Source: an uncultured Gammaproteobacteria bacterium (GTDB lineage Bacteria; Patescibacteriota; Patescibacteriia; Magasanikbacterales; UBA922). Taken from it: a stretch of 64,000 bases of DNA. Within the stretch, counting starts at the first letter, position 1. Every line of letters begins with the position of its first letter. The translations under genes were made by a program, and so were the position numbers. The notes under the pieces were generated by a model, which searched no databases, had not been told where the DNA came from, and saw nothing but the letters and a program-made list of their open reading frames with translations. Location of the stretch: assembly GCA_965231005.1 (NCBI GenBank), contig OZ246405.1, positions 295,204 through 359,203 on the forward strand. Direction: 5' to 3'. Of this stretch, positions 1 through 64,000 are shown one piece after another.

Positions 1-1
1 T

Positions 2-730
2 GCAGTACGTGATCTTGGAGACAAAGCAACTCGAGATGCACGTCGCAAAGAAGAGACAAATATTTTATTACAAAAAATTGATGATCAGTCAGCTGCGAAA
101 GAAAAAATGACTTTGCAAGGTGATGTGATAGCAGAAGATATTGTTGCAACCTCATCAGAACCAATTCCTGGGTCTGCAAACCCTGTACAAGAAATTGATG
201 TTCCCAAGATTCCTGGAATGGAGAATCCTGCTGGAAAGCACAAAGCTGTTGAGCTTACACCTGCTCAAAAGGCAAAATTTCGTAAACCTATTTCAGAAAG
301 AAGAATGCCTCGTGCACCAGGACAAGTAGACCATGACAGGGCAATGGCAGCACGAGAAGCAAGATTAAAAGCAAAAAGAGCTGGAGAAAGAGCTGGAGAA
401 AGAGGTGGAGAAAAGGCAATGGGAAGATTGGCGCCCAGCGACAAAAAGGTTGGTATAACAGCTGCAGAAGTACAGGCAGCAGCAGAGGCAGTTGAAAGAA
501 ATAAAATTATTATTGCTTCTGAAAAAGCAAAGTATTTAAAACCGGGTGGAGTATTAGATCGACTTTATAATCAACATGATAGAGCTGCAATCCAAGAAAT
601 GCACGAGAGTGTAAATGATCTTGTTGCAGAATTAGAAGCAATGGAGCACCTGGATGATAATGAGGATAGAAAAAGATTGCTTATGGAATTTAAAGCACTG
701 CAAAAACAGGGTTATGGACGAGCTGCGTAA
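2..730 (+). CDS. hypothetical protein; 5' end probably outside the window. Lys/Ala/Glu-rich, charged and helical.
   Basis: The frame is open from the window edge with no stop. An internal ATG at 107 is an alternative start. Stop at 728-730. No recognisable domain. Confidence 0.5.
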   Translation, partial: AVRDLGDKATRDARRKEETNILLQKIDDQSAAKEKMTLQGDVIAEDIVATSSEPIPGSANPVQEIDVPKIPGMENPAGKHKAVELTPAQKAKFRKPISERRMPRAPGQVDHDRAMAAREARLKAKRAGERAGERGGEKAMGRLAPSDKKVGITAAEVQAAAEAVERNKIIIASEKAKYLKPGGVLDRLYNQHDRAAIQEMHESVNDLVAELEAMEHLDDNEDRKRLLMEFKALQKQGYGRAA

Positions 731-747
731 AAATGATTGATAAAAAT

Positions 748-780
748 AGGTCCCAAAAAAGGACTTATTTTTTTATTTTT
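748..780 (+). terminator. Rho-independent terminator after the first CDS
   Basis: Hairpin AGGTCC-caaaaaa-GGACTT followed by a T-run. Confidence 0.4.
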
Positions 781-887
781 AGCATGCCACGAGGGCGCGC
801 CAATTCTAGATTTCTTGCTGCCACGTAAAGGCACTTCGTGCCCACGTGGCACTCAAAGGCGCTCGCAAGCTCGCGCCTTTTCGTGGT
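781..887 (+). ncRNA. conserved structured element A, copy 1. Nested helices with a UUCG-capped hairpin; function unknown.
   Basis: TGCCACGAG...GCGCC...[GCCACGT-AAA-stem-UUCG-stem-ACGTGGC]-CTCAAA...CTCGCGCC-TTTTCGTGG. The outer CCACGA/TCGTGG and GGCGCG/CGCGCC arms are complementary. A second copy lies at 31813-31918. Confidence 0.35.
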
Positions 888-902
888 TGACAAAACTGAT
901 AT

Positions 903-2303
903 TTGTGGCATACTTCTATATACAATATGCGCTATTTTGGATACAAAATACTCTTAGCAATCCTCCGTTTCTTCATGTATATAAAACGGGGGCTTTTTTG
1001 GCTATGGGATCGTGCGTGGCCTGTATTGCAAATTATTGGAAAATTTTATAATGATACACTTGGTTTTTGGTTCTACAAAATAACATTTTTTTTAAGACGG
1101 AGAATTGCAAGACTTATTGAGCCATGGAGAGAAGATATTGTTGACGTGTTTGGAAAACGGTCGACACTTCAGTTTGTTGTACTACTTGTCGCAGTGGTTG
1201 TTCTTATTCCACATACAAAATTATATAGTCAAGATACAGCGTCTATTCCAGGACGAAAAACATTATTGTATGAAATGATTGGTCCAGGAGAATTTGATTT
1301 TGACATTGAAGAAGTTGAAATTGATATCACAACACTGTCAAAACAGGATGAAAGAACATGGACACAAGGTTCTGTTGTTTCTCCACAAGTTTCAACAGGT
1401 GCACAAGACGATATTGTTGTTCCTCAAGAGATTGCAAGTATTAGTGCAGGTGGAACAGCAATAAGTAAACCAACAATTATTTCTGGAGATGCTGTTGCAA
1501 CCATTCCTGCAGGACAAACAGCACCATCGTCTGATAGATCAAAAGTTGTTACTCATGTTGTTTCAGCTGGAGATACAATTGGTGCGATTGCAGAATCATA
1601 TGGTATTAGTGTTGAAACAATTTTGTGGGCAAATAATTTGTCTGTTCGTTCGTACATACGTCCAGGAGACTCGCTCAAGATTCTTCCATCAACAGGTGTC
1701 TTACATAAAGTGAAGAGAGGTGAGACCTTGTCTAAGATTGCAAAAACATATGGTGCAAAAACAGAGGATATTATTGAAAAAAATAAATTGCAAAACGATG
1801 GATCAGATATTGTTATAGGAGAACAACTCATCATTCCTGGTGGAAGAAGACCACAACCAGTCAGACGAGTTGCATCTACACGTCGATATACATCATTGAG
1901 TAATGTTGCTGCTCCACCTCCATCTGTTGCAGCGCCTGCAGGGTCAGGGTATCTTTGGCCAACAAATGTAAGACGGATTACCCAATACTATGGTTGGCGC
2001 CACACTGGACTTGATGTTGCTGGGCCGCTTGGCTCTCCAATTTATGCATCTCGTGCTGGTCGTGTTATTAAGTCACAATGTGGATGGAATGGTGGATATG
2101 GTTGTCATATTGTTATTGATCATGGTGGTGTACAAACACTTTATGCGCATAATTCTCGTAACTATGTAAAAGTTGGTCAGCAGGTTTCACAAGGACAAAC
2201 AATTGCACTTATGGGATCAACTGGTCGGTCAACAGGTTCTCATATTCACTATGAAATTCGTGTGAATGGAAGACGGCAGAATCCGTTGCGATACATTAGA
2301 TAA
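903..2303 (+). CDS. LysM-domain M23 family metallopeptidase (two LysM repeats plus a C-terminal M23 peptidase domain), with an N-terminal TM segment
   Basis: LysM motifs: VVSAGDTIGAIAESYGIS and HKVKRGETLSKIAKTYGAK. M23 motifs: HTGLDVAG ... HIHYEIR. The start could be a later Met. Confidence 0.85.
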   Translation: MWHTSIYNMRYFGYKILLAILRFFMYIKRGLFWLWDRAWPVLQIIGKFYNDTLGFWFYKITFFLRRRIARLIEPWREDIVDVFGKRSTLQFVVLLVAVVVLIPHTKLYSQDTASIPGRKTLLYEMIGPGEFDFDIEEVEIDITTLSKQDERTWTQGSVVSPQVSTGAQDDIVVPQEIASISAGGTAISKPTIISGDAVATIPAGQTAPSSDRSKVVTHVVSAGDTIGAIAESYGISVETILWANNLSVRSYIRPGDSLKILPSTGVLHKVKRGETLSKIAKTYGAKTEDIIEKNKLQNDGSDIVIGEQLIIPGGRRPQPVRRVASTRRYTSLSNVAAPPPSVAAPAGSGYLWPTNVRRITQYYGWRHTGLDVAGPLGSPIYASRAGRVIKSQCGWNGGYGCHIVIDHGGVQTLYAHNSRNYVKVGQQVSQGQTIALMGSTGRSTGSHIHYEIRVNGRRQNPLRYIR

Positions 2304-2432
2304 AAATTTAAAAGGCTTTAAATGCCGTAAAGGCCATAAAGGCAAAAAGGCTCCTGGTTTGAGGAGTTTTTTTGTTTCTCAATATTTATTTTTATGCTAT
2401 CATTCTAAAGTTCCACAACAAGGGGGTGATTC

Positions 2433-3275
2433 ATGGGGACAAGAATTCAGGCAAGACTCGTGGGTGCAAAGTTTTTCAGGTCAATGTCCTGGAAGCTGTT
2501 CAATGTTGGTCGCCCAGCGACTGGCATTTACGCGTTCTTACTGACGCTCATCAGCTTCAGTTTTGACGACGGGGCATCATGGTATGTCAGACTCGTAACA
2601 GCAGCTTGCTTTGCTGGCATCACCATGAGCATCATGGCGTTCAATGACTGGACTGACAGGTACCACGATCGAAAAAAAGGAAAGACATTCGTAAGCGAGA
2701 ATGAGGCCGCTGTGATCCGGTACTGGCTCCGACTCGCTGCAGTGACAGCTGCGCTTTTGCTCATGGTTGTGAGTTCGAGCCTTGCACTCGGTGCACTCTG
2801 CTCGCTGGTTTGGGCTGTTGGTCTTGCATACTCTTTCGTGCCTCACTGGTTTGTTACACAGAACGTCATGGTCGCACTTTGTTCTGGCTCTCCAGCGCTC
2901 TGCGGAATGGCGTACCATCAGCAATACTCAAAAGCTGCTGTGGCCACATTTCTCATCCTTGTGTTTTTAGTTCTTTGGAATGAAGTGCTCAAAGACATTG
3001 AGGATGCAGGGATTGACCTTGGGTACAAAGAAACGTTCCCGCTTCGCATAGGTCATGTGCGAAGTGTTGCCATGCTGATTGGTTTCCAGTCTATGCTCGC
3101 TATGATGTTTTTATTTCATCCAAACGAGTGGGTGGTTTCTGTCGGGATCGTCTCAATGCCGCTGCTTGCGTTTCAGCTTGCATACCTACTCCTCCATCCC
3201 GAACGTGTGAAGCGACCAAAGTTCATCATTCAACACACGATCACAGCTCTTTTGACCGTCCTTCTCTTTACGTAG
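2433..3275 (+). CDS. UbiA-family prenyltransferase-like integral membrane protein (GC-rich island gene)
   Basis: Multiple TM helices. First Asp-rich motif NDWTDRYHD (NDxxDxxxD); second D-rich motif DIEDAGID. Preceded by ACAAGGGGGTG at 2418-2428. GC content is visibly higher than in neighbouring genes. Confidence 0.55.
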   Translation: MGTRIQARLVGAKFFRSMSWKLFNVGRPATGIYAFLLTLISFSFDDGASWYVRLVTAACFAGITMSIMAFNDWTDRYHDRKKGKTFVSENEAAVIRYWLRLAAVTAALLLMVVSSSLALGALCSLVWAVGLAYSFVPHWFVTQNVMVALCSGSPALCGMAYHQQYSKAAVATFLILVFLVLWNEVLKDIEDAGIDLGYKETFPLRIGHVRSVAMLIGFQSMLAMMFLFHPNEWVVSVGIVSMPLLAFQLAYLLLHPERVKRPKFIIQHTITALLTVLLFT

Positions 3276-3380
3276 GTCTAGAGGCGATCGGTGGAACAAA
3301 AAAACCGTCCGTGAGCCTTGCAATGGTTCTCATATTGGGGAATATTGCAAGGAGACTACGGGCGGTTTTTGATTTTCAAA

Positions 3381-3881
3381 TTATTCTATTGACTTTTGAA
3401 GTCGAGCACGAGTTGTTTCTGAAAGTTTTGTAAATTTTTTAAGAACGGCTTCAATATGTTCGTCATACATGTACTGTTCCATTTTTGAGACGAATTCATC
3501 CTGATCAATTTCAGGAAGAAGGTCAATGTGTTTTGTTACAAATTCGATTTGTATTTCTTCATCTTGGAAAATTTTTAAAAGCTTAGCAATATCCAGATTC
3601 CGTCTTCGAAACTCTGCAATAAAATGTTCTCCGTGGGTAATGATCCATCTTCTGTCTTCATAATCTGCAAGCATTCCAATTAATAGTTCTTCAGGAACAT
3701 GTGGTAATACAGATTCTGCTATGCCGTCATGAACTGCAGCAAGAACATCGTGCATGTTGTCATCCCAAATGAGTGTTCCTGTTTTATCATAATCAAAATC
3801 AACCTCTGGCCATTGCACACTTGCCCAATTACGTTGTTCTAGTATTTGTCTACGAGTTAGTTTTTGTTCTGGACTTCCCAT
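3381..3881 (-). CDS. hypothetical protein (acidic, cytoplasmic)
   Basis: The ORF 3381..3956 has an N-terminus that runs into a GC-rich island. The internal Met at 3881 (MGSPEQ...) is the more likely start. Confidence 0.45.
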   Translation of the reverse strand: MGSPEQKLTRRQILEQRNWASVQWPEVDFDYDKTGTLIWDDNMHDVLAAVHDGIAESVLPHVPEELLIGMLADYEDRRWIITHGEHFIAEFRRRNLDIAKLLKIFQDEEIQIEFVTKHIDLLPEIDQDEFVSKMEQYMYDEHIEAVLKKFTKLSETTRARLQKSIE

Positions 3882-4005
3882 ATAAATACATTTTTTTGTG
3901 CGACCCCAGGATCGACACACAGAACAGTGGCTTGCGCCACATTGTACCGGAGGCATGCCTGTGGTTGTTCGTGCGTCGACCCTGGGTCGGTTGTTGGCGC
4001 CTTGC

Positions 4006-4107
4006 TCAGATGGTGAGGGTGAGCTCGCAGGAACGGTCGCCGTCGTGGGGCGTGCTCATGATGCAGAGCTGGTCGTCGGTCGGGATGTGCGTGCTGTGCT
4101 TGTGCAT
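4006..4107 (-). CDS. candidate small ORF (33 aa, MHKHSTHIPTDDQLCIMSTPHDGDRSCELTLTI) inside a GC-rich island
   Basis: ATG is preceded by AAGGAGA at a 7-nt spacing. It lies in a 270-bp GC-rich insert between two AT-rich genes. Could be spurious. Confidence 0.2.
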   Translation of the reverse strand: MHKHSTHIPTDDQLCIMSTPHDGDRSCELTLTI

Positions 4108-4183
4108 GGTGCCGTCTCCTTGGTGTGTGGCGATTGTGAAGGTAGTGTATCAAAGGAATAAGAGATCTTCAAACAAAAAAGCG

Positions 4184-5706
4184 TCATTGAATTCTGGTCC
4201 GATATTGCAATGCCTCTGCAATATGTTCGGTTTTAATTTGTTTTTCACCAGCAAGATCTGCAATTGTTCTGCCTAACTTTAAAATTCTATGATAACTTCT
4301 TGCAGAAAGCTGCATTTGTGTTACTGCTTGTCGCAACAAATTTGTTGATGCAGTATCGAGCACACAATATTCTCGAATTTGCTTATTTGTCATTTCACTA
4401 TTAGTTTTGCAAGATGTTTTTTCAAATCGTTTGTATTGAATAGTTCTTGCTGCTTCAACACGGAGCCTAATGTTTTCTGAAGATTCTTCCAAGTCTTCTT
4501 TTCGCAGTTTTTCAAAAGGAATACGGGGAACTTCAACATGTAAGTCTATTCTGTCGAGGAGTGGTCCACTTATCTTTTTCTGGTACCGTGCAATTTGAAT
4601 TGGAGAACATACACATTGCTTTTCTGTGTCTGTTGCAAAACCACAGGGACAAGGATTTTGACTTGCAATTAAACTAAATTCTGCAGGAAATGTTATTGTT
4701 CCTTGTGCTCGCGAAATTGTAATCACTCCATCTTCAAGTGGTTGGCGGAGTGTTTCTAATACTTGTCTTGGAAATTCAGGAAATTCATCTAAAAATAATA
4801 CACCGCGGCGTGCAAGAGAAATTTCTCCTGGACGAGGAAATGTTCCTCCACCAACTAGCGCGACACCACTTGCACTGTGATGTGGTGCACGAAATGGTCG
4901 TTCGGTAATGAGTGGTTTATCTTGTTTTAGTAATCCTGCAACTGAATAGACTTTTGTTACTTCAATTGCTTCATCAACGGAAAGTCTTGGAAGGATTGTT
5001 GGAAACGTTCTAGCAAGCAATGTTTTTCCAGAACCAGGTGGTCCATTTAGAATAATATTATGACCTCCGCTTGCTGCGATCTCAAGCGCGCGCTTTACAA
5101 ACGATTGCCCTTTTACATATGCCATGTCTAGCTCATATTTTCCATGCGTAAACCACTCTTCAATTGGTTGTGGTTTTAATTTTGTAATTATTTTTTTCTT
5201 TTGTATGTGCTCCACAAGAGCATGAAATGTTTTACAGGATAAATTGAAATATCAGAAATAACACTCGCCTCTTTTGCATTTACTGCAGGGACGAACAGTT
5301 CTTTGTATCCTTTTTCTTTTGCAAAAATTGCAAGAGGAAGAATACCAGTTGTGTGGCGCAGTGTTCCGTCGAGTGCAAGTTCACCAACAAAAAGAGCGTC
5401 AGAAATATCAACGCCCTTTATTTTTTGACTTGCTATAAACATTCCCACTGCCATTGGCAAATCATATGCTGTTCCTGATTTTCTCACATCGGCTGGAGCA
5501 AGATTAACAATAACACGACTATTGTATGGAAATGTAATTCCAGCATTTTTCCACGTTGTACGAATACGATGCTTTGCTTCTTGTACAGCAGCATCTGGCA
5601 ATCCAATAATTTGATATCCTGGCCATGTGCCAGCAATATCTACTTCAACAGTAATTGGTTCACAATCCAAACCAAGAACTGCTACAGAGTTTATCTTTGT
5701 AAACAT
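4184..5706 (-). pseudogene. comM: comM/yifB (Mg-chelatase-like AAA+ ATPase, competence protein ComM), split by a frameshift in an A7 homopolymer
   Basis: The N-terminal Lon-like domain (ORF 5188..5706) and the AAA+/ChlI domain with GPPGSGKT (ORF 4184..5215) are in different frames. They overlap by 28 nt around a T7/A7 run at 5191-5197. Normally this is one ~500 aa protein. Confidence 0.7.
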
Positions 5707-5749
5707 ATTCCCTCCTTGTTATTAGTTAATAGATACTAGTTAATAGTTA
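5707..5749. repeat. TAATAG/TTATTAG-rich repeat (left flank of the four-helix-bundle gene)
   Basis: ttattagttaatagatactagttaatagttattag. Inverted relative to 6131-6175. Related copies lie at 10495-10530, 57505-57530 and 58797-58889. Confidence 0.4.
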
Positions 5750-6130
5750 TTAGTCACTTCGCTCTTTTGTTGTAGAGATAAGACTATTAATAAGTTTTTT
5801 TACTTCAATTGTTAATTTTGCTATATCGTTGAATCTATCTTTTGCTAAGTATCCAATGTCCCTAGAAATAAGTAATTGATTTTGGACTTCATTTAATGAA
5901 GCAAAAGAAATTGAATAAAATTGAATTTTTTGCTTTTTTGACTTTCTTCCAAAGCCTTCTGATATATTTGATGTAATAGATACTACCGCTCTTCTGATTT
6001 GAATCGTCAGGCCAAACTGTTCTTCTTTTGGAAATGATTTTGTTATTTGGTAAATCAAAATAACTAGTCGATGCGCTTTTTTCCATGCATCCAATTGAGT
6101 AAAAGATCTCAAATAATTTCCCTCCCTCAT
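5750..6130 (-). CDS. four-helix-bundle protein (the family usually found in the 23S rRNA intervening sequence, TIGR02436-like)
   Basis: The sequence FTQLDAWKKAHRLV...ISEGFGR...NQLLISRDIGYL is typical of the family. Here it is free-standing and flanked by inverted TAATAG repeats. Confidence 0.65.
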   Translation of the reverse strand: MREGNYLRSFTQLDAWKKAHRLVILIYQITKSFPKEEQFGLTIQIRRAVVSITSNISEGFGRKSKKQKIQFYSISFASLNEVQNQLLISRDIGYLAKDRFNDIAKLTIEVKKLINSLISTTKERSD

Positions 6131-6175
6131 GTTTGTATATTAACTATTAACTAATAGCTATTAACTATTTTTTTT
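6131..6175. repeat. TAATAG/TTATTAG-rich repeat (right flank, inverted)
   Basis: The reverse complement of ttaactattaactaatagctattaactat matches the left-flank motif. Confidence 0.4.
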
Positions 6176-6601
6176 CCGCTCTCCCTTAATTAAGAGTATT
6201 ACCCCCAGCACAATTATGATATCTGCAATATTAATCACCGACGTTGCAATGCGAAGATAATCAATCGTAATTCCAAATAACATTCTATCAATAAAGTTTG
6301 AAACTGCACCAAATATAATGAGTACAAGTCCTGCAACAAGAAAATTATTTTGTTTTTTTTCTTTGCTTACTGCGTAATAAAGCCAGAGTAAAATAATTGG
6401 TGTAAGAATTGCAAGAAGAATTTGAGAAAAGGGAAGAGAAAAGGCAATTCCTGGATTTGCAAAATATTCCCACCCTAACCATGGTTTCCAAATATAAAAA
6501 CTAGAAAACGGATTTGTTCTTATTATATATTTTAGTAATTGGTCCAGAAATAAAAAAACCCCTCCCATAATCACGAACCAGATTGTTTTTTTTGGCATCA
6601 T
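6161..6601 (-). CDS. lspA: lipoprotein signal peptidase (signal peptidase II)
   Basis: Motifs ANPGIAFSL, VSNFIDR and NIADIII. Four TM helices. Confidence 0.85.
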   Translation of the reverse strand: MMPKKTIWFVIMGGVFLFLDQLLKYIIRTNPFSSFYIWKPWLGWEYFANPGIAFSLPFSQILLAILTPIILLWLYYAVSKEKKQNNFLVAGLVLIIFGAVSNFIDRMLFGITIDYLRIATSVINIADIIIVLGVILLIKGERKKNS

Positions 6602-6607
6602 AGGTTA

Positions 6608-6994
6608 TTACACCTCATCTTTCAATGTTTTTTTACAACTAACGCAAGATGATGATGTTGGTCTTGCTTGAAGTCTAGGAATGCTAATAGGTTCATCACA
6701 GTATTTACAAATACCATAATCGCCTTTTTCAATTCTGTCGAGTGACTTATTAATATCACGCAATCTTTTTTCAAGTGTAATCTCAAGTGACTTGCTTACT
6801 TGGTATTGTGCAACTTCTTGTACACTATCGTCCACTTCGTCACCAACATCTTCAAATTTTGCATTGTAATCACCTTCAACATGAGGATTCTTTTCTGAGA
6901 ATCCTGAAAGTTCTTTTTGAAGTCGTTCTCGTTCTTCTAAAAGCTGTGCTTTTATAATATCTAGGTCTTGGAGCTTGTGTTTTTTCGCAGCCAT
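6608..6994 (-). CDS. DksA/TraR family C4 zinc-finger protein
   Basis: N-terminal coiled coil and a C-terminal CKYCDEPISIPRLQARPTSSSCVSC (CxxC...CxxC). Confidence 0.7.
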   Translation of the reverse strand: MAAKKHKLQDLDIIKAQLLEERERLQKELSGFSEKNPHVEGDYNAKFEDVGDEVDDSVQEVAQYQVSKSLEITLEKRLRDINKSLDRIEKGDYGICKYCDEPISIPRLQARPTSSSCVSCKKTLKDEV

Positions 6995-7145
6995 ATATCG
7001 GTTGGTTATTTATTATCTCTAGGAGGCTATTATACTCAATTTGTCTTGGTGTTGCAAGTAGTAAGTATTAAGAATTAAGACTAAGGATTAAGAATTAAAA
7101 TTTACTAGATGCAGTCTTAATTATTAATGCTTAATCTTAATTTTT

Positions 7146-7175
7146 GTTATTAAAAAAAGCCCTTCTCGGCTTAAT
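7146..7175 (-). terminator. Rho-independent terminator (minus strand)
   Basis: Minus strand reads AAGCC-gagaag-GGCTT followed by TTTTTTT. Confidence 0.4.
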
Positions 7176-7204
7176 CATTCTTCTATAATATGAAATTTTT
7201 GTAA

Positions 7205-7250
7205 ATAAAAAGGCGACATAGCGCCCTAGGTATTTTTTGGCGTGTCGCCT
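7205..7250 (-). terminator. Rho-independent terminator (minus strand) at the 3' edge of the candidate ncRNA region
   Basis: Minus strand reads AGGCGACA...TGTCGCCT (8-bp stem with a nested CGCC/GGCG) followed by TTTTTATTT. Confidence 0.4.
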
Positions 7251-7640
7251 TAAAATCCCAGGGAGAAATTGCAGTGGAACAGGAGTTCCAGGTGAATATT
7301 GGCTCAATGGGATCATAATTCACCATCCGTTCCAGGGGTGTAGCTCCTCTATACTCAGAGCGCGAAGCATCGAGTATTATAGGCGAGGAAGCACCAGTTT
7401 CCAGTTCGCTTCTAAGTGTTTGACGTTTATGTTTGTTTTTACCTAATTTCGGGGAAATTAGGGTGGGAAAAATGGGAGCTGCCACAAAGGCGCTCAACCG
7501 TTCCCGAAGTCATTGGTACTTTTTATGGAAAGTACCAAAAGTGAACTGGAACAAGAGGAATAGATAGGTGAATAATCATGTTGTTCACGACAAGTCGCGG
7601 ACAACTGATTGGTTGTGAATGAGCGAATCATTTACATATA
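7251..7640 (-). ncRNA. candidate structured non-coding RNA (~390 nt), identity undetermined
   Basis: A 450-bp gap holds only implausible ORFs. It has moderate GC, several perfect hairpins (GGTGAAT/ATTCACC; GGTACTTT/AAAGTACC) and two minus-strand terminators at its 3' side. No CCGG P4 motif, so RNase P is unlikely. No tRNA-like ends on the plus strand, so tmRNA is unlikely. Confidence 0.2.
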
Positions 7641-7754
7641 TATAATACCATAATTTTTTAGTTTTGTCAATAGTAGGCATTTATTGGCTAAAATAAGCTA
7701 ATAAATTAGCTTTTTTGCAGATTTTTTTGTCTAGAATAGTCTATACAAAATTAT

Positions 7755-7910
7755 AAATGTGTGGAAAAGGTAGATAATTTTTGCAATGTTATCCACAATT
7801 TTGTTCACTTTCCCACAGACTTATCCACAATGTATAGAGTAGTGTATACAAATTACAGTTAAAAATGTGGATTGTTTGCGGGAAAAAAAACTTCTTTGAT
7901 GTGGAAATCT
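7755..7910. other. DnaA-box cluster; candidate oriC or a DnaA-regulated region
   Basis: Perfect TTATCCACA at 7789-7797 and 7821-7829. Near-consensus boxes at 7760-7768 (TTTTCCACA, minus), 7809-7817, 7866-7874 (ATCCACA core, minus) and 7900-7908 (TTTCCACA, minus). An AT-rich tract at 7640-7750 could be a DNA unwinding element. Confidence 0.45.
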
Positions 7911-8032
7911 TGCAAAATTCCTATTTTTTGGCTTAAAAAAGGTAAAAACAGCCCATTTGAGCTGCTTTATTCCTTCCCTGACCGCCGCAAGCACGAACGG
8001 TCAGGGGGTTGGCATGGTCATCTTGAAGATCC

Positions 8033-8236
8033 TCAACAGTGGTTGTCAGCAGAGTAGCTATTGCACTGGCTGCAGTAGAAGAGTGACTTGGGGCCTTGGT
8101 CGGTTTGGGTGGTCCTTACGGCCAAAACCCTGTTCTGGCAGCCAGATGTACCACATTCTCGCTTTCTGTTGAACTTTCTTGTGCGAAGCACATGCCGCAT
8201 GAGAACGATTCCTTCTTGTCCTTGGACGTCCTGCAT
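8033..8236 (-). CDS. small zinc-ribbon-like hypothetical protein (67 aa), GC-rich island gene
   Basis: GGAGGAGG Shine-Dalgarno 5 nt before the ATG. Contains CGTSGC...CSQC. Confidence 0.4.
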   Translation of the reverse strand: MQDVQGQEGIVLMRHVLRTRKFNRKRECGTSGCQNRVLAVRTTQTDQGPKSLFYCSQCNSYSADNHC

Positions 8237-8583
8237 GACCTCCTCCTATAGGTTGGAAACGCTGATTGTGCGTTTTGGTCCTATAGAAATATATAAGAGA
8301 TATTGAGGAGTGTCAACGTTTTTAAGGGTGATTTTTATATAAAAGGCTTATTTTAGCCAAATATTGCCATTTTCCTCTTGACAAAAGCCCTTTTTTGTGC
8401 TATACTGCTATGTCTACTTACAATGGAATATAGTACGAGAATCGTGGTATATTTCTGTAAGGGATGGATCTTTACAAACATCATCACACTAGTCGGATGG
8501 GTGATTGTAGTTAAGCTGAAAAAAGACTGATTACAACCACTCATTCGACAACAACGTTCGCAAACATAGCACAAGGAGCTCAC

Positions 8584-9066
8584 ATGCGATACATCTTTCT
8601 GGCCATCATCAGCGCGGCCTTCCTCATTCCCACCCACAACGCCGAGGCAGCGACCAAAGCGTCCGATGTCGCCAAGGTCATCAAGCTCATGACCAAGCCT
8701 GGTCGCACCAAGGGCGCGCTGTCCAAGAAGCGCTACAACAAGGGCAGCAGCTACCAGATCGTATTCCGGTCCAAGGGGATGCGCTACACGTTCTACTACT
8801 CGGGCAAGACCTTCGGCAACGGCATGAAGGTCGACGAGCCGTGGCTGGCAGTCTGGGTTCGCAAGGACGGTACTCGCGGTCTTCGACACCTCGATTCTTT
8901 CTCCGACCGTATGCTCGACGGCACCGTCAATGGTGGTGGCGCCAAGAACGGCAAGGAGAAGAACTTCGATGACCACCCACGTCGAGCTGAAGGCAAGCAG
9001 TACCGTGCGTACTGGCAGCGTCAGTACGATCTCGCGATCAAGCGTGCCCTGAAGCGACTTCGCTGA
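8584..9066 (+). CDS. secreted hypothetical protein (signal peptide), GC-rich island gene
   Basis: N-terminal signal peptide MRYIFLAIISAAFLIPTHNAEA. RBS ACAAGGAG. The antisense ORF 8353..9162 is judged spurious. Confidence 0.6.
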   Translation: MRYIFLAIISAAFLIPTHNAEAATKASDVAKVIKLMTKPGRTKGALSKKRYNKGSSYQIVFRSKGMRYTFYYSGKTFGNGMKVDEPWLAVWVRKDGTRGLRHLDSFSDRMLDGTVNGGGAKNGKEKNFDDHPRRAEGKQYRAYWQRQYDLAIKRALKRLR

Positions 9067-9516
9067 CGGACAACAGAAGGTGTGATGATGTGGTCGGAGT
9101 GATCTGACCAAAGATTCTTTGGGGCGTAGATGCAAGTCACGCCCCCACCTTCTTTTGTACATTTATAAAGTGTGCAGAAGAGGAAAAATATTTCAAGAAT
9201 ATTTTTTCTGTCGTTATGAGTGTGACACAATTTGATTTGAGTAATCTATTTACTTTTTAATAAGTCGAAAGAGTACTTCGTCACTTTGTTCCTCGCAATG
9301 ACAGTAGAGGCTCTTTACAAGTCGTCAATCAAGTGAAGTATTTGTTACACTATAATATAGTGTGTCGTATGCTTCACTTGAAAAAGTTGGAGTGCAATAT
9401 GCTTTGCGTGTACAGAAGATTCGTTCCATTTGGGGAACGCATCAAGATTCAAACGAATCGTTGTACGGGACGCTTAGCATCCTTCTGTCATGCGTGACAA
9501 GAGAAGGGAGAGAAAA

Positions 9517-10266
9517 ATGGCTACCACAACTTCAACCATCGAACCACCTGCCCCGCCCCGTTACCGTGAACCCACCTGGTGGGACAAATTCCGCGAGACG
9601 CCTCACTGGCTGCCGAACGGCACGTACCGTCAGGACGCGGCCATCTGGTTCGGCATGTTCGGCTCGTTCATCTTCCTCGCCGCACCGATCGTGGGTTATG
9701 TCCAGCCGACCTCGCATAACATCCTGGATGCGTACATGGCGGTCTGGACTTTCCTGACTTCGGAGTCCACCTGGATTGGTGCTGGCAAGCTCGTCGGTTT
9801 CCTCGGCGGTGGGACGATCGCAGTGTTTCTTGCGCTCGCCATTTTCTTCGGAAGCCTGTACCTCGCCTTTCGGTTCGTGCTAGAGCCGATCGGTCGGGGA
9901 TGGAACAGGCTCATGGCCTGGGATCATCGTCGGCTGTACGGCAAGTACGAAGACGAGATCGCAGAGCTCCGCAGGAAGCTGTGGGCGTCCAATGACAAGG
10001 TCGAGTCGCAGCTGACAGAGCTGGAAATGCGAGACCGGCAGGTCGAAAACCTTGAGCAAGCCCAGTCCGACCTGACCTGGTCAGTGGCATGTGTTGCTGC
10101 TGAGCTCAAGGCGGACGTGCGGAAGCGAGGAGCAGCGAACGCTCGTGTCAAGAAGGGCATTCGGAGGAAACTGATCCAGGGTCTGAAGCTTTCGATCCCA
10201 GAGCAGCGTCGACTGGACCACCTCCTGGCTCAGGCCAACCGCGTAGTCAACGGCGACATCGACTAG
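9517..10266 (+). CDS. hypothetical membrane protein with a C-terminal coiled coil, GC-rich island gene
   Basis: RBS AAGGGAGAG before the internal ATG (MATTTS). Two or three TM helices, then a coiled coil. Confidence 0.5.
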   Translation: MATTTSTIEPPAPPRYREPTWWDKFRETPHWLPNGTYRQDAAIWFGMFGSFIFLAAPIVGYVQPTSHNILDAYMAVWTFLTSESTWIGAGKLVGFLGGGTIAVFLALAIFFGSLYLAFRFVLEPIGRGWNRLMAWDHRRLYGKYEDEIAELRRKLWASNDKVESQLTELEMRDRQVENLEQAQSDLTWSVACVAAELKADVRKRGAANARVKKGIRRKLIQGLKLSIPEQRRLDHLLAQANRVVNGDID

Positions 10267-10543
10267 TACAACTCACTAACTCTTCGGAGTTTGGGCAAGA
10301 GTGATTGTACGCATGTTCAACAATTCACAAGGGGGGATCGAGACTACTTGCCCAGTCTCGATATCCCATCATGCTTCTCAATATTGAGAAACATGTAGGA
10401 CAAAAAATCTGTCTTTTACGACAGTTTTTTTGTTGCTATTTTTGATTTTGTTTAAAAAAGGCCTGTTTTTATTGATTTATTTGATCTAAATTATTAGGTA
10501 CTAGATAATAGTTATTAGTTATTATTTTTAATAGGGAGGGAAT

Positions 10544-12565
10544 ATGAAATATGCAACGCACTATTCGTTGCCTGTCATATGTATTGTTCTTTTTTTTCTA
10601 AGCTCATCAGTTGTGTTTGCTCAAACAACAACAAGTACACAAGCCATTGAAAAAAAATATGCAGCATGTGTAAAAGAATATGAAGATGCAAAAAAGAAAC
10701 TTGAAACAAATGCAACGACTTCAACAAAAAAAAATGCTGTGAAAGAGAAAAGTCATTCTTCATCTTCAAATAATAATTCATCACAACAAGTTTTACCCAT
10801 TATCACATCAGTTGTTATCAATGAAGTGCTACCAAACCCAAAAGGAACAGACAGTGAAGATGAATTTATTGAAATAAAAAATGCCTCAGCAAAAGAAATT
10901 AATTTAGATAAATGGAAATTAGCAGATGCAACAAAAAAAAGATTTACATTAAAAAATATATCAATTGGACCGCATGAAATTATTGTTTTTAAAAGAACAG
11001 AAACAAATATTTCTTTAAACAATTCAGGAAAGGAGGATGTGCGATTATTTGATCAGCATGATCGACTTGTAGAACAAATTACCTATGAAGGAAAGGTAGA
11101 AGAAGACCAAAGTTATGCACGCGGAAAAGACAATTTATTTTTTTGGACAAAAAATATAACGCCCGGGTTTGAAAATAAAGTTGTAAACGATGTTGCAGAA
11201 AATCATTTATCTGAGAATACAACAACGAGTACAAAACATACAACCACAACAGAACAATTAAAAATTAAGGATTCAAAGAAAAGAGAAGGAAGCGCTGAGT
11301 CTTCTCAGGATCAAAAGAAAGAAGTTGATGCAGATAATACTGTATCCCAAAATTTGTCTAATAAATTTTGGTCACATATTGAAATTTCAGAATTTATTCC
11401 AAATCCAATTGGATCTGATGATTCTGAGTTTATTGAACTGTATAATCCAACTGAAACAGATATTGATATTTCTAGTATACAAATTGACGATGAAGAAGGT
11501 GGTTCCAAACCGTATACAATACCAGATAATACAATAATACAGGCAAAGAAATTTTTGGTTTTTCAAAGAGAAGATACTGGATTAGCCCTAAATAATACAG
11601 GAGATGCTGTACGCTTGCTTCTTAAAGATGGAAAGGTTCTACAGCAAGCTCGTTATGAAAAAGCAGTTGAAGGTGTGAGCTATATTAAAGATGAAGATGG
11701 GGATTGGGTTATGACAGATTTTGTTACGCCAGGGGAAGAAAATAAAATGCAAGTGGTAGAGCAAGAAGATCCTGGCACAATTGAGGAAAAAGATAAACCA
11801 GTTATAGAGACAATGGCTAGTCAGATTTCACAATTTGATGTTGGAGATAGAATTTCCATTCAAGGAGTTGTTGGTGTGTTGCCAGGAGTATATGGTTCTC
11901 AATATTTTTATATTGCAGAAACTGATTCTGCTAGCACAACATATGGTGTACAAATATATCAGTACAAGAAAGAATTTCCAGATTTGCACGTTGGCGATGC
12001 GGTTCAAATTATTGGAGAGATGTCAGAAACACAAGGAGAAGCGCGTATTAAAGTTAAAACAAAAGAAGATATTGTTTTTTTAGAAGATGGAATTTTGCTA
12101 TCTCCCGTACAAACAGAGCTTGCAAATGTTAGTGAGTCAACTGTTGGTTCTTTTGTAAAAGTGAAAGGCGAAATAACAGAATTAAAAGGTTCGTATATGT
12201 ATATTGATGATGGGACAGCAGAGCTGAGAATTTATTTTAAACGTGGAGCAAACATTAGCAAAGAAAAATTAAAGCTTGGAGATATTGTGACAGTTGTTGG
12301 ATTTGTAAATAAAACAAAACAAGGGTATCAAGTGCTCCCTCGATCACAAGATGATATTAAAAAAATAGGGGTTGCCCAATCTGCAGTTCTTGAACATAAA
12401 GATAAAGAAAAAGAAAGTCAAAAAGAAGTTGCAGAAAAATATTTAACAGCCACGGCTGGAGGTCTCACTTCACTCATTGTCGGTTTATTTGCAAAGACAA
12501 GAGGCGCCATTGCAAAGGGGATTATGATGAAGCTAAAAGATGGAATTTCGTTTGTCTTTAAGTAA
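10544..12565 (+). CDS. secreted protein with two lamin-tail domains (LTD) and a C-terminal TM anchor
   Basis: Signal peptide. LTD motifs VVINEVLPNPKGTDSEDEFIEIKN and IEISEFIPNPIGSDDSEFIELYN. Confidence 0.7.
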   Translation: MKYATHYSLPVICIVLFFLSSSVVFAQTTTSTQAIEKKYAACVKEYEDAKKKLETNATTSTKKNAVKEKSHSSSSNNNSSQQVLPIITSVVINEVLPNPKGTDSEDEFIEIKNASAKEINLDKWKLADATKKRFTLKNISIGPHEIIVFKRTETNISLNNSGKEDVRLFDQHDRLVEQITYEGKVEEDQSYARGKDNLFFWTKNITPGFENKVVNDVAENHLSENTTTSTKHTTTTEQLKIKDSKKREGSAESSQDQKKEVDADNTVSQNLSNKFWSHIEISEFIPNPIGSDDSEFIELYNPTETDIDISSIQIDDEEGGSKPYTIPDNTIIQAKKFLVFQREDTGLALNNTGDAVRLLLKDGKVLQQARYEKAVEGVSYIKDEDGDWVMTDFVTPGEENKMQVVEQEDPGTIEEKDKPVIETMASQISQFDVGDRISIQGVVGVLPGVYGSQYFYIAETDSASTTYGVQIYQYKKEFPDLHVGDAVQIIGEMSETQGEARIKVKTKEDIVFLEDGILLSPVQTELANVSESTVGSFVKVKGEITELKGSYMYIDDGTAELRIYFKRGANISKEKLKLGDIVTVVGFVNKTKQGYQVLPRSQDDIKKIGVAQSAVLEHKDKEKESQKEVAEKYLTATAGGLTSLIVGLFAKTRGAIAKGIMMKLKDGISFVFK

Positions 12566-12605
12566 TATTGACGGACGAGAATATTATTCATATAATGCAT
12601 AAGCT

Positions 12606-12920
12606 ATGACAAAACAAATAATGAAAAAATTAAAAGAACATGACAAGAGATTCGACAAGATGGATAAAAGGTTTGATTCACATGAGAAGAGACTAGACAC
12701 GTTAGGAAATTATATGTTGAAGAATACTCGTAGGATTGATGAGCTATCAGAGAAAGTTGATACGTTGTTGCAAAGAATTCCAGAAGGGCTGCATGAAATT
12801 TTAGATGCACTTGTTGGAAACGATAAAAGACATGACCAAGAATTGATTTTTGCAAACGAACACTTCAAAAGAATTGACAAAGATATTGAAAAAATAAAAC
12901 CATTAGTCGGGCTTACATAA
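12606..12920 (+). CDS. hypothetical coiled-coil protein
   Basis: Repeated KRFD/KRLD heptad-like segments. A terminator follows at 12932-12958. Confidence 0.45.
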   Translation: MTKQIMKKLKEHDKRFDKMDKRFDSHEKRLDTLGNYMLKNTRRIDELSEKVDTLLQRIPEGLHEILDALVGNDKRHDQELIFANEHFKRIDKDIEKIKPLVGLT

Positions 12921-12973
12921 ATTGTAAACAAAGGCCACTCACAATTTGAGTGGTTTTTTGGTATAATAAATAC

Positions 12974-14674
12974 ATGGACAATATTTTTCTTCAAATAAGT
13001 GCACTACTTGGTATTACCATAAGTATTGCATTTGTCATTCGCTTTTTACGACAACCACTTATGGTTGCGTATATTATTGCAGGCATGGTCGCAGGCCCGC
13101 TCTTTTTAAATTTGATCCAAGGTGACTCCCATTTATTTGAGGCATTTGCAGAATTTGGTGTTGTACTGTTGTTGTTTGTGGTAGGATTGAGTTTAAATTT
13201 TGATCATATTAAAAAAATTGGGAAAGTTTCAACTGTGACAGGTATTGGTCAAGTAATATTTACGTCATTCATTGGGTATGCCATTCTACGCTATCTTGGA
13301 TTTGAACATATTTCTTCTTTATATGTTGCACTCGCTCTCACATTTTCAAGTACAATTATTATTGTAAAACTTTTGGCAGATAAAAAGGATTCTCAGTCAG
13401 TGTATGGTCGTCATGTTATTGGTCTCATGGTTGTGCAGGATCTTATTGCGATTCTCGTTATGGTTGTTATTACTTCTATTGGAAGTGAAGGGGGAGTACT
13501 ATCGGGTGTGAGTCTTTCTTTACTAAAATTATTAGCACTTGTTGGATTCATTTATTTACTTGCTAAATTTGTTCTTCCAAAAATTTTGGATCAAGTTGCA
13601 AACTCATCTGAATTTTTATTTATATTTACGATCGCGTGGTGTTTTGGCATTGCCAGCTTGTTGTATGCGTTAGGATTTTCAATAGAAATCGGAGCAATAA
13701 TCGCAGGACTTTCTCTTGGCTCCTCACCGTACCAACCAGAGATTAGTAGTCGTATTCGTCCGCTCAGAGATTTTTTCATTGTTCTCTTTTTCATTATTTT
13801 GGGAAGTGAAATGCAAATTGGGGATATTGATTCAATGTTGGCTCCAGCACTTATTCTTTCAGCTTTCATTCTTTTTGGAAATTCACTTCTTTTGTACATT
13901 TTGTTTCGATTGCTCAAGTTTACCAGGCGGAACAGTTTTTTGGCCGGCGTCACCGCAGCACAAGTAAGTGAGTTTGGTTTTGTTCTTTTGTTTGTTGGTG
14001 TGCAAGCTGGTCATATTAGTGGGGCAGAAATGCCAATTTTTACTATTGTTGCACTTATTACAATTTTTGTTTCGTCATATGCAATTACATACAATGAACA
14101 ATTGTATAGTTTCTTTTTGCCAATTTTTAATTTTTTTGGAAAAGATAAATATCAGCAACTTGAAAAAGACCAAGAACCATTTACTGTCTGGGTATTTGGA
14201 TATCATCGTATTGGATGGAAAGTCGTTGAAGCACTGCAAGAAAAAAAGATTCGGTTTGCAGTTGTTGATTTTGATCCGAAAGCAATTTCTCGTTTAAAGC
14301 ACCGAGGAATGGATGCCTACTTTGGTGATGCGGCTGACGTTGAGTTTTTATCTACTTTACCGCTTGAAAAATCAAAATTGATCATCTCTACACTTCCAGA
14401 ATCTGATGACCAAGTTACTATGATTAAATATGTTCGAGGAAAATCTGAGAAGCCATTTATCATTGCAAATTTATATGAAAATAAATATTTAGAAGATTTG
14501 TATGAATCAGGTGCAGATTATGTTATGATGCCACATCTTCTTGGTGGAAGTTGGGTGTCAAATATTTTAAAAAATGAACCATGGACGAAGAGAACATTTG
14601 GAAGATTGCGGAAAGAACAAAAAGAAGAAATGAAGTTGCGGTTTAGCTCTGATACAACAACAGTAGAAATATAA
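12974..14674 (+). CDS. CPA2-family cation:proton antiporter (Kef-type) with a C-terminal TrkA-N/RCK domain
   Basis: About 12 TM helices, then a Rossmann segment WVFGYHRIGWKVVEAL. A TATAAT hexamer lies 6 nt before the ATG, so the mRNA may be leaderless. Confidence 0.8.
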   Translation: MDNIFLQISALLGITISIAFVIRFLRQPLMVAYIIAGMVAGPLFLNLIQGDSHLFEAFAEFGVVLLLFVVGLSLNFDHIKKIGKVSTVTGIGQVIFTSFIGYAILRYLGFEHISSLYVALALTFSSTIIIVKLLADKKDSQSVYGRHVIGLMVVQDLIAILVMVVITSIGSEGGVLSGVSLSLLKLLALVGFIYLLAKFVLPKILDQVANSSEFLFIFTIAWCFGIASLLYALGFSIEIGAIIAGLSLGSSPYQPEISSRIRPLRDFFIVLFFIILGSEMQIGDIDSMLAPALILSAFILFGNSLLLYILFRLLKFTRRNSFLAGVTAAQVSEFGFVLLFVGVQAGHISGAEMPIFTIVALITIFVSSYAITYNEQLYSFFLPIFNFFGKDKYQQLEKDQEPFTVWVFGYHRIGWKVVEALQEKKIRFAVVDFDPKAISRLKHRGMDAYFGDAADVEFLSTLPLEKSKLIISTLPESDDQVTMIKYVRGKSEKPFIIANLYENKYLEDLYESGADYVMMPHLLGGSWVSNILKNEPWTKRTFGRLRKEQKEEMKLRFSSDTTTVEI

Positions 14675-14705
14675 AAAGATGAACGGCAGTCGATGACTGC
14701 CGTTT

Positions 14706-15344
14706 TTAACCTCCCTTTGTTTGTTCTCTGGACGCAGCCGTCGCGACTGCTTGTGCAACTGCTGCCACGCTTCGCTGGTTTGCTGCAGTAACATTGCTTC
14801 CTTTGTAGAGGTTGGAGACATGATGGTCAAGCTCTGTTGATCCCCAGATGACAACCACGTCAGCCCAGGCAATGTCTGCCCTTGCTTGTGTTCGGTTTCT
14901 CCGCTTTGTGCCGTGCACAAGCCGCAGATTGATATCGCTTCCAACAAAACCAGCCAAGGCTTTTCGACTGCTTGGAGAGCCACCGACTACACAGACTTGG
15001 CTCCATCCAACATTGCGACAAGCTTGAATCATTTTGCGTACAGCTCGTTGGTTTGATGATCCTCCACAGATCTGGCAGAAATGCTGCTTTGCAGCGCGCG
15101 CTACAAACCGTTCTCCCTTGACCACACCTGCCTCAGTTCTGCAATCCCCTCGATCGCAGACGAGCAATACGAATTCTGCAAGAAGTTTCTTTGCCGTTTC
15201 GATTTTTTTTGTACTGATTCGTTTCTTGCTAGGTCTACTAACCCCAGCATCTTCGAGAATCAACTCAAAGATCTCCATGTCACCGGCATACCCAAGCGAC
15301 AAAAGGAGATCAGCTTTTGACACATCGGGATTTCCCTTAGTCAT
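14706..15344 (-). CDS. hypothetical protein (possibly DUF2325-like), GC-rich island gene
   Basis: AAGGAGG Shine-Dalgarno 5 nt upstream of the ATG. C-terminal VVVIWGSTELDHH. GC content is visibly higher than in the neighbours. Confidence 0.45.
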   Translation of the reverse strand: MTKGNPDVSKADLLLSLGYAGDMEIFELILEDAGVSRPSKKRISTKKIETAKKLLAEFVLLVCDRGDCRTEAGVVKGERFVARAAKQHFCQICGGSSNQRAVRKMIQACRNVGWSQVCVVGGSPSSRKALAGFVGSDINLRLVHGTKRRNRTQARADIAWADVVVIWGSTELDHHVSNLYKGSNVTAANQRSVAAVAQAVATAASREQTKGG

Positions 15345-15448
15345 GTCTTCCTCCTTATGAAAGGGTTTTGCCGAAAGAGTATTTTACGGTATTCCACACC
15401 ATTTGTCAATGGTTGGATATGAAGTTTTGCTAATTTTTTAATAAAAAA

Positions 15449-15470
15449 AAAGACCTTGCGGTCTTTTTTG
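15449..15470 (-). terminator. terminator of the tRNA operon (bidirectional hairpin)
   Basis: AGACC-ttgc-GGTCT flanked by an A-run and a T-run. Confidence 0.5.
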
Positions 15471-15474
15471 TTCG

Positions 15475-15548
15475 TCGGAGTGAAAGGACTTGAACCTTCG
15501 ACCCCTGCGTCCCAAACGCAGTGCTCTAGCCAACTGAGCTACACTCCG
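15475..15548 (-). tRNA. tRNA-Pro (UGG)
   Basis: Cloverleaf. Acceptor CGGAGTG/CACTCCG. Anticodon loop TTTGGGA. T-loop TTCAAGT. Confidence 0.85.
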
Positions 15549-15589
15549 GTATAGGCTGTTATTATTATTTTTGTTTTTATATTGGATTT

Positions 15590-15653
15590 CAGATTGTGCT
15601 CTAGCCTCAGCCAAAGGCTGATCCGCCTCTGGCGGAAACTGAGCTACACTCCG
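15590..15653 (-). pseudogene. tRNA-Pro 5'-end fragment (CGGAGTGTAGCTCAG) fused to a hairpin-rich insert
   Basis: The first 15 nt are identical to the tRNA-Pro 5' end. Hairpins CCGCC-agag-GCGG and CAGCC-tttg-GCTG follow. There is no anticodon, T-arm or 3' acceptor. Confidence 0.35.
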
Positions 15654-15689
15654 ATGTGTTTTTTCACATTGTGAAGTGTGCCAGTTTAT

Positions 15690-15775
15690 CCCAACTGTCC
15701 CGAAGCCTCGACTTTGTCGAGGGTACGGGACTCCGACTGAACGCTTTGCGTTCACGTCGGAGAGCTACACTCCGA
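15690..15775 (-). pseudogene. second tRNA-Pro 5'-end fragment (CGGAGTGTAGCTC) fused to a strongly structured insert
   Basis: Contains a 13-bp stem TCCGACGTGAACGC/GCGTTCAGTCGGA and a GTCCCG...CGGGAC helix. Confidence 0.3.
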
Positions 15776-15838
15776 TGCTTCATCAATGCTTTGCAGCGCA
15801 AGCGAGTGTGCCTGCACTTCGAAGCCTTGGCGAAGAAG

Positions 15839-15910
15839 TGCCGAGGGTGAGAATCGAACTCACGACACGAGGCTCTTCAGGCCCCTGCTCTACCACTGAG
15901 CTACCTCGGC
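15839..15910 (-). tRNA. tRNA-Phe (GAA)
   Basis: GCCGAGGTAGCTCAGTGGTAGAGC...CTGAAGA...GTTCGATTC...CCTCGGCA. Confidence 0.9.
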
Positions 15911-15951
15911 GTTATACAATAATCGTCCATCGAAAGATGGACGATGTTTGT

Positions 15952-16027
15952 TGGTGGACCGAACAGGACTCGAACCCGCCACCTCCGCAGTGCAAATGCG
16001 GCGCTCTACCAGATGAGCTATCGGCCC
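15952..16027 (-). tRNA. tRNA-Ala (UGC), CCA encoded
   Basis: GGGCCGATAGCTCA...anticodon loop TTTGCAC...GGTTCGAGTCC...TCGGTCCACCA. Confidence 0.9.
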
Positions 16028-16069
16028 GTGATTTTTATTCTTTCTTCCAAAGTAAATAAAAGCGACATA

Positions 16070-16098
16070 ATTATACCAATAGATGGAATAAATGTCAA
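16070..16098 (-). promoter_or_regulatory. consensus sigma-70 promoter driving the tRNA-Ala/Phe/Pro operon
   Basis: Minus strand reads TTGACA, then a 17-nt spacer, then TATAAT. Confidence 0.6.
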
Positions 16099-16176
16099 TG
16101 GTTTCTGTGAGTAATGAGAAAGAACAAAAAAATCCCTTTATATTCCTGTTTTGATGGATAATATATAGAGATTCTT

Positions 16177-16464
16177 TTATTTTTTTACAATTTTGTAGAA
16201 TTCTTGAAGATAAAGAAGATCCTCTTTTATGTCTTTTAAGATGCTATTCTTTTTGTTTGCTTTTTGATCGAGTAGGTCGATCACTGTTGCTAGCGTTGAA
16301 AAATAGCTGTCAGTTTCAATATGAAATGCCAGATTTTTTCTTCTGCACTCTGCTCTCTCTTCTTTGTCATGTAAAAGAAGACAATGGTCATTGTTTCCAA
16401 TAACAAAATCTTTTAGGGCAATTGGTTTATATAGTTTTGTTTGTATCATATTACATGTATTCAT
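16177..16464 (-). CDS. hypothetical protein
   Basis: ORF downstream of radC. The start is ambiguous, at 16464 or 16449. Confidence 0.35.
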   Translation of the reverse strand: MNTCNMIQTKLYKPIALKDFVIGNNDHCLLLHDKEERAECRRKNLAFHIETDSYFSTLATVIDLLDQKANKKNSILKDIKEDLLYLQEFYKIVKK

Positions 16465-17200
16465 GAGGCACGCTTGTAAATCCTTTTTTTGTAATAATAA
16501 TATGATCAAGTAGGTCAACACCAAGAATGTCTGCAGCTTGTGAAAGCTGCTGCGTTACTTCGATGTCAGCCTTGGTTGGCTTTGCACTCCCAGATGGATG
16601 ATTGTGTGCAATAATCACTGCCGCTGCTGAGTACTCAAATGCAGGTTTAAATACTTCACGTGGGTGAACAATATTTGCAGTAAGACTTCCAATAGAAATT
16701 ATTTCATCATGAATTAATTTGTATCTGCTGTTTAGATAGAGTCCACGTAATTGTTCTTTTGGCAATTCTCGCATGTCTCTTAAATAATTGTATGCTTGCT
16801 TTGCTGTGCGAATAGTAATTGCACGTCCTGGTTTTTTTTGAAAAAAACGTCTTCCAAGTTCAAAGCAGGCAACAACCTGACAAGATTTTCCGAGTGGAAT
16901 TGATAATTCTTTTTGCAGCACGGTTGGATCTGTCTGGGTACTTATATTTTTCTCACCGTATTCTTGAATAATGCGAGAAGACATAGCAAGTACTTCTTCT
17001 TTTTTTGTACCGACACTCAAAACGATTGCCATAAGTTCTTTTGTAGAGAGTGCTTGTACTCCATGTTTGATAAGACGTTCACGAGGTTTGTCTTCTTCTG
17101 CGAGGTCCCTTACTTTTAGAACATATGATTTTCCCACATTGTCGAGAATGAGATCATTGTCTCGTAACATATATATTGGTTGTATAGTTTGTGTTTTCAT
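16451..17200 (-). CDS. radC: RadC-like JAB/MPN domain protein (UPF0758)
   Basis: JAMM motif HNHPSGSAKPTKADIEVT. HhH region GVQALSTKELMAIVL. Confidence 0.85.
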   Translation of the reverse strand: MKTQTIQPIYMLRDNDLILDNVGKSYVLKVRDLAEEDKPRERLIKHGVQALSTKELMAIVLSVGTKKEEVLAMSSRIIQEYGEKNISTQTDPTVLQKELSIPLGKSCQVVACFELGRRFFQKKPGRAITIRTAKQAYNYLRDMRELPKEQLRGLYLNSRYKLIHDEIISIGSLTANIVHPREVFKPAFEYSAAAVIIAHNHPSGSAKPTKADIEVTQQLSQAADILGVDLLDHIIITKKGFTSVPHEYM

Positions 17201-17400
17201 ATGAATTCATTGTATCAAATTATATTTTTTGCGTACATTTTTTTTATTTTTATTTATAAAATTAAACAAATTGTTTAATTTGCAGCAGAAAACACAAGAC
17301 TGGACAGAATAAAATAAAACGTGTAAGATGGGAATAATTTTTTATTAGAACATATATGCCCCTAAAGATTTTATTGATTCAAATTAGAGGAGACAAAAAA

Positions 17401-18090
17401 ATGGCTGAGCATGAGTTTTCAGTTGTTGCCAGAACTGCTGGTCTTTCAGAAGAAAGTATCACATCTATTAATGTGTTGCACAATGAGAAATTGCCACTAG
17501 AGGAACTAAAAACATATGATGCTGTGATTATGGGTGGTTCAGGTGGACATTCAGTTGTAGACAAGAATTCTTGTGATATATATTTGGAAGATGCTGTTCG
17601 ATTTTGTAAAGAAAATGACATTCCTTTTCTAGGATTATGCTATGGATTTCAAATTGCAGTAAATGCTCTTGGTGGAAAAGTAATAAATGATATTGAAAAC
17701 ATGGAAACAGGAATGTATACACTTTACAGAACAGATGATTCAGACAATGATCCGCTTGTTGGTCAATTGCCAAAGGAATTTCTTGCTGGATGTGGAAGGC
17801 AAGATAGAGCAGAAACATTGCCTCCTGGAGCCGTTAATTATGTGTATAGTGATCGTTGTCCATATCATTATTTCACATTCCCAAATAGCACATTTTTTGC
17901 TGTTCAATTTCATCCAGAATTATGGAAAAAAGAGGATAATATTATTCGAATAAAATTCTATATGGAAAAATATGGTTTGGATGAAGAAAAATTGCAAGAA
18001 CAGCTAAAAATGTTTCAAGTTGATGCGCCTGAGAGTGCACCTATTTTAAAGAATTTTATTGAAGTGGTAAAAAGGAATAAGAGGAATTAA
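17401..18090 (+). CDS. class I glutamine amidotransferase-like protein
   Basis: GLCYGFQIAVNALGG with the catalytic Cys; FHPE motif. RBS GAGGAG. A paralog lies at 32285..33031. Confidence 0.7.
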   Translation: MAEHEFSVVARTAGLSEESITSINVLHNEKLPLEELKTYDAVIMGGSGGHSVVDKNSCDIYLEDAVRFCKENDIPFLGLCYGFQIAVNALGGKVINDIENMETGMYTLYRTDDSDNDPLVGQLPKEFLAGCGRQDRAETLPPGAVNYVYSDRCPYHYFTFPNSTFFAVQFHPELWKKEDNIIRIKFYMEKYGLDEEKLQEQLKMFQVDAPESAPILKNFIEVVKRNKRN

Positions 18091-18346
18091 TTCTGCTCAA
18101 ACCTCTGCACACCTACGGCTGAACAAAAAACAAAACACCTCGACAGAATCGGGGTGTTTTGTACTGCGCCATACAGTATGGATTGATTTAACATTAATCC
18201 ACGAGTTATTAACTCGATGGGAAAAGTATAGCATACCTTATTAAAAATGGCAAAATAAGGATATCCCCAAGTGGTTTTAGGTGAAAGATATTGTTTGTTA
18301 TACTCAAAAACAGCCCCCATCATCCACCAAATCATAGGAGCACAAC

Positions 18347-18850
18347 ATGCCAGAAGCAGCTGATATCCCTTTGGAAGTCCATCCAGATGGAAGACTCGGT
18401 CCGCCCTTTCCTTTACCCGAAGAGTGCGATACTCCAGCCTGTCGAGACGCCCGCCAGGAGTTGGGGAGAATTCGTAAAAAGATCACAGATCTTTGCACTC
18501 AACAGAGCGATGCAAGGCAGAAAGAAAAAGATGCTGATGACGAGATGGTCTTTGCAGCGTCTTTGGTCCCTATCCTCATGATTGCTGCGTTAGCGCTCGC
18601 GTTCATTCCTTTTGTCGGGATTTGGCTTGCAGGGCTTGCACTCGCTGCAGCATTCGAAGCTGGTCGAAGAGCAAACAAAGCTCGACAACGGAGAGACAGG
18701 TATCGGAGACTGATTCAAGATCTGTATCGCATGATCGATGATGAGCAAGCAAAGTGGGTTCGTGCGATTATTCGATTTCACAGAGAATGTGCAGAACCCT
18801 GTCGGGTTGGCATTGATGAAGACATGCCAAGCTGTCCGTCGTACGTGTAA
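18347..18850 (+). CDS. hypothetical membrane protein, GC-rich island gene
   Basis: RBS TAGGAGCA. One central TM helix; charged, Arg-rich tails. Confidence 0.5.
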   Translation: MPEAADIPLEVHPDGRLGPPFPLPEECDTPACRDARQELGRIRKKITDLCTQQSDARQKEKDADDEMVFAASLVPILMIAALALAFIPFVGIWLAGLALAAAFEAGRRANKARQRRDRYRRLIQDLYRMIDDEQAKWVRAIIRFHRECAEPCRVGIDEDMPSCPSYV

Positions 18851-19044
18851 CAAGGAGACATCAGTTCCACATCAACGCCGGCTTATTGAGTCAATCAATA
18901 GCCGGTTTTATTTTAGATAGGTTTCAATTTTGACATTATCAAAAAAACAACGTATATTTCCTATAGTAAATACTAGCGTCTAATCTCAAAAGGGGCTTTT
19001 TTTTACAAACTTTTAGATTTGTCATTTTTTTTGCGAAATGATAT

Positions 19045-20070
19045 ATGAAGCATTCAATAATTGTTATTAATGATAAAGAGGTAATTAAAGGGGAGGGGTT
19101 TGGAGCATGTGGTGTATATCCAGGTGAGCTAGTTTTTAATACATCAATGATAGGATATGTAGAAGCAATGACAGATCCTTCGTATGCAGGCCAAATTTTA
19201 GTTTTTTCTTACCCACTGATTGGTAATTATGGTGTGGGTCAATCTTGGCAAGGGTCTTCTAAGATCCAACCGAAGGCTGTTATTGTGTCTGAGCTTTCGG
19301 ATGTATTTTCACATAAAGATGGCTATCAAAGTTTTGAAGATTTTTGTAAGGAGCATAACGTTGGTGGAATGAAGGGGGTTGATGTGAGATTCCTCGTAAA
19401 AAGACTTACTCAAGAAGAAATAGAAAGCGCAGTTCTGTGTGTGTATGAAGACACTCCTGAAGATTTGGTGCGCACAGTTACGAGAAGTAGTGTTGAAGTT
19501 AGAAATTTAGGTGGTCAGAAGCGTGTTGGTATCATTGACTATGGAGTCAAGGAAAGTATCATCAGTTCATGTACAAAAAGAAATGCAGAAGTCATTATTT
19601 TTCCGGCAACCGTAAAAACTACTGAGATTATTTCATATGATGTCGACGGCATAATTTTGTCAAATGGACCAGGAGATCCGGAGTCATACGAGTACACTCA
19701 CAAGACGATCAATGAATTGCTGGAATCTGGTTTACCTTTGTTTGGTATATGTCTTGGCCACCAACTTGTTGCGTGTGCTACAGGCGCTAAGGCGTATAAG
19801 TTGCCGTTTGGACATCGTGGTGTGAATCATCCTGTCTTTGACATGAGAAAGAAAAAAGCATATATAACATCTCAAAATCATGGATATGCAATTGATTCAG
19901 AAACACTTCACGAAGATTTTGTTCCTAGATTTAAACATCTAAACGATGGATCAGTCGAAGGTGTTAGTCATAAAACAAAACCAGTTTTTACAGTTCAGTT
20001 TCACCCAGAAGCACGACCAGGGACACAGGATACTTCGTTTCTCTTTGATGAATTTTTTTCATTTTTTTAA
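19045..20070 (+). CDS. carA: carbamoyl-phosphate synthase small subunit
   Basis: N-terminal CPSase small domain plus a GATase domain: GICLGHQL...FHPE. Confidence 0.9.
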   Translation: MKHSIIVINDKEVIKGEGFGACGVYPGELVFNTSMIGYVEAMTDPSYAGQILVFSYPLIGNYGVGQSWQGSSKIQPKAVIVSELSDVFSHKDGYQSFEDFCKEHNVGGMKGVDVRFLVKRLTQEEIESAVLCVYEDTPEDLVRTVTRSSVEVRNLGGQKRVGIIDYGVKESIISSCTKRNAEVIIFPATVKTTEIISYDVDGIILSNGPGDPESYEYTHKTINELLESGLPLFGICLGHQLVACATGAKAYKLPFGHRGVNHPVFDMRKKKAYITSQNHGYAIDSETLHEDFVPRFKHLNDGSVEGVSHKTKPVFTVQFHPEARPGTQDTSFLFDEFFSFF

Positions 20071-20071
20071 T

Positions 20072-22795
20072 ATGACAAATAAGAAAGTACTCGTTATCGG
20101 CTCAGGACCAATAGTAATTGGACAAGCAGCAGAGTTTGATTATTCTGGAACACAGGCTTGTTTGGCATTGAGAGAAGTAGGAATAAGAACTGTTCTTGTT
20201 AATTCCAACCCTGCGACAATTCAAACAGATCATGAAACTGCAGATACCGTTTATATTGAGCCACTTACTGTTTCGTCGCTTGAGAGTATTATTAACAAAG
20301 AGCGGCCAGATGCTCTTATTCCAACAGTCGGTGGGCAGACTGCGCTGAATTTAACAATGGAACTAGAGCAGCAGGGTATTCTTAAAAAATACAACGTAGA
20401 AATTCTTGGAACTGGGATTTCAGCAATTGTAGATGGAGAAGATCGTGGAAGATTCAGGACAATCATGGAGCAGATTAGTCAACCTGTTTTACCAAGTATT
20501 GTTGTTTCTTCTTTTCAGGAAGGTTTACGTTTTGCAGAAGAGGTCCGATATCCGGTTATAATTAGAAGTTTGTATACATTGGGTGGAACAGGAAGTAGTA
20601 TTGCTCATTCAGACACTGAGCTCGAGGAGAAAATAGGAATTGGGATTACTATGAGTCCAGTAAATCAGGTCTTACTTGAAAAAAGTGTTGTTGGGTGGGG
20701 AGAATTTGAATATGAAATGATGAGAGACTCTGCAGGAAATATTATCATGATTTGCAACATGGAAAATATCGATCCTATGGGTGTGCATACTGGAGAGTCT
20801 ATTGTTGTTGCACCCTCCCAGACATTGTCTGATCAGGATCACCAAATATTGAGAACAGCTGCTTGTAAAATTGTTGAACGTCTAGATATCCAAGGAGGTT
20901 GTAATGTTCAGTTTGCTTTTGATTATGAGACAGGTGATTTTTATGTTATTGAGGTTAATCCACGTCTTTCGAGAAGTTCTGCTTTGGCATCTAAAGCAAC
21001 AGGCTATCCAATTGCAAAGATAGCAGCACATATTGCACTTGGGAAAACTCTACCTGAAATAGAAAATACAATTACTGGAAAGAGTGCGTTTTTTGAGCCA
21101 GCGCTAGATTATGTTGTTATAAAGATTCCTAGATGGGCAGACGATAAATTTGCTGATATGAATATAAATATTGAGATGACCATGAAGAGTACAGGAGAGA
21201 CCATGGCTATTGCAACAACATTTGAACAAGCTTTTTATAAGGCAATAGTAGGATTAGAGTTTAAGAAAACATTCACAGACCTGATAAAAGAAATTCCAGA
21301 AGATAAGGTCAAAGAAATGCTTATGTTTCCTTCGACGAAACGTCTTTTTGCTATTTTAGCTGCATTTAGGTGTGGGCTAGATCAAGAGGCTGTTGCTAGG
21401 ATGACAAAAATTCACCCGTGGTTTATAAGAAAAATATATAATCTGTTCTGTAATTATAAAACAATTAAAAAGTCATTTACTGTGTTTAAACAAGTGGATA
21501 CTTGTGCTGGTGAATTTACAGCGCATACTCCATATTATTATTCTTCACAAGGCGTAGAAGATGAGGTTCCTCCATTGGAGGGCCCAAAAGTTATTATTCT
21601 TGGGTCCGGGCCGATTCGCATTGGGCAAGGAATTGAATTTGACTACATGACCGTTCATGCAGTCAAAGCTCTCCAAAAATTAGGAATTAAAGCAATTATT
21701 ATTAATAATAATCCTGAGACAGTTAGCACTGACTATACTGTTTCAGACAGACTATATTTTGAGCCACTTCGTTCTGAATTTGTTTTGAATGTTATCAAAA
21801 AAGAGGCAGATGGACTGCTTGGAGTTATCCCTCAGTTTGGAGGTCAAACATCTATCAATTTAGTCAAAGATTTAGAATCGGCAGGTGTACATATCCTTGG
21901 AACAAATTCTTCATATATTTTTGCAGCAGAAGATAGAGAGGTCGCAGCAAACTATATACAGAAGATTGGTCACAACATGCCGCGCTGGGTTGTTTCTAAA
22001 GGTAAAAAAGATTTTTTGCTGAAAACACAAGAACTTGGTTTTCCACTTCTTGTTCGTCCTTCGTTTGTTCTTGGTGGAGAAGGAATGATTATTGCACGAA
22101 GTCTAGAAGATGTTGAATCATATGCTGAAAATCTCGAAGAGCAATTTTCTCAACCAATTTTAATTGACCAATTTCTTGAAGATGCAGTTGAGATTGATAT
22201 TGATTTAATTTCAGATGGAAAGAGAACAATAAGTTTTGTTATTGAGCAACTTGATCCAGCAGGTGTCCATTCGGGAGATAGTCGCTGTGTTTTTCCTGCA
22301 CAAAGCCTGGACAAAAATGTGCACGAAAAGCTTAATAAAATTGCATCTGATATAGCTACAGTTTTTGGTATTGTTGGTGTAGCAAATATACAATGTGCAA
22401 TAAAAAACGATAAGATTTATATATTAGAGGTAAATCCAAGAGGTTCCAGAACAATACCTTTTTTAGGTAAATGTCTTGGTATTTCTTTGCCTGCAATTGC
22501 AACGCAGGTCATTATGGGAGAAGAATTGCCGACAATTATGAAAGATATGTTTGGAGATCGAGTCTGTATAAAATATCCAGTGTTTTCGTTAGAAAAACTT
22601 CCAGGTGTTTGTTCTCGTTTGAGTCCTTTGATGAAAAGTACAGGAGAGGGAATGTGTATTGGGAAAAGCTTTGAAGAGGCACTGAAGAAAGTCGATCATG
22701 ATGTTGATTGCGACGGGTTATTAAATATATATCCATTGATTTCATCTCATTTCAACATAAAAGAAAAAGTTGACAGTATTCGGCAGGTCGCGTAA
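20072..22795 (+). CDS. carB: carbamoyl-phosphate synthase large subunit (908 aa; the C-terminal MGS-like allosteric domain appears to be absent)
   Basis: Two ATP-grasp halves, each followed by an MKSTGE(T/G)M motif. The protein ends about 50 aa after the second motif. Confidence 0.9.
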   Translation: MTNKKVLVIGSGPIVIGQAAEFDYSGTQACLALREVGIRTVLVNSNPATIQTDHETADTVYIEPLTVSSLESIINKERPDALIPTVGGQTALNLTMELEQQGILKKYNVEILGTGISAIVDGEDRGRFRTIMEQISQPVLPSIVVSSFQEGLRFAEEVRYPVIIRSLYTLGGTGSSIAHSDTELEEKIGIGITMSPVNQVLLEKSVVGWGEFEYEMMRDSAGNIIMICNMENIDPMGVHTGESIVVAPSQTLSDQDHQILRTAACKIVERLDIQGGCNVQFAFDYETGDFYVIEVNPRLSRSSALASKATGYPIAKIAAHIALGKTLPEIENTITGKSAFFEPALDYVVIKIPRWADDKFADMNINIEMTMKSTGETMAIATTFEQAFYKAIVGLEFKKTFTDLIKEIPEDKVKEMLMFPSTKRLFAILAAFRCGLDQEAVARMTKIHPWFIRKIYNLFCNYKTIKKSFTVFKQVDTCAGEFTAHTPYYYSSQGVEDEVPPLEGPKVIILGSGPIRIGQGIEFDYMTVHAVKALQKLGIKAIIINNNPETVSTDYTVSDRLYFEPLRSEFVLNVIKKEADGLLGVIPQFGGQTSINLVKDLESAGVHILGTNSSYIFAAEDREVAANYIQKIGHNMPRWVVSKGKKDFLLKTQELGFPLLVRPSFVLGGEGMIIARSLEDVESYAENLEEQFSQPILIDQFLEDAVEIDIDLISDGKRTISFVIEQLDPAGVHSGDSRCVFPAQSLDKNVHEKLNKIASDIATVFGIVGVANIQCAIKNDKIYILEVNPRGSRTIPFLGKCLGISLPAIATQVIMGEELPTIMKDMFGDRVCIKYPVFSLEKLPGVCSRLSPLMKSTGEGMCIGKSFEEALKKVDHDVDCDGLLNIYPLISSHFNIKEKVDSIRQVA

Positions 22796-22942
22796 TTAAT
22801 TTATTTCAATCAAAAAAACACCATATTATGATGTTTTTTTGTCTTTGGGTAATCATATAGATTACCCACTCCTATTACCCGATATAGCTCGGGCCAGGCC
22901 TCCGCAGTTGCGGGATTGTTGCCAGCTGCTACTGGCTCGTTG

Positions 22943-23167
22943 TCAGCACCATGACTCGCGCTGCAGCTCATGGCCGTAGGCGACTTGCACGCGGTGCTTG
23001 ATGTCCTCCTCGCAGTCCTTGTGGTCGCAGCAGCGGATCGCGATCGTGGAGGAACGGTTCTCGGGGAAGGCCTCACGCACCGACGGCCTGCCGCATTCGT
23101 TGATGCAGTCATCGCCCTGCCAGCTTGCTTTGGAGCGAAAAGCCACCTCGATCTTGTTATCGCTCAT
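22943..23167 (-). CDS. small Cys-rich hypothetical protein (74 aa), GC-rich island gene
   Basis: GGAG 7 nt before the ATG. A TTGACA promoter lies upstream on the minus strand. Motifs CINECGRP...CCDHKDC. Confidence 0.4.
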   Translation of the reverse strand: MSDNKIEVAFRSKASWQGDDCINECGRPSVREAFPENRSSTIAIRCCDHKDCEEDIKHRVQVAYGHELQRESWC

Positions 23168-23343
23168 GATGTTCTCCAGATGAGTGTACCGGTGTTGTTC
23201 ACTGGCACGGTTTGGGTTGATCTGTTGCCAAGCGTAGCGGAAAAAGAGGTGTATGTCAATAATGAAATAAAAAAAAACAGGCTATTCACCTGTTTTTCTT
23301 TGAGCTACACCTGGCCTAAAGGCCAGGCAAGGACTCTTTTTTG

Positions 23344-23395
23344 TGGAGCGGCAGACCGGACTTGAACCTGCCTGCCGGCAGGCAGGCCGGCGACA
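23344..23395 (-). repeat. element B copy 1: tRNA-Gly-like 3' end (T-arm plus acceptor plus CCA) fused to a perfect 20-bp palindrome
   Basis: The reverse complement reads GGTTCAAGTCCGGTCTGCCGCTCCA, which is one mismatch from the tRNA-Gly(GCC) acceptor arm. It is preceded by the palindrome CCTGCCTGCCGGCAGGCAGG at 23367-23386. Confidence 0.5.
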
Positions 23396-23405
23396 ACAAA
23401 ACAAA

Positions 23406-23430
23406 AAGGTCAGCTATTTGCTGACCTTTT
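23406..23430 (-). terminator. bidirectional terminator after tRNA-Gly(GCC)
   Basis: GGTCAGC-tatt-GCTGACC flanked by A- and T-runs. Confidence 0.5.
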
Positions 23431-23439
23431 CGCTTTTAG

Positions 23440-23511
<72 letters not shown>

Positions 23512-23546
23512 TTGTTTCCTTCACCCATTTGGTAGGCGAAGCCTAG

Positions 23547-23620
23547 TTGCGGGGGCCGGATTCGAACCGGCGACCTTCGGGTTATGAGCCCGACGAGCTG
23601 CCTGACTGCTCTACCCCGCT
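23547..23620 (-). tRNA. initiator tRNA-fMet (CAU)
   Basis: Near-identical to E. coli tRNAfMet: AGCGGGGTAGAGCAGTCAGG...CTCATAACCCGAAGGTCGCCGGTTCGAATCC. The 1:72 position is an A:A mismatch. Confidence 0.85.
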
Positions 23621-23631
23621 ATGTAGACCAC

Positions 23632-23660
23632 AGTATAGTTTAAAAGACATATTATGTCAA
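23632..23660 (-). promoter_or_regulatory. sigma-70 promoter of the tRNA-fMet/tRNA-Gly operon
   Basis: Minus strand reads TTGACA, a 17-nt spacer, then TATACT. The TSS falls close to the tRNA 5' end. Confidence 0.55.
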
Positions 23661-23735
23661 GATAATCGCCTTAGTTGACAGGAGTGTTCATTATTGTTAG
23701 ACTGAATATTCTTTCCAGTACAAGGGGGTGGAATT

Positions 23736-24143
23736 ATGAGTGTAACTCAGACAGAACAAAGGTCAATGATCAAGCATCACGTCCTTGTCGCCGTGTTGTC
23801 GGTCTGGTCGGCATGCTTTGGCGTTGCTATGGCAGTGCTGCAATTCGAGAATGAGGAGTGGGCAAGACTTACCTGGGCAGTCATAATCATAATGGTTATC
23901 CTGTCATTTACAGTTAGTCGGTTGAGTCAAGGTGCGCTTTTCAGGCTCACCGTCTATACGTTCATCTTCGAGCTGAGTCTGCTGCCAGGACTTTTTATCC
24001 CTTCGTGGTTCGATATTCTTGCAACTTCCGCCGAGGGAGGAACAGTAAGAACGGTCGGCTTTATTGGGGGGATCTTTGGCATTGCCTCGCTGATGTTCGT
24101 ACTCATTATTTTCGTGAACAATTTGAAAAAAATGATCGAGTGA
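23736..24143 (+). CDS. hypothetical integral membrane protein (135 aa), GC-rich island gene
   Basis: Preceded by ACAAGGGGGTG at 23720-23730 and a TTGACA promoter. Three or four TM helices. Confidence 0.5.
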   Translation: MSVTQTEQRSMIKHHVLVAVLSVWSACFGVAMAVLQFENEEWARLTWAVIIIMVILSFTVSRLSQGALFRLTVYTFIFELSLLPGLFIPSWFDILATSAEGGTVRTVGFIGGIFGIASLMFVLIIFVNNLKKMIE

Positions 24144-24267
24144 GATAGTTCAGGAACTGGAAAGAGCGACCCGACGGTGTCAACCAACCGTCACGCTCAA
24201 AAGAATCTGTCTCTGACAGATTTTTTTGATTGACCATTATAAAAAAAATTGATACGGTTAATATATT

Positions 24268-24894
24268 ATGGAATATCTAATAGTAATTGGAACTGTAACG
24301 TTAATTCATTTATTGGGCGTTGTAACACCAGGTCCAGATTTTATTGTTGCAGTAAAAAATTCACTTATATATTCTCGACGCATTGGAATATGGACTGCAG
24401 TTGGTTTTGGATTGGGTATTGCAGTACATATTTTTTATTCTCTGGCTGGACTTGCTGTTATTATTTCTCAATCAATTTTATTGTTTAATACTATTAAATA
24501 TATTGGAGCAATGTATTTAATTTATATTGGTATTAAATCGTATAAATCAAAGTCTTCGCATATATCAGTGGAAAAAGAAAACGTTACTCAAGATATATCT
24601 CCTGCAGCAGCAGTAAAAATGGGATTTTTAACAAACGTACTCAATCCAAAAGCAACACTTTTTTTTCTTAGTCTGTTTACTCTTGTTATTTCACCTTCAA
24701 CACCAGCGTTTGTTTTGGGAATTATGAGTATTATAATGATTGTAAATACCATACTGTGGTTTTCTTTTGTTGCTGTTGTACTTTCTCAAAAAAGAATGCA
24801 GCAAACATTTGAAACATATCAAACAATATTTAATAAAACACTCGGTGGCTTGCTTGTTGCTCTTGGTTTAAAAGTTGCATTGTCAGATAAATAA
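24268..24894 (+). CDS. LysE/RhtB family amino-acid exporter
   Basis: N-terminal GVVTPGPDF motif. Six TM helices. Confidence 0.8.
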   Translation: MEYLIVIGTVTLIHLLGVVTPGPDFIVAVKNSLIYSRRIGIWTAVGFGLGIAVHIFYSLAGLAVIISQSILLFNTIKYIGAMYLIYIGIKSYKSKSSHISVEKENVTQDISPAAAVKMGFLTNVLNPKATLFFLSLFTLVISPSTPAFVLGIMSIIMIVNTILWFSFVAVVLSQKRMQQTFETYQTIFNKTLGGLLVALGLKVALSDK

Positions 24895-24900
24895 TTTTTT

Positions 24901-25977
24901 ATGAAATTTTCTAGATTTTTTTTGCTCGGTGCTGTTGCACTACTTTTTGTTGGTTGTTCATCAAACCAATTACCATCTGTTTCAGACATGTTGAATAATA
25001 AGTCAGAAGAAAAGGAAGAAAAAAATGTCGTATTAGATTTTGCAACGGTAGATAAAACGTATCAATTTTCAGCTGAGATCCCAAAAGGATTTGCAGTTGA
25101 GTATATTTCTGCAATAGATAGTATAAATATTTATAAACCAGGTGCAGGAGAAAATAATTTAGAATCTTCTCAAATATTTATTCGAAACTTTCGTGCGAAT
25201 TCGTTCTTAACATTGCAGACAGTAGATATTTCTAAAAAAGTAGAAATGCAGCAGGGAAATCATGAAGCAGTGCTTTATAAGATAAAGAAAAAAGAAGGTG
25301 TTCCAAATTTTCCAAATCAACCTTCATGGAGAAATCAAGAACATGAAGTGTTAGATATTCGTTATTCAAATAATAATCCATCAACATTTTTTGTTTTTTC
25401 TCATACTCCTGATTTTAGTAATGAAGAGTTTGAAACATTTATTGGAAGTGTTGTATTTCATAATGATAAAGAAAGTTTGAAAGAACCACTGTACCTTTCA
25501 AAAGATCGTGTAACAAAAAAACCATTTGGTATTCAAGTGTCACCAGACAATTCTCCTGTTCCATATGAACGGTTTTCTGGATTTCACACAGGAACAGATT
25601 ATGAAATCTCAAAAGAAGAAGACTGGAAACCAGTTCCAGTAGATGCTGTTTGTTCTGGAGAAATTGTAGGAATTCAAAAAGCAACTGGCTATGGTGGTGT
25701 GATTTTGCAACGATGTTCGTTTGCTGACCAAGTTGTGACGGTTATTTATGGACATGTTGCAATCGATCAAGTTTCATACAAAAAAGGGGATCATGTTACA
25801 GCCGGCACGCAACTGACTGTTCTTGGAGAAGGAGACACAGAAGAAACCGGTGGAGAAAGAAAACATTTGCATCTTGGTATTAGAAAAGGCGTTGGAGCTG
25901 ATATTCGTGGGTATGTTCCAAATAAATTTGATCTTGAAAATTGGATTGATTTCCAAAAGTGGCGATCAGTAGATTAG
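24901..25977 (+). CDS. M23 family metallopeptidase lipoprotein
   Basis: Lipobox LLFVGCSS. Motifs HTGTDY ... HLHLGI. Confidence 0.75.
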   Translation: MKFSRFFLLGAVALLFVGCSSNQLPSVSDMLNNKSEEKEEKNVVLDFATVDKTYQFSAEIPKGFAVEYISAIDSINIYKPGAGENNLESSQIFIRNFRANSFLTLQTVDISKKVEMQQGNHEAVLYKIKKKEGVPNFPNQPSWRNQEHEVLDIRYSNNNPSTFFVFSHTPDFSNEEFETFIGSVVFHNDKESLKEPLYLSKDRVTKKPFGIQVSPDNSPVPYERFSGFHTGTDYEISKEEDWKPVPVDAVCSGEIVGIQKATGYGGVILQRCSFADQVVTVIYGHVAIDQVSYKKGDHVTAGTQLTVLGEGDTEETGGERKHLHLGIRKGVGADIRGYVPNKFDLENWIDFQKWRSVD

Positions 25978-26039
25978 CATCAAAAAAACTCCCGAATGGA
26001 GAGTCAGCAGATAATATGAGAAGCATTGCTTAATGTGTC

Positions 26040-26312
26040 TTATAAATATTTATAAATGTCGTGCTTTCCAATTGAAAAGAAAAGAAGATCTCCATTTTTT
26101 TGTCTTTCAAATAGAATTCTATACCCCTTTGTGATTGAAATCGACCAAATGTCCTCAAATTTTCCATGAAGCTGGTGTAGTCTCAAAGATGGATGAAGCG
26201 GATTATCTCGAAATATTTGCTCCTTTCTTACAGCAATTTTTTTTATCTTCTCTGGCAATTTCTCAAATTCTTTGACGAATTGGGTTGAATATTCTATCTC
26301 CTTAATAATCAT
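26040..26312 (-). CDS. RelE/YoeB-like type II toxin
   Basis: 90 aa with a LHGKFEDIWSISITKGYRILF...FFSIGKHD fold signature. Confidence 0.7.
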   Translation of the reverse strand: MIIKEIEYSTQFVKEFEKLPEKIKKIAVRKEQIFRDNPLHPSLRLHQLHGKFEDIWSISITKGYRILFERQKNGDLLFFSIGKHDIYKYL

Positions 26313-26313
26313 A

Positions 26314-26538
26314 TTACATCAGGTCAGCAAGTGTTTTTCCTTTGATAGTTTTTCCAGCTTTGTATTCTCTTCGAGCAGATTTTAAAGAGGAAAGAATTTT
26401 CTCCTCAGAAATAAGATCTTTGTCAAGCTCTACCAGATGTTTTATATAGCTACTCACCGAAGTAAAGCCTCTTTTTTTTGAAAGATTTTTAATTTCTTTT
26501 CTAGATTTAGCTGGGAGTGAAAGGGATAAAACCTGTCT
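26314..26538 (-). CDS. putative antitoxin partner (start at the internal Met MRQVLSLSL)
   Basis: Small helical protein immediately upstream of the toxin. The stop-to-start gap is 1 nt. Confidence 0.45.
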   Translation of the reverse strand, partial: RQVLSLSLPAKSRKEIKNLSKKRGFTSVSSYIKHLVELDKDLISEEKILSSLKSARREYKAGKTIKGKTLADLM

Positions 26539-26671
26539 CATATGGGGGAAAGTTAAGTATGTTGATATTGTAATACATCTGTAATATTTTGTCAAGCAAA
26601 CAAAAATTTTCAAATAATTTTTTTGATTTAAAAACACCTCTGTATATTGAGGTGTTTTTATTTCATCTTCT

Positions 26672-26872
26672 TTAAAAATCAAGTCCAGGAAGTTCAGGTT
26701 TTTCTTTTTTTGCGTATTCTTCAACTGCTCCAACTGCTTCATCTAATCCTTTTTTTGATTCATCAAGCTTTCCTTCAAGCTCTGCCATTGCAACTTCACA
26801 ACCTTTCATGTGTCCAGCTTCTTTTGGACTACCACAACTTGAGCAAGCTCCTTGATTTAATGTCTCAGGCAT
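26672..26872 (-). CDS. small acidic hypothetical protein (66 aa)
   Basis: N-terminal CxxC-like CSSCGSP, then a helical acidic tail. No strong RBS. Confidence 0.3.
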   Translation of the reverse strand: MPETLNQGACSSCGSPKEAGHMKGCEVAMAELEGKLDESKKGLDEAVGAVEEYAKKEKPELPGLDF

Positions 26873-26897
26873 AAAATATTTTTAATTTATTAATTTT

Positions 26898-27443
26898 TTA
26901 TGGATTCTTATAAAATTCAGGATTATTCCCAAAAGTAGATTTAACAAAATTTATTGATTCATTCAGGTGAAGTGCAGCAGCCTTTACCTGCTCTTCAATA
27001 CTGTCAGAGCCTTTTCGTTGGTATTCAAAAAAGGGTCTTACATTTTCGGCTTCCTTACCATGAATTAGGGAGAACATTCCAGGATCTAATTTGTAAATTG
27101 ATTCTATGATTGCATTGTTTTGTGCCTTGAATTCGGGACCATCCTCAGATGCTTTTGAGGCATCATAAAGACTCTGTTGCCAAGTATATATAATATCTGC
27201 TGTTTCTTCAAAAAGATCTCGTAGCGTTTCCAGCTCCGACTCTCTGTTTGGGGCTTTAGAATCAGTTATTAACTCAACAGCTTGTTCAAGGGCTTGCCCA
27301 ATTTTATCAATGGCAGAAATAGCTTCTCTTGTTTTGGTTTCAAATTCACCCAACACCTCCTCTTTACTTTTTGGCTTAAAGACATTGTCTCTACTGAATT
27401 GTTGTCTGCGGGCATCTCTTCTTCTTTCTCTTGCTTTTGACAT
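26898..27443 (-). CDS. hypothetical protein
   Basis: The internal Met MSKARERRRD is the likely start. Charged, helical. Confidence 0.45.
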   Translation of the reverse strand: MSKARERRRDARRQQFSRDNVFKPKSKEEVLGEFETKTREAISAIDKIGQALEQAVELITDSKAPNRESELETLRDLFEETADIIYTWQQSLYDASKASEDGPEFKAQNNAIIESIYKLDPGMFSLIHGKEAENVRPFFEYQRKGSDSIEEQVKAAALHLNESINFVKSTFGNNPEFYKNP

Positions 27444-27602
27444 AAATGTCAGATTAAGTAGCTTAGGATTTTTTATTTCAAGATTTACTAAACTATACCT
27501 GGTTTTTATAAGCTTTGCAAAAAAAAAGTAAAAAAATTCACCTGCCCATGCCATTGCTCAGAGAGCGGCACGGGCAGGCGGTCGTTTGCATCTGATGATC
27601 AG

Positions 27603-27800
27603 TCAGTTGGCGGGCAGGGCGTTGCAGGCCTTCACCTCCTGGAGTCCGATCGGCGTCTTGGCGGTCGTGTTCCAGCCACTGGCCAGCAAGACCGTGCCGT
27701 TCGGCAGCCTGATGCACCGCGGAATCGTCCCATCCTTGCTGTGTCCTTCCAGATCGAGTCTGTACTTGATTCCTTCCCACGTGATCGTGATCGTTTCCAT
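27603..27800 (-). CDS. small hypothetical protein (65 aa), GC-rich island gene
   Basis: GGAGGT 7 nt before the ATG. The composition is beta-rich (METITITWEGIKYRLDLEGH...). Confidence 0.4.
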   Translation of the reverse strand: METITITWEGIKYRLDLEGHSKDGTIPRCIRLPNGTVLLASGWNTTAKTPIGLQEVKACNALPAN

Positions 27801-27923
27801 TCGAACACCTCCAATGTGTTGGCTCGACTATATATTAGAAACAAGATTTTGTCAATGTTGAAACATGAAAATAACCCAGCGCATTGACTGGGCTATTTTT
27901 CCTTTATTTGAGGTTAGGAAGAG

Positions 27924-28316
27924 CTATTTTTTTATTTCAGATTTCAATTGATTTATTATCCAGTATATGGATGCATAAAGGAGTGCAGCAAAGAAAAGTC
28001 GTGAAATCAATCCAAGCTCTCCCAGGTCTCCACATTTGTAAAAAAATGTTTGAAAAAATTCTGAAGAACAACTTCTTGTAGCTCTATCAATCAAGATGAA
28101 AATAAAACCAACTGCTATATGATAAAGAATATAAGGAGCAAAGAAAACATAAAAAATTCCTTGGCCAATTATATCAAGCGTAGGATTGTCTGTAATTATA
28201 TTCAAGAAAAATAATTGCCAAACTAACTCAGAAATAATTAATATAGGGATAAGTCCTATCCAAAATATTTTTTTATTAAAAATTGTTTTTTGTTGATTTT
28301 TCATTTTAGATTTCAT
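27924..28316 (-). CDS. hypothetical membrane protein
   Basis: Three or four TM helices. The start was adjusted to avoid overlap with the upstream gene. Confidence 0.4.
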   Translation of the reverse strand: MKSKMKNQQKTIFNKKIFWIGLIPILIISELVWQLFFLNIITDNPTLDIIGQGIFYVFFAPYILYHIAVGFIFILIDRATRSCSSEFFQTFFYKCGDLGELGLISRLFFAALLYASIYWIINQLKSEIKK

Positions 28317-28965
28317 TATAAGGATCTCCCCACGCATCTTTGTATTGTTTATAAAAATTACTGTCAATTAAGGCTTCTCCATTTCCTAAATATGCATTGT
28401 CTAGCCACATGTCCAAAAATTTTTTTCCAAATTTTTTTGCTCCATCAAGACAAATTTTTAAATAAGATTCATTTGGGAAATGGTCGTCTCTTATAAGGTG
28501 TCCAAATTCTTTACAACTTTTGTCTCCAATAAGTATGTATGCCTTTCCTTTTATTTCAGAATGTTCAAATCCAACATATTCAACTTCTTGTACATCGTAT
28601 CCTGCTTCGTGTTTTACAAAATCATCAATGTCTTTTTCATATAGCGGATTAATGATTCCGTTTACTACATCGCTGTCATTTCCAGTAAATACTACATTAA
28701 GACTTGCATCATGATTTTCATATTTTGATTTTTTGTATTTTCCTGTTTCAAATTCCCAATCAAAAAAGCCATAATTAAATATTCTTTTAAACCCCTTTGC
28801 GACAACAACATTATTTTTGCCAAGTCTACCATGTCTTCTTTTGATTTCATCTGGGTTAACAAGAGAGCCATAGCAAAAGAAAAAGACCTTTCCATTTGTC
28901 TTTGCTTTCTTTTTTATTATATCCACCCAGTCAGGCCAGCTGTACAATATTTTTTTTCTTTGCAT
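28306..28965 (-). CDS. gamma-glutamyl cyclotransferase (GGCT/AIG2)-like protein
   Basis: FFFCYGSLVNPD matches the (Y/F)GSL motif near the N-terminus. The start is probably the internal Met at 28965. Confidence 0.5.
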   Translation of the reverse strand: MQRKKILYSWPDWVDIIKKKAKTNGKVFFFCYGSLVNPDEIKRRHGRLGKNNVVVAKGFKRIFNYGFFDWEFETGKYKKSKYENHDASLNVVFTGNDSDVVNGIINPLYEKDIDDFVKHEAGYDVQEVEYVGFEHSEIKGKAYILIGDKSCKEFGHLIRDDHFPNESYLKICLDGAKKFGKKFLDMWLDNAYLGNGEALIDSNFYKQYKDAWGDPYNEI

Positions 28966-29062
28966 ACAATCTACTCTACAGGATTCTGGTGTTTGTGTAA
29001 ATAAGAGATTTGACAAAGTGATACACTTATGATACACTTTTAATATATATAAATTTTATATT

Positions 29063-29284
29063 ATGCCAACCATGAAAAGACGTATAAATGTCACACTCCC
29101 AAAAACAATAGATGCTGTGTTAGAAAAAGTTGCCATGCGTGATGGTGTTCCGATTGCAACGAAGGCATTGGAGCTCCTTCGTACTGCTCTGGAAATAGAA
29201 GAGGATCAAGTGTGGGACAAACTTGCAAAGAGTCGAGATACAAAAGATGCAAAATTTGTTAGTCATGAAAAAGCTTGGCTATGA
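29063..29284 (+). CDS. ribbon-helix-helix type II antitoxin
   Basis: N-terminal RRINVTLPKTIDAVLE (an RHH beta-strand). It overlaps the toxin start by 10 nt. Confidence 0.6.
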   Translation: MPTMKRRINVTLPKTIDAVLEKVAMRDGVPIATKALELLRTALEIEEDQVWDKLAKSRDTKDAKFVSHEKAWL

Positions 29285-29556
29285 AATACCTCATTGCCTA
29301 TCACCAGGCAGTGGTGAAGGAGGACATTTCAAAATTAAGTAGTACTCATAGGAAGAGGATAAAAAAAGCAATTGAGGATAAGCTATTTGAACATCCAGAA
29401 GTTTTTGGGAAACCACTTAGAAAGTCTTTAAGAGGATATAGAAAATTGCGAGTTGGTGATTATAGAGTTATTTTTCGAATTGAGAAAAAAAGGGTAAAGA
29501 TATTTATTATCGAACATAGGAGAGTTGTCTATGAAGAAATCCACAAAAGATTGTGA
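29275..29556 (+). CDS. RelE/ParE family type II toxin
   Basis: LRVGDYRVIFRIEKKRVKIFIIEHR. Confidence 0.7.
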   Translation: MAMKYLIAYHQAVVKEDISKLSSTHRKRIKKAIEDKLFEHPEVFGKPLRKSLRGYRKLRVGDYRVIFRIEKKRVKIFIIEHRRVVYEEIHKRL

Positions 29557-29598
29557 TATGTAGTAGTTTTGATGTTTAGTATAATATGATTACAAAGT

Positions 29599-30180
29599 AT
29601 GAAACCAAATGAAATTCCTCTTAGACTCAGTCTTCTAAACGTCACACTTAAAGGACTGACTTTTGGTGCAAAAAATCCAAATGACCTTTCAGACGAGGAA
29701 ATTTTTGAGTTGTATAAAAAAGCACGTAAAGAAGTTGAACGACCATTTGATCAGCTAATGAAAGATGCAGAAGAAGAATTTGGTGAGAATGTTAAAACCC
29801 TTACCAATCACCAAGGGTATTACGCGGTATATAAAGAGGTTCCAACCAATTCGCTCCATTTTGATGAAAGCCATTCTCAACTTGAAGAATTCAGAGGTAC
29901 GTCTGTAAAGCGAGGCGAATTACTAGTTGGTTTTTATAGGAAACATAAAGATCATCCAGAGCTTAGAAAAAGTGTAGATTTTATTTCCAAACACATGGAA
30001 TTCTTCAATAAGTATGTTCCAATTATCGTGAGAAAGAACGGCGGTTCGTACGAAGTAGTAGAAGGAAATCACAGGGTTTTTGCAGCAATAGAAAATGGAG
30101 ATGAATTAATTCCTGCAATAATAGAAACTGAGGATAAACCAGAAGATCAATTGACTAGTCTTGATTTTGGAAAGATCTGA
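29599..30180 (+). CDS. ParB-like nuclease domain protein
   Basis: YEVVEGNHRVFAAIENGDELIPAII matches the ParB/Srx N-terminal domain consensus. Confidence 0.5.
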   Translation: MKPNEIPLRLSLLNVTLKGLTFGAKNPNDLSDEEIFELYKKARKEVERPFDQLMKDAEEEFGENVKTLTNHQGYYAVYKEVPTNSLHFDESHSQLEEFRGTSVKRGELLVGFYRKHKDHPELRKSVDFISKHMEFFNKYVPIIVRKNGGSYEVVEGNHRVFAAIENGDELIPAIIETEDKPEDQLTSLDFGKI

Positions 30181-30262
30181 TGAAGGTTTTTTTGATTTTA
30201 AAAACAGTCAGGCTTTTGGTCAGGCTGTTTTTTGTTTTAAAGATTGACCAAAGTAAATAAGT

Positions 30263-30649
30263 ATGATACATTTTTTATTACGCTCGGGAAAATTCTGCAA
30301 ACTTGTGCAGATGTATTCGAGTAAGGAGGTTCGCATGTTGGAATGGAACGGGATAAAAAGCTCACTATCACGTCCTGGGAAAGACAAGATGTCTTTTAGT
30401 CAAGTAATCGTTTCTGTCTTTGTGGTATTTGCGTTTTTATTTGCCCTCGTTGTCGGAGGAATCAATTTCGCGATATCAAAAATCATAGAAAAGGATCCAG
30501 CCGAGGCAGTGTATACCATGAGTTCAGAGACAAAAACAGTGGTCCTCACCATTGGTCCTGACCTGGTTGATCAGTGTAAAGACGTCCCAAAGGACGACTT
30601 GCCTGGTTGCATTCAAAAGGTCGTGGACAAAAAGAGAAAGAGCGACTGA
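30263..30649 (+). CDS. hypothetical small membrane protein
   Basis: One TM helix (VIVSVFVVFAFLFALVVGG). The start may be a later Met. Confidence 0.4.
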   Translation: MIHFLLRSGKFCKLVQMYSSKEVRMLEWNGIKSSLSRPGKDKMSFSQVIVSVFVVFAFLFALVVGGINFAISKIIEKDPAEAVYTMSSETKTVVLTIGPDLVDQCKDVPKDDLPGCIQKVVDKKRKSD

Positions 30650-30805
30650 CGATTCTTCGTTAAGGGCTCTTACGTTGTGCTACTAAGTATTTGTCTACTT
30701 AGGAGGAAGGGCTCGCATCACTCGAAAGAGAAGTATGTGGGCCCAGCGAAACAAATTTTTTCTGATAATCATCACCAAGTTTGGTGTTTTTTTATCTCTG
30801 TATTA

Positions 30806-31102
30806 CTAATTGTAACTTTGTTCAAGTTCATCCAACAGCTCTACCAGCTCAGCAACCATGTCCGGATTAATTTTTCCTTCTTGTGCCCAGCTTGCAGCAT
30901 GAACCACTAAGTCTGGAGTATCAAGTCCGAGAAATTTTTTGCTCGGAATAGGGCTATTTTCCAAAATAGCAATGATTCTGCTCACTTTCGCCTTGTTTGC
31001 GTTTGTGTCTTGAGTGGTGAGCGGCTTCTTCTCGCTTATTTCGTATCCTGGATGTGATATTTTTTTTGTAAAAGTATTTTCCCAGGAGCTTTTTTCTGAC
31101 AT
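30806..31102 (-). CDS. hypothetical protein
   Basis: 98-aa ORF with no recognisable domain. Confidence 0.4.
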   Translation of the reverse strand: MSEKSSWENTFTKKISHPGYEISEKKPLTTQDTNANKAKVSRIIAILENSPIPSKKFLGLDTPDLVVHAASWAQEGKINPDMVAELVELLDELEQSYN

Positions 31103-31281
31103 ATGAGGATTTACATTATTATATAACTACATTATACATGGTAGCTAAAAAAACAACGCTCTACAAGGCGTTGTTTCGTTTACGCGGTGGCTAGGGGAGG
31201 ACTTTAGGACTGTGGAACCTTGAACTATTGCATTTTTTTATGTACAATTCTATTTGAATCCTTTTCTCACTTGGAGGTGTC

Positions 31282-31593
31282 ATGAACAAGAGTGAAAAGA
31301 TTGCAAAACTTGCACGACATGAGATTGGGTGGTGGAAAGCCCATCACAGAAGGCAAAAAGATCTATTTGTTCTCGAGATGACCTATCTTTATGTCTTGCA
31401 GTTTGGCATCGATGAGGATGCTGCGAGACAAGCAGTACTTTTCCGTGCTGAGGCGGCAGACTATCACGATGAGGCTGAGAAGTACGAGGACGCGGGGGAC
31501 CAGTCGCAGGCAGACGTCTATTGGCGCAGAGCTGAAGAAAGTCTTCTCAAGCACTTCGCAATTTTGGAGGAACACAACACCGACAGCGAATAG
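31282..31593 (+). CDS. hypothetical protein, GC-richer island gene
   Basis: RBS GGAGGTG 4 nt before the ATG. A terminator follows at 31651-31681. Confidence 0.5.
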   Translation: MNKSEKIAKLARHEIGWWKAHHRRQKDLFVLEMTYLYVLQFGIDEDAARQAVLFRAEAADYHDEAEKYEDAGDQSQADVYWRRAEESLLKHFAILEEHNTDSE

Positions 31594-31812
31594 TCGGAAT
31601 ACCCGAACGGTGCTCACGGCAAGTTCGGGAGCATCAAAAGAACATCTTAGAAAGGTGTTTTTTTGATATAAAAAACACCCCGACCAGGCAGGCGCCCCCT
31701 CCTTCGCTCATCTCTATGCTCGCTACGCTTCGCATCGGTGAGCTTCGGCGGGCAGGCGCAATCGAACTAGAGTAAAACAAAGACTCCCCTTAGGGGAGTT
31801 TTTATTTTGGAG

Positions 31813-31918
31813 CGTGCCACGAGATGGCGCCCATTGGAATATTGTCGCACGTGGCCACGTAAAATGACCTTCGGTCATCACGTGGCTCACTCAAAATGGC
31901 TCGCGCCATTTTTCGTGG
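31813..31918 (+). ncRNA. conserved structured element A, copy 2
   Basis: Same architecture as 781-887. The inner hairpin is ATGACC-TTCG-GGTCAT, against GGCAC-TTCG-TGCC in copy 1, so the changes are compensatory. It directly follows a terminator at 31770-31800. Confidence 0.35.
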
Positions 31919-31950
31919 AGCGGACCTGCCTGCCGGCAGGCAGGCGACCC
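31916..31950 (-). repeat. element B copy 2: tRNA-Gly(UCC) acceptor-3'-end-plus-CCA-like fragment fused to the same 20-bp palindrome
   Basis: The reverse complement reads CCTGCCTGCCGGCAGGCAGG-TCCGCTCCA. GTCCGCT matches the 3' acceptor strand of the adjacent tRNA-Gly(UCC). The palindrome lies at 31925-31944. Confidence 0.5.
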
Positions 31951-32024
31951 TGCCTACGCTTTCAGCTCCGGCAGGTAAACTCCATCTCAGCAAGTTCAAT
32001 TCCTTGCCCGTCAGGCCCAAACTA

Positions 32025-32052
32025 AAAATCGCCCACCCTTTCGGGTGAACGA
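32025..32052 (-). terminator. terminator of tRNA-Gly(UCC)
   Basis: Minus strand reads CACCC-gaaa-GGGTG, then GGCGATTTTT. Confidence 0.5.
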
Positions 32053-32062
32053 TTTTCAGTAG

Positions 32063-32133
32063 AGCGGACGACCGGAATCGAACCGGCGTCATTGGCTTGG
32101 AAGGCCAAGGTAATACCATTATACCACGTCCGC
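32063..32133 (-). tRNA. tRNA-Gly (UCC)
   Basis: GCGGACGTGGTATAATGGTA...anticodon loop CTTCCAA...GGTTCGATTCC...CGTCCGCT. Confidence 0.9.
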
Positions 32134-32174
32134 GTTTGTGGGAACGTACGTTCAATCTACGTTCTGGCTGCATT

Positions 32175-32203
32175 AGTATAGTGCTTTTTCTTTTTTTTGT
32201 CAA
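32175..32203 (-). promoter_or_regulatory. sigma-70 promoter of tRNA-Gly(UCC)
   Basis: Minus strand reads TTGACA, a 17-nt spacer, then TATACT. Confidence 0.55.
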
Positions 32204-32284
32204 TATCTATTGTTGTGGCCCTATGCTTGCCAAAACTGGAATTCTTTGCTAAAGTTAAAGGAGTTTTATTTTTTATAATTTATT

Positions 32285-33031
32285 ATGCCAGAGAAGAAGA
32301 AGATTTTTGTTATCCAATTTCGAACAGACGAAACACTAGAACAAGATAAAAAATGTATTATAGAATCTTTAGAAGGAATTGATGTTGACATCATTTTTAC
32401 AAATGGTGCACTTGGAGAATTTCCAGAACATCCTGAAAAAGCTGCTGCTGTTATTTATGGTGGAAGTAGTGAGTTTTTTGTTGGTCGTGGTGAAAAAACA
32501 GATGCTTGGGTGCCAAAAGCACATACTTATTTAGACGAACTTGCAGAAAAAGATATCCCAGTTATTGGACTTTGTTATGGAGCACAATTTATTGGAGAAC
32601 ATTTTGGTGGACGCATAACAGAAGAAGAAAAATATCAAGAAGTCGGAACTTATGAACTCACACTTACTGACGCAGCAAAAGACGATCCTGTTTTTTCTTC
32701 TGTCCCAGAAAAGTTTATGATGGTGACTGGCCACAAAGAAACAGTTGTCGATCTTCCAGAAAATCTTATTGTCCTTGGTAGCACAGAAAGAGTCGAATCT
32801 CACGCGTTACGTGTAAAAGGAAAAAAGATCTGGGCAACACTGTATCATCCAGAAATTAATAAGAGACAACTTATTGAACGTCTTACTTCTCATCCAGAAT
32901 ATTTGGATGATCCATCTGAACTTGCAAAACTCAATGATAGGTTTGCAGATGTTCCAGAAGCAGTAACAGCATTGCGGTCGTTTACCAAATATGCAATGGA
33001 GGATTTTGACAAAAAATATCCTACATCATAA
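32285..33031 (+). CDS. class I glutamine amidotransferase-like protein (paralog of 17401..18090)
   Basis: GLCYGAQFIGEHFGG...YHPE. Confidence 0.7.
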   Translation: MPEKKKIFVIQFRTDETLEQDKKCIIESLEGIDVDIIFTNGALGEFPEHPEKAAAVIYGGSSEFFVGRGEKTDAWVPKAHTYLDELAEKDIPVIGLCYGAQFIGEHFGGRITEEEKYQEVGTYELTLTDAAKDDPVFSSVPEKFMMVTGHKETVVDLPENLIVLGSTERVESHALRVKGKKIWATLYHPEINKRQLIERLTSHPEYLDDPSELAKLNDRFADVPEAVTALRSFTKYAMEDFDKKYPTS

Positions 33032-33036
33032 CAGAT

Positions 33037-34194
33037 ATGAATGTACAAAAAAGTCAGGAGCGAACAGATGAAATTTTAGATCTTGCAAAAAAACTCATCT
33101 CGTTTAAAAGTACAGAAAAAAATAAACAAGGATTAAAAGAATGTGCTGATTTTGTTGCAGATTATTTTAAAGGTACTTCCTTTTCTGTTGAACGTTTTGA
33201 ATGCAAAGAAATTCCTTCTGTTGTTATTACAAAAAATACAAAAACGCCAACTGTTTTTCTTTACGCACATCTTGATGTTGTAGATGCAGAAGAAACGCAA
33301 TACAATGCGTATATTGAAGATGGAAAATTATATGGTAGAGGTTCCATGGATATGAAAACACCCTTGGCAATTTTTATGGTACTCATGAAAGAGTTGGAAA
33401 AGACAGGTCATGACGTTGGACTTATGGTTGTGGGAGATGAAGAACGTGGTGGATTTCGAAGTACTGAACAAGTGTTGAATGCAGGGTATGACTGTAAGGT
33501 TGTTCTTATGCCAGATGGGGGAGAAAAAGTTGGGAGAATTGTTAGAAAGGAAAAAGGACTTACACGACTAATGTTTAAAGCAAAGGGAAAATCATCACAC
33601 GGTTCAAAAGTTTGGAAAGGAAAAAATGCGATTGATTTTCTTTATTCCACTTTGCAAGAAATCAAAACACTTTTCTTGCCAATTGAAGACCATCCAGAAG
33701 ATCATTGGGCAGCTACCATGAATATTGGATTATTTAATGGTGGGACAGACTACAATAAAGTTCCCAAATATGCGACGGCAGAGGTCGATGTGCGCTTTAC
33801 TGAAAAAGAAAACTCAAAAGAGTTAGTTGAGCAAATTCGATCAATGCTCCCAGAGGGAGTAACAATGGAAGAACAATTTATGGCATGTGGGTATGTTCTT
33901 CCAGAAGATAGTGAGTTTGTAAAAACATTTATAGAAACATTGGGTGAGGTAGGCCGCATTCATGAGTATTATGATACACATGGAAGTTCAGATGCAAAGT
34001 TTTTTTACAAAAGACATATTCCTGTTATTATGACACAGCCAGACGGACTAAATCTGCATGGTCCAGATGAATGGGTAGATATTAATTCAGTTGAAGATTA
34101 TGATTTTTTAGTTCGTTTATATATTGAAAGAGTTGCGTCGTCTTCTGCAGAGCATGTTCCGATTAATACAGAGGAAATTGTAGGAGTTGCATAA
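33037..34194 (+). CDS. M20 family metallopeptidase (ArgE/DapE-like)
   Basis: Motifs HLDVVD, GRGSMDMK, GDEERGG, HGS. Confidence 0.8.
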   Translation: MNVQKSQERTDEILDLAKKLISFKSTEKNKQGLKECADFVADYFKGTSFSVERFECKEIPSVVITKNTKTPTVFLYAHLDVVDAEETQYNAYIEDGKLYGRGSMDMKTPLAIFMVLMKELEKTGHDVGLMVVGDEERGGFRSTEQVLNAGYDCKVVLMPDGGEKVGRIVRKEKGLTRLMFKAKGKSSHGSKVWKGKNAIDFLYSTLQEIKTLFLPIEDHPEDHWAATMNIGLFNGGTDYNKVPKYATAEVDVRFTEKENSKELVEQIRSMLPEGVTMEEQFMACGYVLPEDSEFVKTFIETLGEVGRIHEYYDTHGSSDAKFFYKRHIPVIMTQPDGLNLHGPDEWVDINSVEDYDFLVRLYIERVASSSAEHVPINTEEIVGVA

Positions 34195-34406
34195 ATTTTG
34201 ATTTCTTGATAGAGTATTACCGTATGAAATACAGACATCAAAACAACCGATTTTTCTTCTTTTACTTTCACCCCCGTTTGAGTGGTCTTGTATAGTGCGC
34301 AAAAAAGTATTATCATCAACCACTCAAAGGTGGTTGTTTTTTTTCGGGATCAATGTTGACGGGAGCATACATTGGTTCCGAATAATTCGGGCCTAAAGGG
34401 GGTTTC

Positions 34407-35714
34407 ATGAACAAGACACTGTACATTCACAACGCACGACGAGCACTTCCTTGGTTTACGTTTCCAGGGATTCATTTTTACCCAGATCGCACGCTGTCTC
34501 TCGACGAGGGGCAAACGGTTCTCAGTACTGGTCTCGAAGATGGAGTGGCTCGCGGTCAGTTTGCCTACTACCGAAGCATTGGGATCGGTCCAGATCACAT
34601 CATCGAGGTGCCTGCGCATCGTTTTGATGGTGATTTGTACCAGGCAGTTCTCAACACGCCAGGTGCTGTCCGGCATGTGCGGCGGCTCGTGTTTGACCAG
34701 GGATTCAAGATTCAGTTTTTCTGTACAAGAATGCCAGTCATTGGCGAGGCAGCAGATCTGACCACTGGTTTCGAAGAAAGCTTCATTCGTGATCTTGGTA
34801 TGGTCTGGGACGAGCATGTTCTGTCCTTGCCAAGCCAGATCGCTGACATAGGGAACAGCAAAGCTGCTGTTCGTCGCATCGCAACAAGCGACTTGAACGG
34901 AAGCAGTCAATTTCTGCCACACAAGATCTCCAAGACAGGCATCGGCCTTGTCCAGGCTGCGTGGGAGATGAAAAAAGAACATGGTCGCATCATCGTCAAG
35001 CTGCCAAACTGGGCTTCTTGCCTGGGCATGGTTGCCAATCCTTCTCCGGCTGAACTCGCTCGGTTCATGTGGCATCACCGTTCACGACTCTCTGACGTCA
35101 TTGTCGAGCCGTGGATGGGTGCAGACCATGTTGCCATGTCAGTCCTCGTCCGATACGAAAACGGATACGAGGTTGATCGATGGCATACTGAGCAGCTCTG
35201 TGAGTCCCATGAAGATGGAACGATCTCGCTGAACGGAAATGTGCTTTCGCCCAACCTCGAGAACGTGACAAAAGAAGACATCGACTGGCTGAACAAGTCG
35301 GCCGATGCAATGAACGCTCGAATTCTGGCTCGGAAGTCAAACCTGACTGGACTCATCTGCTGGGACGGGCTTCGGGATTCAGACGGTGAGCGATGGCTGC
35401 TCGAAGGAAACGCTCGCGAGACCTTTACCAGCTATGTCCGTTCAATGCAGCGGGCGCTTTCAAGACAGATTGGGTACATCCCGACCTGCCTGCTCTACAA
35501 GGTGCACCCAAAGAACATCCTGTCGTTCAGTGAGATCAAAAGACGGCTCGACTCTGATTTGTATGGTCCGATCAGGCGATGCGGTGTGATTCCAATGATG
35601 ATTCGTTGCCAGCTCGGTGCAGGCCAGCCTTACTTCTACTGCGTTGCAGTGGGCAAGTCAGTCCAGCATGCAAGTGCCATCATGGGCCGTGCAAAGATCG
35701 TGCTCGAAAAGTGA
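34407..35714 (+). CDS. hypothetical protein, possibly ATP-grasp-like; GC-rich island gene
   Basis: RBS AAGGGGG. The C-terminal ERWLLEGNAR resembles the ATP-grasp E-x-N motif. No other recognisable motif. Confidence 0.4.
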   Translation: MNKTLYIHNARRALPWFTFPGIHFYPDRTLSLDEGQTVLSTGLEDGVARGQFAYYRSIGIGPDHIIEVPAHRFDGDLYQAVLNTPGAVRHVRRLVFDQGFKIQFFCTRMPVIGEAADLTTGFEESFIRDLGMVWDEHVLSLPSQIADIGNSKAAVRRIATSDLNGSSQFLPHKISKTGIGLVQAAWEMKKEHGRIIVKLPNWASCLGMVANPSPAELARFMWHHRSRLSDVIVEPWMGADHVAMSVLVRYENGYEVDRWHTEQLCESHEDGTISLNGNVLSPNLENVTKEDIDWLNKSADAMNARILARKSNLTGLICWDGLRDSDGERWLLEGNARETFTSYVRSMQRALSRQIGYIPTCLLYKVHPKNILSFSEIKRRLDSDLYGPIRRCGVIPMMIRCQLGAGQPYFYCVAVGKSVQHASAIMGRAKIVLEK

Positions 35715-35743
35715 GTACAGAAACCTACAAGGGGGTGAGTCGG

Positions 35744-35767
35744 ATGTCTTCATGGCGTCCGGCATAA
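35744..35767 (+). CDS. 7-codon mini-ORF (MSSWRPA) behind a copy of the ACAAGGGGGTG motif
   Basis: Motif at 35727-35737, ATG at 35744, stop TAA. It lies immediately upstream of epmA. Confidence 0.15.
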   Translation: MSSWRPA

Positions 35768-35801
35768 CCTTATTACCACAATAATTTGTGATAATAAGAT
35801 T

Positions 35802-36803
35802 ATGAGTCAGGTTCATCATATTGAAAAAAATAAAGATCTTTTAGAAATGCGAGCGAACATTATTCGTCTTATCCGCAAATTTTTTTGGTTAAAAAATTTT
35901 ATTGAAATCGACAGTCCATCACTGGTCAAACTTCCAGGACAAGAACCGTACTTATCTCCAATGAAACTTGAGATTCATAATGAACGCGGAGACAATCATC
36001 CAGTTTATCTTCACACCTCTCCAGAATATGCAATGAAAAAAAGTTTAGCAGCAGGGTTTGAAAATATTTTTTATTTGGGAAAATGTTTTCGAGATTATGA
36101 AAGTTTTGGAGGATTACATAGTCCAGAATTCACTATGCTTGAGTGGTATAGAAAAGATAAAGACATGGAAAGTATTATGGATGATTGTGAGTCATTGTTC
36201 ACGCATGTTGTTACTGGCCTTTCTAATCAAATTAATAGTAAAGAATACTACGACACATGGGAGCGAATGCACATGAAAGACATTTGGAAAAAGTATGTTG
36301 CTGTTGATTTGGATGAATACTTAAATAAAGAATCATTGAAAGAACTTTGCAGAGAAAAAGGATTTCAGGTAGAAGATGATGAAGCCTACGAAGACTTGTT
36401 TTATAGAATTTTTCTCAATCTCATAGAACCACATCTTGGAAAAGACAAGCCAACCATTATCCATCACTACCCAGCGCAAATGGCAGCACTTGCAAAACTT
36501 GATGACAACGATTCTCGCTATGCTGAACGATTTGAAATATATATAAAGGGTGTTGAACTTGCCAATGCCTTTTCAGAGCTTTGTGATCCAATTGAACAGA
36601 GAAAAAGATTAGAAGAAGAGCGTTTGCAACGGCAAAAACTTGGAAAAGAAATATATAGTATCGATGAGGAATTTGTGCAAGCACTTGAACATATTGATTC
36701 TGCAGCAGGCATTGCGCTGGGCGTTGATCGTATGGTTCAAGTACTTACTGGTTGCAAAGACATTACTGATGTGATACTGTTGCCAATGAAAAAGAACAAA
36801 TAA
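35802..36803 (+). CDS. epmA: EF-P lysine-34 lysyltransferase (truncated LysRS paralog, EpmA/PoxA/GenX)
   Basis: Class II aaRS catalytic-core motifs, with no anticodon-binding domain. Adjacent to efp. Confidence 0.8.
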   Translation: MSQVHHIEKNKDLLEMRANIIRLIRKFFWLKNFIEIDSPSLVKLPGQEPYLSPMKLEIHNERGDNHPVYLHTSPEYAMKKSLAAGFENIFYLGKCFRDYESFGGLHSPEFTMLEWYRKDKDMESIMDDCESLFTHVVTGLSNQINSKEYYDTWERMHMKDIWKKYVAVDLDEYLNKESLKELCREKGFQVEDDEAYEDLFYRIFLNLIEPHLGKDKPTIIHHYPAQMAALAKLDDNDSRYAERFEIYIKGVELANAFSELCDPIEQRKRLEEERLQRQKLGKEIYSIDEEFVQALEHIDSAAGIALGVDRMVQVLTGCKDITDVILLPMKKNK

Positions 36804-36936
36804 TAAGAAACAAAAAATAAGCATTATCTTGGTGCGTGATTAGAGTAAAATTACTTTGATCAATTGAGAGTCGAATATAATTCGACCGTTTTCCAAAGTT
36901 TGTTAATTGTTTTTTGTTAATTGTTAATTGTTTAGT

Positions 36937-37503
36937 ATGGCCGAGACATCAGAAATTAAAAAAGGTGCAGTTATTCGACATCAAAATGATTTGTATGTTG
37001 TTGTTGATTTCAATTTTGTAAATCCAGGAAAAGGATCTGCATTTACAAAAACAAAAATGAAAAGTATTTCGACAGGAAAGAATATTGAAATTACATACAA
37101 AAGTGGTGAAAACGTGGATATTGTTCAAGTCAAAAGACAAACAATGCAGTATTTGTATGAAAATGGTGGGGTGTATTCCTTTATGAATAAGGAGACATTT
37201 GAAACAGTAGAAGCAAACCAAGATATTGTTGGGGATGATGGTAAATATTTAAAAGAAGGATTAGATATCATTGCCATCCTTCATGAAGGAAATTTGGTTG
37301 CAATTCAATTGCCAAAAAAGATTCAATATAGTGTTACACAGGCAGAACCAGCAGTGAAGGGTGATACAGCAAGTGGAAATGTGACAAAGGCAGTGACATT
37401 ACACAATGGTCTAGAAGTTCAAGTACCTATTTTTATCAAAGAAGGTGAGGAAATTCTCATTAATACAGACAAGGGTGATTATGGAGGACGGGTGAGTGAA
37501 TAA
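36937..37503 (+). CDS. efp: elongation factor P
   Basis: KOW, OB and OB domains. Loop NPGKGSA carries the conserved Lys target. A terminator follows at 37522-37546. Confidence 0.9.
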   Translation: MAETSEIKKGAVIRHQNDLYVVVDFNFVNPGKGSAFTKTKMKSISTGKNIEITYKSGENVDIVQVKRQTMQYLYENGGVYSFMNKETFETVEANQDIVGDDGKYLKEGLDIIAILHEGNLVAIQLPKKIQYSVTQAEPAVKGDTASGNVTKAVTLHNGLEVQVPIFIKEGEEILINTDKGDYGGRVSE

Positions 37504-37600
37504 TCAGGTTGATTTTTAAAAAACCGCTTAACAGCGGTTTTTAATATTGATTTAATACCGAAAGTCTGCTAGTGTGGTTTTACAGAACCTGGAGGTCACT

Positions 37601-38653
37601 ATGCGAACGTTCTTTTCGTGCACACTACTTTTTTCGATTCTCATCTTGAGTGGCTGTAGCGGCCCAACCTACAGTTCAACACCTGCTGCCAATTCCATGA
37701 ATGCGAGCGTTGTCAAAAGGACGATGAACCCGGATTTCAAGACAGAGATTCCAGTTCAGAATCTGCTTGGCCAGCTCGCAGTTCAGAGTGGGCAGCACTG
37801 GGTGGTGTCCACTCGCTTTCATCATCTTCTCCTGAATCCACCACAATTCGGACTTGCTGACAAGTGGGGAGCTTTTCTGAAGTTTCCCATTCACTCTCTC
37901 CGAGGCAAACGAATTCGGTCTGCTCGGCTGGTAGTTGCCAAGATCGGAGGATGGAACAGTGAAAACTCCCATTCATTTGTTGTCCAACAGCTATCAAGAG
38001 CACTCGAAGTGCAGAACTTTTCGAGGAATGAGAATCGGATTTGTACTGCAAATGTGCAAGGGCTCATTGATCCCAAAAAGGTCTTCACCGAAAAATGGAC
38101 AACTCAGAAAGAAAGTGGACCAAAAGAGATGAAGTATCCTCATTTGCTGGAATGCAAGATCGGTCCTGGAAGCAAGGTCCCGCCGACGTGTCGGGATCTG
38201 ATCGGAACGTTTGGGAACCTTTACGCCCTCATGAACTGCCTGACCAGGATTGGTCATCCACCACAGCAGGTTTACTTCAATGGCGCGATCGGATCAGTAG
38301 ACGTGTCAGCCTCACTGAACGCAGCTCTTACGAGCAACAAGCGTGAAGTGGTATTTTGGTTCAAGCAATTGGGCGGGGGAGCCTTCGTGCATGATACTTA
38401 TACTGCTTTTCAAGGCTACGGTTCTCCAATCGGACCAAAGCTGATCGTTGATGCTGTTGCTGATCCTTCTGCCTCAGATTCACTTGGTGAGCCAAGAGAC
38501 CATCGTACTCGGCCAACAGCTTATGGCTGTACCAAGGATACAGACTGCAAGGGTGATCGGATTTGCGAAAACGGAAAGTGTGTCAGTCCTGAGCGCCCAA
38601 AGAAAAAGAAGAAAAGGAAAAAGCGTCGTCGCAAGCGCAAGAAGTCCAAGTAA
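37601..38653 (+). CDS. secreted lipoprotein with a C-terminal Cys-rich module and a poly-Lys/Arg tail; GC-rich island gene
   Basis: RBS GGAGGT. Lipobox ILILSGCSG. The C-terminus reads CTKDTDCKGDRICENGKCVSPERPKKKKKRKKRRRKRKKSK. Confidence 0.6.
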   Translation: MRTFFSCTLLFSILILSGCSGPTYSSTPAANSMNASVVKRTMNPDFKTEIPVQNLLGQLAVQSGQHWVVSTRFHHLLLNPPQFGLADKWGAFLKFPIHSLRGKRIRSARLVVAKIGGWNSENSHSFVVQQLSRALEVQNFSRNENRICTANVQGLIDPKKVFTEKWTTQKESGPKEMKYPHLLECKIGPGSKVPPTCRDLIGTFGNLYALMNCLTRIGHPPQQVYFNGAIGSVDVSASLNAALTSNKREVVFWFKQLGGGAFVHDTYTAFQGYGSPIGPKLIVDAVADPSASDSLGEPRDHRTRPTAYGCTKDTDCKGDRICENGKCVSPERPKKKKKRKKRRRKRKKSK

Positions 38654-38722
38654 GCACGGTTCTGAAATAAGCCCACAAACAACAAGGAGAAGAAAAAACC
38701 GCCACTTTCGAGTAGGCGGTTT

Positions 38723-39880
38723 CTATTTTTTGTCATGTTCTCTGCCGTAATACCAGGCTGCTAATCCAGTAGTCAGAGGAACTGCCAAGACCAGTGCTAT
38801 GCTCCCTACCAACATGCGTACAACTTCTTCGATTACGATTTCACTGTTCAAGACCAGCCATGTTGGTCTTTCATATACTTCAAACAACAGTAGTAACGGT
38901 AAGGAAGTTCCAGTGTAAGCAAGAATTAAAGTGTTTACCAAAGATATAATATGTTCCCGACCAACTGATGAGCCTCTTAAAAATAATTCACGCACACTAA
39001 AAGCAGGATTTGCTTTGTGTAGCTCTTCAACCACTGCGGCTTGTGCTGTTGTTATATCATCAAGCACACCTAGTGTTCCAATAATAATACCGGCCAGCAA
39101 TATTCCTCGCAGATTAAATATTTTTTCTGGTGCAGCTTGAAGATAAAAAGCTTCTTCACTTCCAAGACCAAACAAATGCATAAGATCAGTAACAAACATT
39201 GCTAAAAGTAAGGCAACAAAAATCGTGATGAGCGTACTTATAAATGCAATTGTTGTGCGAGAACGAAATCCATGGGCAATAAATATTGACGCTGTAGCAA
39301 TAAAAAGAGTTCCAACAAGACCAATGATGAGTGTGTTTTGTCCATCAATAATGCGAGGTACAATAAACCAAATAATCACTGCAAAACTGATAAGTAGACC
39401 AATCAGTGCTCGGACGCCCGCCCATCTCGTGAACAGTATGACCAGAATCAAGAATAATCCAAAAAGGAGCCAGAGTGAGTTAAGGCGGTATACATCACTA
39501 ATATAATAAGTGACATCTTCATTGAAAGCACTTTTGCCAACAACAACGCGATCTGATGTGGTCAGCCGCGCACTTCCTGGGCTGCCGGCTGGTATACTGA
39601 ATTCTAATTCTAGTTCTGTTCCTTTGTCTGGTCCATTTTCGATTTTGACTGGTACAGATTGAATAAGTGTTGTTTGTCCAAATTCTGTAATCATTTCTTC
39701 GGTTGGTTCTCCAATAACAGATGCACGATAAAATTCATCCTGCTGTATGGTCGGGGTTTCAAAGTCAACAGTATCTGGCACGTCACTGGCTTGCGCAGGT
39801 TGTCCTAAAGCAATACAAAAAAATGCAAGTAGTATTGGCATCATTTTTGTGAGAAATGATTTGTATCTTTGTATAGTCAT
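38723..39880 (-). CDS. YibE/F family membrane protein
   Basis: N-terminal signal peptide, a periplasmic domain, then about 8 TM helices. Confidence 0.55.
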   Translation of the reverse strand: MTIQRYKSFLTKMMPILLAFFCIALGQPAQASDVPDTVDFETPTIQQDEFYRASVIGEPTEEMITEFGQTTLIQSVPVKIENGPDKGTELELEFSIPAGSPGSARLTTSDRVVVGKSAFNEDVTYYISDVYRLNSLWLLFGLFLILVILFTRWAGVRALIGLLISFAVIIWFIVPRIIDGQNTLIIGLVGTLFIATASIFIAHGFRSRTTIAFISTLITIFVALLLAMFVTDLMHLFGLGSEEAFYLQAAPEKIFNLRGILLAGIIIGTLGVLDDITTAQAAVVEELHKANPAFSVRELFLRGSSVGREHIISLVNTLILAYTGTSLPLLLLFEVYERPTWLVLNSEIVIEEVVRMLVGSIALVLAVPLTTGLAAWYYGREHDKK

Positions 39881-40162
39881 GAGTCCGATGTATTCATTCT
39901 TGTTTCTATATTATAGCAGATTGAGAATGTTATACGTTTTAGAAGCGTTATCGTGCTGTTGCGTCCATTATTTTTGTCGATTTTTTTTAGTGTAGTGCCA
40001 TAGTGTAGAAATTTTTTTTCCACAAAGGCGAGAGAATTTTTTTGAAAACATAACAAGTCCACTCAACACAAGTGTTGCATAACCAAACAACAGAGACAGG
40101 AGTGTACTAATGCCAGAAGGCCCTTGGTTTTGGATAAATTCACATCCAACGCACATATGAGA

Positions 40163-40993
40163 CTATTGAGATGATTGGAAAAAATTTCTTAGTGTGAATG
40201 CGAGCAAGAAAATAATAGTACCAGATATAATTATGGTTGCTCCGGTAGGCAAATCAAGGAGTACAGAAAATAAAAGTCCAAGAATGACGATAATGCATGC
40301 TGCCAAGACACTCTTCCACTGAAATGAAGAAAATGTTCTAGAGAGAATTTGACTTGTTGCGCTTGGAGTAATAAGCAGCGCAGAAACCAAGACGATTCCT
40401 ACCAGCTTAATTGAAAGAACAATTGCAAGTGCTGTCAGTATATATAATGTGAGGATATATTTAGATGGATTGAGTCCACTTAAGTACGCGCCTTCTTGGT
40501 CTAATAACACAAATGATAACCGTTTTGATATGAGAATTGTTGTAATAAGAAGGGGTAAACCAACAAGGAATGTCAAAAGCATATCTTGCGTTTGAATTGC
40601 TAGAATATTCCCAAATAAGAAGCTAATAAGTTCTGGCTGAAAACCAGGAGTAAAGTGAAGGAGTATAACACCAAGTGCCATACCAGTGGTGAACAAAATG
40701 CCAATAGCTGCATCTCCTGAAATTTGTGAATACTTTTCAATCGAAAAAATACTTATCGCTAAGATAACAGATAGAACAAGTGCAGTAACAGTCGGCATCC
40801 AACCCACAAGAAGTGCAAGTGCAATCCCTGCAAGCGACGCATGAGCAATTCCATCACCTAAAAAACTTAACTTATGTATATTTACAAATACACCAAGCGT
40901 TCCTAGGAGTACAGCGACCATAAGTCCTGAGAAAATGGCTCGCTGCATAAATGGTTCTAAAAAAATTTCTAGCATAAGTATTAATGTATACAT
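40163..40993 (-). CDS. znuB: zinc ABC transporter permease
   Basis: Eight TM helices typical of TroCD/ZnuB. Overlaps znuC by 13 nt. Confidence 0.8.
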   Translation of the reverse strand: MYTLILMLEIFLEPFMQRAIFSGLMVAVLLGTLGVFVNIHKLSFLGDGIAHASLAGIALALLVGWMPTVTALVLSVILAISIFSIEKYSQISGDAAIGILFTTGMALGVILLHFTPGFQPELISFLFGNILAIQTQDMLLTFLVGLPLLITTILISKRLSFVLLDQEGAYLSGLNPSKYILTLYILTALAIVLSIKLVGIVLVSALLITPSATSQILSRTFSSFQWKSVLAACIIVILGLLFSVLLDLPTGATIIISGTIIFLLAFTLRNFFQSSQ

Positions 40994-41724
40994 TGGTGAT
41001 GATAATGCGCTTGATGGCGTTCTCCGTACATCTCATTCAAAATTTCTTCGGTGAGTGCCTCTTTTGGTTTACCTTGGCAGAGCATTCTTTTATCAATACA
41101 TAAAACATTATCCGCATATCTGAATACTGTATCGAGTTCATGCGATATGAGTATAACTGTTGTCCCATTTTTTTGATTGAGTTCTTTTAGCAATTCATGA
41201 ATAGATTTTCTTCCTTCAATATCTAATCCAGCAACAGGCTCATCCATAATCAGTAGTTCTTTCTTCATCAAAAGAGAGCGAGCAATTAACACACGTTGTA
41301 GTTGCCCTCCTGAAAGCTCACCCAATTGTTTTTTCATTGTCTCTTTTGGTAGACCAACATCGCTGAACTTTTTTTGAATTATTTTCAATTGTTTCTGATC
41401 TTGCTTGCCAATCACGTAAAGTGATAGTAAAAGAAATTCTTCCACCGTGATAGGAATATGTGGATTGTATGTAAATCGTTGTGGGACATATCCAATTGAC
41501 GTTCGTGCGCTTTCTGGAGTTTTTCCATTTATTGTGATTGTTCCTTTGTCTGGTTTTATAAGTCCCATGATCATTTTTGCAAGTGTTGATTTTCCAGCTC
41601 CATTTGGTCCAATAAGGGCGACGATCGAACCTTTTGGTATTACAAATGAGACATCATCAACAACAGGAATATCTCCATACGTTTTCGTTACGTTATGTAT
41701 TGCAATATAATCAGACTTTTTCAT
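40981..41724 (-). CDS. znuC: zinc ABC transporter ATP-binding protein
   Basis: Walker A GPNGAGKST, signature LSGGQLQR, Walker B LIMDEP. Confidence 0.85.
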   Translation of the reverse strand: MKKSDYIAIHNVTKTYGDIPVVDDVSFVIPKGSIVALIGPNGAGKSTLAKMIMGLIKPDKGTITINGKTPESARTSIGYVPQRFTYNPHIPITVEEFLLLSLYVIGKQDQKQLKIIQKKFSDVGLPKETMKKQLGELSGGQLQRVLIARSLLMKKELLIMDEPVAGLDIEGRKSIHELLKELNQKNGTTVILISHELDTVFRYADNVLCIDKRMLCQGKPKEALTEEILNEMYGERHQAHYHHQCIH

Positions 41725-41729
41725 GATGT

Positions 41730-42713
41730 TTATTTAAGCGCTTTTACAACAGTCTCCACATTATAATCTATGAGTTCAATGTATGAGTCACGCCCTGATG
41801 TACCACCGATCGGGTCAAGAACAGAAACAGAAATATCATTGTCTTTGGCAAATTGTTCTAAAGATGCGCCGTGGAGTTGTGGTTCAGTAAAGAGGGCTGT
41901 AATATCATGTTCTTCAATAGTATGTCTAAGTTCCTGAAGATAAGATGGTGTTGGCTCTTTTCCTGGGAACGGTTCAAATGTAGTAAGAATTTCTAAATCA
42001 AAGTGATGAGCAAAGTAAGAGAATGCATTATGGAAAGTCACGAGCTCACGTGTTTTTACCTTCTTAAGAGTATTATCCCATTCTGCATTTTTGTTTTCAA
42101 GTGCTTTGGCAAATGTTTTTGCGTTTTTTTCGTAGGCATTTTTGTTTGCAGGATCAATATTCCCAAGTTCCTTTGCAATCTTGTTCGCCATAAGAACAGC
42201 ATTATCAGGAGCAAGCCAATAGTGTGGATCAAATTCACCATGGTCATGATCATGTTCATCTTCATCTTCATGCTCATCGTGGTGATCATCGTGATCTTCT
42301 TCGTGCTCATCATGATCGTCATGGTCATCTCCTTCTTCGTATTTACGGAGTTTCATATCTTTATCAAGTTCAATCACTTTTGCATTACGAATATTATTAG
42401 CAATACCTGTTGTCCATTCATCCAAACCTTGTCCTATTGAAAAGATCGCTTTTGTCCCTTGGAGTTTAGTAAGCTCAGATGGTGTTGGTTCAAATGTGTG
42501 TGGGCTTGCTCCAGGTTGAAGAATAAGTTTAACATCAGCAAGATCATCAGCAACAGTTTGTGCTATGTCATAGATAGGAAATATTGTCGCAGCAATTTTT
42601 ATGTTGCCATTACTTTGTTTTGCTTCTTCCGTATGTTGTTTTGACGTGTAAGAAAACAATGCGAAGATTGTGACTAGCAGTAAACCTGCAATAAAGAGTA
42701 ATTTTTTGTTCAT
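41730..42713 (-). CDS. znuA: zinc ABC transporter substrate-binding protein with a His/Asp/Glu-rich loop
   Basis: Signal peptide. The loop DHDDHDEHEEDHDDHHDEHEDEDEHDHDHGEFDPH is typical of ZnuA. Confidence 0.85.
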   Translation of the reverse strand: MNKKLLFIAGLLLVTIFALFSYTSKQHTEEAKQSNGNIKIAATIFPIYDIAQTVADDLADVKLILQPGASPHTFEPTPSELTKLQGTKAIFSIGQGLDEWTTGIANNIRNAKVIELDKDMKLRKYEEGDDHDDHDEHEEDHDDHHDEHEDEDEHDHDHGEFDPHYWLAPDNAVLMANKIAKELGNIDPANKNAYEKNAKTFAKALENKNAEWDNTLKKVKTRELVTFHNAFSYFAHHFDLEILTTFEPFPGKEPTPSYLQELRHTIEEHDITALFTEPQLHGASLEQFAKDNDISVSVLDPIGGTSGRDSYIELIDYNVETVVKALK

Positions 42714-42753
42714 ATTATTGTTTTAGTAAGTAAATAAGAGTTTTATGTATGAT

Positions 42754-43146
42754 TTATGTTGCACAGGAATTGCATAATCCTGTAAACACCATGGTATGGT
42801 GTATTTTCTTAAATGATGAAAATTTTTTTTGTGGCAATTCACATGGAATGCATTCATTTTTTTCACATTCTGTGCAAACAATATGGTGATGATGATTTTT
42901 TGCTTCATGGACTTCGTAATGCTGTTCCCCGTGAAGGGATAGCGTGGTATGGATTATGTCCAATTTGCAAAATAACTCTAATGTCCTATAAACAGACACT
43001 CTGTCTAAATTCTTCAGAGCAGTATAAATTTCAGGTGCAGAAAATACCCCTTTCTTCTTTGCTATCCACTTAGAAATTTCCTTTCGAGGATTGGTGAGCT
43101 TGTAACCTGCATCAGTTAGCATTGTATATATTTCTTTAGGTTTCAT
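42754..43146 (-). CDS. zur: Fur family transcriptional regulator, probably Zur
   Basis: Winged-helix N-terminus; HHHHIVCTECEKNECIPCE metal sites. First gene of the znu operon. Confidence 0.7.
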   Translation of the reverse strand: MKPKEIYTMLTDAGYKLTNPRKEISKWIAKKKGVFSAPEIYTALKNLDRVSVYRTLELFCKLDIIHTTLSLHGEQHYEVHEAKNHHHHIVCTECEKNECIPCELPQKKFSSFKKIHHTMVFTGLCNSCAT

Positions 43147-43176
43147 AGGGAGTTAAATAAAGAGTATAGCTAGTTT

Positions 43177-43195
43177 AATGCAAATGAGTTGCATT
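43177..43195 (-). promoter_or_regulatory. candidate Zur operator (7-5-7 inverted repeat AATGCAA-atgag-TTGCATT)
   Basis: A perfect inverted repeat 31-50 nt upstream of the zur-znuACB operon. Confidence 0.3.
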
Positions 43196-43298
43196 TGTCA
43201 AGATATGATGTCCACACGGTCCTTTTTCTCTTTATGGAGAATAAATAATAAAAAAGACCGCTTATTCAAAAGTAACGGTCTTTTCAGTATGATTTGTT

Positions 43299-45224
43299 TT
43301 ATTTTTTCAGCATCTTCCTCACTTCTTTCAGAATCCCACTACTATCAATTCCAACAGCTTTATACAGATCTTTCCAAGTTCCAGAAAGTTGGTATTCATT
43401 TACTCCCAAGATCTTAAATGCATCAAGTCTAATATTATTTTGTGTTATATAACTTGCAAGTTGGTTCCCAAGTCCACAATTTACCTCATGATCTTGCACC
43501 ACAAGTACTTTTTCATTTTTCTTTATTGACCTTAAAAGTGTGTTATCAAATCTTTTGATTGAACTTGCAATCACAATTTCAGCAAGAATCCCTTCTTTTT
43601 TCAATTTGTCGTATGCTTCCAAGGCTTCAGCCGCTGTTGCACCGGCAGTAACTATTGTTATTGCTTTTCCTTTTCTTAGCACATCACATTTTCCATATTC
43701 ATATTTGTAGCTTGCATCAAAAAATGGCTTTCCATTTTCTTTTGTTAGTACAGGGGTTTTATGTCGCCCCATTCGAACATAAAAATTTCCATAATGACTG
43801 GCAACATACCGAATAATTCTATCGCAATGGTTTGGATCTGCAGGCTCAATTACCATTGTATTTACTAATCCAAGCATTGAACCAAGATCATCAATAGATT
43901 GATGTGTTGGTCCATCTTCTCCAACAGAAAGACCACAGTGCGTTGCAACCATTTTTACATTTGTTTGATTAATATCATTTACACGTGCTTGATCTTTTGC
44001 ACGACTTGTCATAAATGCACCAAAGGTTGAACAAAATGGTACAAATCCATTTAGGCTGAGTCCACCAGAACACGAAACCATGTGCTGCTCTGCAATACCA
44101 CATTCTACAAATTGTTTTGGAAGTTCTTTTTTCACATAATCAGTTTTTACAGAACCACCGACATCAGCAGTCAATGCCACCACTCCCTTATTTTTCTTTG
44201 CAAGATCAAGCAATGCTTTTCCATATGCAGTTCTACAGTCAGTCAATTCATCTGCAGAGTATAGTTTTGCTTTTCCTGTTTTTATTTTTGCATTTGAAAG
44301 TGGTTTTTGAAAACGTGGTTTTGCAGGCTTATATTTAATTTTCTTTTTAAATGCAGCAATCATCTTTTCTTGTTCTGTTGTCACTTTAAGATGTTTGAGC
44401 ATTTCTTTTGCCTGTTCTGGTTTTGCTGCTTTTCCGTGCCATGTTGCCTTGTATGCTTTTCCTTCTTTTTCCATTCCATGAACACCTTGCCCCATGACGG
44501 TATTTCCAAGAAGTAACACTGGTTTGTGTTTTACTTTATACGCAAGATGAAGTGCTCTCCACATGTCTTCAAAGTCATGTCCATCTACTTCTATAATGTG
44601 CCAATTTGCTGCACCAAAAAGTGCTTTTGGATTTATTGGCATAACTTGTTTTAGACTTTCAGAAAGCTGTACTTGATTGTAATCCATGAACACAATCAAA
44701 TTATTTAATTCATATTTATGTGCAAAATTCATCATTTCATACACTTGTCCTTCTTCTGATTCTCCATCTCCAAGAAGTGCAAAGACTTTTTCTTTGCTAT
44801 GTTTCATTTTTTCTGCAAGTGCAAAACCAGCAGCAGCAGAAATTCCAGCACCGAGTGGTCCTGTACCATACCATACACCAGGCACGTGCCGTGTGACATG
44901 TCCTTCATATGGAAACCCAATCTTTCTAAAACCTTGGATCACTTCTTTTTTTGGAATATATCCAAGTTCAGCAAGAACAGCATAAACTGCAGGAGAAATA
45001 TGTCCATTTGAAACAATAATTTTTTCTCCTGTTTGGCTCAGAATAAAACTATATATAAGTGCAAGATAGTCAATGCAAGATAATGCACCACCAGGATGAC
45101 CACTTGCAGCATTTGTTGTCATTTCAATAATAGATCGTCTGCAAGATGTTGAAAATGCATGCAAAAAATCAAGGTGTTTTTTTTGTAATTTTGCATGTAT
45201 GTTTGGAATGGTAAGTGTTTTCAT
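43299..45224 (-). CDS. tkt: transketolase
   Basis: Motifs GHPGG, GDGESEEGQ, GEDGPTHQ. A terminator follows at 43250-43285. Confidence 0.9.
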   Translation of the reverse strand: MKTLTIPNIHAKLQKKHLDFLHAFSTSCRRSIIEMTTNAASGHPGGALSCIDYLALIYSFILSQTGEKIIVSNGHISPAVYAVLAELGYIPKKEVIQGFRKIGFPYEGHVTRHVPGVWYGTGPLGAGISAAAGFALAEKMKHSKEKVFALLGDGESEEGQVYEMMNFAHKYELNNLIVFMDYNQVQLSESLKQVMPINPKALFGAANWHIIEVDGHDFEDMWRALHLAYKVKHKPVLLLGNTVMGQGVHGMEKEGKAYKATWHGKAAKPEQAKEMLKHLKVTTEQEKMIAAFKKKIKYKPAKPRFQKPLSNAKIKTGKAKLYSADELTDCRTAYGKALLDLAKKNKGVVALTADVGGSVKTDYVKKELPKQFVECGIAEQHMVSCSGGLSLNGFVPFCSTFGAFMTSRAKDQARVNDINQTNVKMVATHCGLSVGEDGPTHQSIDDLGSMLGLVNTMVIEPADPNHCDRIIRYVASHYGNFYVRMGRHKTPVLTKENGKPFFDASYKYEYGKCDVLRKGKAITIVTAGATAAEALEAYDKLKKEGILAEIVIASSIKRFDNTLLRSIKKNEKVLVVQDHEVNCGLGNQLASYITQNNIRLDAFKILGVNEYQLSGTWKDLYKAVGIDSSGILKEVRKMLKK

Positions 45225-45480
45225 ATTTTTTTATTTTAGCATGTTTTAGCGTAATAAACTAATTTTTAATATTTTTTTAAAGGGTGTTTGCTATTGTAAA
45301 AAGGCTATATTAAGCTAAAAAAAAGAATATCATTGACAATAGGTTATTTTTTTGCTAATTTTAGCTGTTTCGTGTATTCAATCACGGCTGTTATTTTGTG
45401 ATTTTTTTAAGTCATTAAGTGATAGTCGTGGTAGGTAATCACGACATCTTGATCTTTGAAAACTAAACCAGGGGGTCTAA

Positions 45481-47883
45481 ATGAAGATGACAAGAATCAT
45501 CATGACGATCGCGGCGTGTCTTGCGATCATAAGCGGATGTGCTGCTGATTCAGTAGCCGATGGTCCATCGACGAGCACTGCACAGGATGCAGTCGCTTAC
45601 GACGACGGATCCATCCGTCAGTCCGACATCGAAAGTCTCGACACAGGAAAGGGCGACATTCAAAACGACATCGGTGAGCTGGACTCGATCGAAAGCAACC
45701 AGACCGAGGACGCTGTAAAGTTGCCTCCGGAATGTATCGTTGACAAGGATTGCGACGATGGTGTTTCGTGCACTGTCGGTAAATGCAACTCGCTTGGTGC
45801 TTGTGTCTATAACCCAGATGCACAGCTGTGCGACAAGGGCAATTTCTGCGAGTTGTATTACTGTGACGTCATCAAAGGTTGCGTGTCCACGAGTCTACCA
45901 GATGGTAAGGATTGCGGTTCATACGGCTGTCTCAAGAAGACCTGCGTCAGCAAGGAGTGCATCAGCAAAATCATTCTGAGTACATGTAAGGACGGTGATG
46001 TCTGTAGCCAGGCACACTGTAACGCACTTGGCGTCTGTGAATACTCGATCAAGTCGGGTTGCTGCAAGGAAGATAGTCAATGTGAAGACGGTCTGTACTG
46101 CACGCTTAACAAGTGCAACAAGTCTGACAACACGTGCTATGAGCTGCTCGCTAACTGCGACGATGGCAATGTTTGTACGGCTGACTACTGTGATGAAAAC
46201 GCGCCCAAGGACAAGAAGTGCAAGCATGTTCCGATCAAGGATTGCTGTAACAGTGCCAAGGATTGTGTGGATGATAGTAAGTGTAATGTCGACAAGTGCG
46301 TCAAGTCGTGGCACAAGTGCGTCTACGCAACAAAGGACTGCAATGACAACAAGCCGTGCACTAAAGATTTCTGTGACGTTGACACAGGTAAGTGTGTGAA
46401 CACAACCATCAAAGGATGTTGCACCAAGCTTACGGATTGTGGCGTGACTCAGTCGCACGACAAGACGGGCTGTCTGTTCACGCTTTGTAACCCGACTGTC
46501 GGTCTCGCTGGCACTTGCACCACCGTCAATGCAAAGGATGGATCTGAGTGTCTCGACGGTGACCTGTGTAACGGAGCAGATCACTGCGAAAGCGGGAAAT
46601 GCGTTCCAAACAAGAAGACTGTTGTCGCGTGCGATGATGGGAATCTCTGTACCACGGATTACTGTACTCAGGGGGCAAATGGCGGGTGCAAGTTTGTTCC
46701 GGTGAAGAGCAAGACTCCGTGTAGCGATGGTAATGCCTGTACTTCTAGCAAGTGTTTCGATGGCTTTTGTAAGGTGTGGAACCAGAATCTTTGTGATGAT
46801 GGTGTCCAATGCACGCTGAACTCCTGCGCTTCGATCGCTCTTCCTGGCCCAGGCGGAAAGTCGTACAAGCAGTGTTTCCTCCCGACTTTTGTTCACTCAC
46901 TTTGTAGCGACAACAAGCCCTGCACTGTAGATACCTGCACGAAGAAGGGATGTGTGAACACGCCAAAGAAGTGCGACGACGGGAATTCCTGCACCACTGA
47001 TTCTTGCGACAAGAAGACCGGAACGTGTAAGTACACTCCGATTAAGGATTGCTGCGCGAAAGACAGCGATTGTGTTGGTGACAAGTGTACTCAAGTGTTG
47101 TGCAATAAGAAGACAGGGAAGTGTGGGACCACTCTCCTCCATTACAACGATTGTATGAGCAAGGCACCGAACTGTACCACGCGTATTGCATGCCACAGAA
47201 AGAGCGGGGCATGTAAATACGACGAGCTGGTGTCCGGAAAGGAATGGGTGTCCATTGGTGTTGGTGTCTGTGTGGATACAAGCCCTTGCTCTGCGCAGAA
47301 ATGCGATCCGAAGACGGGTAAGTGCGTGTCCAAACAAGTCTGCGATGACGGGAACAAGTGCACCGACGACAGTTGTCAGGGTGGAAAAAAGTGCAAGCAT
47401 GTTCCGGTCAAGAATTGCTGCAACACCGCTAAGGACTGCGACGACGGCAACCCATGCCGGATTTACAAGTGCCAGAAAGAGTATAATCATTGCACCTACG
47501 TCCCGGCCAAAAACTGTGACGATGGAAACAAGTGTTCGGTCGACAGTTGCGACGAAAAGACTGGCAAGTGCAAGCATCTGCCGTTTATCGGGAAGGGTTG
47601 TTGTGAAAAGCCTACGGACTGTAACGACAACAACAAGTGTACCATCGAAAAGTGCGAGAACTTCAAGTGTTCTAACAAGCAAAAATGTGACGATCACAAT
47701 CCATGCACAGTTGACACTTGCGATAAGTGGGATGGAAGTTGTAGCTTCAAGAAAACTGACCCAACATGCTGTAAAACAGGTGATGATTGCAAAACTCCAC
47801 CTAACTTTTGCCCTAGTTGGATCGCTGTCTGCGAAAAGTCCAAGTGTCTATATTTGAATGGTAAAGGAGATTTCTGCAAATAG
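45481..47883 (+). CDS. large secreted lipoprotein built from about 25 Cys-rich repeats (CDDGNxCTxDxC ... CC), similar to the Myxococcus cysteine-rich repeat; GC-rich island gene
   Basis: RBS CCAGGGGGT. Lipobox LAIISGCA. Tandem CxDGNxC(T/S)xDxC modules. The long antisense ORFs are artefacts. A terminator follows at 47907-47950. Confidence 0.65.
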   Translation: MKMTRIIMTIAACLAIISGCAADSVADGPSTSTAQDAVAYDDGSIRQSDIESLDTGKGDIQNDIGELDSIESNQTEDAVKLPPECIVDKDCDDGVSCTVGKCNSLGACVYNPDAQLCDKGNFCELYYCDVIKGCVSTSLPDGKDCGSYGCLKKTCVSKECISKIILSTCKDGDVCSQAHCNALGVCEYSIKSGCCKEDSQCEDGLYCTLNKCNKSDNTCYELLANCDDGNVCTADYCDENAPKDKKCKHVPIKDCCNSAKDCVDDSKCNVDKCVKSWHKCVYATKDCNDNKPCTKDFCDVDTGKCVNTTIKGCCTKLTDCGVTQSHDKTGCLFTLCNPTVGLAGTCTTVNAKDGSECLDGDLCNGADHCESGKCVPNKKTVVACDDGNLCTTDYCTQGANGGCKFVPVKSKTPCSDGNACTSSKCFDGFCKVWNQNLCDDGVQCTLNSCASIALPGPGGKSYKQCFLPTFVHSLCSDNKPCTVDTCTKKGCVNTPKKCDDGNSCTTDSCDKKTGTCKYTPIKDCCAKDSDCVGDKCTQVLCNKKTGKCGTTLLHYNDCMSKAPNCTTRIACHRKSGACKYDELVSGKEWVSIGVGVCVDTSPCSAQKCDPKTGKCVSKQVCDDGNKCTDDSCQGGKKCKHVPVKNCCNTAKDCDDGNPCRIYKCQKEYNHCTYVPAKNCDDGNKCSVDSCDEKTGKCKHLPFIGKGCCEKPTDCNDNNKCTIEKCENFKCSNKQKCDDHNPCTVDTCDKWDGSCSFKKTDPTCCKTGDDCKTPPNFCPSWIAVCEKSKCLYLNGKGDFCK

Positions 47884-47960
47884 AGGAGGAAAGGAGTCTA
47901 AAACCCACGCAAACACTGAGAGATCAGTGTGCGCGTGGGGTTTTTTTTTGGGATAGTAAC

Positions 47961-48266
47961 TTATGACAAAAGTTGCAGTACAATAACAATTTGCAGCGCA
48001 AGAATAATTGCCATGCCTGCCTGGAAAGACGCTTTTTTTGTTTTATGACGAAAAAAATTCATTCCAAGGAGCGCACCAATTGACCCTCCGATAAGTGATA
48101 ATATCCAAAGTGTTCTTTCTCTAATTCTACGTGAATCCCAATGTGCCTTTATTTTATCGAGACCAAAATAAAAAAAAGTAATAATGTTTATTATTACAAG
48201 ATAAAGAATGGTTGTCTGGATCCAGAGTTCTAATTCAATAAATGATTTTACAATGTCTAAAAACAT
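47961..48266 (-). CDS. DUF1294 family membrane protein
   Basis: FGLDKIKAHWDSRRIRERTLWILSLIGGSIGALLGMNFFRHKT. Confidence 0.6.
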   Translation of the reverse strand: MFLDIVKSFIELELWIQTTILYLVIINIITFFYFGLDKIKAHWDSRRIRERTLWILSLIGGSIGALLGMNFFRHKTKKASFQAGMAIILALQIVIVLQLLS

Positions 48267-48271
48267 ACAAA

Positions 48272-48823
48272 CTATTTATTTCCAGGTTGATTGTAATGAT
48301 ATTTTCTATCTTCGTGAGAAAGGTGAATCAAGTGTTCGCGTATTTTATTTGGATGTGGGACGTTTCTTGCAATAATATCAACATTCATTGAAGCGGTTTT
48401 AACTTCAACATCTCCATACTTAAAAAATGTTGCAAAAAAACCATGTGTCTGTGAAGTAACATCTTGAATACGGAAAAGGTCAACTTCTGAGATAGAACGG
48501 GAAAATAAGCTTACTTGTTCAACATCAATAATGCGGTCATTTGTAATAATCCAAACGTCCAAATAGAATGTAATGAATTGTGCAAAAAAGAACAAAAAAA
48601 TGCTTAAAAAATACATACTGCCTACAAGGACAGCAATTGGATATACAATATCACCGTTTAAAATTGTAGGGTATAAATTATTAAACAAAAAATAAAGTGC
48701 AATAGGTACAGCCGCAAGGGTAATAAACATTGCCGTTTGTGGAATAAAAGTGACAGGATGTCGCCGTAGAACATGTTCTACACGTTCATATGATTTTTGT
48801 TTTATGAGCGCTGAAATTATCAT
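48272..48823 (-). CDS. membrane-anchored bacterial PH (bPH_2/YdbT-like) domain protein
   Basis: Two TM helices followed by a PH-like domain. Confidence 0.45.
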   Translation of the reverse strand: MIISALIKQKSYERVEHVLRRHPVTFIPQTAMFITLAAVPIALYFLFNNLYPTILNGDIVYPIAVLVGSMYFLSIFLFFFAQFITFYLDVWIITNDRIIDVEQVSLFSRSISEVDLFRIQDVTSQTHGFFATFFKYGDVEVKTASMNVDIIARNVPHPNKIREHLIHLSHEDRKYHYNQPGNK

Positions 48824-48831
48824 ATGTGTTA

Positions 48832-49104
48832 TTAAAATCCACCTTGCTCTTTAGCAACATCAGAAAACCAGTTGGCATCGAGGAGTGTGACGGGTTGTGT
48901 CCAGTCTACTGTTGCCAAGAGTTGAAATGTAAAATATAACGTAAATACTGTCACGACCATGACAAAAAATGTCATAGTAAAACTTGCAAGGGTAAAGCTC
49001 GCACTTTGAAAAATGTGGTAAATATTAATAAAGGCAAATGCAAAAAACACGCAAAGAAAAGCGAGATAGAGAAACAAAAATGTATAAAGGGGGATTGTGA
49101 TCAT
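48832..49104 (-). CDS. hypothetical small membrane protein
   Basis: Two or three TM helices. The start was trimmed to avoid overlap with ruvB. Confidence 0.3.
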   Translation of the reverse strand: MITIPLYTFLFLYLAFLCVFFAFAFINIYHIFQSASFTLASFTMTFFVMVVTVFTLYFTFQLLATVDWTQPVTLLDANWFSDVAKEQGGF

Positions 49105-49114
49105 AACTATTGTG

Positions 49115-50164
49115 CTACAAGAGTCTATCTTCTCCAACGCCTAAATGTGTATGAGCATGAGCTGTTACTTTTCTTCCACGAGGTGTTCGCTCAATCATAC
49201 CTATTTGCAACAAATAGGGTTCATAAATTGTTTCAACTGTATCTACATCTTCGGCAACCGATGCTGCAAGTGTGCTAAGCCCGACAGGTCCACCATTAAA
49301 TTTTGTAATAATTGTTGAAAGAATTTTTCTATCAATTGCATCTAGTCCTTTTTCATCAATATTAAGGAGAGATAACGCTTGGTCAGTTATTGTTTCATCT
49401 ATTATACCATTCGCCTTTACTTGCGCATAATCGCGAACGCGCTTCAGTAGTCGGTTTGCAACTCGAGGAGTTCGTCTTGCCCGTTGTGCGATCATCTCTG
49501 CTCCTGCAGGATTTATTCCAACATCAAGGAGTGAGGCGTTTCTCTTAATAATATCTGTAATATGGTCAGTCTCGTAAAAATCCAAATGATAGACATGACC
49601 AAATCTGTCTCTGAGTGGACTTGAGAGAAGATTCAGTTTTGTTGTTGCACCAATGAGTGTAAATTTTTCAAGTGGCATTCTTAGTGTCCGTGCTGCTGGA
49701 CCCTTTCCTACAACAATATCAAGGGCATAATCTTCCATGGCTGCATACATTACTTCTTCGATACTTCTGTTCATTCTATGAATTTCATCAATAAATAACA
49801 CATCGCCTTCTGACAAATTTGAAAGTATTGCAGCAAGATCACCAACACGTTCAAGTGCTGGACCTGCAGTAACCTTGATATTTACATTCATTTCTTTCGC
49901 AATGATATTTGCTAGGGTTGTCTTGCCCAGTCCTGGATTGCCATACAATAAAATATGCTCGATCGGCTCACTTCGATGTTTTGCTGCTTGTATTGAAATG
50001 TCGAGCGGCTCTTTTATATGTGCTTGTCCGACGAAGTCTTCTAATCGTTTGGGCCTAAGTGTCATTTCAATATAATCTTCTTCTTCACTGTGATTACCCA
50101 TACTGCTCACAATGCGAGATTCTTCGTTTTCTACTGCTAAATTGTCTGTATCAGGTGTTGTCAT
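49115..50164 (-). CDS. ruvB: Holliday junction branch migration DNA helicase RuvB
   Basis: Walker [17 protein letters not shown], sensor and winged-helix regions. Confidence 0.9.
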
Positions 50165-50308
50165 AGTAGGGGTATTGTACGTTGTTATGAAAAGAAAATC
50201 AATTTATTGGTGAGAATGTTTTTTTCTTATTTTTACTGTGTGGATAACTTTTTTTTCTAAAGAATTTTGTTGCTAGATTAAGTCAAAACTTGGAATTTGA
50301 AAATATAT

Positions 50309-50338
50309 TTGGAGGCAAAACAAAAAATATGGTATAAT
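50309..50338 (+). promoter_or_regulatory. nrdAB promoter with an extended -10
   Basis: TTGGAG, an 18-nt spacer, then TGgTATAAT. Confidence 0.4.
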
Positions 50339-50355
50339 GTCTTAGCTTTAACAAA

Positions 50356-50400
50356 ACACAATATATAGTGGTTGAAATAACTTTCAATACGTATATATTG
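50356..50400 (+). promoter_or_regulatory. tandem NrdR-box-like palindromes between the promoter and nrdA
   Basis: ACACAATATATAGTGG at 50356-50371 and CAATACGTATATATTG at 50385-50400, compared with the consensus acaCwAtATaTwGtgt. Centres are about 29 bp apart. Confidence 0.4.
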
Positions 50401-50492
50401 TTAACGCCTTGCCTGTCGACTTCTGTCTATTACCAAAAAGTAATAGATATTTTTTCCTGACAGACCTTAATACATAATTAAACATAAACAAT

Positions 50493-53360
50493 ATGTACAA
50501 TTCCTCATTGACAACAATTAAAAAACGCAGCGGAGAAATTACAGAGTTTGATGCTGCAAAGATTGCTTTGGCTATCCAAAAAGCAACAGTTGAGACAATG
50601 GGGAAATATGATCCAGAACTTGTCAAAAAGATGACGCTGGAAATTATCGCAACATTGGAAAAGCAATTTGTGGAAAAAACACCTTCAGTCGAAGATGTAC
50701 AGAACGTAGTTGAACGTTCTCTTATGGATCAAGGAATGTTTGCTGTTGCAAAGGCATACATTATTTATAGATATGAACACCAAAAGCGACGTGAAGTAAA
50801 GAAAAGAGAAGTGCAAGAAAAAATTGAAGAAGGTGGACTATATATTACAAAACGGTCAGGGCAAAAAGAACTTTTTTCTCTTGAAAAACTAAAAAAGAGT
50901 TTAGAATATATTGTAAAAGGATACGAAGATGTTGTAGATGTACATGTTATTGCAAATCAAGTTCGTACAGAAATTTATGAGGATATTAGTACAGCTGAGA
51001 TTGAACGTTCTGTGGTTATGGTCTTCCGTTCTTGGATTGAGCAAGATCCAGCATATTCTACTGTTGCATCAAAGGCACTTCTAATAAGAAATTATAAATA
51101 TGTAATTGGTCATGACAAATTTGATGTATCACGTCTGCATGACCAACTACGGCAATCGTTTGCTGAAAATATTGTAAAGGGAGTTGGTTTGGGTAAAATT
51201 GACCCACGCATGCTTACATATGATATTGAAGCGCTTGCTGAAAAATTAGACTTTAGCCGAGATGCTGACCATACATATCTCAGCACACAAACATTGGTAG
51301 ACAGATACTTTATTCGAAATCCAAAAACAAACGATGTACTTGAAACACCACAGGGATTCTGGATGCGTGTTGCCATGGGACTTGCTATTGCTGAAAAAGA
51401 TCGACAAGCTCGTGCAGTTGAATTTTATACTGTCATGAGTAAGTTGTTGTTTGTTCCTTCAACACCAACATTGTTCCATGCAGGGACAAGTCATCCACAA
51501 CTCAGCTCATGTTATCTTACAACAATTGATGATTCGCTTGAACATATCTTCAAATGTATTTCAGACAATGCTCAACTTTCTAAATGGTCTGGTGGAATTG
51601 GGAACGACTGGACAAATCTTCGTGGTATTGGATCACTCATTCGCGGAACAGGTGTATCAAGTCAAGGGATTATCCCATTCTTGAAAATTGCAAACGACAC
51701 AACCGCAGCTATCAACAGAAGCGGCAGAAGACGTGGCGCAACATGTGCGTACCTTGAAACATGGCACTGGGATATTGAAGATTTCTTAGAACTACGAAAA
51801 AATACAGGAGATGAACGTCGACGAACACACGACATGAATACATCAAATTGGATTCCTGATCTGTTTATGAAGCGTGTTCGCGAAGATGGAGAATGGAGTT
51901 TATTCTCACCAGACGAAGCACCAGACCTTCATCATTTATACGGAAAAGAATTTGAAGCGCGGTACGCTGAATATGAAGAAAAAGGGAAACGTGGTGATCT
52001 TACATTGTACAGAAGCATGAAAGCACGTGATTTATGGAAAAAAATGTTAACAATGTTGTTTGAGACAGGACATCCATGGATTACATTTAAAGACCCATGT
52101 AATTTACGCTCACCACAAGACCATGTTGGTGTTGTGCATAGTTCAAATCTTTGTACTGAAATTACATTAAATACATCTCCAGATGAAACTGCAGTATGTA
52201 ATTTAGGATCAGTGAACTTGGAACGTCATGTTGTAAATGGTTCGTTTGATGAAGCCCTTGTACAAAAGACAGTGAAGACTGCCATGCGCATGCTCGACAA
52301 TGTGATTGATATTAACTTTTATCCAACAAAAGAAGCAAAAAACGCAAACATGCGTCATCGTCCAGTTGGGCTTGGTGTCATGGGATTCCAAAATGCGCTC
52401 TACAAAATGAATATTAACTTTGATTCCGATGCAGCAGTTACATTTGCAGATTACACACAAGAAGTTGTGTCATACCATGCAATTATGACTTCATCAGAAC
52501 TAGCAAAAGAACGTGGGGCATATTCAACATACAAAGGATCAAAATGGTATCGCAACATTTTCCCAGTAGACACCATTGATTTACTTGAACAAGAACGTGG
52601 TGTACCTATTGAAATGTCACGAGAAGGAAGACTTGATTGGGGACCTGTAAGAAAATCAGTACAAATGTATGGAATGAGAAATTCAAATTGTATGGCTGTT
52701 GCGCCAACAGCAACTATTTCAAATATTTCTGGCACAACTCCTACTATTGAACCGATCTACAAGAACATTTATGTAAAATCAAACCAAGCAGGTGACTTTA
52801 CTATTGTAAATCCATTCCTTGTCCGAGAATTGAAAGTATTAAATTTATGGGATAGTGAAATGCTTGGAAAACTAAAATATAATGATGGAAGCATTTCAAA
52901 GATTACTGAAATTCCAGAAGAAGTTCGTGGTAAATACAAAGAAGTATTTGAAATTTCTCCAGAATGGCTTATCAAAGTTGCAGCGCACAGAGGAAAGTGG
53001 ATTGATCAAAGTCAATCACTCAATGTGTTCTATGCAGGAAAGTCCGGAAGAGAAATCGCAGGTATTTACATGTATGCATGGGAACTTGGATTAAAGACAA
53101 CATATTACTTGAGAACAATGGCAGTATCACAGGTTGAAAAATCTACAGTGAATACAACACAATACGGAGAAACACATCATAGAAATGCTGGGACTACAGA
53201 GAAAAAAGAACCCCCAGCAGCTCCAGCGCCAGTTGCAATGACTGTTCCTGCGCCAGCTGCTCCAAAGGCCCCAACACCAGCGCCAGTTCCAGTACAGACA
53301 CCAGTTGCAGAAATTAAACTGTGTCGCATTGAAGATCCCGATTGTGAAGCTTGTCAATAA
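50493..53360 (+). CDS. nrdA: ribonucleoside-diphosphate reductase alpha subunit (class I, with an N-terminal ATP cone)
   Basis: ATP-cone at the N-terminus. Catalytic Cys/Asn/Glu motifs. C-terminal CxxC tail CRIEDPDCEAC. Confidence 0.9.
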   Translation: MYNSSLTTIKKRSGEITEFDAAKIALAIQKATVETMGKYDPELVKKMTLEIIATLEKQFVEKTPSVEDVQNVVERSLMDQGMFAVAKAYIIYRYEHQKRREVKKREVQEKIEEGGLYITKRSGQKELFSLEKLKKSLEYIVKGYEDVVDVHVIANQVRTEIYEDISTAEIERSVVMVFRSWIEQDPAYSTVASKALLIRNYKYVIGHDKFDVSRLHDQLRQSFAENIVKGVGLGKIDPRMLTYDIEALAEKLDFSRDADHTYLSTQTLVDRYFIRNPKTNDVLETPQGFWMRVAMGLAIAEKDRQARAVEFYTVMSKLLFVPSTPTLFHAGTSHPQLSSCYLTTIDDSLEHIFKCISDNAQLSKWSGGIGNDWTNLRGIGSLIRGTGVSSQGIIPFLKIANDTTAAINRSGRRRGATCAYLETWHWDIEDFLELRKNTGDERRRTHDMNTSNWIPDLFMKRVREDGEWSLFSPDEAPDLHHLYGKEFEARYAEYEEKGKRGDLTLYRSMKARDLWKKMLTMLFETGHPWITFKDPCNLRSPQDHVGVVHSSNLCTEITLNTSPDETAVCNLGSVNLERHVVNGSFDEALVQKTVKTAMRMLDNVIDINFYPTKEAKNANMRHRPVGLGVMGFQNALYKMNINFDSDAAVTFADYTQEVVSYHAIMTSSELAKERGAYSTYKGSKWYRNIFPVDTIDLLEQERGVPIEMSREGRLDWGPVRKSVQMYGMRNSNCMAVAPTATISNISGTTPTIEPIYKNIYVKSNQAGDFTIVNPFLVRELKVLNLWDSEMLGKLKYNDGSISKITEIPEEVRGKYKEVFEISPEWLIKVAAHRGKWIDQSQSLNVFYAGKSGREIAGIYMYAWELGLKTTYYLRTMAVSQVEKSTVNTTQYGETHHRNAGTTEKKEPPAAPAPVAMTVPAPAAPKAPTPAPVPVQTPVAEIKLCRIEDPDCEACQ

Positions 53361-53381
53361 TTAGTTTGTAACATATTTTTT

Positions 53382-54416
53382 ATGCCTATTACAAAAACAA
53401 CTGAACGAGTTGACATTAACAAGCGGCGCATTATCAATGGTGTGGACGCAGATGTTATGCAGCTTTATCCCATGAAACACACCTTTGCATGGGATGCATA
53501 CAATGCAGGAAATGCAAATCACTGGCTTCCAACTGAGATTATCATGCAAAATGATATTGAGCAGTGGCGAGCAGCAGACGCTCTTACCGATGATGAACGT
53601 CATGCATTCAAGACCGTGCTGGGATTTTTCACAACAGCTGATTCTATTGCCGCAAATAATATTGTTATTGCAGCGTACAGACATATTACATCTCCAGAAT
53701 GTCGTATGTATTTGCTTCGCCAAGCATATGAAGAAGCAATTCACACACATGCATACCAGTATATTGTAGAAAGTCTTGGACTGGACGAAGGTGAAATTTT
53801 TAACATGTATCGTGAAGTAGATGCAATTTATAACAAAGCATCATTCATTTTGACATTTAATGAAGGAATCTTTAACCCACAGTTTGAAACTGGTACGTTT
53901 GAATCAGATCAGAAATTCTTAGAAAATATTATTGTATTCTCATTGATTATGGAAGGAATATTTTTCTACAGTTCTTTTGCCGTCATGTTTGGATTCCAAA
54001 GACAAAATAAAATGGTTGGTTCAGCGGAACAGATTCAGTACATTATGCGTGACGAGTCACAACATTTGAATTTTGGTATTAATTTAATCAACACTATTAA
54101 AGAAGAACAGCCAGAATTGTGGACACCAGAATTTCAACAACACATTATTAATTTAGTAAGAGAAGGAACAGAACTTGAATATACATTTGCTGCAACAGTA
54201 TTTCCTAAGGGAATTTTTGGTATGAATGCGGAAGGATTTAAACAGTACATTGAGCATATTGCAGACAGACGTTTAGCACGTATTGGATTACCAGCGCAAT
54301 ACAATGTAAATAATCCTTTCCCATGGATGAGTGAAGCGATTGATTTGAACAAGGAAAAGAATTTCTTTGAAACGAGAGTTATTGAATACCAGACTGGAGG
54401 AGCATTGGATTGGTAA
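53382..54416 (+). CDS. nrdB: ribonucleoside-diphosphate reductase beta subunit
   Basis: Di-iron ligands (EEAIHTHAY...EGIFFYSSFA...DESQHLNF). A terminator follows at 54461-54490. Confidence 0.9.
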   Translation: MPITKTTERVDINKRRIINGVDADVMQLYPMKHTFAWDAYNAGNANHWLPTEIIMQNDIEQWRAADALTDDERHAFKTVLGFFTTADSIAANNIVIAAYRHITSPECRMYLLRQAYEEAIHTHAYQYIVESLGLDEGEIFNMYREVDAIYNKASFILTFNEGIFNPQFETGTFESDQKFLENIIVFSLIMEGIFFYSSFAVMFGFQRQNKMVGSAEQIQYIMRDESQHLNFGINLINTIKEEQPELWTPEFQQHIINLVREGTELEYTFAATVFPKGIFGMNAEGFKQYIEHIADRRLARIGLPAQYNVNNPFPWMSEAIDLNKEKNFFETRVIEYQTGGALDW

Positions 54417-54498
54417 ATATTAACAACAATTCCTTTGCGCACAAATGCTTGTCGTGCAAAGAACCCTCGGCCCTGGCTGAGGGTTTTGTTATGTTACA

Positions 54499-54527
54499 TT
54501 GACAAAGCTAAAAAACTCTGCTACTGT
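54499..54527 (+). promoter_or_regulatory. sigma-70-like promoter of the small GC-rich gene
   Basis: TTGACA, a 17-nt spacer, then TACTGT. It is followed by ACAAGGGGGTG at 54542-54552. Confidence 0.4.
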
Positions 54528-54555
54528 GTTTTTAATCAACAACAAGGGGGTGGCA

Positions 54556-54825
54556 ATGTTGCCGACGCAAATCGAGGTTTCGTATTCAGGTCAAGCATGG
54601 AAGCGCTTCATCAGTCCGCGGATGATCCACGATGATCATCGTGCGTTCTTCGAACAGGACGATCTGACCGGCAAGGTCATTGTCTGCGGGAGCAAACGGA
54701 TGACCGTGACAGAAGACACGCAGAACGGAAACACACTCGTTCCCGAGCGAACGCTGGTGTGCAAGCCGCTTCAGAACGGTGTGCCGCCGATCACATTTTT
54801 TCTGTCTCCGGGCGAGGATGAGTAG
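54556..54825 (+). CDS. small hypothetical protein (89 aa), GC-rich island gene
   Basis: The ATG lies 4 nt after ACAAGGGGGTG. No recognisable domain. Confidence 0.45.
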   Translation: MLPTQIEVSYSGQAWKRFISPRMIHDDHRAFFEQDDLTGKVIVCGSKRMTVTEDTQNGNTLVPERTLVCKPLQNGVPPITFFLSPGEDE

Positions 54826-54928
54826 GATCGATTTCTCCAACAACAAGGAGGCGCTGTCTCAGAAGTACTGGGACGGCGCAACACGAAAAACCCTCATATG
54901 TATGGGGTTTTTTTGTTTTAGATATAGT

Positions 54929-55483
54929 TTAGTTTTTTAGAGTAAACTCCCAGCCTGGCTTCCATGCCTTGGTGTGCCTCCAATCCTCGTCTATAGCCTG
55001 TTGCCAAGTTTTTCCATTGAGTAGCACTTCAAGCGCAAGTTGTGGTGCTTGGTGTGCAACTATTGCAATATGTTTTCCTGCGTATTCTTTTTTTAGGTAA
55101 GAAAGAAAGTCATTTATTCTGTTTTCAACGTCTTTGTAACTTTCTCCATTTGGAAATGATGCATTGATGTATTCTTTCATTTTTGGTTTGAAGGATGACC
55201 CGGGCGCCTCGTTAAAATCACCATAGTTTGCCTCACGAAGTCGTGCATCATGAATTATTTTATATGTACCACCAAATGCCAGTTCAGATGAATCAATTGC
55301 TCTTTTTAAATCAGAGCAAAACACAACATCAAATTGTTTATCTGCAACCATTGGTCCAAGATCTTTTGCTTGTTGGATTCCAAGTTCAGAAAGTTTTCCT
55401 TGTGCCCAACCAGTTGCAAGACCTTGTTCGTTATCGGTTGTTGTACCGTGAACAAAGTATGTAATTGTAACATCTTGCGACAT
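54929..55483 (-). CDS. histidine phosphatase family protein (phosphoglycerate mutase-like)
   Basis: N-terminal FVHGTT (RHG-like) and C-terminal VAHQAP. Confidence 0.7.
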   Translation of the reverse strand: MSQDVTITYFVHGTTTDNEQGLATGWAQGKLSELGIQQAKDLGPMVADKQFDVVFCSDLKRAIDSSELAFGGTYKIIHDARLREANYGDFNEAPGSSFKPKMKEYINASFPNGESYKDVENRINDFLSYLKKEYAGKHIAIVAHQAPQLALEVLLNGKTWQQAIDEDWRHTKAWKPGWEFTLKN

Positions 55484-55484
55484 A

Positions 55485-56192
55485 TTACACAGTCTTTACT
55501 ATTTTATCTCCACCACCAGTTCGTTTTTGTTCATGATACCAATCAACGGCCTTTTTTAAATCATCTTTACTAAACGCAGGCCATTTTACTTTTGGAAAAT
55601 ACAATTCTGCATACGATGCTTGCCAAAGCATATACCCAGAAAATCGTTGATGGTCTGATGTTCGGATCATAAGGTCAACGTTTGGCATGTCTGCAGTATC
55701 TAAATATTTCTCAAATGACTCCTCGGTAAGTTCATCAGATGACACATCTGAATCAATAACTTTGTGGATCGCACGAATCATTTCATCTCGTCCACCATAA
55801 TTAATTGCTAATGTAAGAACTGTCCCAGTGTGGTCTTTTGTTTTATCTTTTAATTCCTGCATGACTTCCTGTGTTCTTTCTGGAAGTTTTGTAAGATCAC
55901 CAATGGTATTAAAACGAACATTGTATTCTTTAAAATCATTTAGATGATTAAGGATTTTATTTGCAAGGGAAAATAAATGTTCTAATTCTTTTTCACTTCT
56001 TTTTTTGAAATTTTCAGTTGAAAGTGCCCAGAGTGTCAAATAGGGGATGTTGAATTCAGTCGCTGCTATGGCAATAGTGCGTACGTTTTTTGCTCCTTCT
56101 GTGTGCCCAACCAGTTTTGGAAGTCCTTTTGCAGTAGCCCATGTTCTGTTCCCATCCATTACTATTGCGATATGTCTAAGCTCATTCTTCAT
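55485..56192 (-). CDS. uppS: undecaprenyl-diphosphate synthase (cis-prenyltransferase)
   Basis: IAIVMDGNRTWA and the RTSDHQRFSGYMLWQ...ELYF motifs. Confidence 0.9.
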   Translation of the reverse strand: MKNELRHIAIVMDGNRTWATAKGLPKLVGHTEGAKNVRTIAIAATEFNIPYLTLWALSTENFKKRSEKELEHLFSLANKILNHLNDFKEYNVRFNTIGDLTKLPERTQEVMQELKDKTKDHTGTVLTLAINYGGRDEMIRAIHKVIDSDVSSDELTEESFEKYLDTADMPNVDLMIRTSDHQRFSGYMLWQASYAELYFPKVKWPAFSKDDLKKAVDWYHEQKRTGGGDKIVKTV

Positions 56193-56303
56193 AAGAAATA
56201 TATAATAACAGTTCTAATATTAGCCCAATTCAGTGAATAAATCAAGGCTAGAGGTACTTGATTTTCAATTTTCAGTATGATAGTCTATGGATATTGTATA
56301 CCT

Positions 56304-56384
56304 GCCGCGGTGGTGGAACGGTATACACGAGGGACTTAAAATCCCTTGCCTTCGGGCTTGCGGGTTCAAATCCCGCCCGCGGTA
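56304..56384 (+). tRNA. tRNA-Leu (UAA), class II with a UUCG-capped variable arm
   Basis: Acceptor GCCGCGG/CCGCGGT. Anticodon stem-loop AGGGA-CTTAAAA-TCCCT. Variable arm TGCCTTCGGGCTT. T-arm GCGGG-TTCAAAT-CCCGC. Confidence 0.85.
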
Positions 56385-56388
56385 CAAA

Positions 56389-56420
56389 AAAATTCCTGGT
56401 AAAGACCAGGAATTTTTGTT
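56389..56420. terminator. bidirectional terminator
   Basis: AATTCCTGG-taaagacc-CCAGGAATT flanked by A- and T-runs. It serves tRNA-Leu on the plus strand and the AI-2E gene on the minus strand. Confidence 0.5.
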
Positions 56421-56429
56421 TTAGTTTTA

Positions 56430-57500
56430 TCAGTTATGCGACAACTCGTGTTTGTAGTAGTGGTTGTAAATTGACATGATTGCTAGGTAAAGGGACACAA
56501 TAATTGGTCCAATTACAAATCCTGATATTCCAAAGAGGAAGATTCCACCAAGTGTAGAAAGCAGAACAAGAAGTGGATGCATTTCAACATCTTTTCCAAT
56601 AAGTGGTGGTCGTAATAAATTATCGATTAAACCTATTACAAATGTTCCAATCACCAGAATAAGTACTCCTTGCCAGATATTTCCAAGTGCAAGCATAATT
56701 AGTCCTGCAGGAAGCCAAACAATTACAGAACCAATCGCAGGAATGATTGAAAGAATTGTCATAATAACTCCCCAAATAAGTGCACCTTCAATGCCAACCG
56801 CCCAAAATAATACACCAGCCAAAAATCCTTGAATACCACCGATAATAAATGTGCTTTTCATTGTTGCTCGTGTTACGGAGTTAAATCGGTCAAAGAGCAT
56901 TTGCTCATACTTGTCTCCAAGTGGAGATAAGTACATAAGTCGTTTTAACATTCGCTTTCCATCTTTGAAAAAATAATACAGTGTATATAAAAGTAAGAAG
57001 AACATGAACATGAACTTCGCAGAATTTTGTGTTATATTTTTTGCCCAGAGTAAAATGTAATTTGTTGATTTTTCTGCAACAGTTGAAATATATGTTGGCC
57101 ATTGTTCTCTTGCCTGATCAAAAAATGGCATAAGTGCAGTTCCTTCTATCCACTTTGTTGCCAATTCTACATCGTGTTGTAAATCTCTCTGCGCAATTGA
57201 TTGATATAATTCAAATGATTGACCAACAATAAGCGTTGAAAGAATCGCAAGCGGAATAATTAAAATAACTACCACAAGTACAAGCATGAAAAATGCTGCC
57301 ATGGCATCATGCTTTATTTTTTTTAACATCCATTTGTGAACAGGAGCAAACATAACAGCAATAATAGCTGCCCAAAAGATTGGATAAAAAAATGGCTCAA
57401 AAAGATAGAGCATTGCAATACTTAGTAATATAATAAGACCAAAAAAGAAAATGGTTCTCATGGTATCAAAACTAAGTGTGTGCTTTTTTGATGGAGGCAT
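56430..57500 (-). CDS. AI-2E family transporter (UPF0118)
   Basis: Eight TM helices with a conserved C-terminal region. Confidence 0.75.
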   Translation of the reverse strand: MPPSKKHTLSFDTMRTIFFFGLIILLSIAMLYLFEPFFYPIFWAAIIAVMFAPVHKWMLKKIKHDAMAAFFMLVLVVVILIIPLAILSTLIVGQSFELYQSIAQRDLQHDVELATKWIEGTALMPFFDQAREQWPTYISTVAEKSTNYILLWAKNITQNSAKFMFMFFLLLYTLYYFFKDGKRMLKRLMYLSPLGDKYEQMLFDRFNSVTRATMKSTFIIGGIQGFLAGVLFWAVGIEGALIWGVIMTILSIIPAIGSVIVWLPAGLIMLALGNIWQGVLILVIGTFVIGLIDNLLRPPLIGKDVEMHPLLVLLSTLGGIFLFGISGFVIGPIIVSLYLAIMSIYNHYYKHELSHN

Positions 57501-57562
57501 CGGTTTGGGTTAATATTTAATAGTTATTACCCCTAGAGTATAACAAACTTTTTTAAGATCTG

Positions 57563-58789
57563 CTATGCTGCTGGTCGCATTCTTTCTTTTTTCATTCTAT
57601 CTCTTGCCCGTGCCATCATTTCATCTGCCTCGGCAATTGCTTCAGCAATAAGTTCTGCTGTACTTTTTTTCTCCCCTAATGGAATTTGCATTGTTTCTTT
57701 GTGTTGTTTTCTCAGTTGTTTATCAACTTGAGCATTTTTCCTTGCAATGTGTTCTCTTGCAGAGAGTCTGCCTGTCTTTTCCCTGTTGGGATATAGTTTT
57801 TCTCTATTAATAGCAAACATGAGATCTTTTTCAGCAATCTGGTCTGAAATTGTTTTTTCAGCATATGTGGCTTGTGGATCAAGACGTATAATTTCTTCCT
57901 CAAGTTTTCTTACAGCGTCTGCTGCACCTTCAAGCTGTCCAGAATGTTCAAATGCTGTGAGTTCTTTTTCTAATTCATCTTCAAGGTCTAAAAATTTTTG
58001 TAATGCTGATTCAAATTCCTTTTCAGCATCTTCAACAGCGTCATAAGCATCTGGTTCACCACGTATTTCAGCATTTCTTGCCACTGTTCTTTTGTCGTAG
58101 GCTTTTACAATGCCGGGTTTGTATTTGTAGTCGAGAAGCTCTGCTGCGTCTTTTTCTATATCTGAGAGCGCTTGTAGATCATTACTTTTATTATGTGAAC
58201 TACTTGATGAAAAATATACTTTTCTTCGATCTTTTGGAAGTGTCTTTTTTAATTTATATATTTTTGAAAGGACATTTACAAAGTGTTGCTCTTTGTAAAC
58301 TGCCTCTAGTCTTTCTTTATCTGCTTCAGGAAGTATTTTCCTTGCTTGTGTAAGTGTTTCTGCATCTTCAATTTTTTTTCTTAGTAGTTGTATATCAATT
58401 TCAAGCTTTGCTGCGGCCGCTGCATGCTCTTCCTTTTTACCATGTTCTTCATCCCATCCGTCTGTTTTAGGTCCAGCAAGTATTTCTTGTTGAATTACTA
58501 ATTCTTGTAGTTTTTGTTTGTCCCATTCCAAATGGGCTGCATCTAATTCTTCAGATCTATAGTAGGTGTATTTCCCTCCGCGTCGATGTCTAACGTCTCT
58601 TTCAATTTCATCTACTGCTTGCTGTGCCTTGATACGTTTTCCAGTTTGCTCATTAAGTTGTTGTTTCTTTTCACTATAAAATTTCTCCATTGCCTGAAGT
58701 TTTTCTGATAGGTCAGATTCTGGCTGTTTTTTATCTTTCCAAAATTTATTAGCAAGGGAAAATCTTCCCTCTACAAATCCAAATGGCAT
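57563..58789 (-). CDS. hypothetical coiled-coil protein (Lys/Glu-rich)
   Basis: 408 aa of predominantly charged helical sequence. No recognisable domain. Confidence 0.45.
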   Translation of the reverse strand: MPFGFVEGRFSLANKFWKDKKQPESDLSEKLQAMEKFYSEKKQQLNEQTGKRIKAQQAVDEIERDVRHRRGGKYTYYRSEELDAAHLEWDKQKLQELVIQQEILAGPKTDGWDEEHGKKEEHAAAAAKLEIDIQLLRKKIEDAETLTQARKILPEADKERLEAVYKEQHFVNVLSKIYKLKKTLPKDRRKVYFSSSSSHNKSNDLQALSDIEKDAAELLDYKYKPGIVKAYDKRTVARNAEIRGEPDAYDAVEDAEKEFESALQKFLDLEDELEKELTAFEHSGQLEGAADAVRKLEEEIIRLDPQATYAEKTISDQIAEKDLMFAINREKLYPNREKTGRLSAREHIARKNAQVDKQLRKQHKETMQIPLGEKKSTAELIAEAIAEADEMMARARDRMKKERMRPAA

Positions 58790-58796
58790 ATTACTA

Positions 58797-58889
58797 CTAG
58801 TTATTAGTCATTAGTTAATAGTTATTAGTTTTTCTAGAAAATTTTGTCCTAGTTGCCTAATAACTAATAGCTAGTAACTACTAACTAAT
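58797..58889. repeat. inverted pair of TAATAG/TTATTAG-rich repeats around a 24-bp spacer (MITE-like, or a promoter module)
   Basis: Left arm tactagttattagtcattagttaatagttattag. The reverse complement of the right arm is cattagttagtagttactagctattagttattagg. Confidence 0.4.
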
Positions 58890-58890
58890 G

Positions 58891-59619
58891 TTAGACAATA
58901 TCTGTTTTTTTGACAAACTTCCATTTTCCTATTGGGAGTGTGCCTAGTTTGAGTTTGTGTATGCGAGTCCTTTTTAATACAAGAACATCATATCCAAGTG
59001 TTCCGAACATTTTTCTAATTTGTCTATTTTTTCCTTCTTTCAAAATAACAGTAATAATAATTCTTCGTCCTATTTTTTGTTCTCTTTTAATCTTAATTCC
59101 TTGAACAAAACCGTCTTCTATATCCATGCCGTTTTCCAATACTTTTTTTGCATCTCGTGAAAGTGCCTTTCCTATTGTTACTTCGTATTCTTTTTGATGT
59201 TCGTATCGTGGATGGGTGAGTTTGTTTGCAAGTTCACCATCATTGGTAAGGAGAATAAGCCCCTCAGAATCTTTATCTAATCTTCCTACAGGGTAGACAC
59301 GTTCAGTAAGTGGAATATTTTTTCTTCCAATTTGATTTTCAACCTGCAAAAAATCCATAACAGATGTTCCTTGTGAACTTGTTGCACTTGTAATAACATC
59401 TGTTGGTTTATGAAATGCTATATATACTTTTTTTCCAAAGCTTTGCGGCGTTTTTTTTGTTTGTACAGTAACCTTGTCTTTTTCTGGATCTACTTTTGTG
59501 CCAAGTGTTGTAACAATGTTACCATTTACTTTTACTTTTCCTTCTTGGATGTATACTTCTGCCTTTCTACGAGAACAATAACCTAGATCAGCAATATGTT
59601 TTTGCAGACGTACTAACAT
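58891..59619 (-). CDS. rluB: 23S rRNA pseudouridine synthase (RluB/RsuA family; S4 domain plus catalytic domain)
   Basis: S4 motif RLQKHIADLGYCSRR. Catalytic motif GRLDKDSEGLILLTND. Confidence 0.8.
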   Translation of the reverse strand: MLVRLQKHIADLGYCSRRKAEVYIQEGKVKVNGNIVTTLGTKVDPEKDKVTVQTKKTPQSFGKKVYIAFHKPTDVITSATSSQGTSVMDFLQVENQIGRKNIPLTERVYPVGRLDKDSEGLILLTNDGELANKLTHPRYEHQKEYEVTIGKALSRDAKKVLENGMDIEDGFVQGIKIKREQKIGRRIIITVILKEGKNRQIRKMFGTLGYDVLVLKRTRIHKLKLGTLPIGKWKFVKKTDIV

Positions 59620-59620
59620 G

Positions 59621-60841
59621 TTAGCTTTTCTTAATCTGCACCAATTCAATTGAACGTTTTTTCACACTTTCTACTTTAATTTCTACATTGTTAAGTGTGA
59701 TTTTTGTATTTTTACGAGGTGCTTTTTTAATATTATCAAGGATAACTTGTGCAATTGTATCGTAATCTTCTCCTGGAATATCTACATTTAAGAAATCGTT
59801 GATATCTCGAATATCTTCATCTCCAGAAACAAGGATTGTTTTCTTATCTATACGTTTAATAATGTTGTCTTCAATATCATGCTCGTCAGCAATTTCTCCA
59901 ACAAGTTCTTCCAGAACATCTTCAAGCGTAATAATTCCTTCTGTTCCACCAAATTCATCCATAACAACAGCAATATGTGTTTTTGATCTTTGAAATTCTT
60001 CTAACACATCGTCAATAAGCATTTGTTTTGGCACACGCAAGATTGGGTGCATAATATTCTTGATTGATTTCTGTTCTGCATCGTGCGCGTATGAGATTAA
60101 TAGATCTCTTGAATGTGCAAACCCAATAATTTCATCTGGAGAATCTTCTGCAACAGGAAATCGTGTGTGTGGATTTTTCTCAACAATTTTTGTTGCATCT
60201 TTAATAGACATTTTTGCATCAAGATAAATACATTTTACGCGTGGTGTCATAATATCTTCAGCAGTAATGTCATTAAATTTAAATAATCGTTCTATCATGG
60301 CTTGTTCGTCTTCTTCGATTGCTCCTTGTTTAAATGCAGCAATTGCCATTGCTTTTAATTCTTCTTCACTTACATTATCTTGTGTATGTTTCCCGGCAAA
60401 GATATTTGTTAACCATTCAAAAATAATAACAAGAGGGAGTGTGATCCATTGAAGTAGTTTTAAATATGGTGTTGCAAAGATTGCAAATTTTTTATTGTGA
60501 TTTGTTGCATATGATTTTGGAATAATTTCTCCAAAAATCAACACAAGGAGTGTCATTACACCAGTTGTTATTCCAATAACAGCAGAGGCAAAAAGATCTG
60601 CTGCCACAACCGTTGCAAACGATGCAGATCCAATATTGACGATGTTGTTTCCAATCAAAATGGTCACCAAAAGGCGACGTGGATTTTGTTTTAATTTTTG
60701 GATTTGCTTTGCACGCGGGAGCTTCCTTTTCACCATTGTTTCTACTTTTGCATCAGTTAAAGAGACAAATGCGACTTCTGCAGCAGAAAAAAAGGCAGAA
60801 AGGGCAAGGAGGATAATTAAAATAATGATACTTGTTGTCAT
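59621..60841 (-). CDS. CNNM/HlyC-CorC family transporter (DUF21 TM domain, CBS pair and a CorC_HlyC domain)
   Basis: Four TM helices in the N-terminal DUF21, followed by a CBS pair and a transporter-associated domain. Confidence 0.8.
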   Translation of the reverse strand: MTTSIIILIILLALSAFFSAAEVAFVSLTDAKVETMVKRKLPRAKQIQKLKQNPRRLLVTILIGNNIVNIGSASFATVVAADLFASAVIGITTGVMTLLVLIFGEIIPKSYATNHNKKFAIFATPYLKLLQWITLPLVIIFEWLTNIFAGKHTQDNVSEEELKAMAIAAFKQGAIEEDEQAMIERLFKFNDITAEDIMTPRVKCIYLDAKMSIKDATKIVEKNPHTRFPVAEDSPDEIIGFAHSRDLLISYAHDAEQKSIKNIMHPILRVPKQMLIDDVLEEFQRSKTHIAVVMDEFGGTEGIITLEDVLEELVGEIADEHDIEDNIIKRIDKKTILVSGDEDIRDINDFLNVDIPGEDYDTIAQVILDNIKKAPRKNTKITLNNVEIKVESVKKRSIELVQIKKS

Positions 60842-60943
60842 AAAAGATAGATCTATTAGGTATACCTGTATATACTTAGTTTATTGTATTTTCATAGTTT
60901 TTGCAATGACAGTAGGAGGGAAAAGACATAAATTCTAGCAACA

Positions 60944-60972
60944 ATTGACAATGAGTGTATTTTTTGTTATTG
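60944..60972 (+). promoter_or_regulatory. sigma-70-like promoter followed by a ~145-nt structured leader
   Basis: TTGACA, a 17-nt spacer, then TATTGT. The leader contains an 11-bp helix AAGATGGTGGGG/CCCCCATCTTT. Confidence 0.35.
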
Positions 60973-61117
60973 TAGGTCATTGTTCTTTATATTTTGTCGG
61001 AGTATTTCCACAAAGATGGTGGGGAATTACTGGGTTTGCGTCCTGTGGTTTTCCCCCATCTTTACACACAACAGAGCAGAATGGGTGGGGATGTACTGCT
61101 TTGTGAGGTACTTTATT

Positions 61118-61822
61118 ATGAGTATTGAAATCCGTATGGCAGCAGATGAGGTCGTCCCTGGTCTGATGCGGGCTGCTGGCCTGAAGGTTGCGTTTTTTTT
61201 GGTAGATGGCAGATCTCCGTCCCTGGGTATGGTGTCCTGTAGTGTCATCCGGAAGAATCTCGTCCACCTGGCCATGGTGCATGATCTCACGACCGAAGAC
61301 ATGGATGCTTTGCAAAGCGAGCTGGCTTCACTGGAACTTGCAGAGGATTCGTCTGAGGTCATTGCGCGCATTGTGGCGATCGCCGACCCGGCACAGGGGA
61401 CCGGCCGGTTTGAATACAGAGCGTGCGATTGCCCATTGCCGGTCAATCACGGCTACATCTACGAAAACGGCGTCAGGATCTCGGACAAAATCACGTTCCA
61501 AATGGCAGTAATGGGAGCCCTGAACGAGATGGTGAGCCAGGGGTTGCTCTTGCCGGTGCAGGCTGCGAACCTTTTCGTGCAGATGGCTGATCTTGTTGTC
61601 GATGAAGTAGACGCTGCAATGGCTTCTGCTGCCTCGGACCTTGATCGTGGAGCAGCCTTTGCTGGTGCACAAGTCAATCCGGTCACGGATCCAGACGGAC
61701 AGACCACGCTTCACGTCCGCATGGATCTGGGTCGTGTCGCAGAGATCATCGCGGCTGGCTGGCGTCCGGGGGACCCGATCCCGACCAGCAACGAAGAGCT
61801 TGAAAAACTCCGCAAGACGTAG
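61118..61822 (+). CDS. hypothetical protein, GC-rich island gene
   Basis: Start chosen at MSIEIR after GAGGT. No recognisable domain. The antisense ORFs are judged spurious. Confidence 0.4.
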   Translation: MSIEIRMAADEVVPGLMRAAGLKVAFFLVDGRSPSLGMVSCSVIRKNLVHLAMVHDLTTEDMDALQSELASLELAEDSSEVIARIVAIADPAQGTGRFEYRACDCPLPVNHGYIYENGVRISDKITFQMAVMGALNEMVSQGLLLPVQAANLFVQMADLVVDEVDAAMASAASDLDRGAAFAGAQVNPVTDPDGQTTLHVRMDLGRVAEIIAAGWRPGDPIPTSNEELEKLRKT

Positions 61823-61945
61823 CGTCTGCGACCAGGCGCATTCGCGCTGCCAAGCCTCTTGCAAGAGGCTTGGCAGCGCATCATTCTTGTTTGCATTATT
61901 GCTTAGTGCAAAGAAGAATTTAAAAGAACCCGTAGAGGGTTCTGT

Positions 61946-63358
61946 TTAGTATCTATAGTGATCTGGCTTGTACGGTCCATCTTTTGGTATGCCGACGTAG
62001 GTTGATTGATCTTCTGTCATTTCTGTTAGTTTTACTCCAAGTTTTCCAAGATGAAGTCGTGCGACTTCTTCATCAAGTTTTTTCGGTAGAGTAAATACTC
62101 CTATATCATAATTATTTTTTACTAATTCGATCTGTGCAAGCACTTGATTTGAAAAACTATTACTCATGACAAAACTTGGATGACCTGTTGCGCAGCCCAA
62201 GTTCATCAGTCGTCCTTCTGCAAGCAAGAACATTTCTTTTCCACTTGGGAAAATATATTTATCTACTTGCGGCTTAATATTTACTCTTGTAATATCGCTT
62301 CTTTCATTCAATGGTTCTACTTGGATTTCATTGTCAAAGTGGCCAATGTTACATACAACTGCCTGATCTTTCATTTTTTCCATGTGATCAACACGAATAA
62401 TATCTTTGTTTCCTGTTGCAGTTACATAAATATCAATTTCTCCAAGTGTATCTTCTACAGTTGACACTTCATATCCTTCCATTGTTGCTTGAAGTGCACA
62501 GATTGGATCAATTTCTGTGACAATAACTCGACATCCTTGTCCTTTCAATGCTTGTGCACATCCTTTTCCAACATCACCATATCCACAAATCAATGCTGTT
62601 TTTCCTGCAAGCATGACATCGAGTGCACGGTTTAATCCATCAATAACAGAGTGACGACATCCATATACATTGTCAAATTTACTTTTTGTAACAGAGTCAT
62701 TTACATTAATAACAGGGAATAGAAGTGTACCTGCTTTTTGCATTTGATACAGTCTATGAATTCCTGTTGTTGTTTCTTCAGAAACACCTTTTACAACCTT
62801 TGAAACTTCTGTCCAACGTGTTGGATTTTTTTCGTATTCTTTTTTAATTAATTTCATCAATTCTCGAAAATCTTCACCTTCATTACTATAATCTTTTTCT
62901 AAAAGAGATGGATCTTTTTCTACTTCAACACCTTTATGAATGAGAAGGGTTGCATCACTTCCGTCGTCAACGATTTGATCCGGACCTTTTCCGTTCCCGA
63001 AATCAAGTGCGCGTTCTGTACACCACCAATATTCTTCGAGTGTTTCACCTTTCCAAGCAAATACTGAAATGCCAGCTTTTGCAATTGCAGCAGCAGCTTG
63101 GTCTTGTGTTGAAAAAATATTACAACTTGCCCAGCGAACATTTGCACCCAGAGCAGTCAATGTTTCGATCAACACTGCTGTTTGAATAGTCATGTGCAAA
63201 GATCCCATAATATTAAGACCTTTGAGCGGTTGTTCAGCTGCGTATTGCTCGCGAATTGCCATGAGTCCTGGCATTTCTTTTTCTGCAATTTCAATTTCCT
63301 TGCGTCCAAGATCGGCAAGTGATAAATCCTTTACTTTATAATCTTGAGTTTCGTCCAT
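61946..63358 (-). CDS. ahcY: adenosylhomocysteinase
   Basis: 470 aa with an NAD-binding GYGDVGKG motif and the conserved catalytic regions. Confidence 0.9.
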
Positions 63359-63389
63359 ACGGTTATTGAGTATTAGTTTTTAATATAGA

Positions 63390-64000
63390 TTATCCTCGTA
63401 CAACAATGAACGTTGTATATGCAATATAGAGGAGTATAAATAATATTCCTTGCCATCTGCGCAGCTCATAATGTCTACGTTTTCCTCCTGTGAACATGAA
63501 GATGAACAAGAGGACAGAAGCAATTCCAGCGATAAAAATGTCTGTGTTTATTTCACCTGTAACAGTCATAGGTGAAACAACTGGGGTGAGTCCTAAGACC
63601 CAAAGGACATTAAATATGTTTGATCCTACTACGTTTCCTATGGCAATGTCAACATGTCCTTTGTACGCAGCAATTGCTGAGATAACAAGTTCTGGAAGAG
63701 AAGTTCCAACCGCTGTGATTGTAAGTCCAATAAGGAGTTCAGAAAGACCTGCAATTTTAGCCAAGATAATAGCGTTGTCTACCATTAATTTTCCTCCCAA
63801 GGTAAGACAGATAATACCACCAAGAATAAATACACTTGATGTTGAAAATTTATATGTTTCCACATCGTCTTTTTCACCTTCTACTTTTGTTAGTCCATAG
63901 GTGTAGTACATAAAGATAAGGAAATAACTCATCAATACTAATCCATCGCCACGAGTCAAAATATTTTGTCCATTGTTTCCAAACATAACATCATTGGTCA
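63390..64000 (-). CDS. sodium/calcium exchanger (CaCA/YrbG) family membrane protein; N-terminus beyond the window end
   Basis: Alpha-repeat GTSLPELVISAIAAYKG. The ORF is open to the window edge. Confidence 0.7.
   Translation of the reverse strand, partial: TNDVMFGNNGQNILTRGDGLVLMSYFLIFMYYTYGLTKVEGEKDDVETYKFSTSSVFILGGIICLTLGGKLMVDNAIILAKIAGLSELLIGLTITAVGTSLPELVISAIAAYKGHVDIAIGNVVGSNIFNVLWVLGLTPVVSPMTVTGEINTDIFIAGIASVLLFIFMFTGGKRRHYELRRWQGILFILLYIAYTTFIVVRG

Follow-up and report, generated by a model that had tools for sequence, protein, structure and literature searches.

The window, the whole 64-kb stretch of DNA analysed here, carries two copies of a structured element, one (copy A) standing ahead of a peptidase gene and the other (copy B) within a tRNA-Gly transcription unit. 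Both copies had been proposed from the sequence alone, and both are present: a covariance model built from relatives matches 779-889 with 94.5 bits (E ~1e-23) and 31809-31921 with 99.0 bits (E ~1e-24). No third copy was found in the window with all filters off, the next-best matches reaching at most 12.6 bits (E ~0.5 or worse). The copies show 76% mean column identity, flanks included, and the similarity common to both starts a few bases upstream, with a (G)TGGCNNG motif before CCACGAG. The parts of copy A and its surroundings are as follows.

779-889, + strand: copy A, whole element by covariance model; an orphan, without adjacent tRNA
787-792, + strand: 5' strand of helix P1, CCACGA, pairing with TCGTGG at 881-886
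794-799, + strand: segment X, GGCGCG, the 5' strand of helix P2, pairing with CGCGCC at 872-877
820-850, + strand: hairpin unit, consisting of helix P3, a bulge, helix P4 and a loop
820-826 with 844-850, + strand: P3, GCCACGT with ACGTGGC
830-834 with 838-842, + strand: P4, GGCAC with GTGCC; AAA bulge at 827-829, UUC loop at 835-837
855-880, + strand: hairpin H5, AAAGGCGC (855-862) with GCGCCTTT (873-880), 10-nt loop
881-886, + strand: 3' strand of P1, TCGTGG, the end that contacts tRNA or tmRNA in relatives; here it adjoins a promoter-like site
742-772 on the + strand, 764-750 on the - strand: hairpin with T-runs on both strands beside copy A, terminator-like on both
887-914, + strand: promoter-like TTGACA-16-CATACT with TG, ahead of an M23/LysM peptidase gene

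In copy A, X is a direct repeat of a segment X' at 858-862, and H5 competes with P2 for positions 873-877. The promoter-like site begins at the first base after the element. Copy B and its transcription unit are laid out as follows.

31809-31921, - strand: copy B, whole element by covariance model; in the 3' trailer of the tRNA-Gly(tcc) unit
31817-31822 with 31913-31918, + strand coordinates: P1, CCACGA with TCGTGG
31824-31830 with 31903-31909, + strand: P2, X (ATGGCGC) with segment Y
31854-31886, + strand: hairpin unit; P3 is 31854-31860 with 31880-31886, AAA bulge at 31861-31863
31864-31869 with 31873-31878, + strand: P4, ATGACC with GGTCAT, UUC loop
31893-31900 with 31905-31912, + strand: H5, AAAATGGC with GCCATTTT, loop TCGC
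31918-31910, - strand reading: CCACGAAAA
32175-32203, - strand: promoter-like TTGACA-17-TATACT, 11/12 matches, upstream of tRNA-Gly(tcc)
32062-32133, - strand: tRNA-Gly(tcc), the gene that copy B adjoined originally
31926-32061, no strand assigned: 136-nt insert that splits copy B from tRNA-Gly, outside the element
31918-31925, no strand assigned: GAGCGGAC, the displaced tRNA-Gly 3' end; on the - strand GTCCGCTC, then CA
31783-31799, - strand: terminator-like hairpin ACTCCCC-TAA-GGGGAGT, then CTTTGTTTTA, closing the tRNA-Gly unit after copy B

Several details of the original prediction can be followed directly in these features. The innermost stem does differ between the copies with its pairing kept, GGCAC/GTGCC in copy A and ATGACC/GGTCAT in copy B. 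The loop that it closes, taken earlier for a UUCG tetraloop, is a 3-nt UUC closed by a C-G pair. A terminator hairpin with a T-run stands directly upstream of both copies, as described; for copy A the scan calls it on the + strand (742-772), and for copy B the hairpin at 31783-31799, which precedes the element on the + strand, is called on the - strand only, with the + strand T-run visible in the sequence.

On the - strand the order of the second locus is promoter (32203-32175), tRNA-Gly(tcc) (32133-32062), 136-nt insert, copy B and terminator (31799-31783). Since copy B lies in the 3' trailer of a minus-strand tRNA, its transcribed strand is probably the minus strand. The displaced tRNA end, which reads GTCCGCTCCA on that strand, precedes copy B, and GAGCGGAC is repeated at 32062-32069 inside the intact tRNA-Gly. 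Because the eight bases at 31918-31925 and 32062-32069 are identical, copy B must once have adjoined tRNA-Gly as its relatives adjoin their own genes, and it has been separated from it by a later insertion. Similar later insertions, with 20-21-nt duplications of the tRNA 3' part, split the element from tRNA-Ser (L007) and tRNA-Pro (L006). The insert carries the palindrome CCTGCCTGCCGGCAGGCAGG (31925-31944) and a terminator-like hairpin, and the same palindrome occurs at the other tRNA-Gly gene of the window, where there is no element. The idea that the element might be a recombination site for GC-rich DNA does not survive this palindrome at an element-free tRNA-Gly or the 8-bp duplication of the tRNA-Gly 3' end that bounds the adjacent insert: the GC-rich DNA has inserted into tRNA genes separately, and its recombination site is not the element.

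Relatives were sought with the pattern CCACGTAAA..ACGTGG..TTCGTGG, which contains no tRNA sequence. Scanning 185,579 species genomes gave 19 loci, 10 of them clear homologs and 9 chance matches. The homologs are all in Patescibacteria-type MAGs (four Magasanikbacteria, two 'Patescibacteria group' MAG, three unclassified MAG nzgw370 and one labelled Gammaproteobacteria). In JGI metagenomes a slightly stricter pattern found 23 loci, about 20 of them true. Chance matches aside, the pattern scans found relatives only in Patescibacteria-type genomes and in metagenomes. A lone match on a viral contig was set aside as chance, lying in G+C-rich coding DNA, and blastn against phage and plasmid collections gave no match. 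A covariance-model search, for which 18 copies supplied the model, covered 302 kb of loci and the window. It recovered extra copies that the pattern had missed, copies in tRNA and tmRNA leaders among them, and brought the total to about 30 distinct elements in Magasanikbacteria-like genomes and metagenomes. The window sequence itself was found again in Logan assembly ERR2281801; over several genes it has about 63-70% nucleotide identity to Magasanikbacteria locus L020 and metagenome loci L025, L027 and L030.

The family is uncatalogued and absent from Rfam, and the earlier failure to place the element in a known RNA family holds for Rfam, tRNA and tmRNA models alike. At gathering score, Rfam 15 finds seven tRNAs in the window and nothing else. 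For the two copies at E up to 10 it returns chance-level matches only (at most 21 bits, against cut-offs of 42-85), and for seven related loci only tRNA and tmRNA. ARAGORN and Rfam call no tRNA or tmRNA gene within the elements; their calls lie at element borders. A full-text literature search found no description of such an element.

The defining property of the family is contact with tRNA and tmRNA gene ends, the same end of the element always being proximal. The TTTTCGTGG end adjoins the end of a tRNA or tmRNA gene (ARAGORN, Rfam) in 28 of 30 distinct elements. Most of these (23 of the 30, copy B included) are 3' trailers or inter-tRNA spacers with the gene on the opposite strand; the strand transcribed with the tRNA is, in these 23, opposite to the one on which the element was first read. 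In tRNA sense the trailer junction is always CCA followed directly by CG(A/T)AAA. This CCA is the encoded 3' CCA for Leu, Tyr, Gly, Lys, Thr, Met, Val, Glu, Ser and Pro tRNAs, and the last two acceptor bases plus the discriminator A for tRNA-Ala and tmRNA. Elements between two same-strand tRNAs are found from Lys to Arg (L023), Met to Gly (L027 and L039), Ala to Phe (L027) and Thr to Tyr (L033). Another five of the 30 are 5' leaders on the gene's own strand, where UUUUCGU is followed by a GG that overlaps the first two bases of the gene. The genes so preceded are tRNA-Asp (L028/L009, L037) and tmRNA (L028/L009, L019, L037). In L028/L009, L019 and L037 two inverted copies bracket the tmRNA gene, and the leader UUUUCGU is complementary to the trailer ACGAAAA. 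Read on the tRNA strand, a trailer runs tRNA-CCA, CGAAAA, hairpin, and a leader runs hairpin, UUUUCGU, GG-tRNA; because of these junction sequences the outer helix P1 contains either CCA (or CC plus the discriminator A) or the first GG of the tRNA.

The remaining two elements, copy A and L024, are orphans between co-oriented protein genes, and in both the same element end adjoins a TTGACA -35 box. L024 was considered as an ortholog of copy A and rejected on its flanks, which are gmk-like and rplS-like genes, and it is a second independent orphan. Some trailers and both orphans close a transcription unit, as a terminator would; further copies stand between co-oriented tRNAs or immediately ahead of tRNA-Asp or tmRNA.

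The fold was examined in an alignment of 29 model hits, 27 of them distinct, in which the sequences are related and all helices except P2 are fitted by the model. P1, P3, P4 and H5 together are paired in 96.4% of cells, against 35-50% for slid controls of this fold, and 17 of 26 pairs are changed on both sides. Among the 27 distinct sequences 15-17 pairs have two-sided changes, a number that none of 500 shuffles reaches, and slid controls are 26-51% paired. Compensatory changes occur in every helix that had been proposed, so that the covariation first suspected from two copies is now seen across the 27 distinct relatives, and the RNA fold is, by this pattern of substitution, under selection. 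P1 is 99% paired, with CCACGA/TCGTGG replaced by CCACGT/ACGTGG or CCAAGT/ACTTGG; P3 covaries, with GCCACGT becoming GTCACGT, GCCGCGT or GCCATGT. P2, although outside the model, is 95.5% paired with five of its six pairs changed on both sides. H5, which the original prediction did not describe, pairs an A-tract plus X' with Y plus a U-tract, beside P1; it is 96% paired, and seven of eight pairs are changed on both sides. X usually matches Y over 6-9 nt, longer than X' does. As both need strand Y, H5 and P2 exclude one another. Each appears to be under selection, and together they resemble a terminator/antiterminator pair; to this extent the terminator or antiterminator module among the first suggestions fits, with two covarying helices competing for one 3' strand.

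Taken as an intrinsic terminator, H5 has 5-8 pairs followed by 3-6 U. It is passed over by the consensus scan because its A-tract pairs with its U-tract. In L004, L006 and L021 it has 8-9 pairs with 6 U on both strands. The hairpin units are 30-40 nt long, with a constant foot, CCACG(A/T)AAA ... CGTGG, and a freely varying top, and the conserved unpaired bases are GUAAA and CACUCAAA. A short form (L037, 6870-6943) is missing the whole P3/P4 hairpin and keeps P1, P2 and H5, and L014 keeps H5 with P2 lost. Two further structural readings were discarded. The 3-nt bulge with tandem G.A pairs does not make a K-turn, since the G.A pairs, on inspection, flank the bulge on the wrong side. A long leader-trailer duplex through identical P4 hairpins at tmRNA is found in L028 only, not in L019 or L037.

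The fold is about equally strong on both strands of the element. Compared with shuffles, copy A has z = -2.6 on the + strand and -3.2 on the - strand, and copy B -4.5 and -4.4. In trailers the asymmetries favour the tRNA sense: 17 of 21 informative trailers fold better in that sense, by a mean of 2.3 kcal/mol, a bias absent from leaders. Every transition mismatch seen in the H5 of trailers (four from aligned columns, and those recognised by eye in L004 and L006) is an A.C on the + strand and hence a G.U in tRNA sense; the opposite kind does not occur. Five trailers have tandem U.C/C.U in P4 on the + strand, giving tandem G.A/A.G in tRNA sense only. In leaders P1/P2 is fully Watson-Crick, three of five H5 hairpins have a wobble or mismatch, and the strand test is mixed, with one G.U against two A.C on the + strand. 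These counts are small and come from related, hence non-independent, sequences; the pattern fits H5 acting in tRNA sense behind tRNAs and P1/P2 out-competing H5 in leaders.

Promoter and terminator consensus scans suggest that the element is co-transcribed with its tRNA or tmRNA. For example, the L037 unit consists of a promoter, 1.5 elements, tRNA-Asp and a terminator, and in L028 the element lies between a small gene and tRNA-Asp, which are 17-45 nt apart in element-free genomes. A promoter inside the element for the downstream tRNA was also considered and set aside: the linkers have AT-rich -10-like boxes on both strands, but these stand at a variable 12-20 nt from any -35-like hexamer, and the scan finds nothing in the window copies.

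Although its fold is constrained, the element also behaves as a dispersed repeat. The Met-to-Gly and Ala-to-Phe junctions that are filled in L027/L039 hold in the window nothing but a simple hairpin, and the tRNA-Asp leader copy is present in two lineages and absent in three. Often an element has its closest relative at a different gene. Over 64 variable columns L031 (Thr) and L039 (Met) have an identity of 0.90, the L019 tmRNA trailer and L039 0.80, and copy A and the L005 tmRNA trailer 0.66. Tandem and partial units occur in L017, L021, L031, L037 and L041. A 32-nt unit, CCACGUG-GCUC-GCAA-GAGC-UUUACGUGG, sits inside the tmRNA gene of L032/L036 and is absent from six other tmRNAs. Presence and absence, nearest relatives that are not orthologous and the unit within tmRNA all point to a dispersed repeat of REP/BIME or MITE type, and because of them the original choice of a functional RNA rather than a repeat was a false one, its structural half standing and its exclusion of a repeat not.

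The ends of the repeat carry some further regularities. CCA is found at the tRNA-proximal junction of all copies, and about 70% have a second one distally (copy A, L023, L027a, L030 and L033 lack it). Through P1/P2 the ends are complementary over 13-16 nt, of which only CCACGA is constant; the rest varies yet stays complementary. No clean target-site duplication was found among the copies, and the 59 ORFs of the window include no transposase, integrase or Y1_Tnp/RAYT-like domain. Copies are few and divergent within a genome (two in the 64-kb window), unlike those of typical high-copy REP or MITE families. The foot motif CCACGWAAA shows no enrichment in the window (33 matches, 29 expected), which removes an uptake-sequence-like or genome-wide motif from consideration. 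CCACGT(G)AAA also resembles parS; its context and copy pattern do not fit.

With about even confidence, these observations describe a Patescibacteria family (Magasanikbacteria and relatives) of palindromic repeats of about 75-125 nt that mark tRNA and tmRNA ends with fixed polarity, are co-transcribed with them and are dispersed. The element would be transcribed with the tRNA or tmRNA, mostly as a 3' trailer or inter-tRNA spacer and in a minority of cases as a 5' leader, and copy B would be read on the minus strand as a trailer. It would have to fold on its own so that the tRNA fold stays undisturbed, and we propose this as the reason for the compensatory changes. In trailers H5 may serve as a terminator or 3'-end hairpin. 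Where the element is a leader or an orphan, P1/P2, the stronger pairing, would stop H5 from terminating, and the tRNA behind it would still be made. New copies might arise by insertion or recombination at CCA-bearing gene ends through some enzyme, in the manner of REP/BIME or MITE sequences. We infer a role in termination, insulation or the guiding of processing, though the element may also be merely tolerated. P1/P2 is strongly conserved in trailers too, where an antiterminator role makes no kinetic sense, so that this scheme would account for only part of the function.

A more specific version is unlikely: that the element specifically colonises both ends of tRNA and tmRNA genes in fixed polarity, takes CCA or GG into its own outer helix and carries a built-in terminator/antiterminator switch that decides whether transcription halts at the gene, enters it or leaves it, or else the way in which the precursor is cut. 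If that version were true, bacteria of the candidate phyla radiation (CPR) would have a new class of cis-regulatory or mobile RNA module linked to tRNA genes, a bacterial counterpart of the eukaryotic elements that target such genes.

Of the other explanations, the one that fares best, though we consider it unlikely, makes the element a cis-acting maturation element of the host and not a mobile one. P1/P2 would clamp the tRNA or tmRNA terminus into a duplex, a processing stem like those that flank rRNAs, to be cut by RNase III or to guide RNase P, RNase Z or exonucleases; the leader UUUUCGU would pair with the trailer ACGAAAA where both are present, and the fold would pass through H5 as an intermediate. 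Such an element should show strict polarity and adjoin the mature ends exactly, as this one does. Cleavage between A and CGAAAA would leave the encoded CCA or the discriminator, both correct, and the leaders and trailers of L028, L019 and L037 share 7 bp of complementarity and another 4 bp. P1/P2 moreover covaries in orthologous tmRNA trailers of different species. However, the element is dispensable, with five of the seven window tRNAs lacking it and orthologous junctions empty; two copies are orphans between protein genes, a unit has been inserted in a tmRNA gene, and L014 has lost P2 and kept H5.

It is improbable that the element acts at the DNA level, with GCCAC/GTGGC half-sites and CACGTG cores binding a recombinase or another DNA-binding protein, as in an att-like site beside tRNA genes or an insulator that forms a cruciform. 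Each element does have five GCCAC-type half-sites, including the distal palindrome GTGGC-NN-GCCAC, it works in either orientation relative to transcription, and tRNA 3' ends in these genomes do suffer insertions. Double-stranded DNA binding, however, has no need of variable stems kept paired by compensatory changes, and the G.U and tandem G.A asymmetries point to RNA. Nor is there a recombinase gene nearby, among the 59 window ORFs, and the rest of the window shows no enrichment of the foot motif.

A riboswitch-like attenuator is very improbable. Here a factor would bind the P3/P4 hairpin and the AAA bulge, stabilise P1/P2 and block the H5 terminator, and read-through into tRNA-Asp, tmRNA or the next gene would be controlled in this way. 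The mutually exclusive helices, both covarying, and the conserved unpaired GUAAA and CACUCAAA suit such a device, and in seven of 30 copies H5 and its U-run stand in sense orientation just before a tRNA, tmRNA or promoter. The other 23 copies, however, are read the opposite way, with the terminator transcribed ahead of its antiterminator arm. The downstream gene is not a consistent one, P4 varies freely, and the short L037 form (6870-6943) still has P1, P2 and H5 without the hairpin that the factor would bind.

A free-standing + strand small RNA, one of the first suggestions, with TTGCCA in the 5' arm and an AT-rich -10 in the linker as promoter and a transcript made of the hairpin unit and the H5 terminator, antisense to the tRNA 3' end, is barely credible: TTGCCA-like hexamers and AT-rich linkers are present, and one site in an L037 copy passes the scan (GTGCCA-18-AATAAT, 9/12 matches), but the consensus scan calls no such promoter in either window copy, the distance to the -10-like box varies from 13 to 20 nt, covariation of P1 and P2 puts the supposed promoter region within the folded molecule, and the strand tests in trailers favour the tRNA sense.

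To return to the reading as a dispersed, co-transcribed repeat, the closest known systems are the REP/BIME (REPIN) sequences of gamma-proteobacteria. These are likewise extragenic hairpin units of about 30-40 nt, direct or inverted, joined with linkers into mosaics of about 100 nt; they too are dispersed over many loci, co-transcribed with their neighbours and act as (putative) 3' hairpins or terminators. The conserved GTAG/GGAG head of REP is absent here, where the foot is CCACG(A/T)AAA. REP sequences reach high copy number, whereas the present element has few copies, and the hairpin tops vary freely between copies of one genome. It is also tied to tRNA and tmRNA termini with fixed polarity, belongs to a different phylum and has no RAYT gene within 64 kb. 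The ERIC/IRU, Correia, RUP and BOX repeats are similar in being imperfect intergenic palindromes of about 100-150 nt that are transcribed in neighbouring messages and vary in presence between related genomes, and ERIC shows structure-preserving substitutions. They have conserved terminal inverted repeats and defined target duplications, whereas only a 6-8-nt foot is constant here, and no association of theirs with the ends of tRNA or tmRNA genes is known.

Intrinsic (bidirectional) terminators share with H5 a G+C-rich stem between an A-tract and a U-tract, and a position at a tRNA 3' end or, in the orphans, at the end of the upstream gene. H5 differs in that it often has only five G/C-containing pairs and a U-run of 3-6 nt followed by a conserved CGUGG, in that a distal arm competes for its 3' strand and a second conserved hairpin is attached, and in that in leaders it immediately precedes a tRNA whose expression is required. 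Riboswitch and attenuator platforms likewise have two exclusive covarying helices on one strand, one of them terminator-like. No conserved ligand pocket could be recognised and no Rfam match obtained here, however, and most copies are downstream of a gene in reverse sense; only five leaders and two orphans of the 30 have the sense placement of a riboswitch-type 5' leader. Integron attC sites also combine conserved outer boxes with a variable paired centre, are of similar length and lie on the 3' side of short arrayed genes. Their boxes are RYYYAAC/GTTRRRY, those of the element CCACGA/TCGTGG; copies of the element can flank a single gene in inverted orientation, and no integrase gene is nearby.

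On the best reading the element belongs to the structured intergenic repeats, a broad class to which it adds a new member associated with tRNA and tmRNA ends. The family is a ready candidate for an Rfam family, and some caution is called for in annotation, since the element can supply or overlap the CCA of a tRNA and can sit within a tmRNA gene. Very few non-coding elements have been described from CPR/Patescibacteria, whose genomes are tiny. Because it marks tRNA and tmRNA boundaries with exact polarity, the element may give a handle on termination, insulation and processing in CPR bacteria, and it may also point to a tRNA-end-directed insertion mechanism.

Insertions at tRNA genes are found in relatives that carry the element, the folded repeat of about 100 nt that abuts tRNA and tmRNA gene ends in Patescibacteria. 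In two of these loci an insert of ~150-190 nt separates an intact tRNA from the element: tRNA-Ser in L007 (3420-3600) and tRNA-Pro in L006 (7710-7860). The 3' part of the tRNA, from the T-loop to CCA, is duplicated in each insert (21 nt in L007, 20 nt in L006), and such duplications are what integrase-type insertion characteristically leaves behind in a tRNA gene. Hairpins follow the new tRNA ends, with an extended stem that pairs CCA with a downstream UGG.

Hairpin units of the family also occur in other settings in relatives. The same tmRNA gene in L032 (1310-1345) and L036 (2460-2495) has one such unit inserted within it; the unit is missing from six other tmRNAs. Several units stand in tandem behind each tRNA in L017 (7100-7690), L021 (6100-6270) and L035 (7060-7230), loci that come from the unclassified MAG nzgw370 and one metagenome contig. 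These arrays include a perfect 19-bp hairpin that begins at the CCA of tRNA-Leu. In relatives the tRNA CCA is supplied or overlapped by the element. Among those of the seven window tRNAs whose 3' ends were read, Ala is the only one with an encoded CCA; it is absent from Met, Gly-gcc, Gly-tcc, Phe and Pro.

The window contains several other features of note. Beyond the terminator that adjoins copy B (the element copy in the 3' trailer of tRNA-Gly(tcc)) lies a further G+C-rich block (31681-31765, minus strand, GCGCCTGCC...GGCGCCTGCCTGG), for which blastn found no second copy in the window. Another G+C-rich patch holds an ORF of 800 aa (45481-47883) with seven Dictyostelium-type Cys-rich repeats (PF00526) and internal DNA repeats at 46213, 47020 and 47386. 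Next to a pair of ORFs (5191-5706 and 4187-5215) that jointly carries ChlI and Mg_chelatase (ComM-like) domains lies a third (5753-6130) with a match to the '23S rRNA-intervening sequence protein' / bAvd-like family. A ParE-type toxin ORF (29275-29556) is followed by one with a weak match to the ParB N-terminal domain (29599-30180).

Downstream of both window tRNA-Gly genes (31926-32061 and 23340-23400) is a 20-nt palindrome, CCTGCCTGCCGGCAGGCAGG, adjoining at each site a displaced tRNA-Gly 3' fragment with a terminal CCA. The insert at tRNA-Gly(tcc) (31926-32061) is flanked by an 8-bp duplication, GAGCGGAC. Both sites appear to hold small insertions, or what is left of integrated elements, which took the place of the tRNA 3' end and supplied a terminator hairpin of their own.

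In the 290-nt, G+C-rich spacer between tRNA-Phe and tRNA-Pro (15549-15837, minus strand), the 5' end of tRNA-Pro recurs twice more in incomplete form (CATCGGAGTGTAGCTC). One of these copies extends into a D-arm, which is broken by a hairpin-rich insert. Together, the partial copies and the interrupted D-arm suggest that the 5' half of tRNA-Pro has been a target of repeated insertions.

Follow-up and report, generated by a model that had tools for sequence, protein, structure and literature searches.

The 64-kb stretch of DNA analysed here (the window) carries 16 GC-rich single-gene islands, which are probably (a probability of about 0.7) genes acquired horizontally from GC-richer donors that use Shine-Dalgarno (SD) sequences, placed in intergenic spacers and reduced to minimal autonomous expression units. 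The results point to dense horizontal gene capture and not to a new kind of genetic element. The usual picture of reduced CPR-type genomes is one of streamlining and gene loss. Here, about one fifth of a 64-kb stretch beside the replication origin would consist of foreign stand-alone genes, mostly for envelope or secreted proteins, absent at the corresponding sites of relatives.

The host is an AT-rich, SD-poor, Peregrinibacteria-like chromosome of 1.23 Mb. The window adjoins its replication origin, and the islands lie among cellular housekeeping genes (dnaA region, RNR, EF-P, transketolase, carAB). A 300-nt GC profile with a change-point scan delimited 16 GC-rich segments, which make up 20.9% of the window. 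In the 11.6 kb that lie upstream in this genome, GC-rich segments account for 15%, compared with 0-3% in most relatives. The 16 islands listed in the original prediction fall in 15 of the 16 segments, one of which (22801-24000) holds two islands and two tRNA genes; the sixteenth segment (15571-16080), absent from that list, is a tRNA cluster. All 16 listed intervals are GC-rich with one credible ORF each, and the islands are thus real. Their number, given as about 20, was generous: beyond the 16 ORF islands, the remainder consists of a few non-coding GC-rich pieces, i.e. the tRNA clusters at 15474-16027, 23439-23620 and 32062-32133 and the segments 7205-7640 and 31600-32060. Two ORF positions were corrected, from 3900-4160 to 4006-4107 (-) and from 7950-8300 to 8033-8236 (-). 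As had been noted, most island genes (11/16) are on the plus strand. The islands, with their predicted signals, are the following.

Island 1, 2376..3370 (+): CDS 2433-3275, 280 aa, predicted UbiA-family prenyltransferase, GC3 0.54; weak promoter-like site 2376-2403; SD ACAAGGGGGTG 2418-2428; long hairpin and T-run to about 3365.
Island 2, 3898..4125 (-): CDS 4006-4107, 33 aa, GC3 0.94; SD AAGGAG 9 nt before the ATG at 4107; a GC-rich hairpin region (3900-3995) adjoins the start of backbone gene 3381-3881.
Island 3, 7945..8316 (-): CDS 8033-8236, 67 aa, Cys-rich; promoter TTGACA-17-TATATT 8316-8288; SD AGGAGGAGG; terminator 7968-7945.
Island 4, 8378..9150 (+): CDS 8584-9066, 160 aa, signal peptide, GC3 0.78; promoter TTGACA-17-TATACT 8378-8406; AT-rich leader of about 170 nt; SD ACAAGGAG at 8571.
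Island 5, 9466..10345 (+): CDS 9517-10266, 249 aa, TM helices and coiled coil, GC3 0.74; orphan SD-like ACAAGGGGGG at 10327 on the 3' side, start codon absent downstream.
Island 6, 14682..15409 (-): CDS 14706-15344, 212 aa, orphan, directly downstream of tRNA-Pro; promoter TTGACA-17-TAAAAT 15409-15381; SD AAGGAGG; terminator 14704-14682.
Island 7, 18311..18910 (+): CDS 18347-18850, 167 aa, two TM helices, weak SLATT-like match; ACAAGGAG overlaps the stop codon at 18850.
Island 8, 22843..23260 (-): CDS 22943-23167, 74 aa, Cys-rich, GC3 0.83; promoter TTGACA-17-TACGCT; downstream of tRNA-Gly(GCC) and of a pseudo-tRNA 3' fragment.
Island 9, 23675..24230 (+): CDS 23736-24143, 135 aa, four TM helices; promoter 23675-23703; SD ACAAGGGGGTG 23720-23730; terminator hairpin.
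Island 10, 27540..27855 (-): CDS 27603-27800, 65 aa, GC3 0.82; promoter TTGACA-17-TATAGT 27855-27827; SD GGAGGTG; hairpin and T-run.
Island 11, 31260..31680 (+): CDS 31282-31593, 103 aa, acidic, GC3 0.53; SD GGAGGTG.
Island 12, 34350..35770 (+): CDS 34407-35714, 435 aa, predicted divergent ATP-grasp ligase; SD AAAGGGGG; on the 3' side, orphan SD ACAAGGGGGTG 35727-35737, then a 7-codon stub 35743-35766.
Island 13, 37560..38730 (+): CDS 37601-38653, 350 aa, lipoprotein with lipobox ILSGC and Cys-rich/Lys-rich tail; SD GGAGGT; orphan ACAAGGAG at 38682, then a terminator.
Island 14, 45333..47950 (+): CDS 45481-47883, 800 aa, lipoprotein with at least 8 Dicty_CTDC Cys-rich repeats; promoter-like site at 45333 (TTGACA-17-TAATTT); SD AGGGGGT; terminator.
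Island 15, 54499..54915 (+): CDS 54556-54825, 89 aa; promoter TTGACA-17-TACTGT 54499-54527; SD ACAAGGGGGTG 54542-54552; orphan SD CAACAACAAGGAGG 54838-54851; terminator 54892-54907.
Island 16, 60945..61900 (+): CDS 61118-61822, 234 aa, orphan, GC3 0.62; promoter-like site at 60945; perfect 13-bp palindromic hairpin 61846-61877 on the 3' side.

The islands were then compared with a backbone set of 41-48 genes, depending on the test. GC3 ranged from 0.42 to 0.94 in the islands and from 0.15 to 0.39 in the backbone (Mann-Whitney P = 6e-9). The CAI calculated against backbone usage was 0.23-0.49 for the islands and 0.54-0.72 for the backbone genes, with no overlap between the two classes (U = 0), and the proposed difference in GC and codon usage therefore holds. 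The amino-acid usage of the island proteins is shifted as well, GARP residues being increased (P = 1e-3) and FYMINK residues decreased (P = 1e-6). An alternative genetic code was rejected, since the backbone stop codons (TAA 36, TAG 7 and TGA 5) are those of the standard code.

GC-rich islands of RNA genes in AT-rich genomes were reportedly described by Klein, Misulovin and Eddy in 2002. The tRNA clusters of the window, and perhaps 7205-7640, resemble them; the 16 islands, in contrast, are protein-coding. A reading of the GC-rich segments as structured non-coding RNA genes is true of the three tRNA-cluster GC peaks and plausible for 7205-7640 (-), where a promoter and a terminator accompany a folding z-score of -8.4. 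As an account of the segments in general it is nevertheless highly improbable. The islands hold ORFs of 33-800 aa with GC3 > GC2, a correctly spaced SD, and signal peptides or lipoboxes; three of the proteins have Pfam or PDB-profile matches and two have protein homologs. Rfam returned only tRNAs and no credible family for the non-coding GC-rich pieces. The small island ORFs (33-103 aa) are predicted genes.

A motif shared by five islands, 4-6 nt before the ATG, had been put forward as the signal that unifies them. ACAAGGGGGTG is present in 4 exact copies in the window; 0.6 would be expected with no more than 1 mismatch allowed, and 0/100 shuffles reached 4; it is commoner than chance, as had been supposed. 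Only three copies serve island genes, at 4 nt (2418), 5 nt (23720) and 3 nt (54542) from the ATG, the last of these outside the given range. The copy at 35727 lies 13 nt past the stop of 34407-35714 with only a 7-codon ORF downstream, and the variant at 10327 precedes no start codon. Alignment of the copies showed no extended similarity beyond the SD itself. ACAAGGGGGTG is, as predicted from its sequence, a strong SD site and no repeat element. Rather than marking an element, it corresponds to the extended SD ACAAGGRG(G), a translation signal typical of SD-using donors. ACAAGGRG occurs 13 times (2.6 expected), 9 of them at island edges, where four copies are island SDs and five stand directly past island stop codons.

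An SD duplex energy of -6 kcal/mol or below was found for 15/16 islands and for 4/41 backbone genes (P = 3e-9). In the related genomes, only 28/611 ordinary (non-GC-rich) genes across 42 loci have an SD of this strength. SD-poor bacterial lineages exist, e.g. the Bacteroidota. The backbone genes of this genome and of its relatives are, like those of such lineages, almost without SD; unlike in such lineages, a foreign gene class in the same genome is uniformly SD-led. The ribosomal protein bS21 is often missing in Peregrinibacteria, and the anti-SD motif is missing in some Parcubacteria (PMC9297842). Our literature search found no description of a contrast between SD-less native and SD-led foreign genes within one genome, and no paper that treats GC islands in Peregrinibacteria or the use of SDs in the lineage. 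The split provides a simple sequence marker of recent acquisitions in this lineage and a naturally occurring case in which to study SD-independent initiation of translation.

The original prediction attributed to most island genes their own promoter together with a strong SD. The SD part applies to all islands (16/16 SD-led by eye). For the promoter, the strict consensus pattern TTGA[CT][AG]-N16-18-TAnnnT was matched upstream of 9/16 islands and 5/41 backbone genes. Because these promoters are AT-rich, like the recipient genome, they may be native or have evolved in place and not have been transferred. Most islands are followed by a predicted terminator, a hairpin with a T-run. On one side the GC change-points lie a short way upstream of the SD, on the other where the terminator hairpin ends. 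The islands are located exactly in intergenic spacers, between an AT-rich promoter and a terminator, and the backbone genes are left intact. An SD-like site is found within 75 nt past the stop codon in 6/16 islands, compared with 3/43 backbone genes (P = 0.009).

In the horizontal acquisition that we favour, each island would function as a self-contained unit. A sigma-70-type, AT-rich promoter, often with a perfect TTGACA and a 17-nt spacer, would start transcription ahead of the ORF, at a distance of 10-50 nt (occasionally about 200 nt). A strong SD (GGAGG or GGGGG, often ACAAGGRGG), 3-9 nt before the ATG, would recruit the ribosome to an ORF that appears to retain donor codon and amino-acid usage. 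The transcript would end at the GC-rich hairpin and T-run, the other side of the unit being presumably insulated by the terminator of the upstream backbone gene. Several islands may derive from donor operons by trimming, since their stop codon is followed by an orphan SD, in one case with a 7-codon stub. Insertion would rest on illegitimate recombination and, beside tRNA genes, on site-specific integration. An RNA-mediated (retro-copy) origin, prompted by the GC boundaries near the transcript start and the terminator end, was judged unlikely in view of the orphan SDs and the truncated stub ahead of terminators, and of island 4 with its long AT-rich leader.

The description of the island products as membrane, secreted-lipoprotein or small Cys-rich proteins is roughly right; it misses two enzymes, a UbiA prenyltransferase and an ATP-grasp ligase. 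The island 1 protein is predicted to be a UbiA-family prenyltransferase from its match to PF01040 (47.8 bits for a cut-off of 34.2, residues 40-265); NCBIfam subfamily matches are far under their cut-offs. Its gene has three homologs with 41-50% identity, on AT-richer mosaic contigs of three datasets, all of them GC-rich genes and at least two SD-led. The island 12 protein is a predicted divergent ATP-grasp ligase: no Pfam family was above threshold for the protein itself, and a profile of 20 homologs matched PurD, Ddl, PGM1 and an ATP-grasp peptide ligase (E = 8e-8 to 1e-3). Of 1.84 billion representatives only 39 are related to it, with 44% for the closest, and the context of its homolog in L122 is of uniform composition with 45% GC. 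In the donor search, the word-index matches of two island proteins, one of them the 249-aa protein of island 5, consisted of the query alone. No homolog above 50% identity was found for the three island proteins searched. Accordingly, either the transfers are not demonstrably recent or the donors are unsampled. The AF2 models of the orphans of islands 6 and 16 are of low confidence (pLDDT 47 and 48). The cargo (prenyltransferase, ATP-grasp ligase, lipoproteins and small membrane or Cys-rich proteins) would mainly remodel the cell envelope. Foreign envelope genes imply a high turnover of accessory surface functions, which bears on the attachment to and exploitation of partners.

In relatives, the gene order homolog of 56430, UppS, RNR-small, RNR-large, RuvB, 48832, 48272, 47961, transketolase, EF-P, EpmA is conserved. 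These syntenic relatives are distant (60-67% transketolase identity), and junctions were testable for islands 13, 14 and 15. For these three, the expected absence from syntenic positions was observed, the corresponding junctions measuring just 13-230 nt. The island 13 site, directly after EF-P, is 13-182 nt long in L049 and L057; in 5 relatives, a spacer of about 110-230 nt stands at the island 14 site; and the RNR-small and UppS neighbours of island 15 stand 85-162 nt apart. In L054 and L064, unrelated GC-rich genes occupy the island-14 junction, a spacer that different GC-rich genes have thus used repeatedly. No homolog of the 16 island proteins was found in 80 related loci.

These synteny results contradict the suggestion of a second compositional class of native genes. 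Such a class, vertically inherited and, for instance, SD-led and GC-rich by selection or biased gene conversion, is very unlikely and largely refuted, even though GC-rich, SD-led small genes recur in the related or similar genomes L064, L127, L129 and L130 and the UbiA family, common to such genes, is GC-rich in all four genomes where it occurs. The UbiA copies are not syntenic, the three island sites are empty spacers in relatives, the amino-acid usage of the islands is foreign too, and SDs are also scarce in those relatives of the lineage that are GC-rich.

Four islands are adjacent to tRNA genes and 12/16 are away from them. The tRNA loci concerned with GC-rich sequence are the following.

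15474..16027 (-): cluster of tRNA-Ala, tRNA-Phe and tRNA-Pro; GC peak, no gene island.
23345..23620 (-): tRNA-Met and tRNA-Gly(GCC), then a tRNA-Gly-like 3' fragment at 23345-23370.
31905..32133 (-): tRNA-Gly(TCC), then the second copy of the CCTGCCTGCCGGCAGGCAGG palindrome at 31905-31944.

Between tRNA-Phe and tRNA-Pro, two partial tRNA-Pro 5' ends of 17 nt (15637-15653) and 13 nt (15762-15774) are embedded in GC-rich filler, and this spacer measures 290 nt compared with 75 nt in the relative L042. The fragment at 23345-23370 comprises the T-arm, the acceptor and CCA and adjoins the first CCTGCCTGCCGGCAGGCAGG palindrome. The second copy is fused to GGTCCGCTCCA, which resembles an acceptor 3' end. 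Whole islands are not bracketed by the pseudo-tRNA fragments (15637-15653, 15762-15774, 23345-23370 and 31905-31925). Additionally, the Gly-Met-Gly tRNA cluster, tight in relatives, is split here by 8.4 kb that contain toxin-antitoxin modules and a ParB-like gene.

It is possible, if unlikely, that the islands are the last remnants of larger site-specific integrative elements (tRNA-targeting islands, degraded prophages or ICEs), worn down by deletion to one gene each, and not single genes captured independently. The islands next to tRNA genes, the tRNA-Pro and tRNA-Gly-like fragments beside GC-rich filler and the split of an ancestral tRNA cluster are all in line with this reading. In the same way, the UbiA homolog in L130 also adjoins a tRNA with duplicated end fragments, and the orphan SDs and the 7-codon stub point to the truncation of longer fragments. 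Nevertheless, three quarters of the islands (12/16) have no tRNA gene nearby, and Pfam scans of the backbone and island proteins revealed no integrase, transposase or recombinase in the 64 kb. Flanking direct repeats are absent too, the longest having a mean of 8.9 nt against 8.4 nt in the null. No PHROG matches were obtained for the 10 proteins tried, and no IMG/VR viral-contig relatives for three queries (the 249-aa protein and the UbiA and ATP-grasp families). One orphan searched by tblastn against plasmids and another against phages gave no matches, and PADLOC, for a defence origin, gave a single marginal match. The suggested phage origin thus finds no match in PHROGs, IMG/VR or the phage tblastn (one protein).

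A repeat search and a flank-versus-flank comparison against a null identified no shared repeat or island-end sequence, no terminal inverted repeats and no target-site duplication; a MITE or an IS with cargo was rejected on these last two grounds. Of the proposed common foreign origin, the foreign part is well supported along five lines: composition, translation signals, syntenic absence, absence from the 80 loci, and the scarcity or lack of homologs in very large protein collections. That all islands share one origin is not shown, given the GC3 range, the absence of paralogy among the 16 island proteins and the absence of a shared repeat or end sequence.

The Lawrence-Ochman amelioration model reportedly deals with horizontally transferred genes and genomic islands of atypical composition. 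As in genomic islands, GC, codon and amino-acid usage are atypical here, the islands are missing from syntenic sites in relatives and some adjoin tRNA genes; the GC3 range is compatible with different ages or donors, as in the amelioration model. Unlike genomic islands (10-200 kb), those of the window are one gene long, mobility genes and flanking repeats were not found, they are extremely dense for a reduced 1.2-Mb genome (16 units in 64 kb, about 20% of the sequence) and the foreign class also has a different translation-initiation signal. Foreign DNA is more often AT-rich, whereas these islands are GC-rich in an AT-rich host.

The phage morons of Hendrix and colleagues are said to be single ORFs of deviant GC, with their own promoter and terminator, placed between two genes. 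The islands share with them the succession of promoter, ORF and intrinsic terminator (here as consensus matches only), the deviant composition and the position exactly between genes. Unlike morons, they reside among chromosomal housekeeping genes and not in a prophage, and phage families or viral relatives were not detected. Like the islands, integron gene cassettes and isolated attC cassettes consist of one ORF of foreign composition, mostly of unknown function. In contrast to cassettes, the islands have no recombination site or repeat family at their 3' ends (repeat and flank searches), present 3' hairpins with T-runs like terminators, have their own promoters and are dispersed, and an integron integrase is absent. 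The results do not support a phage origin, integron cassettes, assembly chimeras or a native gene class.

An assembly or binning artefact, in which reads of GC-rich and AT-rich organisms were joined, has an almost negligible probability. The source is a metagenome and ENA/Logan contigs end near some island edges (2338, 4014, 4047 and 61850). However, the ENA and Logan contigs compared are 100% identical to the window over 1-4047 and 51946-64000, which takes in several island-backbone junctions crossed by Logan contigs, and a 59-kb MEGAHIT contig would, by coordinates, span 14 of the islands, its last 11.5 kb having been compared. The strictly intergenic placement of the islands, with no backbone gene disrupted, also argues against chimeras. 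The contig ends were not counted as evidence of island-free alleles: the Logan assembly is fragmented throughout and the end at 61850 falls in a perfect palindromic hairpin.

A more specific form of gene capture is quite unlikely, namely an ongoing, lineage-specific capture from one kind of GC-rich, SD-using partner, with ACAAGGRGG as donor signature. Operon fragments would enter, e.g. by DNA uptake, and would then be cut back to individual units. As for the partner, it may be the physical host on which this CPR-like bacterium presumably lives as an episymbiont. If this holds, the islands would show how a normally SD-less ribosome handles SD-led foreign messages, and donor identification, if achieved, might reveal the host of an uncultured symbiont through its islands. 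ACAAGGRGG sites are found at island starts and, as orphans, past island stop codons; similar genes on other mosaic contigs have them too.

The GC content of the window swings between about 30-40% and 48-60%, and a change-point scan delimits 16 GC-rich segments, which make up 20.9% of the window. The original prediction of GC-rich islands with one ORF each stands for all 16 listed intervals, on the GC profile, the change-points and the GC content at third codon positions (GC3). The ORFs proposed in two of these intervals were replaced, both on the minus strand:

4006-4107, minus strand, corrected ORF of island 2, 33 codons, GC3 of 0.94, AAGGAG 9 nt upstream
8033-8236, minus strand, corrected ORF of island 3

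The GC3 of the 16 island ORFs ranges from 0.42 to 0.94 compared to 0.15-0.39 for the backbone genes, and codon adaptation indices, with the backbone as training set, are 0.23-0.49 for the islands and 0.54-0.72 for the backbone (Mann-Whitney U = 0). The two classes are separated without overlap by both measures. Relative to the backbone, the island proteins are enriched in G, A, R and P and depleted in F, Y, M, I, N and K. The GC-rich share is 21% in the window and 15% in the upstream 11.6 kb of the same genome, compared to 0-3%, partly tRNA genes, in most relatives and a maximum of about 10% in the related locus L064; the density of islands is the exceptional feature of the window. The GC peaks at 15.5-16.0, 23.4-23.6 and 32.1 kb correspond to tRNA, with seven tRNA genes in four places. 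RNA genes as the cause of GC peaks explain these tRNA peaks only, and perhaps the segment 7205-7640.

This last segment, on the minus strand, resembles a transcript unit of about 436 nt. Its predicted promoter at 7670-7642 is near-perfect (TTGACA-17-TATTAT and a TG upstream), and a terminator is predicted at 7227-7210. The predicted fold is much more stable than that of shuffled sequence (MFE of -142.6 kcal/mol, z = -8.4). Rfam gave no credible match and nhmmer none in the loci compared; the segment may be an undescribed structured RNA.

Most islands share a common layout, in which the terminator of the upstream backbone gene is followed by a promoter, a short leader with a Shine-Dalgarno (SD) sequence, the ORF and a hairpin. 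Promoters and terminators were predicted as consensus matches, from the flanks and from consensus scans. The 3′ element is a GC-rich hairpin with a T-run, a predicted terminator, and maximum-likelihood change-points place the 3′ edge of the GC-rich DNA at the end of this hairpin; its 5′ edge typically lies 10-50 nt upstream of the ATG, right behind the -10 box. Island 4 deviates in that its leader measures about 170 nt and is intermediate in GC. A separate TTGACA-17-(-10) promoter had been attributed to most islands; as consensus matches, a perfect TTGACA and a 17-nt spacer are found in nine of the 16. Since the predicted promoters are AT-rich like the recipient, they may be native or have evolved in place.

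The sharpest result is the split in SD sequences between islands and backbone. In the 40 nt read upstream of every start, island genes present GGAGG- or GGGGG-type SDs, while most backbone starts have AT-rich stretches instead, often with a TATAAT-like box near the ATG. Taking the duplex energy with CACCUCCUU and a threshold of -6 kcal/mol or stronger, 15/16 islands and 4/41 backbone genes present an SD (Fisher P = 3e-9). The strong SDs originally claimed for the island genes reach 16/16 when the start of the 33-codon ORF is read by eye. The lineage itself is SD-poor, 28 of 611 ordinary genes passing the same threshold in 42 related loci of at least 10 kb, and the GC-rich relatives L075, L085 and L118 are likewise SD-poor. 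Small GC-rich SD-led genes are found in L064 and in L127, L129 and L130, three contigs bearing a homolog of the island 1 protein; one GC-rich gene of the relative L054 is leaderless. Backbone genes of the window and of the transketolase relatives (L042-L121) are almost never SD-led, and many have a TATAAT-like box 5-15 nt upstream of the ATG, a sign that their mRNAs may be leaderless or have very short leaders.

The motif ACAAGGGGGTG had been proposed as common to five island starts and as the unifying signal of the islands. Its enrichment is real, with 4 exact copies in the window versus 0.6 expected. The motif pairs with the canonical 16S 3′ end, with one G-U, and is therefore a strong Shine-Dalgarno site; an alignment of the copies showed no similarity outside the motif itself. 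Three copies precede an island gene (2433, 23736, 54556), at 3-5 nt from its ATG. The remaining copy, at 35727, is found 13 nt past the stop of the ATP-grasp island gene and is followed only by a 7-codon ORF, and the variant at 10327 lies downstream of the island gene 9517-10266, without a start codon. The core ACAAGGRG occurs 13 times versus 2.6 expected: four copies correspond to island SDs and one to that of the native comM, three are within backbone genes and five lie just past island stop codons (10327, 18850, 35727, 38682, 54843). It is at chance level in related loci (3.0 per 128 kb) and recurs at GC-rich genes on two mosaic contigs, L127 and L130.

We compared the window, by tblastn of all its proteins, with 80 related loci obtained by a metagenome scan with a transketolase query. 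The backbone order (56430 homolog, UppS, RNR-small, RNR-large, RuvB, three small genes, transketolase, EF-P, EpmA) is conserved in L044, L054, L057, L059, L064, L071 and L080. None of the 16 island proteins has a match in the 80 loci. The predicted absence of islands from syntenic sites was borne out for islands 13, 14 and 15. Five relatives have about 110-230 nt at the island 14 junction (800 aa protein), which measures 2.7 kb in the window. Between RNR-small and UppS lie 85-162 nt in three relatives, and in the window this interval holds island 15 and an AT-rich phosphatase gene. EF-P is followed by transketolase within 13-182 nt in L049 and L057, and by island 13 in the window. The transketolase junction is a hot spot, L054 presenting there a GC-rich gene for a 205-aa membrane protein and L064 two GC-rich SD-led genes, all unrelated to the gene of the window.

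Among the rival readings (heading word ALTERNATIVES), the suggestion that the islands are a second compositional class of native genes is contradicted by these synteny results and by the amino-acid usage of the island proteins, which is foreign. It is very unlikely that the assembly is chimeric, as several junctions recur in independent assemblies and every island lies exactly between genes. Positions 1-4047 and 51946-64000 are identical, base for base, to overlapping metagenome contigs (PRJEB17505, run ERR2281801), and the window proteins are also recorded on a 1,232,850-bp NCBI contig. Composition, translation signals and synteny together support the foreign origin put forward for the islands.

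The presence of dnaA, dnaN, rpmH, rnpA and yidD directly upstream shows that the window is bacterial chromosome near the origin. The backbone consists of ordinary cellular genes: M23/LysM peptidase, ComM, LspA, a DksA-type protein, RadC, carA, carB, EF-P, EpmA, Znu ABC transporter, Fur, transketolase, RuvB, class I ribonucleotide reductase, UppS, pseudouridine synthase, AdoHcy hydrolase and toxin-antitoxin pairs. The closest CarB proteins belong to a Candidatus Peregrinibacteria MAG (65% identity) and to two unclassified 'bacterium' MAGs (GTDB species representatives), and metagenome relatives found via transketolase include contigs of 0.6-1.25 Mb. The organism thus appears Peregrinibacteria-like (CPR), a phylum call from one protein, CarB. 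Besides a few CPR MAGs (64-65%), the best matches of CarB (19946-22795; loci L006-L035) are many Micrarchaeota (DPANN archaea, 46-56%), which hints at CPR-DPANN exchange of this gene. The comM gene (4184-5706, minus strand) is read as two overlapping ORFs with a frameshift in a poly-A run near 5200; a sequencing error, a phase-variable tract and a pseudogene are all conceivable.

The island products had been described as mostly membrane, secreted-lipoprotein or small Cys-rich proteins, which is broadly correct; two belong to enzyme families. The island 1 protein is a UbiA-family prenyltransferase (PF01040) and the island 12 protein a divergent ATP-grasp ligase. The latter gave only a self-match in a word-index search and 39 homologs, at no more than 44% identity, among 1.84 billion representatives, the profile of which matches PurD, Ddl, PGM1 and an ATP-grasp peptide ligase (PDB). 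Its closest homolog (44%) is on a contig of uniform 45% GC (L122, JBFOMN010006519.1), with mainly unannotated neighbours except NUDIX, NT5C, PHP and SpoU genes. The same contig has a 'tgctatNgtgaggcacatc ATGAGACATTTC' gene start twice, in nearly identical form. The products of islands 13 and 14 are lipoproteins with a lipobox, and that of island 14 has at least 8 Cys-rich Dicty_CTDC repeats. The remaining proteins (small membrane, secreted, Cys-rich, acidic) have no family in Pfam, NCBIfam, PHROGs or PADLOC. No homolog of the 249-aa protein was detectable by word-index search, and AlphaFold models of two orphans are of low confidence.

The UbiA protein has three homologs (41-50% identity; L127, L129, L130), whose genes are GC-rich (GC3 0.54-0.70) in mosaic contigs with an AT-richer SD-less backbone. 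The SD is clear in two of the three (AGGAGG in L127, AGGGAGA in L130, none obvious in L129). L127 comes from the same project as the window and L129 from a JGI sample also yielding transketolase relatives. The source of L130 is a third dataset, and on this contig the homolog adjoins a tRNA with duplicated end fragments. As the UbiA copies are GC-rich and non-syntenic between contigs, they point to a pool of GC-rich genes at differing sites in several such genomes.

Concerning the donor, no homolog above 50% identity was found for the three island proteins searched. The suggested phage-derived cargo found no support, the 249-aa, UbiA and ATP-grasp queries giving no viral relatives and plasmid and phage tblastn, with one orphan each, giving no match. 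SD-like sites just past the stop codon are present in 6/16 islands versus 3/43 backbone genes (P = 0.009), with 14/125 in control windows inside island ORFs; at one of them an ATG and six codons follow, and then the GC-rich DNA ends. A fragment of the polycistronic operon of an SD-using donor, cut within the next gene, would leave such a post-stop SD and stub. In the repeat search and flank comparison the islands showed neither direct repeats at their flanks nor inverted repeats nor ends in common, and the window has no recombinase gene, which counts against a cassette system of their own. These absences would fit illegitimate insertion with later trimming, by deletion, down to the functional core.

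Site-specific events probably also occurred at tRNA genes. The Gly(TCC)-Met-Gly(GCC) tRNA cluster, tight beside EpmA in relatives, is in the window 3.7 kb away from EpmA and split by one block:

23621-32061, 8.4 kb, mostly backbone-like AT-rich block splitting the tRNA-Gly(TCC)-Met-Gly(GCC) cluster

Partial tRNA copies lie in GC-rich filler beside tRNA genes (two tRNA-Pro 5′ ends and two tRNA-Gly-like 3′ fragments). Degraded integrative elements may lie behind the tRNA-adjacent islands, but the other twelve are not obviously explained by them.

The block itself encodes LysE, an M23 peptidase, YafQ/RelE-like and ParE toxin modules and a ParB-like protein, and includes three islands. The tRNA-Phe/tRNA-Pro spacer (15549-15837) is 290 nt long compared to 75 nt in the relative L042, and one of its two partial tRNA-Pro 5′ ends has a 32-nt insertion in the D-loop region. 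A perfect palindrome, CCTGCCTGCCGGCAGGCAGG, occurs at 23345-23400 and 31905-31950, each time right downstream of a tRNA-Gly gene and fused to a sequence resembling a tRNA acceptor 3′ end (…CCGCTCCA). It is absent from all 126 loci searched and may be left over from an element that targeted tRNA-Gly, or be a small repeat derived from tRNA.

Phage morons, defined by their context in a phage genome, have the same unit anatomy as the islands, but the setting of the islands is not a phage genome. Integron cassettes are defined by attC and an integrase, a context that the repeat and flank comparison and the window genes do not provide, and neither the mobility genes nor the repeats that mark classical genomic islands are present. 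Ordinary acquired genes of atypical composition follow the same logic as the islands. What is unusual is the island density for a reduced genome, the direction of the bias (GC-rich into AT-rich), and the pairing of foreign composition with a translation signal otherwise hardly used in the host lineage, of which the literature searched holds no description.

Additionally, a TAATAACTATTAACTA-like repeat forms AT-rich arrays in both orientations (5716-5754, 6138-6167, 10481-10533, 57509-57529, 58791-58889). These arrays lie on both sides of a 23S-rRNA-IVP/Avd-like gene (5750-6130) and upstream of comM, an LTD/OB-fold gene and the gene 57563-58789, and two of them run into an identical GGAGGGAAT-ATG start region.

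Follow-up and report, generated by a model that had tools for sequence, protein, structure and literature searches.

A conserved DnaA-box region near, but outside, the replication origin as a probable control region for a structured RNA in Magasanikbacteria-like bacteria

The window, the whole 64-kb stretch of DNA that was analysed, contains at 7.7 kb a dense cluster of DnaA boxes. This cluster is not oriC, whose canonical elements are found ~15 kb from it in the dnaA-dnaN spacer. Judged from its sequence and conservation, the cluster is probably a DnaA-box regulatory region, situated near oriC but outside it, which controls the promoter of a conserved structured RNA of ~430 nt.

DnaA boxes, palindromes and the neighbouring promoter

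A preliminary description of this DNA had reported six DnaA boxes in both orientations, two of them perfect, and proposed that they form part of an oriC at 7640-7915. All six boxes were recovered, and a seventh, at 7769-7777, was added to them:

7821-7829, plus strand: DnaA box 1, perfect TTATCCACA (TGTGGATAA on the RNA-sense strand), abutting the palindrome Pal1
7809-7817, plus strand: DnaA box 2, degenerate TTTCCCACA with two mismatches, 3 nt from box 1
7789-7797, plus strand: DnaA box 3, perfect TTATCCACA, in the orientation of boxes 1 and 2
7769-7777, minus strand: inverted box TTATCTACC, two mismatches, abutting the 7760-7768 box
7760-7768, minus strand: inverted box TTTTCCACA, one mismatch, abutting the 7769-7777 box
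7866-7874, minus strand: outlying weak candidate box CAATCCACA, two mismatches
7900-7908, minus strand: outlying weak candidate box ATTTCCACA, two mismatches

Boxes with at most one mismatch are not above chance in the whole 64-kb window (18, compared with 20.4 ± 4.4 expected), and it is their clustering at 7.7 kb, with seven boxes of at most two mismatches, two of them perfect, within 150 bp, that is far above chance. When boxes were scored per 200 bp with weights of 4 (perfect), 2 (one mismatch) and 1 (two mismatches), the cluster reached 14, the highest score of the window, and the next independent locus 7. First-order Markov resampling of the window (200 times) gave a mean of 5.8 and a maximum of 9, and resampling with the local AT-rich composition gave a maximum of 11. 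The third perfect box in the 64 kb, at 50239, is the only one outside the cluster.

Beside the boxes lies an AT-rich tract, as had been described, with a GC content of 26% over 7600-7799. The part from 7640 to 7750 had been put forward as a possible DNA unwinding element; a conserved, near-consensus predicted promoter on the minus strand, a palindromic element upstream of it, and one of two copies of a longer palindrome between them account for the whole tract. These elements, together with the transcript that the promoter would produce, are as follows:

7830-7851, unstranded: Pal1, near-palindromic over 22 bp (family consensus TTGTATACACTAGTGTATACAA), a putative operator of a dimeric factor
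7727-7748, unstranded: Pal2, a second copy of the Pal1 palindrome, between the boxes and the promoter
7686-7712, unstranded: AT-rich GGCTAA..TTAGC palindromic element upstream of the -35 hexamer, read by eye
7642-7670, minus strand: predicted sigma-70-type promoter (TTGACA, 17-nt spacer, TG-extended TATTAT)
7203-7635, minus strand: candidate structured non-coding RNA of ~430 nt, with ends deduced from the promoter and the terminator
7210-7227, minus strand: intrinsic terminator of the RNA, a T-run preceded by the inner stem of a longer GGCGAC..GTCGCC hairpin

Read leftwards from 7670 to 7642, the predicted promoter agrees with the consensus at 11 of 12 positions and carries the TG extension in addition; it is invariant in an alignment with four GTDB relatives and was found in 34 loci. 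Boxes 1-3 are located ~120-195 bp upstream of the predicted transcription start, a long way off for simple repression or activation; looping between the palindromes or filament spreading must be assumed if they act on it. Many relatives have one more perfect box directly preceding the -35 hexamer, which is a typical regulatory position; this box is absent from the window copy. An element similar to GGCTAA..TTAGC, likewise read by eye, precedes the dnaA promoter in L168 (ENA contig k127_55553) and in L006.

The palindrome of Pal1 and Pal2 also flanks tRNA genes in two relatives. Considered as a DnaA-trio array, Pal1 was rejected, displaying no NTN periodicity. Compared with parS, dif, NrdR boxes and LexA boxes, the palindrome seems to fit none of them in half-site or spacing.

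The genes and gene signals that surround the cluster include:

8236 to 8033, minus strand: 67-aa zinc-ribbon ORF with a GGAGG ribosome-binding site upstream, without a Pfam match
8316-8288, minus strand: predicted promoter of the zinc-ribbon ORF
7968-7945, minus strand: predicted terminator of the zinc-ribbon ORF, facing the cluster
7029-7057, minus strand: predicted separate promoter (TTGCAA, 17-nt spacer, TATAAT) of the dksA-like/lspA/bAvd-like/comM operon
6608-6994, minus strand: DksA/TraR-family zinc-finger gene, present in all relatives as the module's syntenic anchor

As an alternative to an origin, the preliminary description had suggested a DnaA-regulated promoter serving the GC-rich gene at 8033-8236. 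This suggestion held in kind, as the promoter at 7670-7642, from which an RNA would be read leftwards, but not in its target. The zinc-ribbon unit (7945-8316) is read towards the cluster and is convergent with and unrelated to it; having its own promoter and a cluster-facing terminator, the ORF is not the gene that the boxes would regulate. Further to the right come GC-rich orphan ORFs and then a lamin-tail-domain (LTD) gene, and on the left the minus-strand neighbours are the dksA-like gene, lspA, a 23S-IVS/bAvd-like gene and a split comM/yifB. One 1.23-Mb NCBI contig is on record as encoding both the exact DksA and the exact DnaA protein, and homologues are labelled Candidatus Magasanikbacteria or Patescibacteria.

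The structured RNA and the conserved module

The RNA is structured. Profile searches found a single copy in the window and homologues at 76 loci, always upstream of a dksA-like gene and on the same strand. Analysis of a 27-sequence alignment in RNAalifold yielded 38 consensus pairs, two long-range helices included, with compensatory changes in 32 of the 38; shuffled alignments had 16.7 ± 2.0 pairs with double changes, and controls in which the pairing partner was slid had at most 21. Paired cells amounted to 91.5%, as opposed to 80.7% in the shuffles, none of which (0 of 500) reached the observed values. Compensatory changes are present in the terminator helices, 5 and 6, and the window copy folds with a minimum free energy of -141.9 kcal/mol (z = -9.85).

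No conserved ORF was found in the RNA, its ORFs being short and three homologues having no ATG-initiated ORF at all. Searches against Rfam 15 returned no match for the RNA in the window at gathering thresholds, nothing relevant over 6900-8600 at E <= 5, and no match in ten homologous loci at E <= 1. RNase P RNA, tmRNA, SRP RNA and 6S RNA were each considered as identities and found unsupported by Rfam, ARAGORN or, for 6S RNA, size. We also considered its conserved CCCC..UUACUACU strand as a mimic of a C-run with DnaA-trios, and rejected this, as the spacing to the C-run varies and many copies read ACUGCU. Our literature search for structured RNAs of Patescibacteria returned nothing specific. 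Taken on its sequence features, the RNA is a candidate for a new family, presumably non-coding and without an Rfam counterpart.

The module to which the RNA belongs is conserved across Magasanikbacteria-like genomes, and a palindrome-free version of it occurs in two Uhrbacteria-labelled MAGs. We aligned the region from the boxes to dksA with that of the four GTDB relatives, in which the architecture proved near-invariant, and then inspected it in 34 distinct loci. On the minus, RNA-sense strand the recurrent order is Pal1, three same-direction boxes, Pal2, the promoter, the RNA, its terminator and the dksA-like gene. In the 34 loci box 1 abuts Pal1, box 2 follows 3 nt on and box 3 ~12 nt further, all in the same direction. 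Box 1 is the best conserved of the module, near-invariant and 0-3 nt from Pal1; box 2 keeps its position while its sequence is degenerate. Between box 3 and Pal2 there is often an inverted box, and several relatives have one at the position of 7760-7777; after Pal2, and before the promoter, comes the AT-rich GGCTAA..TTAGC element.

The association was also seen in 48 metagenome loci picked by DksA similarity alone, in which we examined the region from -1000 to -250. At least two boxes with at most one mismatch were found there in 42 of the 48 loci, a perfect box in 41 and the palindrome in 37. Box density was 3.9 per kb, eleven-fold that of a downstream control (0.35 per kb), and for perfect boxes the difference was about a hundred-fold (2.2 versus 0.023 per kb). 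The two Uhrbacteria-labelled MAGs (L049 and L029) keep the boxes, the promoter, a ~400-nt transcript, the terminator and dksA, and the palindromes are absent from them; the link between boxes and promoter is thus the more widely conserved part of the module.

The module also keeps its distance from the initiator gene: 9-15 kb separate it from dnaA, both in this genome and in those of relatives. In L171 (GCA_016193335.1) its anchor genes comM and lspA are found across the origin, 7-10 kb past dnaN, and the module itself would fall just past the stretch examined. Such constancy, retained even across the origin, together with the several boxes that are of high affinity by sequence, would suit a locus serving mainly as a sink for DnaA or as an element of the DnaA cycle, with no specific role at the RNA promoter, for which there are precedents in the clusters of Bacillus subtilis (PMC3245932) and in datA and DARS (reviewed in PMC5742627). 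We regard this as unlikely to be the whole explanation, since the fixed register of boxes and palindrome, the conserved position of the boxes relative to the promoter and, in many relatives, the box beside the -35 hexamer are more than a sink needs. The two roles are not exclusive. Conversely, the palindromes could be the main control element, with the boxes acting mainly as a DnaA sink.

The cluster is not the replication origin

That the cluster is the chromosomal origin, a second origin or the distant half of a split origin, at which DnaA would open the AT tract at 7640-7750, is very improbable. In favour of such a role, the local genes diverge from the region, the AT-rich tract adjoins the boxes, and the cluster has the highest box score in the 71.5 kb obtained by merging the window with its leftward extension (14, compared with 11 and 10 at the two clusters beside dnaA). 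Some origins do contain a strong promoter of their own together with palindromic sites for a regulator: in Cori of Caulobacter crescentus, DnaA boxes are interleaved with palindromic CtrA sites and a strong promoter, and Cori is an origin at which the skew turns. The present cluster resembles Cori in combining boxes with palindromic sites for a second regulator and a promoter, but differs in that both the skew and the unwinding module place the origin elsewhere.

Neither dnaA nor dnaN lies within the 64-kb window, in keeping with the earlier observation that they do not adjoin the cluster. ENA contig k127_55553 (L168) is identical to the window over 1-4047 and extends it leftwards (window position = L168 position minus 7568). 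In this extension dnaN and dnaA, the latter at -7117..-5735, are both on the minus strand; they are followed by rpmH, rnpA and yidD, diverging on the plus strand, by tig, and by the first genes of the window. Accordingly placed on window coordinates, dnaA is 5.7 kb beyond the left edge, its start is 13.5 kb from the cluster with eighteen genes between them, and dnaA-dnaN as a whole is 13-15 kb to the left of the cluster.

The basal unwinding system of bacterial origins consists of one or more DnaA boxes, a spacer and DnaA-trios (PMC6669920, PMC8287927). A complete module of this kind, reading TTATCCCCG-CTATTCACA-CCCC-CTA-CTA-TTA-CTA-TCG-TTTATATTTATATATAAG, is located in the dnaA-dnaN spacer at window coordinate about -7341, and comprises tandem boxes, a C-run, CTA/TTA DnaA-trios and a TATATA/AT tract. 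It is also present in the dnaA-dnaN spacers of L006, L029, L049, L021, L070, L165 and L171; strict matches to it numbered seven in 1.71 Mb of loci (two of them the same locus), and all seven fell in dnaA-dnaN spacers. By contrast with this spacer, our scan of the 7.7-kb cluster, using the criterion that three or more DnaA-trios follow a box within 16 bp on its downstream side (PMC8287927), found no trio array within 16 bp of any box. Boxes 1-3 are oriented away from the AT tract, and that tract is accounted for by the conserved predicted promoter and the palindromic elements upstream of it. Our literature search on CPR origins returned nothing specific.

Strand composition also points away from the cluster. 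Since gene-strand effects dominate the raw cumulative GC skew, its profile in 1-kb bins was ambiguous, and we used the skew at third codon positions, measured on the coding strand, instead. Right of 8 kb it is +0.21 in plus-strand genes and 0.00 in minus-strand genes; in the window genes left of 7.7 kb the values are +0.36 and +0.08. The polarity is therefore the same on either side of 7.7 kb, meaning that the plus strand is leading on both. Within the extension the values are +0.25 to +0.47 for plus-strand genes and 0.00 to +0.12 for native minus-strand genes, with dnaA at -0.23. A likelihood scan for the origin over the merged 71.5 kb gave a logL of -2532.4 at or left of -7.3 kb and of -2554.1 at 7.7 kb, favouring the former by 21.7 log units, in a test that draws on ~15 kb of genes left of the cluster and assumes that sites are independent. 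In L171, the one relative in which a flip at dnaA-dnaN was observed, the skew reverses its polarity precisely at the dnaA-dnaN spacer (leading +0.15, lagging -0.24), and there is no second reversal through the comM region.

The preliminary description had itself named a skew minimum elsewhere, with a better box cluster beside dnaA, as the outcome that would speak against an oriC at 7640-7915. The skew does put the origin elsewhere, dnaA has been located, and a cluster bearing the unwinding module lies in the spacer between it and dnaN, so the oriC assignment falls: the proposed site has neither a trio array nor a change of skew polarity. What makes the clusters beside dnaA better is solely the unwinding module that one of them carries; by box score, as given above, they rank below the cluster at 7.7 kb.

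Still less probable is that the box-like 9-mers are not used by DnaA at all and belong to the site of the palindrome-binding factor or of another protein, a reading that the fixed register in which box 1 abuts Pal1 would suit, but one that has to contend with the exact retention of TTATCCACA, the E. coli-type consensus, in 41 of 48 independent loci, with the use of this consensus at both the origin and the dnaA promoter of this genome, and with the Uhrbacteria-labelled MAGs, which keep the boxes without the palindromes. Least probable of all is that the cluster is what remains of the origin or attachment site of a mobile element, comparable to an iteron origin and tied to the GC-rich island at 7950-10300: two ~22-bp repeats do flank an AT tract and the DnaA boxes, the GC-rich orphan genes next to the cluster form a block of 2.3 kb, and the island is absent from L047, where the LTD gene is the direct neighbour, but the module is kept in dozens of genomes without the island, there is no rep, integrase or relaxase gene nearby, only the island ORFs are GC-rich while spacers and promoters look native, and, set against iteron-type plasmid origins with their three or more iterons and rep gene, the locus has two palindrome copies and no rep-like neighbour.

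A regulatory reading of the module and its relation to known systems

The preferred reading, a DnaA-box region that controls the RNA promoter, would work as follows. DnaA would bind the same-direction boxes, probably as a short ATP-dependent oligomer, and a dimeric factor on the two palindromes would act jointly with it to set the output of the RNA promoter, whereby the level of the RNA would be tied to the state of the initiator. Given its distance of 9-15 kb from oriC, the cluster is probably a buffer of free DnaA as well, like the oriC-proximal clusters of Bacillus subtilis. A further proposal, which we think rather unlikely as it stands, is that of a CPR-specific link, in which DnaA and the palindrome-binding factor, which would also mark tRNA genes, drive or gate an abundant and stable RNA of ~430 nt beside the origin, with the RNA acting in the control of the cell cycle or replication or being a new housekeeping RNA of Patescibacteria.

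Several known systems share features with this arrangement. B. subtilis has six DnaA-box clusters outside oriC, some of which regulate the gene next to them and which jointly hold back initiation (Okumura et al. 2012, PMC3245932). Like these, the present boxes are intergenic, of consensus sequence, near the origin but outside it, and in a promoter region; unlike them, they have a candidate non-coding RNA as their presumed target, are bracketed by two 22-bp palindromes and belong to a module that is conserved as a whole, at the sequence level, across a CPR lineage. DnaA is also an established transcription factor, with dnaA autoregulation and a DnaA regulon (Smith & Grossman 2015, PMC4447404). 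As in DnaA-regulated promoters, several boxes lie upstream of, or overlap, a sigma-70-type promoter, and the dnaA promoter of the same genome has the order of the RNA promoter, namely boxes, a GCTA..TAAGCC element and the promoter; the differences are that here the main boxes are placed 120-195 bp upstream of the predicted start and that a second type of operator is present.

With the basal unwinding system (Richardson et al. 2019, PMC6669920; Pelliciari et al. 2021, PMC8287927) the cluster has in common tandem same-direction boxes 3 nt apart and AT-rich DNA nearby, but it has no trios within 16 bp, and Pal1 occupies the place that they would take. Finally, datA and DARS1/2 of E. coli are box clusters away from the origin through which the DnaA cycle is modulated, with sites for accessory proteins between or beside the boxes (PMC5742627). 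They are defined by specific box arrangements and IHF/Fis sites, and by promoting ATP hydrolysis or nucleotide exchange by DnaA, and they are not tied to an RNA promoter. The likeness is confined to being a box cluster that is not an origin.

For the annotation of these genomes, the cluster means that the richest collection of DnaA boxes near this CPR origin is not the origin, and that counting boxes alone would misplace oriC by 15 kb; the right call came from the trio-containing dnaA-dnaN spacer together with the codon-position skew. For the biology of Magasanikbacteria-like bacteria, it adds two unexplained elements, a large covarying RNA without an Rfam family and a putative 22-bp palindromic operator that brackets the boxes. 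If DnaA truly controls the RNA, this would be a DnaA-regulated structured RNA in an uncultivated lineage with reduced genomes, of which we know of no other case, and it would offer a concrete handle on cell-cycle control in these organisms.

GC-rich reading frames and the left end of the window

Some 11 ORFs in the window have 47-59% GC, compared with ~36% for the genome:

2433-3275, Pfam match to UbiA
8033-8236
8584-9066
9490-10266
14706-15344
18347-18850
23736-24143
34407-35714
37574-38653
45481-47883, Pfam match to Dictyostelium-type cysteine repeats
60980-61822

Most of these ORFs had no Pfam match. A fine-scale GC profile, made for a single island (7950-10300), showed high GC only in the coding parts, the spacers being AT-rich and carrying predicted, native-looking TTGACA-17-TATAnT promoters; this block is absent from one relative, L047.

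A short GC-rich stretch holding overlapping, spurious-looking ORFs lies at 3860-4180, and within it two ENA contigs from one sample stop at positions 4047 and 4058, 10 bp apart. The gap between them is an assembly break point, which the window sequence bridges. The gene comM/yifB (4184-5706, minus strand) is split into two overlapping ORFs of 172 and 343 aa, while in relatives it forms one ORF of ~506 aa. The split was found again in an independent ENA contig, and represents either a frameshift or pseudogene, or else a shared read-level error.

DnaA-related sequences outside the 7.7-kb cluster

A weak resemblance to the unwinding module of the dnaA-dnaN spacer (tandem DnaA boxes, C-run, DnaA-trios and AT tract) was found at ~58788, where a "box" with three mismatches is followed by ATATTACTACTAGTTATT inside a 100-bp spacer flanked on either side by minus-strand genes. 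Since no good DnaA boxes lie nearby, this match is probably due to chance. The only perfect DnaA box of the window outside the cluster was found in a divergent spacer:

50239-50247, minus strand, perfect DnaA box between ruvB (49115-50164, minus) and the ribonucleotide reductase genes (50493-54416, plus)

A DnaA-regulated nrd promoter is known in E. coli, and this spacer may contain another.

A candidate structured RNA and its promoter elements

The region of the box cluster also holds a candidate new structured non-coding RNA and two kinds of palindromic element:

7203-7635, minus strand, candidate RNA of ~430 nt
7686-7712, AT-rich palindromic element GGCTA..(T)TAAGC(C); also in L168, the contig carrying dnaA and dnaN (~1925-1950), and upstream of dnaA in the relative L006
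7727-7748 and 7830-7851, 22-bp palindrome TTGTATACACTAGTGTATACAA; also in the relatives L070 (3210-3617) and L165 (8266-8287)

The RNA matched no Rfam family; its homologues in relatives measure 360-510 nt. It is predicted to be transcribed from a strong promoter, itself conserved, and to end at an intrinsic terminator; its predicted fold includes two long-range helices, and an A-rich linker, CAAAAACAAACAUAAA, is conserved. The GGCTA..(T)TAAGC(C) element separates the DnaA boxes from the promoter both at the RNA gene and at dnaA, which suggests that the two genes have a promoter design in common. The 22-bp palindrome has no further copy in the 64-kb window. In L070 and L165 it stands beside putative minus-strand tRNA genes (identified by eye), accompanied in L070 by weak DnaA boxes, hinting that it may be an operator common to stable-RNA promoters.

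Follow-up and report, generated by a model that had tools for sequence, protein, structure and literature searches.

Fragments of tRNA genes in prokaryotic genomes are usually ascribed to integrases or to CRISPR spacers. The tRNA operon described here, located in a 64,000-nt stretch of DNA that we refer to as the window, contains two such fragments in tandem. Both resemble the 5' end of tRNA-Pro, both are joined to GC-rich hairpins, and both lie between tRNA-Phe and the intact tRNA-Pro gene. We asked what these two elements, A and B, are and how they came to be in the operon, and we compared them with corresponding and analogous sites in metagenomes and viral contigs.

Two interrupted copies of tRNA-Pro in a tRNA operon

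The initial annotation placed a promoter, tRNA-Ala, tRNA-Phe, two elements, and tRNA-Pro in a single operon, an arrangement borne out by ARAGORN, by Rfam, and by a promoter that agrees with the consensus at 12 of 12 positions (Table 1). We found no terminator between this promoter and the one at 15469-15446. The genes around the operon encode a 212-aa protein of unknown function, RadC, a Na+/H+ exchanger, and a glutamine amidotransferase. Judged by neighbouring proteins, the window belongs to the candidate phyla radiation (CPR, or Patescibacteria), near Magasanikbacteria. The spacer between tRNA-Phe and tRNA-Pro is 290 nt long, with a G+C content of 49% compared with 39% for the genome. The GC-rich hairpins first described in both elements are seen in the folds, and folding the whole 290-nt spacer, a check proposed with the initial annotation, gave -123.8 kcal/mol versus -75.8 +/- 5.3 kcal/mol for shuffled sequences (z = -9.15). 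At the gathering score, Rfam detected tRNAs alone, and no other family, in the window and seven related loci. An s2m-like Rfam match on the + strand (15695-15733) scored 20.4 bits, well short of the cut-off of 50, and its E-value of 0.22 for 1.5 kb is at chance level.

Table 1. Features of the tRNA operon, listed in the direction of transcription
Feature	Position	Strand	Evidence or remarks
Operon promoter	16070..16098	-	TTGACA, 17 nt, TG-extended TATAAT; consensus match 12/12
tRNA-Ala(UGC), CCA encoded	15952..16027	-	ARAGORN; Rfam tRNA 62 bits
tRNA-Phe(GAA)	15838..15910	-	ARAGORN; Rfam 70.5 bits
GC-rich hairpin spacer, 63 nt, directly 3' of tRNA-Phe	15775..15837	-	Fold -25.6 kcal/mol
Element B: copy of tRNA-Pro nt 1-13	15762..15774	-	Exact 13-mer
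Element B: insert, hairpins B1 and B2	15698..15761	-	Predicted fold; architecture as in L084/L110
Element B: tRNA-Pro nt 14-19 (AGTTGG), 3' of the hairpins	15691..15696	-	Read from sequence
Element B: tail; relatives carry an ORF or ORF remnant here	15654..15690	-	Comparison with relatives
Element A: copy of tRNA-Pro nt 1-17 (CGGAGTGTAGCTCAGTT)	15637..15653	-	Exact 17-mer
Element A: insert, 30-nt two-hairpin palindromic module	15607..15636	-	TCCGCC-AGA-GGCGGA TCAGCC-TTT-GGCTGA, between tRNA nt 17 and 18
Element A: tRNA-Pro nt 18-28 (GGCTAGAGCAC), 3' of the module	15596..15606	-	Exact 11-mer
Element A: tail, 47 nt, AT-rich, ending at the intact tRNA-Pro	15549..15595	-	Diverged versus relatives
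tRNA-Pro(UGG), intact	15474..15548	-	ARAGORN; Rfam 67.4 bits
Operon terminator	15446..15469	-	Stem-loop, then T-run

The 13-mer CGGAGTGTAGCTC, which is the 5' end of tRNA-Pro, occurs exactly three times in the window, always on the - strand (15536-15548, 15641-15653, and 15762-15774). The starts of the first two copies were correct in the initial annotation, and the third had been placed at 15763. When up to two mismatches are allowed there are five matches in the 64 kb, where 0.38 would be expected, and five were reached in 0 of 100 shuffles. Relative to the intact tRNA-Pro the stubs are offset by -105 nt (element A) and -226 nt (element B), and the repeats are about 105-121 nt apart.

Each element does start with the 5' end of tRNA-Pro, as originally noted, but the copy in element A is 17 nt long rather than 13-15 nt, and neither element is a simple fusion. 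Because tRNA-Pro sequence resumes after each insert, elements A and B are 5' copies of tRNA-Pro that are interrupted in the D-arm. The module in element A is the sole adjacent pair of GC hairpins in the 64 kb. In element B, hairpin B1 reads CTCCGAC.TGAACGC-AAA-GCGTTCAGTCGGAG, with a stem that extends into 15762, and hairpin B2 (15730-15698) reads TCCCG...CTCGAC-AAA-GTCGAG...CGGGA.

Neither element was called by ARAGORN or by the Rfam tRNA model, and both lack a 3' half. A split or intron-containing tRNA is ruled out, given that the 3' half is absent and a matching acceptor strand was found nowhere else. A cloverleaf-like closure of element B, in which CACACTTC pairs with the stub in the predicted fold, is not conserved in the related locus L084. 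Processing by RNase P into small RNAs had been one of the first suggestions for this region; because they have no 3' acceptor strand, the elements are not usual RNase P substrates.

Occupied and empty sites in related genomes

A metagenome scan for two copies of CGGAGTGTAGCTC 85-115 nt apart gave 13 loci. In three of them (L083, L089, and L092), the same Ala-Phe-X-Pro operon adjoins the same Na+/H+ exchanger (59-63% identical). Comparison with tRNA-Pro loci of relatives had also been proposed at the outset, and in it both elements recur. Element A is found in L083 and L089 at the matching offset, -102 nt versus -105 nt in the window, and the length of the unit is likewise kept (102 nt versus 105 nt). 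Its tRNA-derived parts and hairpin stems are conserved there and its tail spacer has diverged. A unit like element B is found in L084/L110, and consists of CGGAGTGTAGCTC, a CCGAC...GTCGG hairpin, a second hairpin, and then AGTTGGGAYAA, a motif common to element B of the window and L084. The tail of the L084 homologue keeps 14 nt (CAAAGTAAGCGCAA) that match N-terminal codons of a GIY-YIG ORF in L089.

Two other loci, L116 and L117, have an empty site in which tRNA-Phe is followed by 4 nt and then tRNA-Pro. Their exchangers are 72% and 70% identical to that of the window, respectively, which makes them closer to it than L083, L089, and L092, and L116 shares its exact tRNA-Pro sequence with the window. 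Since the site is empty in these two and occupied in L083, L089, L092, and L108, the insert between tRNA-Phe and tRNA-Pro is an insertion polymorphism and not a fixed part of the operon. True tandem duplicates of tRNA-Pro are also present, in L090 and L093.

We also looked at the genes that border the operon. Among the 80 loci returned by a contig scan for the upstream RadC gene, the tRNA operon was beside RadC in none, and the exact-protein matches of the downstream 212-aa gene were just short contigs that end within tRNA-Pro.

Intact GIY-YIG cassettes in tRNA operons

The arrangement exists in an intact form in eight related or analogous loci, spanning seven tRNA identities. The order in these cassettes is a 5' copy of the tRNA, a GC palindrome in its D-arm, an ORF for a GIY-YIG protein of 78-104 aa, and the intact tRNA, which begins 0-3 nt past the stop codon of the ORF. 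The spare copy extends from nt 1 to about nt 10-36. Written out as a layout that repeats from locus to locus, this is a promoter, a 10-22-nt tRNA stub, the GC palindrome, a few nucleotides of local tRNA sequence, the ORF, and the intact tRNA. A D-arm palindrome after which the tRNA sequence resumes, as it does in elements A and B, is found in L092, L100, L101, L102, and L281. In L092, for instance, nt 1-20 of tRNA-Phe precede a 48-nt GC palindrome and GAGCA; next come a Shine-Dalgarno sequence and a 79-aa ORF, and the intact tRNA-Phe begins immediately past the stop codon. A tRNA-Pro stub farther along this operon is split by the same palindrome, in a unit from which the ORF is absent.

Cassettes are located at tRNA-Ala (L084/L110, with L110-L114 matching L084), tRNA-Thr (L096 and L100), tRNA-Ile (L101), and tRNA-Asn (L102-L105), and there are GIY-YIG ORFs at tRNA-Pro in L106 and L107-L109. 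L096 has two tandem stub-plus-hairpin units, similar to the window. The tRNA of the L281 cassette was not called by ARAGORN, and a group-I-intron-like sequence follows its anticodon loop. In seven independent protein look-ups of GIY-YIG homologues, a tRNA was adjacent in all seven.

At some of the tRNA-Pro loci (L089/L106 and L107-L109) the cassette is found in a mirror form, in which the ATG is 1 nt after the intact tRNA-Pro and the ORF is followed by a hairpin-interrupted 3' copy of tRNA-Pro and a terminator. This copy starts at nt 8 in L107-L109 and at nt 14 in L089, and the two-hairpin module of element A recurs in its D-loop. L108 has two ORFs: one GIY-YIG ORF fills exactly the spacer between tRNA-Phe and tRNA-Pro, and the second, after tRNA-Pro, has its stop codon within the two-hairpin module of a copy of tRNA-Pro nt 8-75.

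The cassette ORFs belong to the GIY-YIG family (Pfam PF01541, E about 1e-15; also our own HMM), with a single Pfam domain covering most of the protein (residues 1-70 of 79), and a three-sequence alignment shows no variation in the catalytic residues (Y, Y, R, H, and E). A profile search gave 1,848 GIY-YIG homologues at E <= 1e-5, and the named sources are almost all CPR metagenome-assembled genomes. The only PDB match is distant, to the UPF0213 protein BH0048 (1ZG2, E = 0.002). Searching viral contigs by protein pattern, we found no GIY-YIG relatives. We also found no description of such a cassette in open-access papers and preprints when searching for GIY-YIG and tRNA in CPR, for UPF0213/YhbQ, and for the palindrome sequences.

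In the window itself, hmmsearch with our own HMM gave no match to a GIY-YIG ORF in any of the six frames, and local alignment of the tails against nine GIY-YIG ORFs, evaluated with shuffles, detected no ORF remnants (p = 0.6 for element A and p = 0.75 for element B). Because both the ORF and any remnant of it are absent, we class elements A and B as relics and not as live members, and for the same reason their link to the cassette rests on homology of architecture. The 63-nt spacer directly after tRNA-Phe is possibly a third relic. An 11-nt stretch of it (CAAAGCATTGA) equals codons of the L108 GIY-YIG ORF that follows tRNA-Phe, a weak match (p ~0.017, uncorrected for nine tests), and a 28-nt stretch is 89% similar to sequence located right after tRNA-Ala in L031.

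These loci bear directly on the proposal in the initial annotation that the elements are scars of integrase-mediated events, that is, att-site remnants of elements that entered and left at tRNA-Pro. Integrative elements classically target tRNA genes and leave partial copies of them behind (PMC9897764), but the repeats here are 5' rather than 3' pieces that precede the tRNA at a spacing of about 100 nt. Neither an island nor an integrase lies nearby, and the copies are interrupted within the D-arm. The relatives have a nuclease ORF in that position and not an integrase. We consider integrase scars very improbable as an explanation. The general idea of scars left by a mobile element at tRNA-Pro holds up; it is the agent that differs from the one named.

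Palindromic modules

Read as the reverse complement, the module in element A agrees with that of L083 at all 30 positions, compared with 24 of 30 when read directly, and the tRNA flanks keep their orientation around the same site in the D-loop. Similarly, the long palindrome of L102 is inverted relative to those of L101 and L092. The two-hairpin module in L083 and L089 also splits the T-loop (nt 56/57) of a 3' fragment of tRNA-Pro located downstream of the gene.

When we scanned viral contigs for the two-hairpin pattern, we recovered 11 loci, most of them AT-rich, in which the module occupies tight intergenic gaps and is present in both orientations. Around these 11 loci we found no tRNA within 1.5 kb and, with the GIY-YIG HMM, no GIY-YIG ORF. 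One viral-contig copy (L125) does not differ from that of the window at any of the 30 positions. Overall there are 17 distinct copies, 10 of them viral, in which the stems are nearly invariant and the loops variable. A few double changes preserve pairing: in three contexts CCAGCC/GGCTGG replaces TCAGCC/GGCTGA, and CCGTC/GACGG replaces CCGCC/GGCGG. A separate scan of viral contigs with the 15-mer CCCGCCCGCAACGCC gave at least 120 loci and was too unspecific. Inserted mobile hairpins had been among the original suggestions, and for the inserts this is supported by the exact inversion in a relative and by the viral-contig loci that have no tRNA nearby.

A second palindrome, the perfect 20-bp CCTGCCTGCCGGCAGGCAGG, has two copies in the window, each 3' of a tRNA-Gly gene (about 55 nt after tRNA-Gly(GCC) and about 120 nt after tRNA-Gly(UCC)) and fused to sequence like the 3' end of a tRNA. 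It is found in 35 viral-contig loci, and 34 of the 35 have no GIY-YIG gene. Its copy in L274 is located in the variable loop of a tRNA-Met, and its copy in L281 belongs to a complete GIY-YIG cassette, where it is the palindrome in the D-loop. Palindromes of at least three families can thus take up this one position in the spare tRNA copy. We found no clear target duplications or terminal repeats at the palindromic modules. The cassettes at Phe, Thr, Ile, and Asn that encode a 78-aa nuclease subfamily (64-72% mutual identity) always carry a CCCGCCCGC-type palindrome, and judging from these sequences the palindrome family tracks the nuclease subfamily across tRNA identities.

Given how often palindromes are found by themselves, the stubs could have arisen with no involvement of the GIY-YIG cassette at this locus, if independent mini-palindromes similar to REPs or MITEs had struck dead tandem copies of tRNA-Pro made by slippage or unequal crossing-over. 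Most viral copies of the palindromes have no nuclease gene, so they could be independent elements, both the 30-nt module and CCTGCCTGCCGGCAGGCAGG being present in many viral contigs with neither a tRNA nor a GIY-YIG ORF. The occurrence of the module in both orientations, the genuine tRNA-Pro duplicates in L090 and L093, and the absence of an ORF remnant from elements A and B would all fit. However, every intact cassette that we examined has a D-arm palindrome in its spare copy, the palindrome family goes with the nuclease subfamily whichever tRNA is involved, a GIY-YIG ORF at tRNA-Pro lies directly beside the same two-hairpin module in L108 and L089, and the element B homologue of L084 keeps codons of the ORF. 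We therefore regard independent palindromes as an unlikely source of the two elements.

The elements could also encode a functional structured RNA, with stubs and hairpins co-opted as a leader or small RNA that guides or paces the processing of tRNA-Pro or pairs with its 3' acceptor strand. The region is within the predicted operon transcript, its folding z-score is extreme, and the stubs and stems are well kept, with double changes that keep pairing and a conserved unit length, while the spacers have diverged, so there could be selection for RNA function. On the other hand, closer relatives do without the region even where tRNA-Pro is identical (L116), the module occurs in either orientation, no Rfam family matches, and the stubs have no 3' acceptor strand. 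The symmetry of a palindrome can also persist without selection, as palindromes can retain it through template switching. On this evidence a functional RNA seems to us quite improbable.

Origin of the elements and its implications

We think that elements A and B are probably ORF-less relics of two insertions, representing two lineages, of a tRNA-embedded GIY-YIG cassette that is common among CPR bacteria, a reading drawn from sequence comparison. The cassette ORF has no obvious promoter of its own and would be transcribed from the promoter of the tRNA operon, and the ends of its mRNA would be cut by tRNA processing, by RNase P and RNase Z. Insertion would duplicate part of the target tRNA, such that one functional copy survives. 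The palindromic module would belong with the nuclease subfamily, and would either mark or protect the spare copy or be the DNA substrate of the nuclease itself. Here, both ORFs would later have been deleted, leaving two units, each a tRNA-Pro stub with its hairpins, that would still be transcribed along with the tRNA-Phe and tRNA-Pro genes on either side. By now the relics may be no more than inert passengers. Insertion of the cassette as one simple block fails to account for its structure: the hairpin module and the ORF are separated by local tRNA sequence and hence do not move together as a contiguous unit.

A broader possibility, which we put forward tentatively, is that the nucleases and their cognate palindromes make up an undescribed class of mobile elements that target tRNA genes in CPR and phages. 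Such a class would resemble REP/RAYT, with a probably dimeric nuclease acting on the palindrome and the homology of the highly conserved D-arm flanks allowing spread between genomes and between different tRNA genes, and each event would leave a hairpin-split stub. The stubs of the window would then be landing sites or non-autonomous copies.

If the relic reading is right, tiny nuclease cassettes within tRNA operons are a possible third source of tRNA fragments. They apparently borrow the operon promoter and tRNA processing, and the partial duplication of the tRNA would keep the host viable. This would account for some of the odd tRNA loci and pseudo-tRNAs in CPR genomes, and hairpin-split tRNA stubs call for caution in annotation. 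The stand-alone GIY-YIG proteins, a large uncharacterised family, would gain a testable role and a candidate DNA substrate. The comparison also flags short palindromes that are common to CPR genomes and viral contigs. The main value of the window feature is the cassette family that it exposes.

Comparison with known systems

One of the nearest parallels is SegB of phage T4, a free-standing GIY-YIG homing endonuclease encoded in a tRNA cluster (PMC2330249, PMC13096335). SegB-type systems and the cassettes share a GIY-YIG gene among tRNA genes, presence/absence polymorphism, and duplication or amplification of tRNA regions (PMC2330249, PMC13096335). SegB-type enzymes have a C-terminal DNA-binding domain, whereas the predicted cassette proteins consist of the catalytic domain by itself in 78-104 aa. 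The cassette ORFs, unlike SegB, fit within 0-3 nt of the tRNA and are accompanied by a palindrome and a partial copy of the tRNA. In size and in having a single GIY-YIG domain, the cassette proteins are like UPF0213/YhbQ (BH0048, 1ZG2), and in the open-access literature we found no described tie of that family to tRNA genes or palindromes.

The att fragments of integrative elements (PMC9897764) are likewise partial tRNA copies beside an intact gene, with one working copy preserved. Those fragments are made by an integrase, are usually the 3' part of the gene, and bound islands on a kilobase scale, whereas the copy in the cassettes is a 5' one (or a hairpin-interrupted 3' one) and what it bounds is either a roughly 240-320-nt ORF or nothing. 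REP/RAYT systems and MITEs resemble the modules described here in being short GC-rich palindromes with many copies in both orientations, also beside a small nuclease gene. In contrast to REPs, the two-hairpin module has one copy per 64 kb, within tRNA-derived sequence, and the partner of REPs is an HUH/Y1 transposase, whereas the partnership of the modules here with a GIY-YIG nuclease is a hypothesis.

In the CPR, non-intron insertions in rRNA genes carry GIY-YIG ORFs (PMC11270868). They share with the cassettes the bacterial group, the presence of GIY-YIG ORFs in stable-RNA genes, and the lack of an intron fold (PMC11270868). Those insertions interrupt the rRNA and are believed to be cut out after transcription, and that study covered no tRNAs (PMC11270868). 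In the cassettes the tRNA would instead be restored by duplication. None of SegB, att fragments, REP/RAYT, and the rRNA insertions combines a nuclease that is a catalytic domain only, an ORF that fits between tRNAs to the nucleotide, a partly duplicated tRNA, and a palindrome in the D-arm of that duplicate. We regard the feature in the window as a probable relic of a variant of an endonuclease-type selfish cassette.

Palindromes downstream of the tRNA-Gly genes

We found two copies of a 20-bp palindrome in the window, each 3' of a tRNA-Gly gene.

Copies of the 20-bp palindrome near tRNA-Gly genes in the window
Feature	Position	Strand (region)	Location
20-bp perfect palindrome, CCTGCCTGCCGGCAGGCAGG	23367-23386	minus (23290-23400)	3' of tRNA-Gly(GCC) and its terminator
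Second copy of the 20-bp palindrome	31925-31944	minus (31890-31990)	about 120 nt 3' of tRNA-Gly(UCC)

The copy downstream of tRNA-Gly(GCC) is joined to the T-loop-like AGGTTCAAGTCC and the acceptor-3'-like CTGCCGCTCCA, and beyond this unit the order is GAGTCCTT, a hairpin (CCTGGCC-TTTA-GGCCAGG), TGTAGCTCA, which corresponds to nucleotides 6-14 of tRNA-Pro, and a second terminator. From its sequence, the content of this region looks like more hairpin-split tRNA scraps. The copy downstream of tRNA-Gly(UCC) sits between GGGTCG on one side and TCCGCTCCA, which is similar to a tRNA-Gly 3' acceptor strand with CCA attached, on the other, and the unit is followed by its own terminator. This is the same arrangement as in the 3' relics of L083 and L089, two of the related loci with an occupied Phe-Pro site.

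The 20-bp palindrome is present in 35 viral-contig loci (L250-L284) that range in G+C from 0.38 to 0.68, with several copies on some of the contigs and with short direct repeats or iteron-like repeats flanking it at some of the loci. The two-hairpin 30-mer, the palindromic module of element A, was found in 11 viral-contig loci (L119-L129). On one phage contig (L274:2239-2330), the 20-bp palindrome lies within the variable loop of a tRNA-Met that ARAGORN still calls as a tRNA, and on another viral contig (L251:8570-8660) the same tRNA-Met carries the palindrome and a truncated T-arm.

Surroundings of the Ala-Phe-Pro operon

The operon follows the Na+/H+ exchanger gene on the same strand in all five related loci, both those with an occupied Phe-Pro site (L083, L089, L092) and the closer relatives in which the site is empty (L116, L117). 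In the window (compared over 14706-17200), the operon lies inverted, as one block with RadC and an uncharacterised 212-aa ORF, with the exchanger on one side and a glutamine amidotransferase gene on the other. The contig of P0122, from the closest relative, whose exchanger is 79% identical to that of the window, has a 97-aa GIY-YIG gene between the exchanger and an LTD/OB-fold protein. The matching position in the window (12565-12950) holds an ORF of 104 aa whose Pfam matches are all weak and of the coiled-coil type, with none to GIY-YIG.

Directly 3' of tRNA-Phe, the hairpin spacer (15775-15837) is identical at 25/28 nt (CTTCGCCAAGGCTTCGAAGTGCAGGCAC, E = 0.008) to L031:5663-5690, a stretch of an unrelated CPR locus that lies directly 3' of a tRNA-Ala(GGC). 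This similarity suggests that the spacer may be another recurrent tRNA-adjacent module.

Other interrupted tRNAs and pseudo-tRNAs

In L084, a CPR locus with a tRNA-embedded GIY-YIG cassette, a structured stretch of about 250 nt that resembles a group I intron splits tRNA-Phe(GAA) after the anticodon (4540-4850, minus strand) and is followed by a putative LAGLIDADG-type endonuclease ORF. The tRNA 3' of the GIY-YIG ORF in the viral-contig locus L281 (822-1000) appears to be interrupted in much the same way.

Several kinds of selfish element seem to accumulate in the tRNA operons of these bacteria.

We also noted pseudo-tRNAs in L117 (5376-5455, Ala), L108 (1117-1190, Phe) and L084 (5322-5240, minus strand, Ala), in which a hairpin, TCCCG...CGGGA or TCCGATG...CATCGGA, takes the place of the anticodon arm. 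The outer stem of hairpin B2 in element B of the window, GTCCCG...CGGGAC, is the same as in these arm-replacing hairpins.
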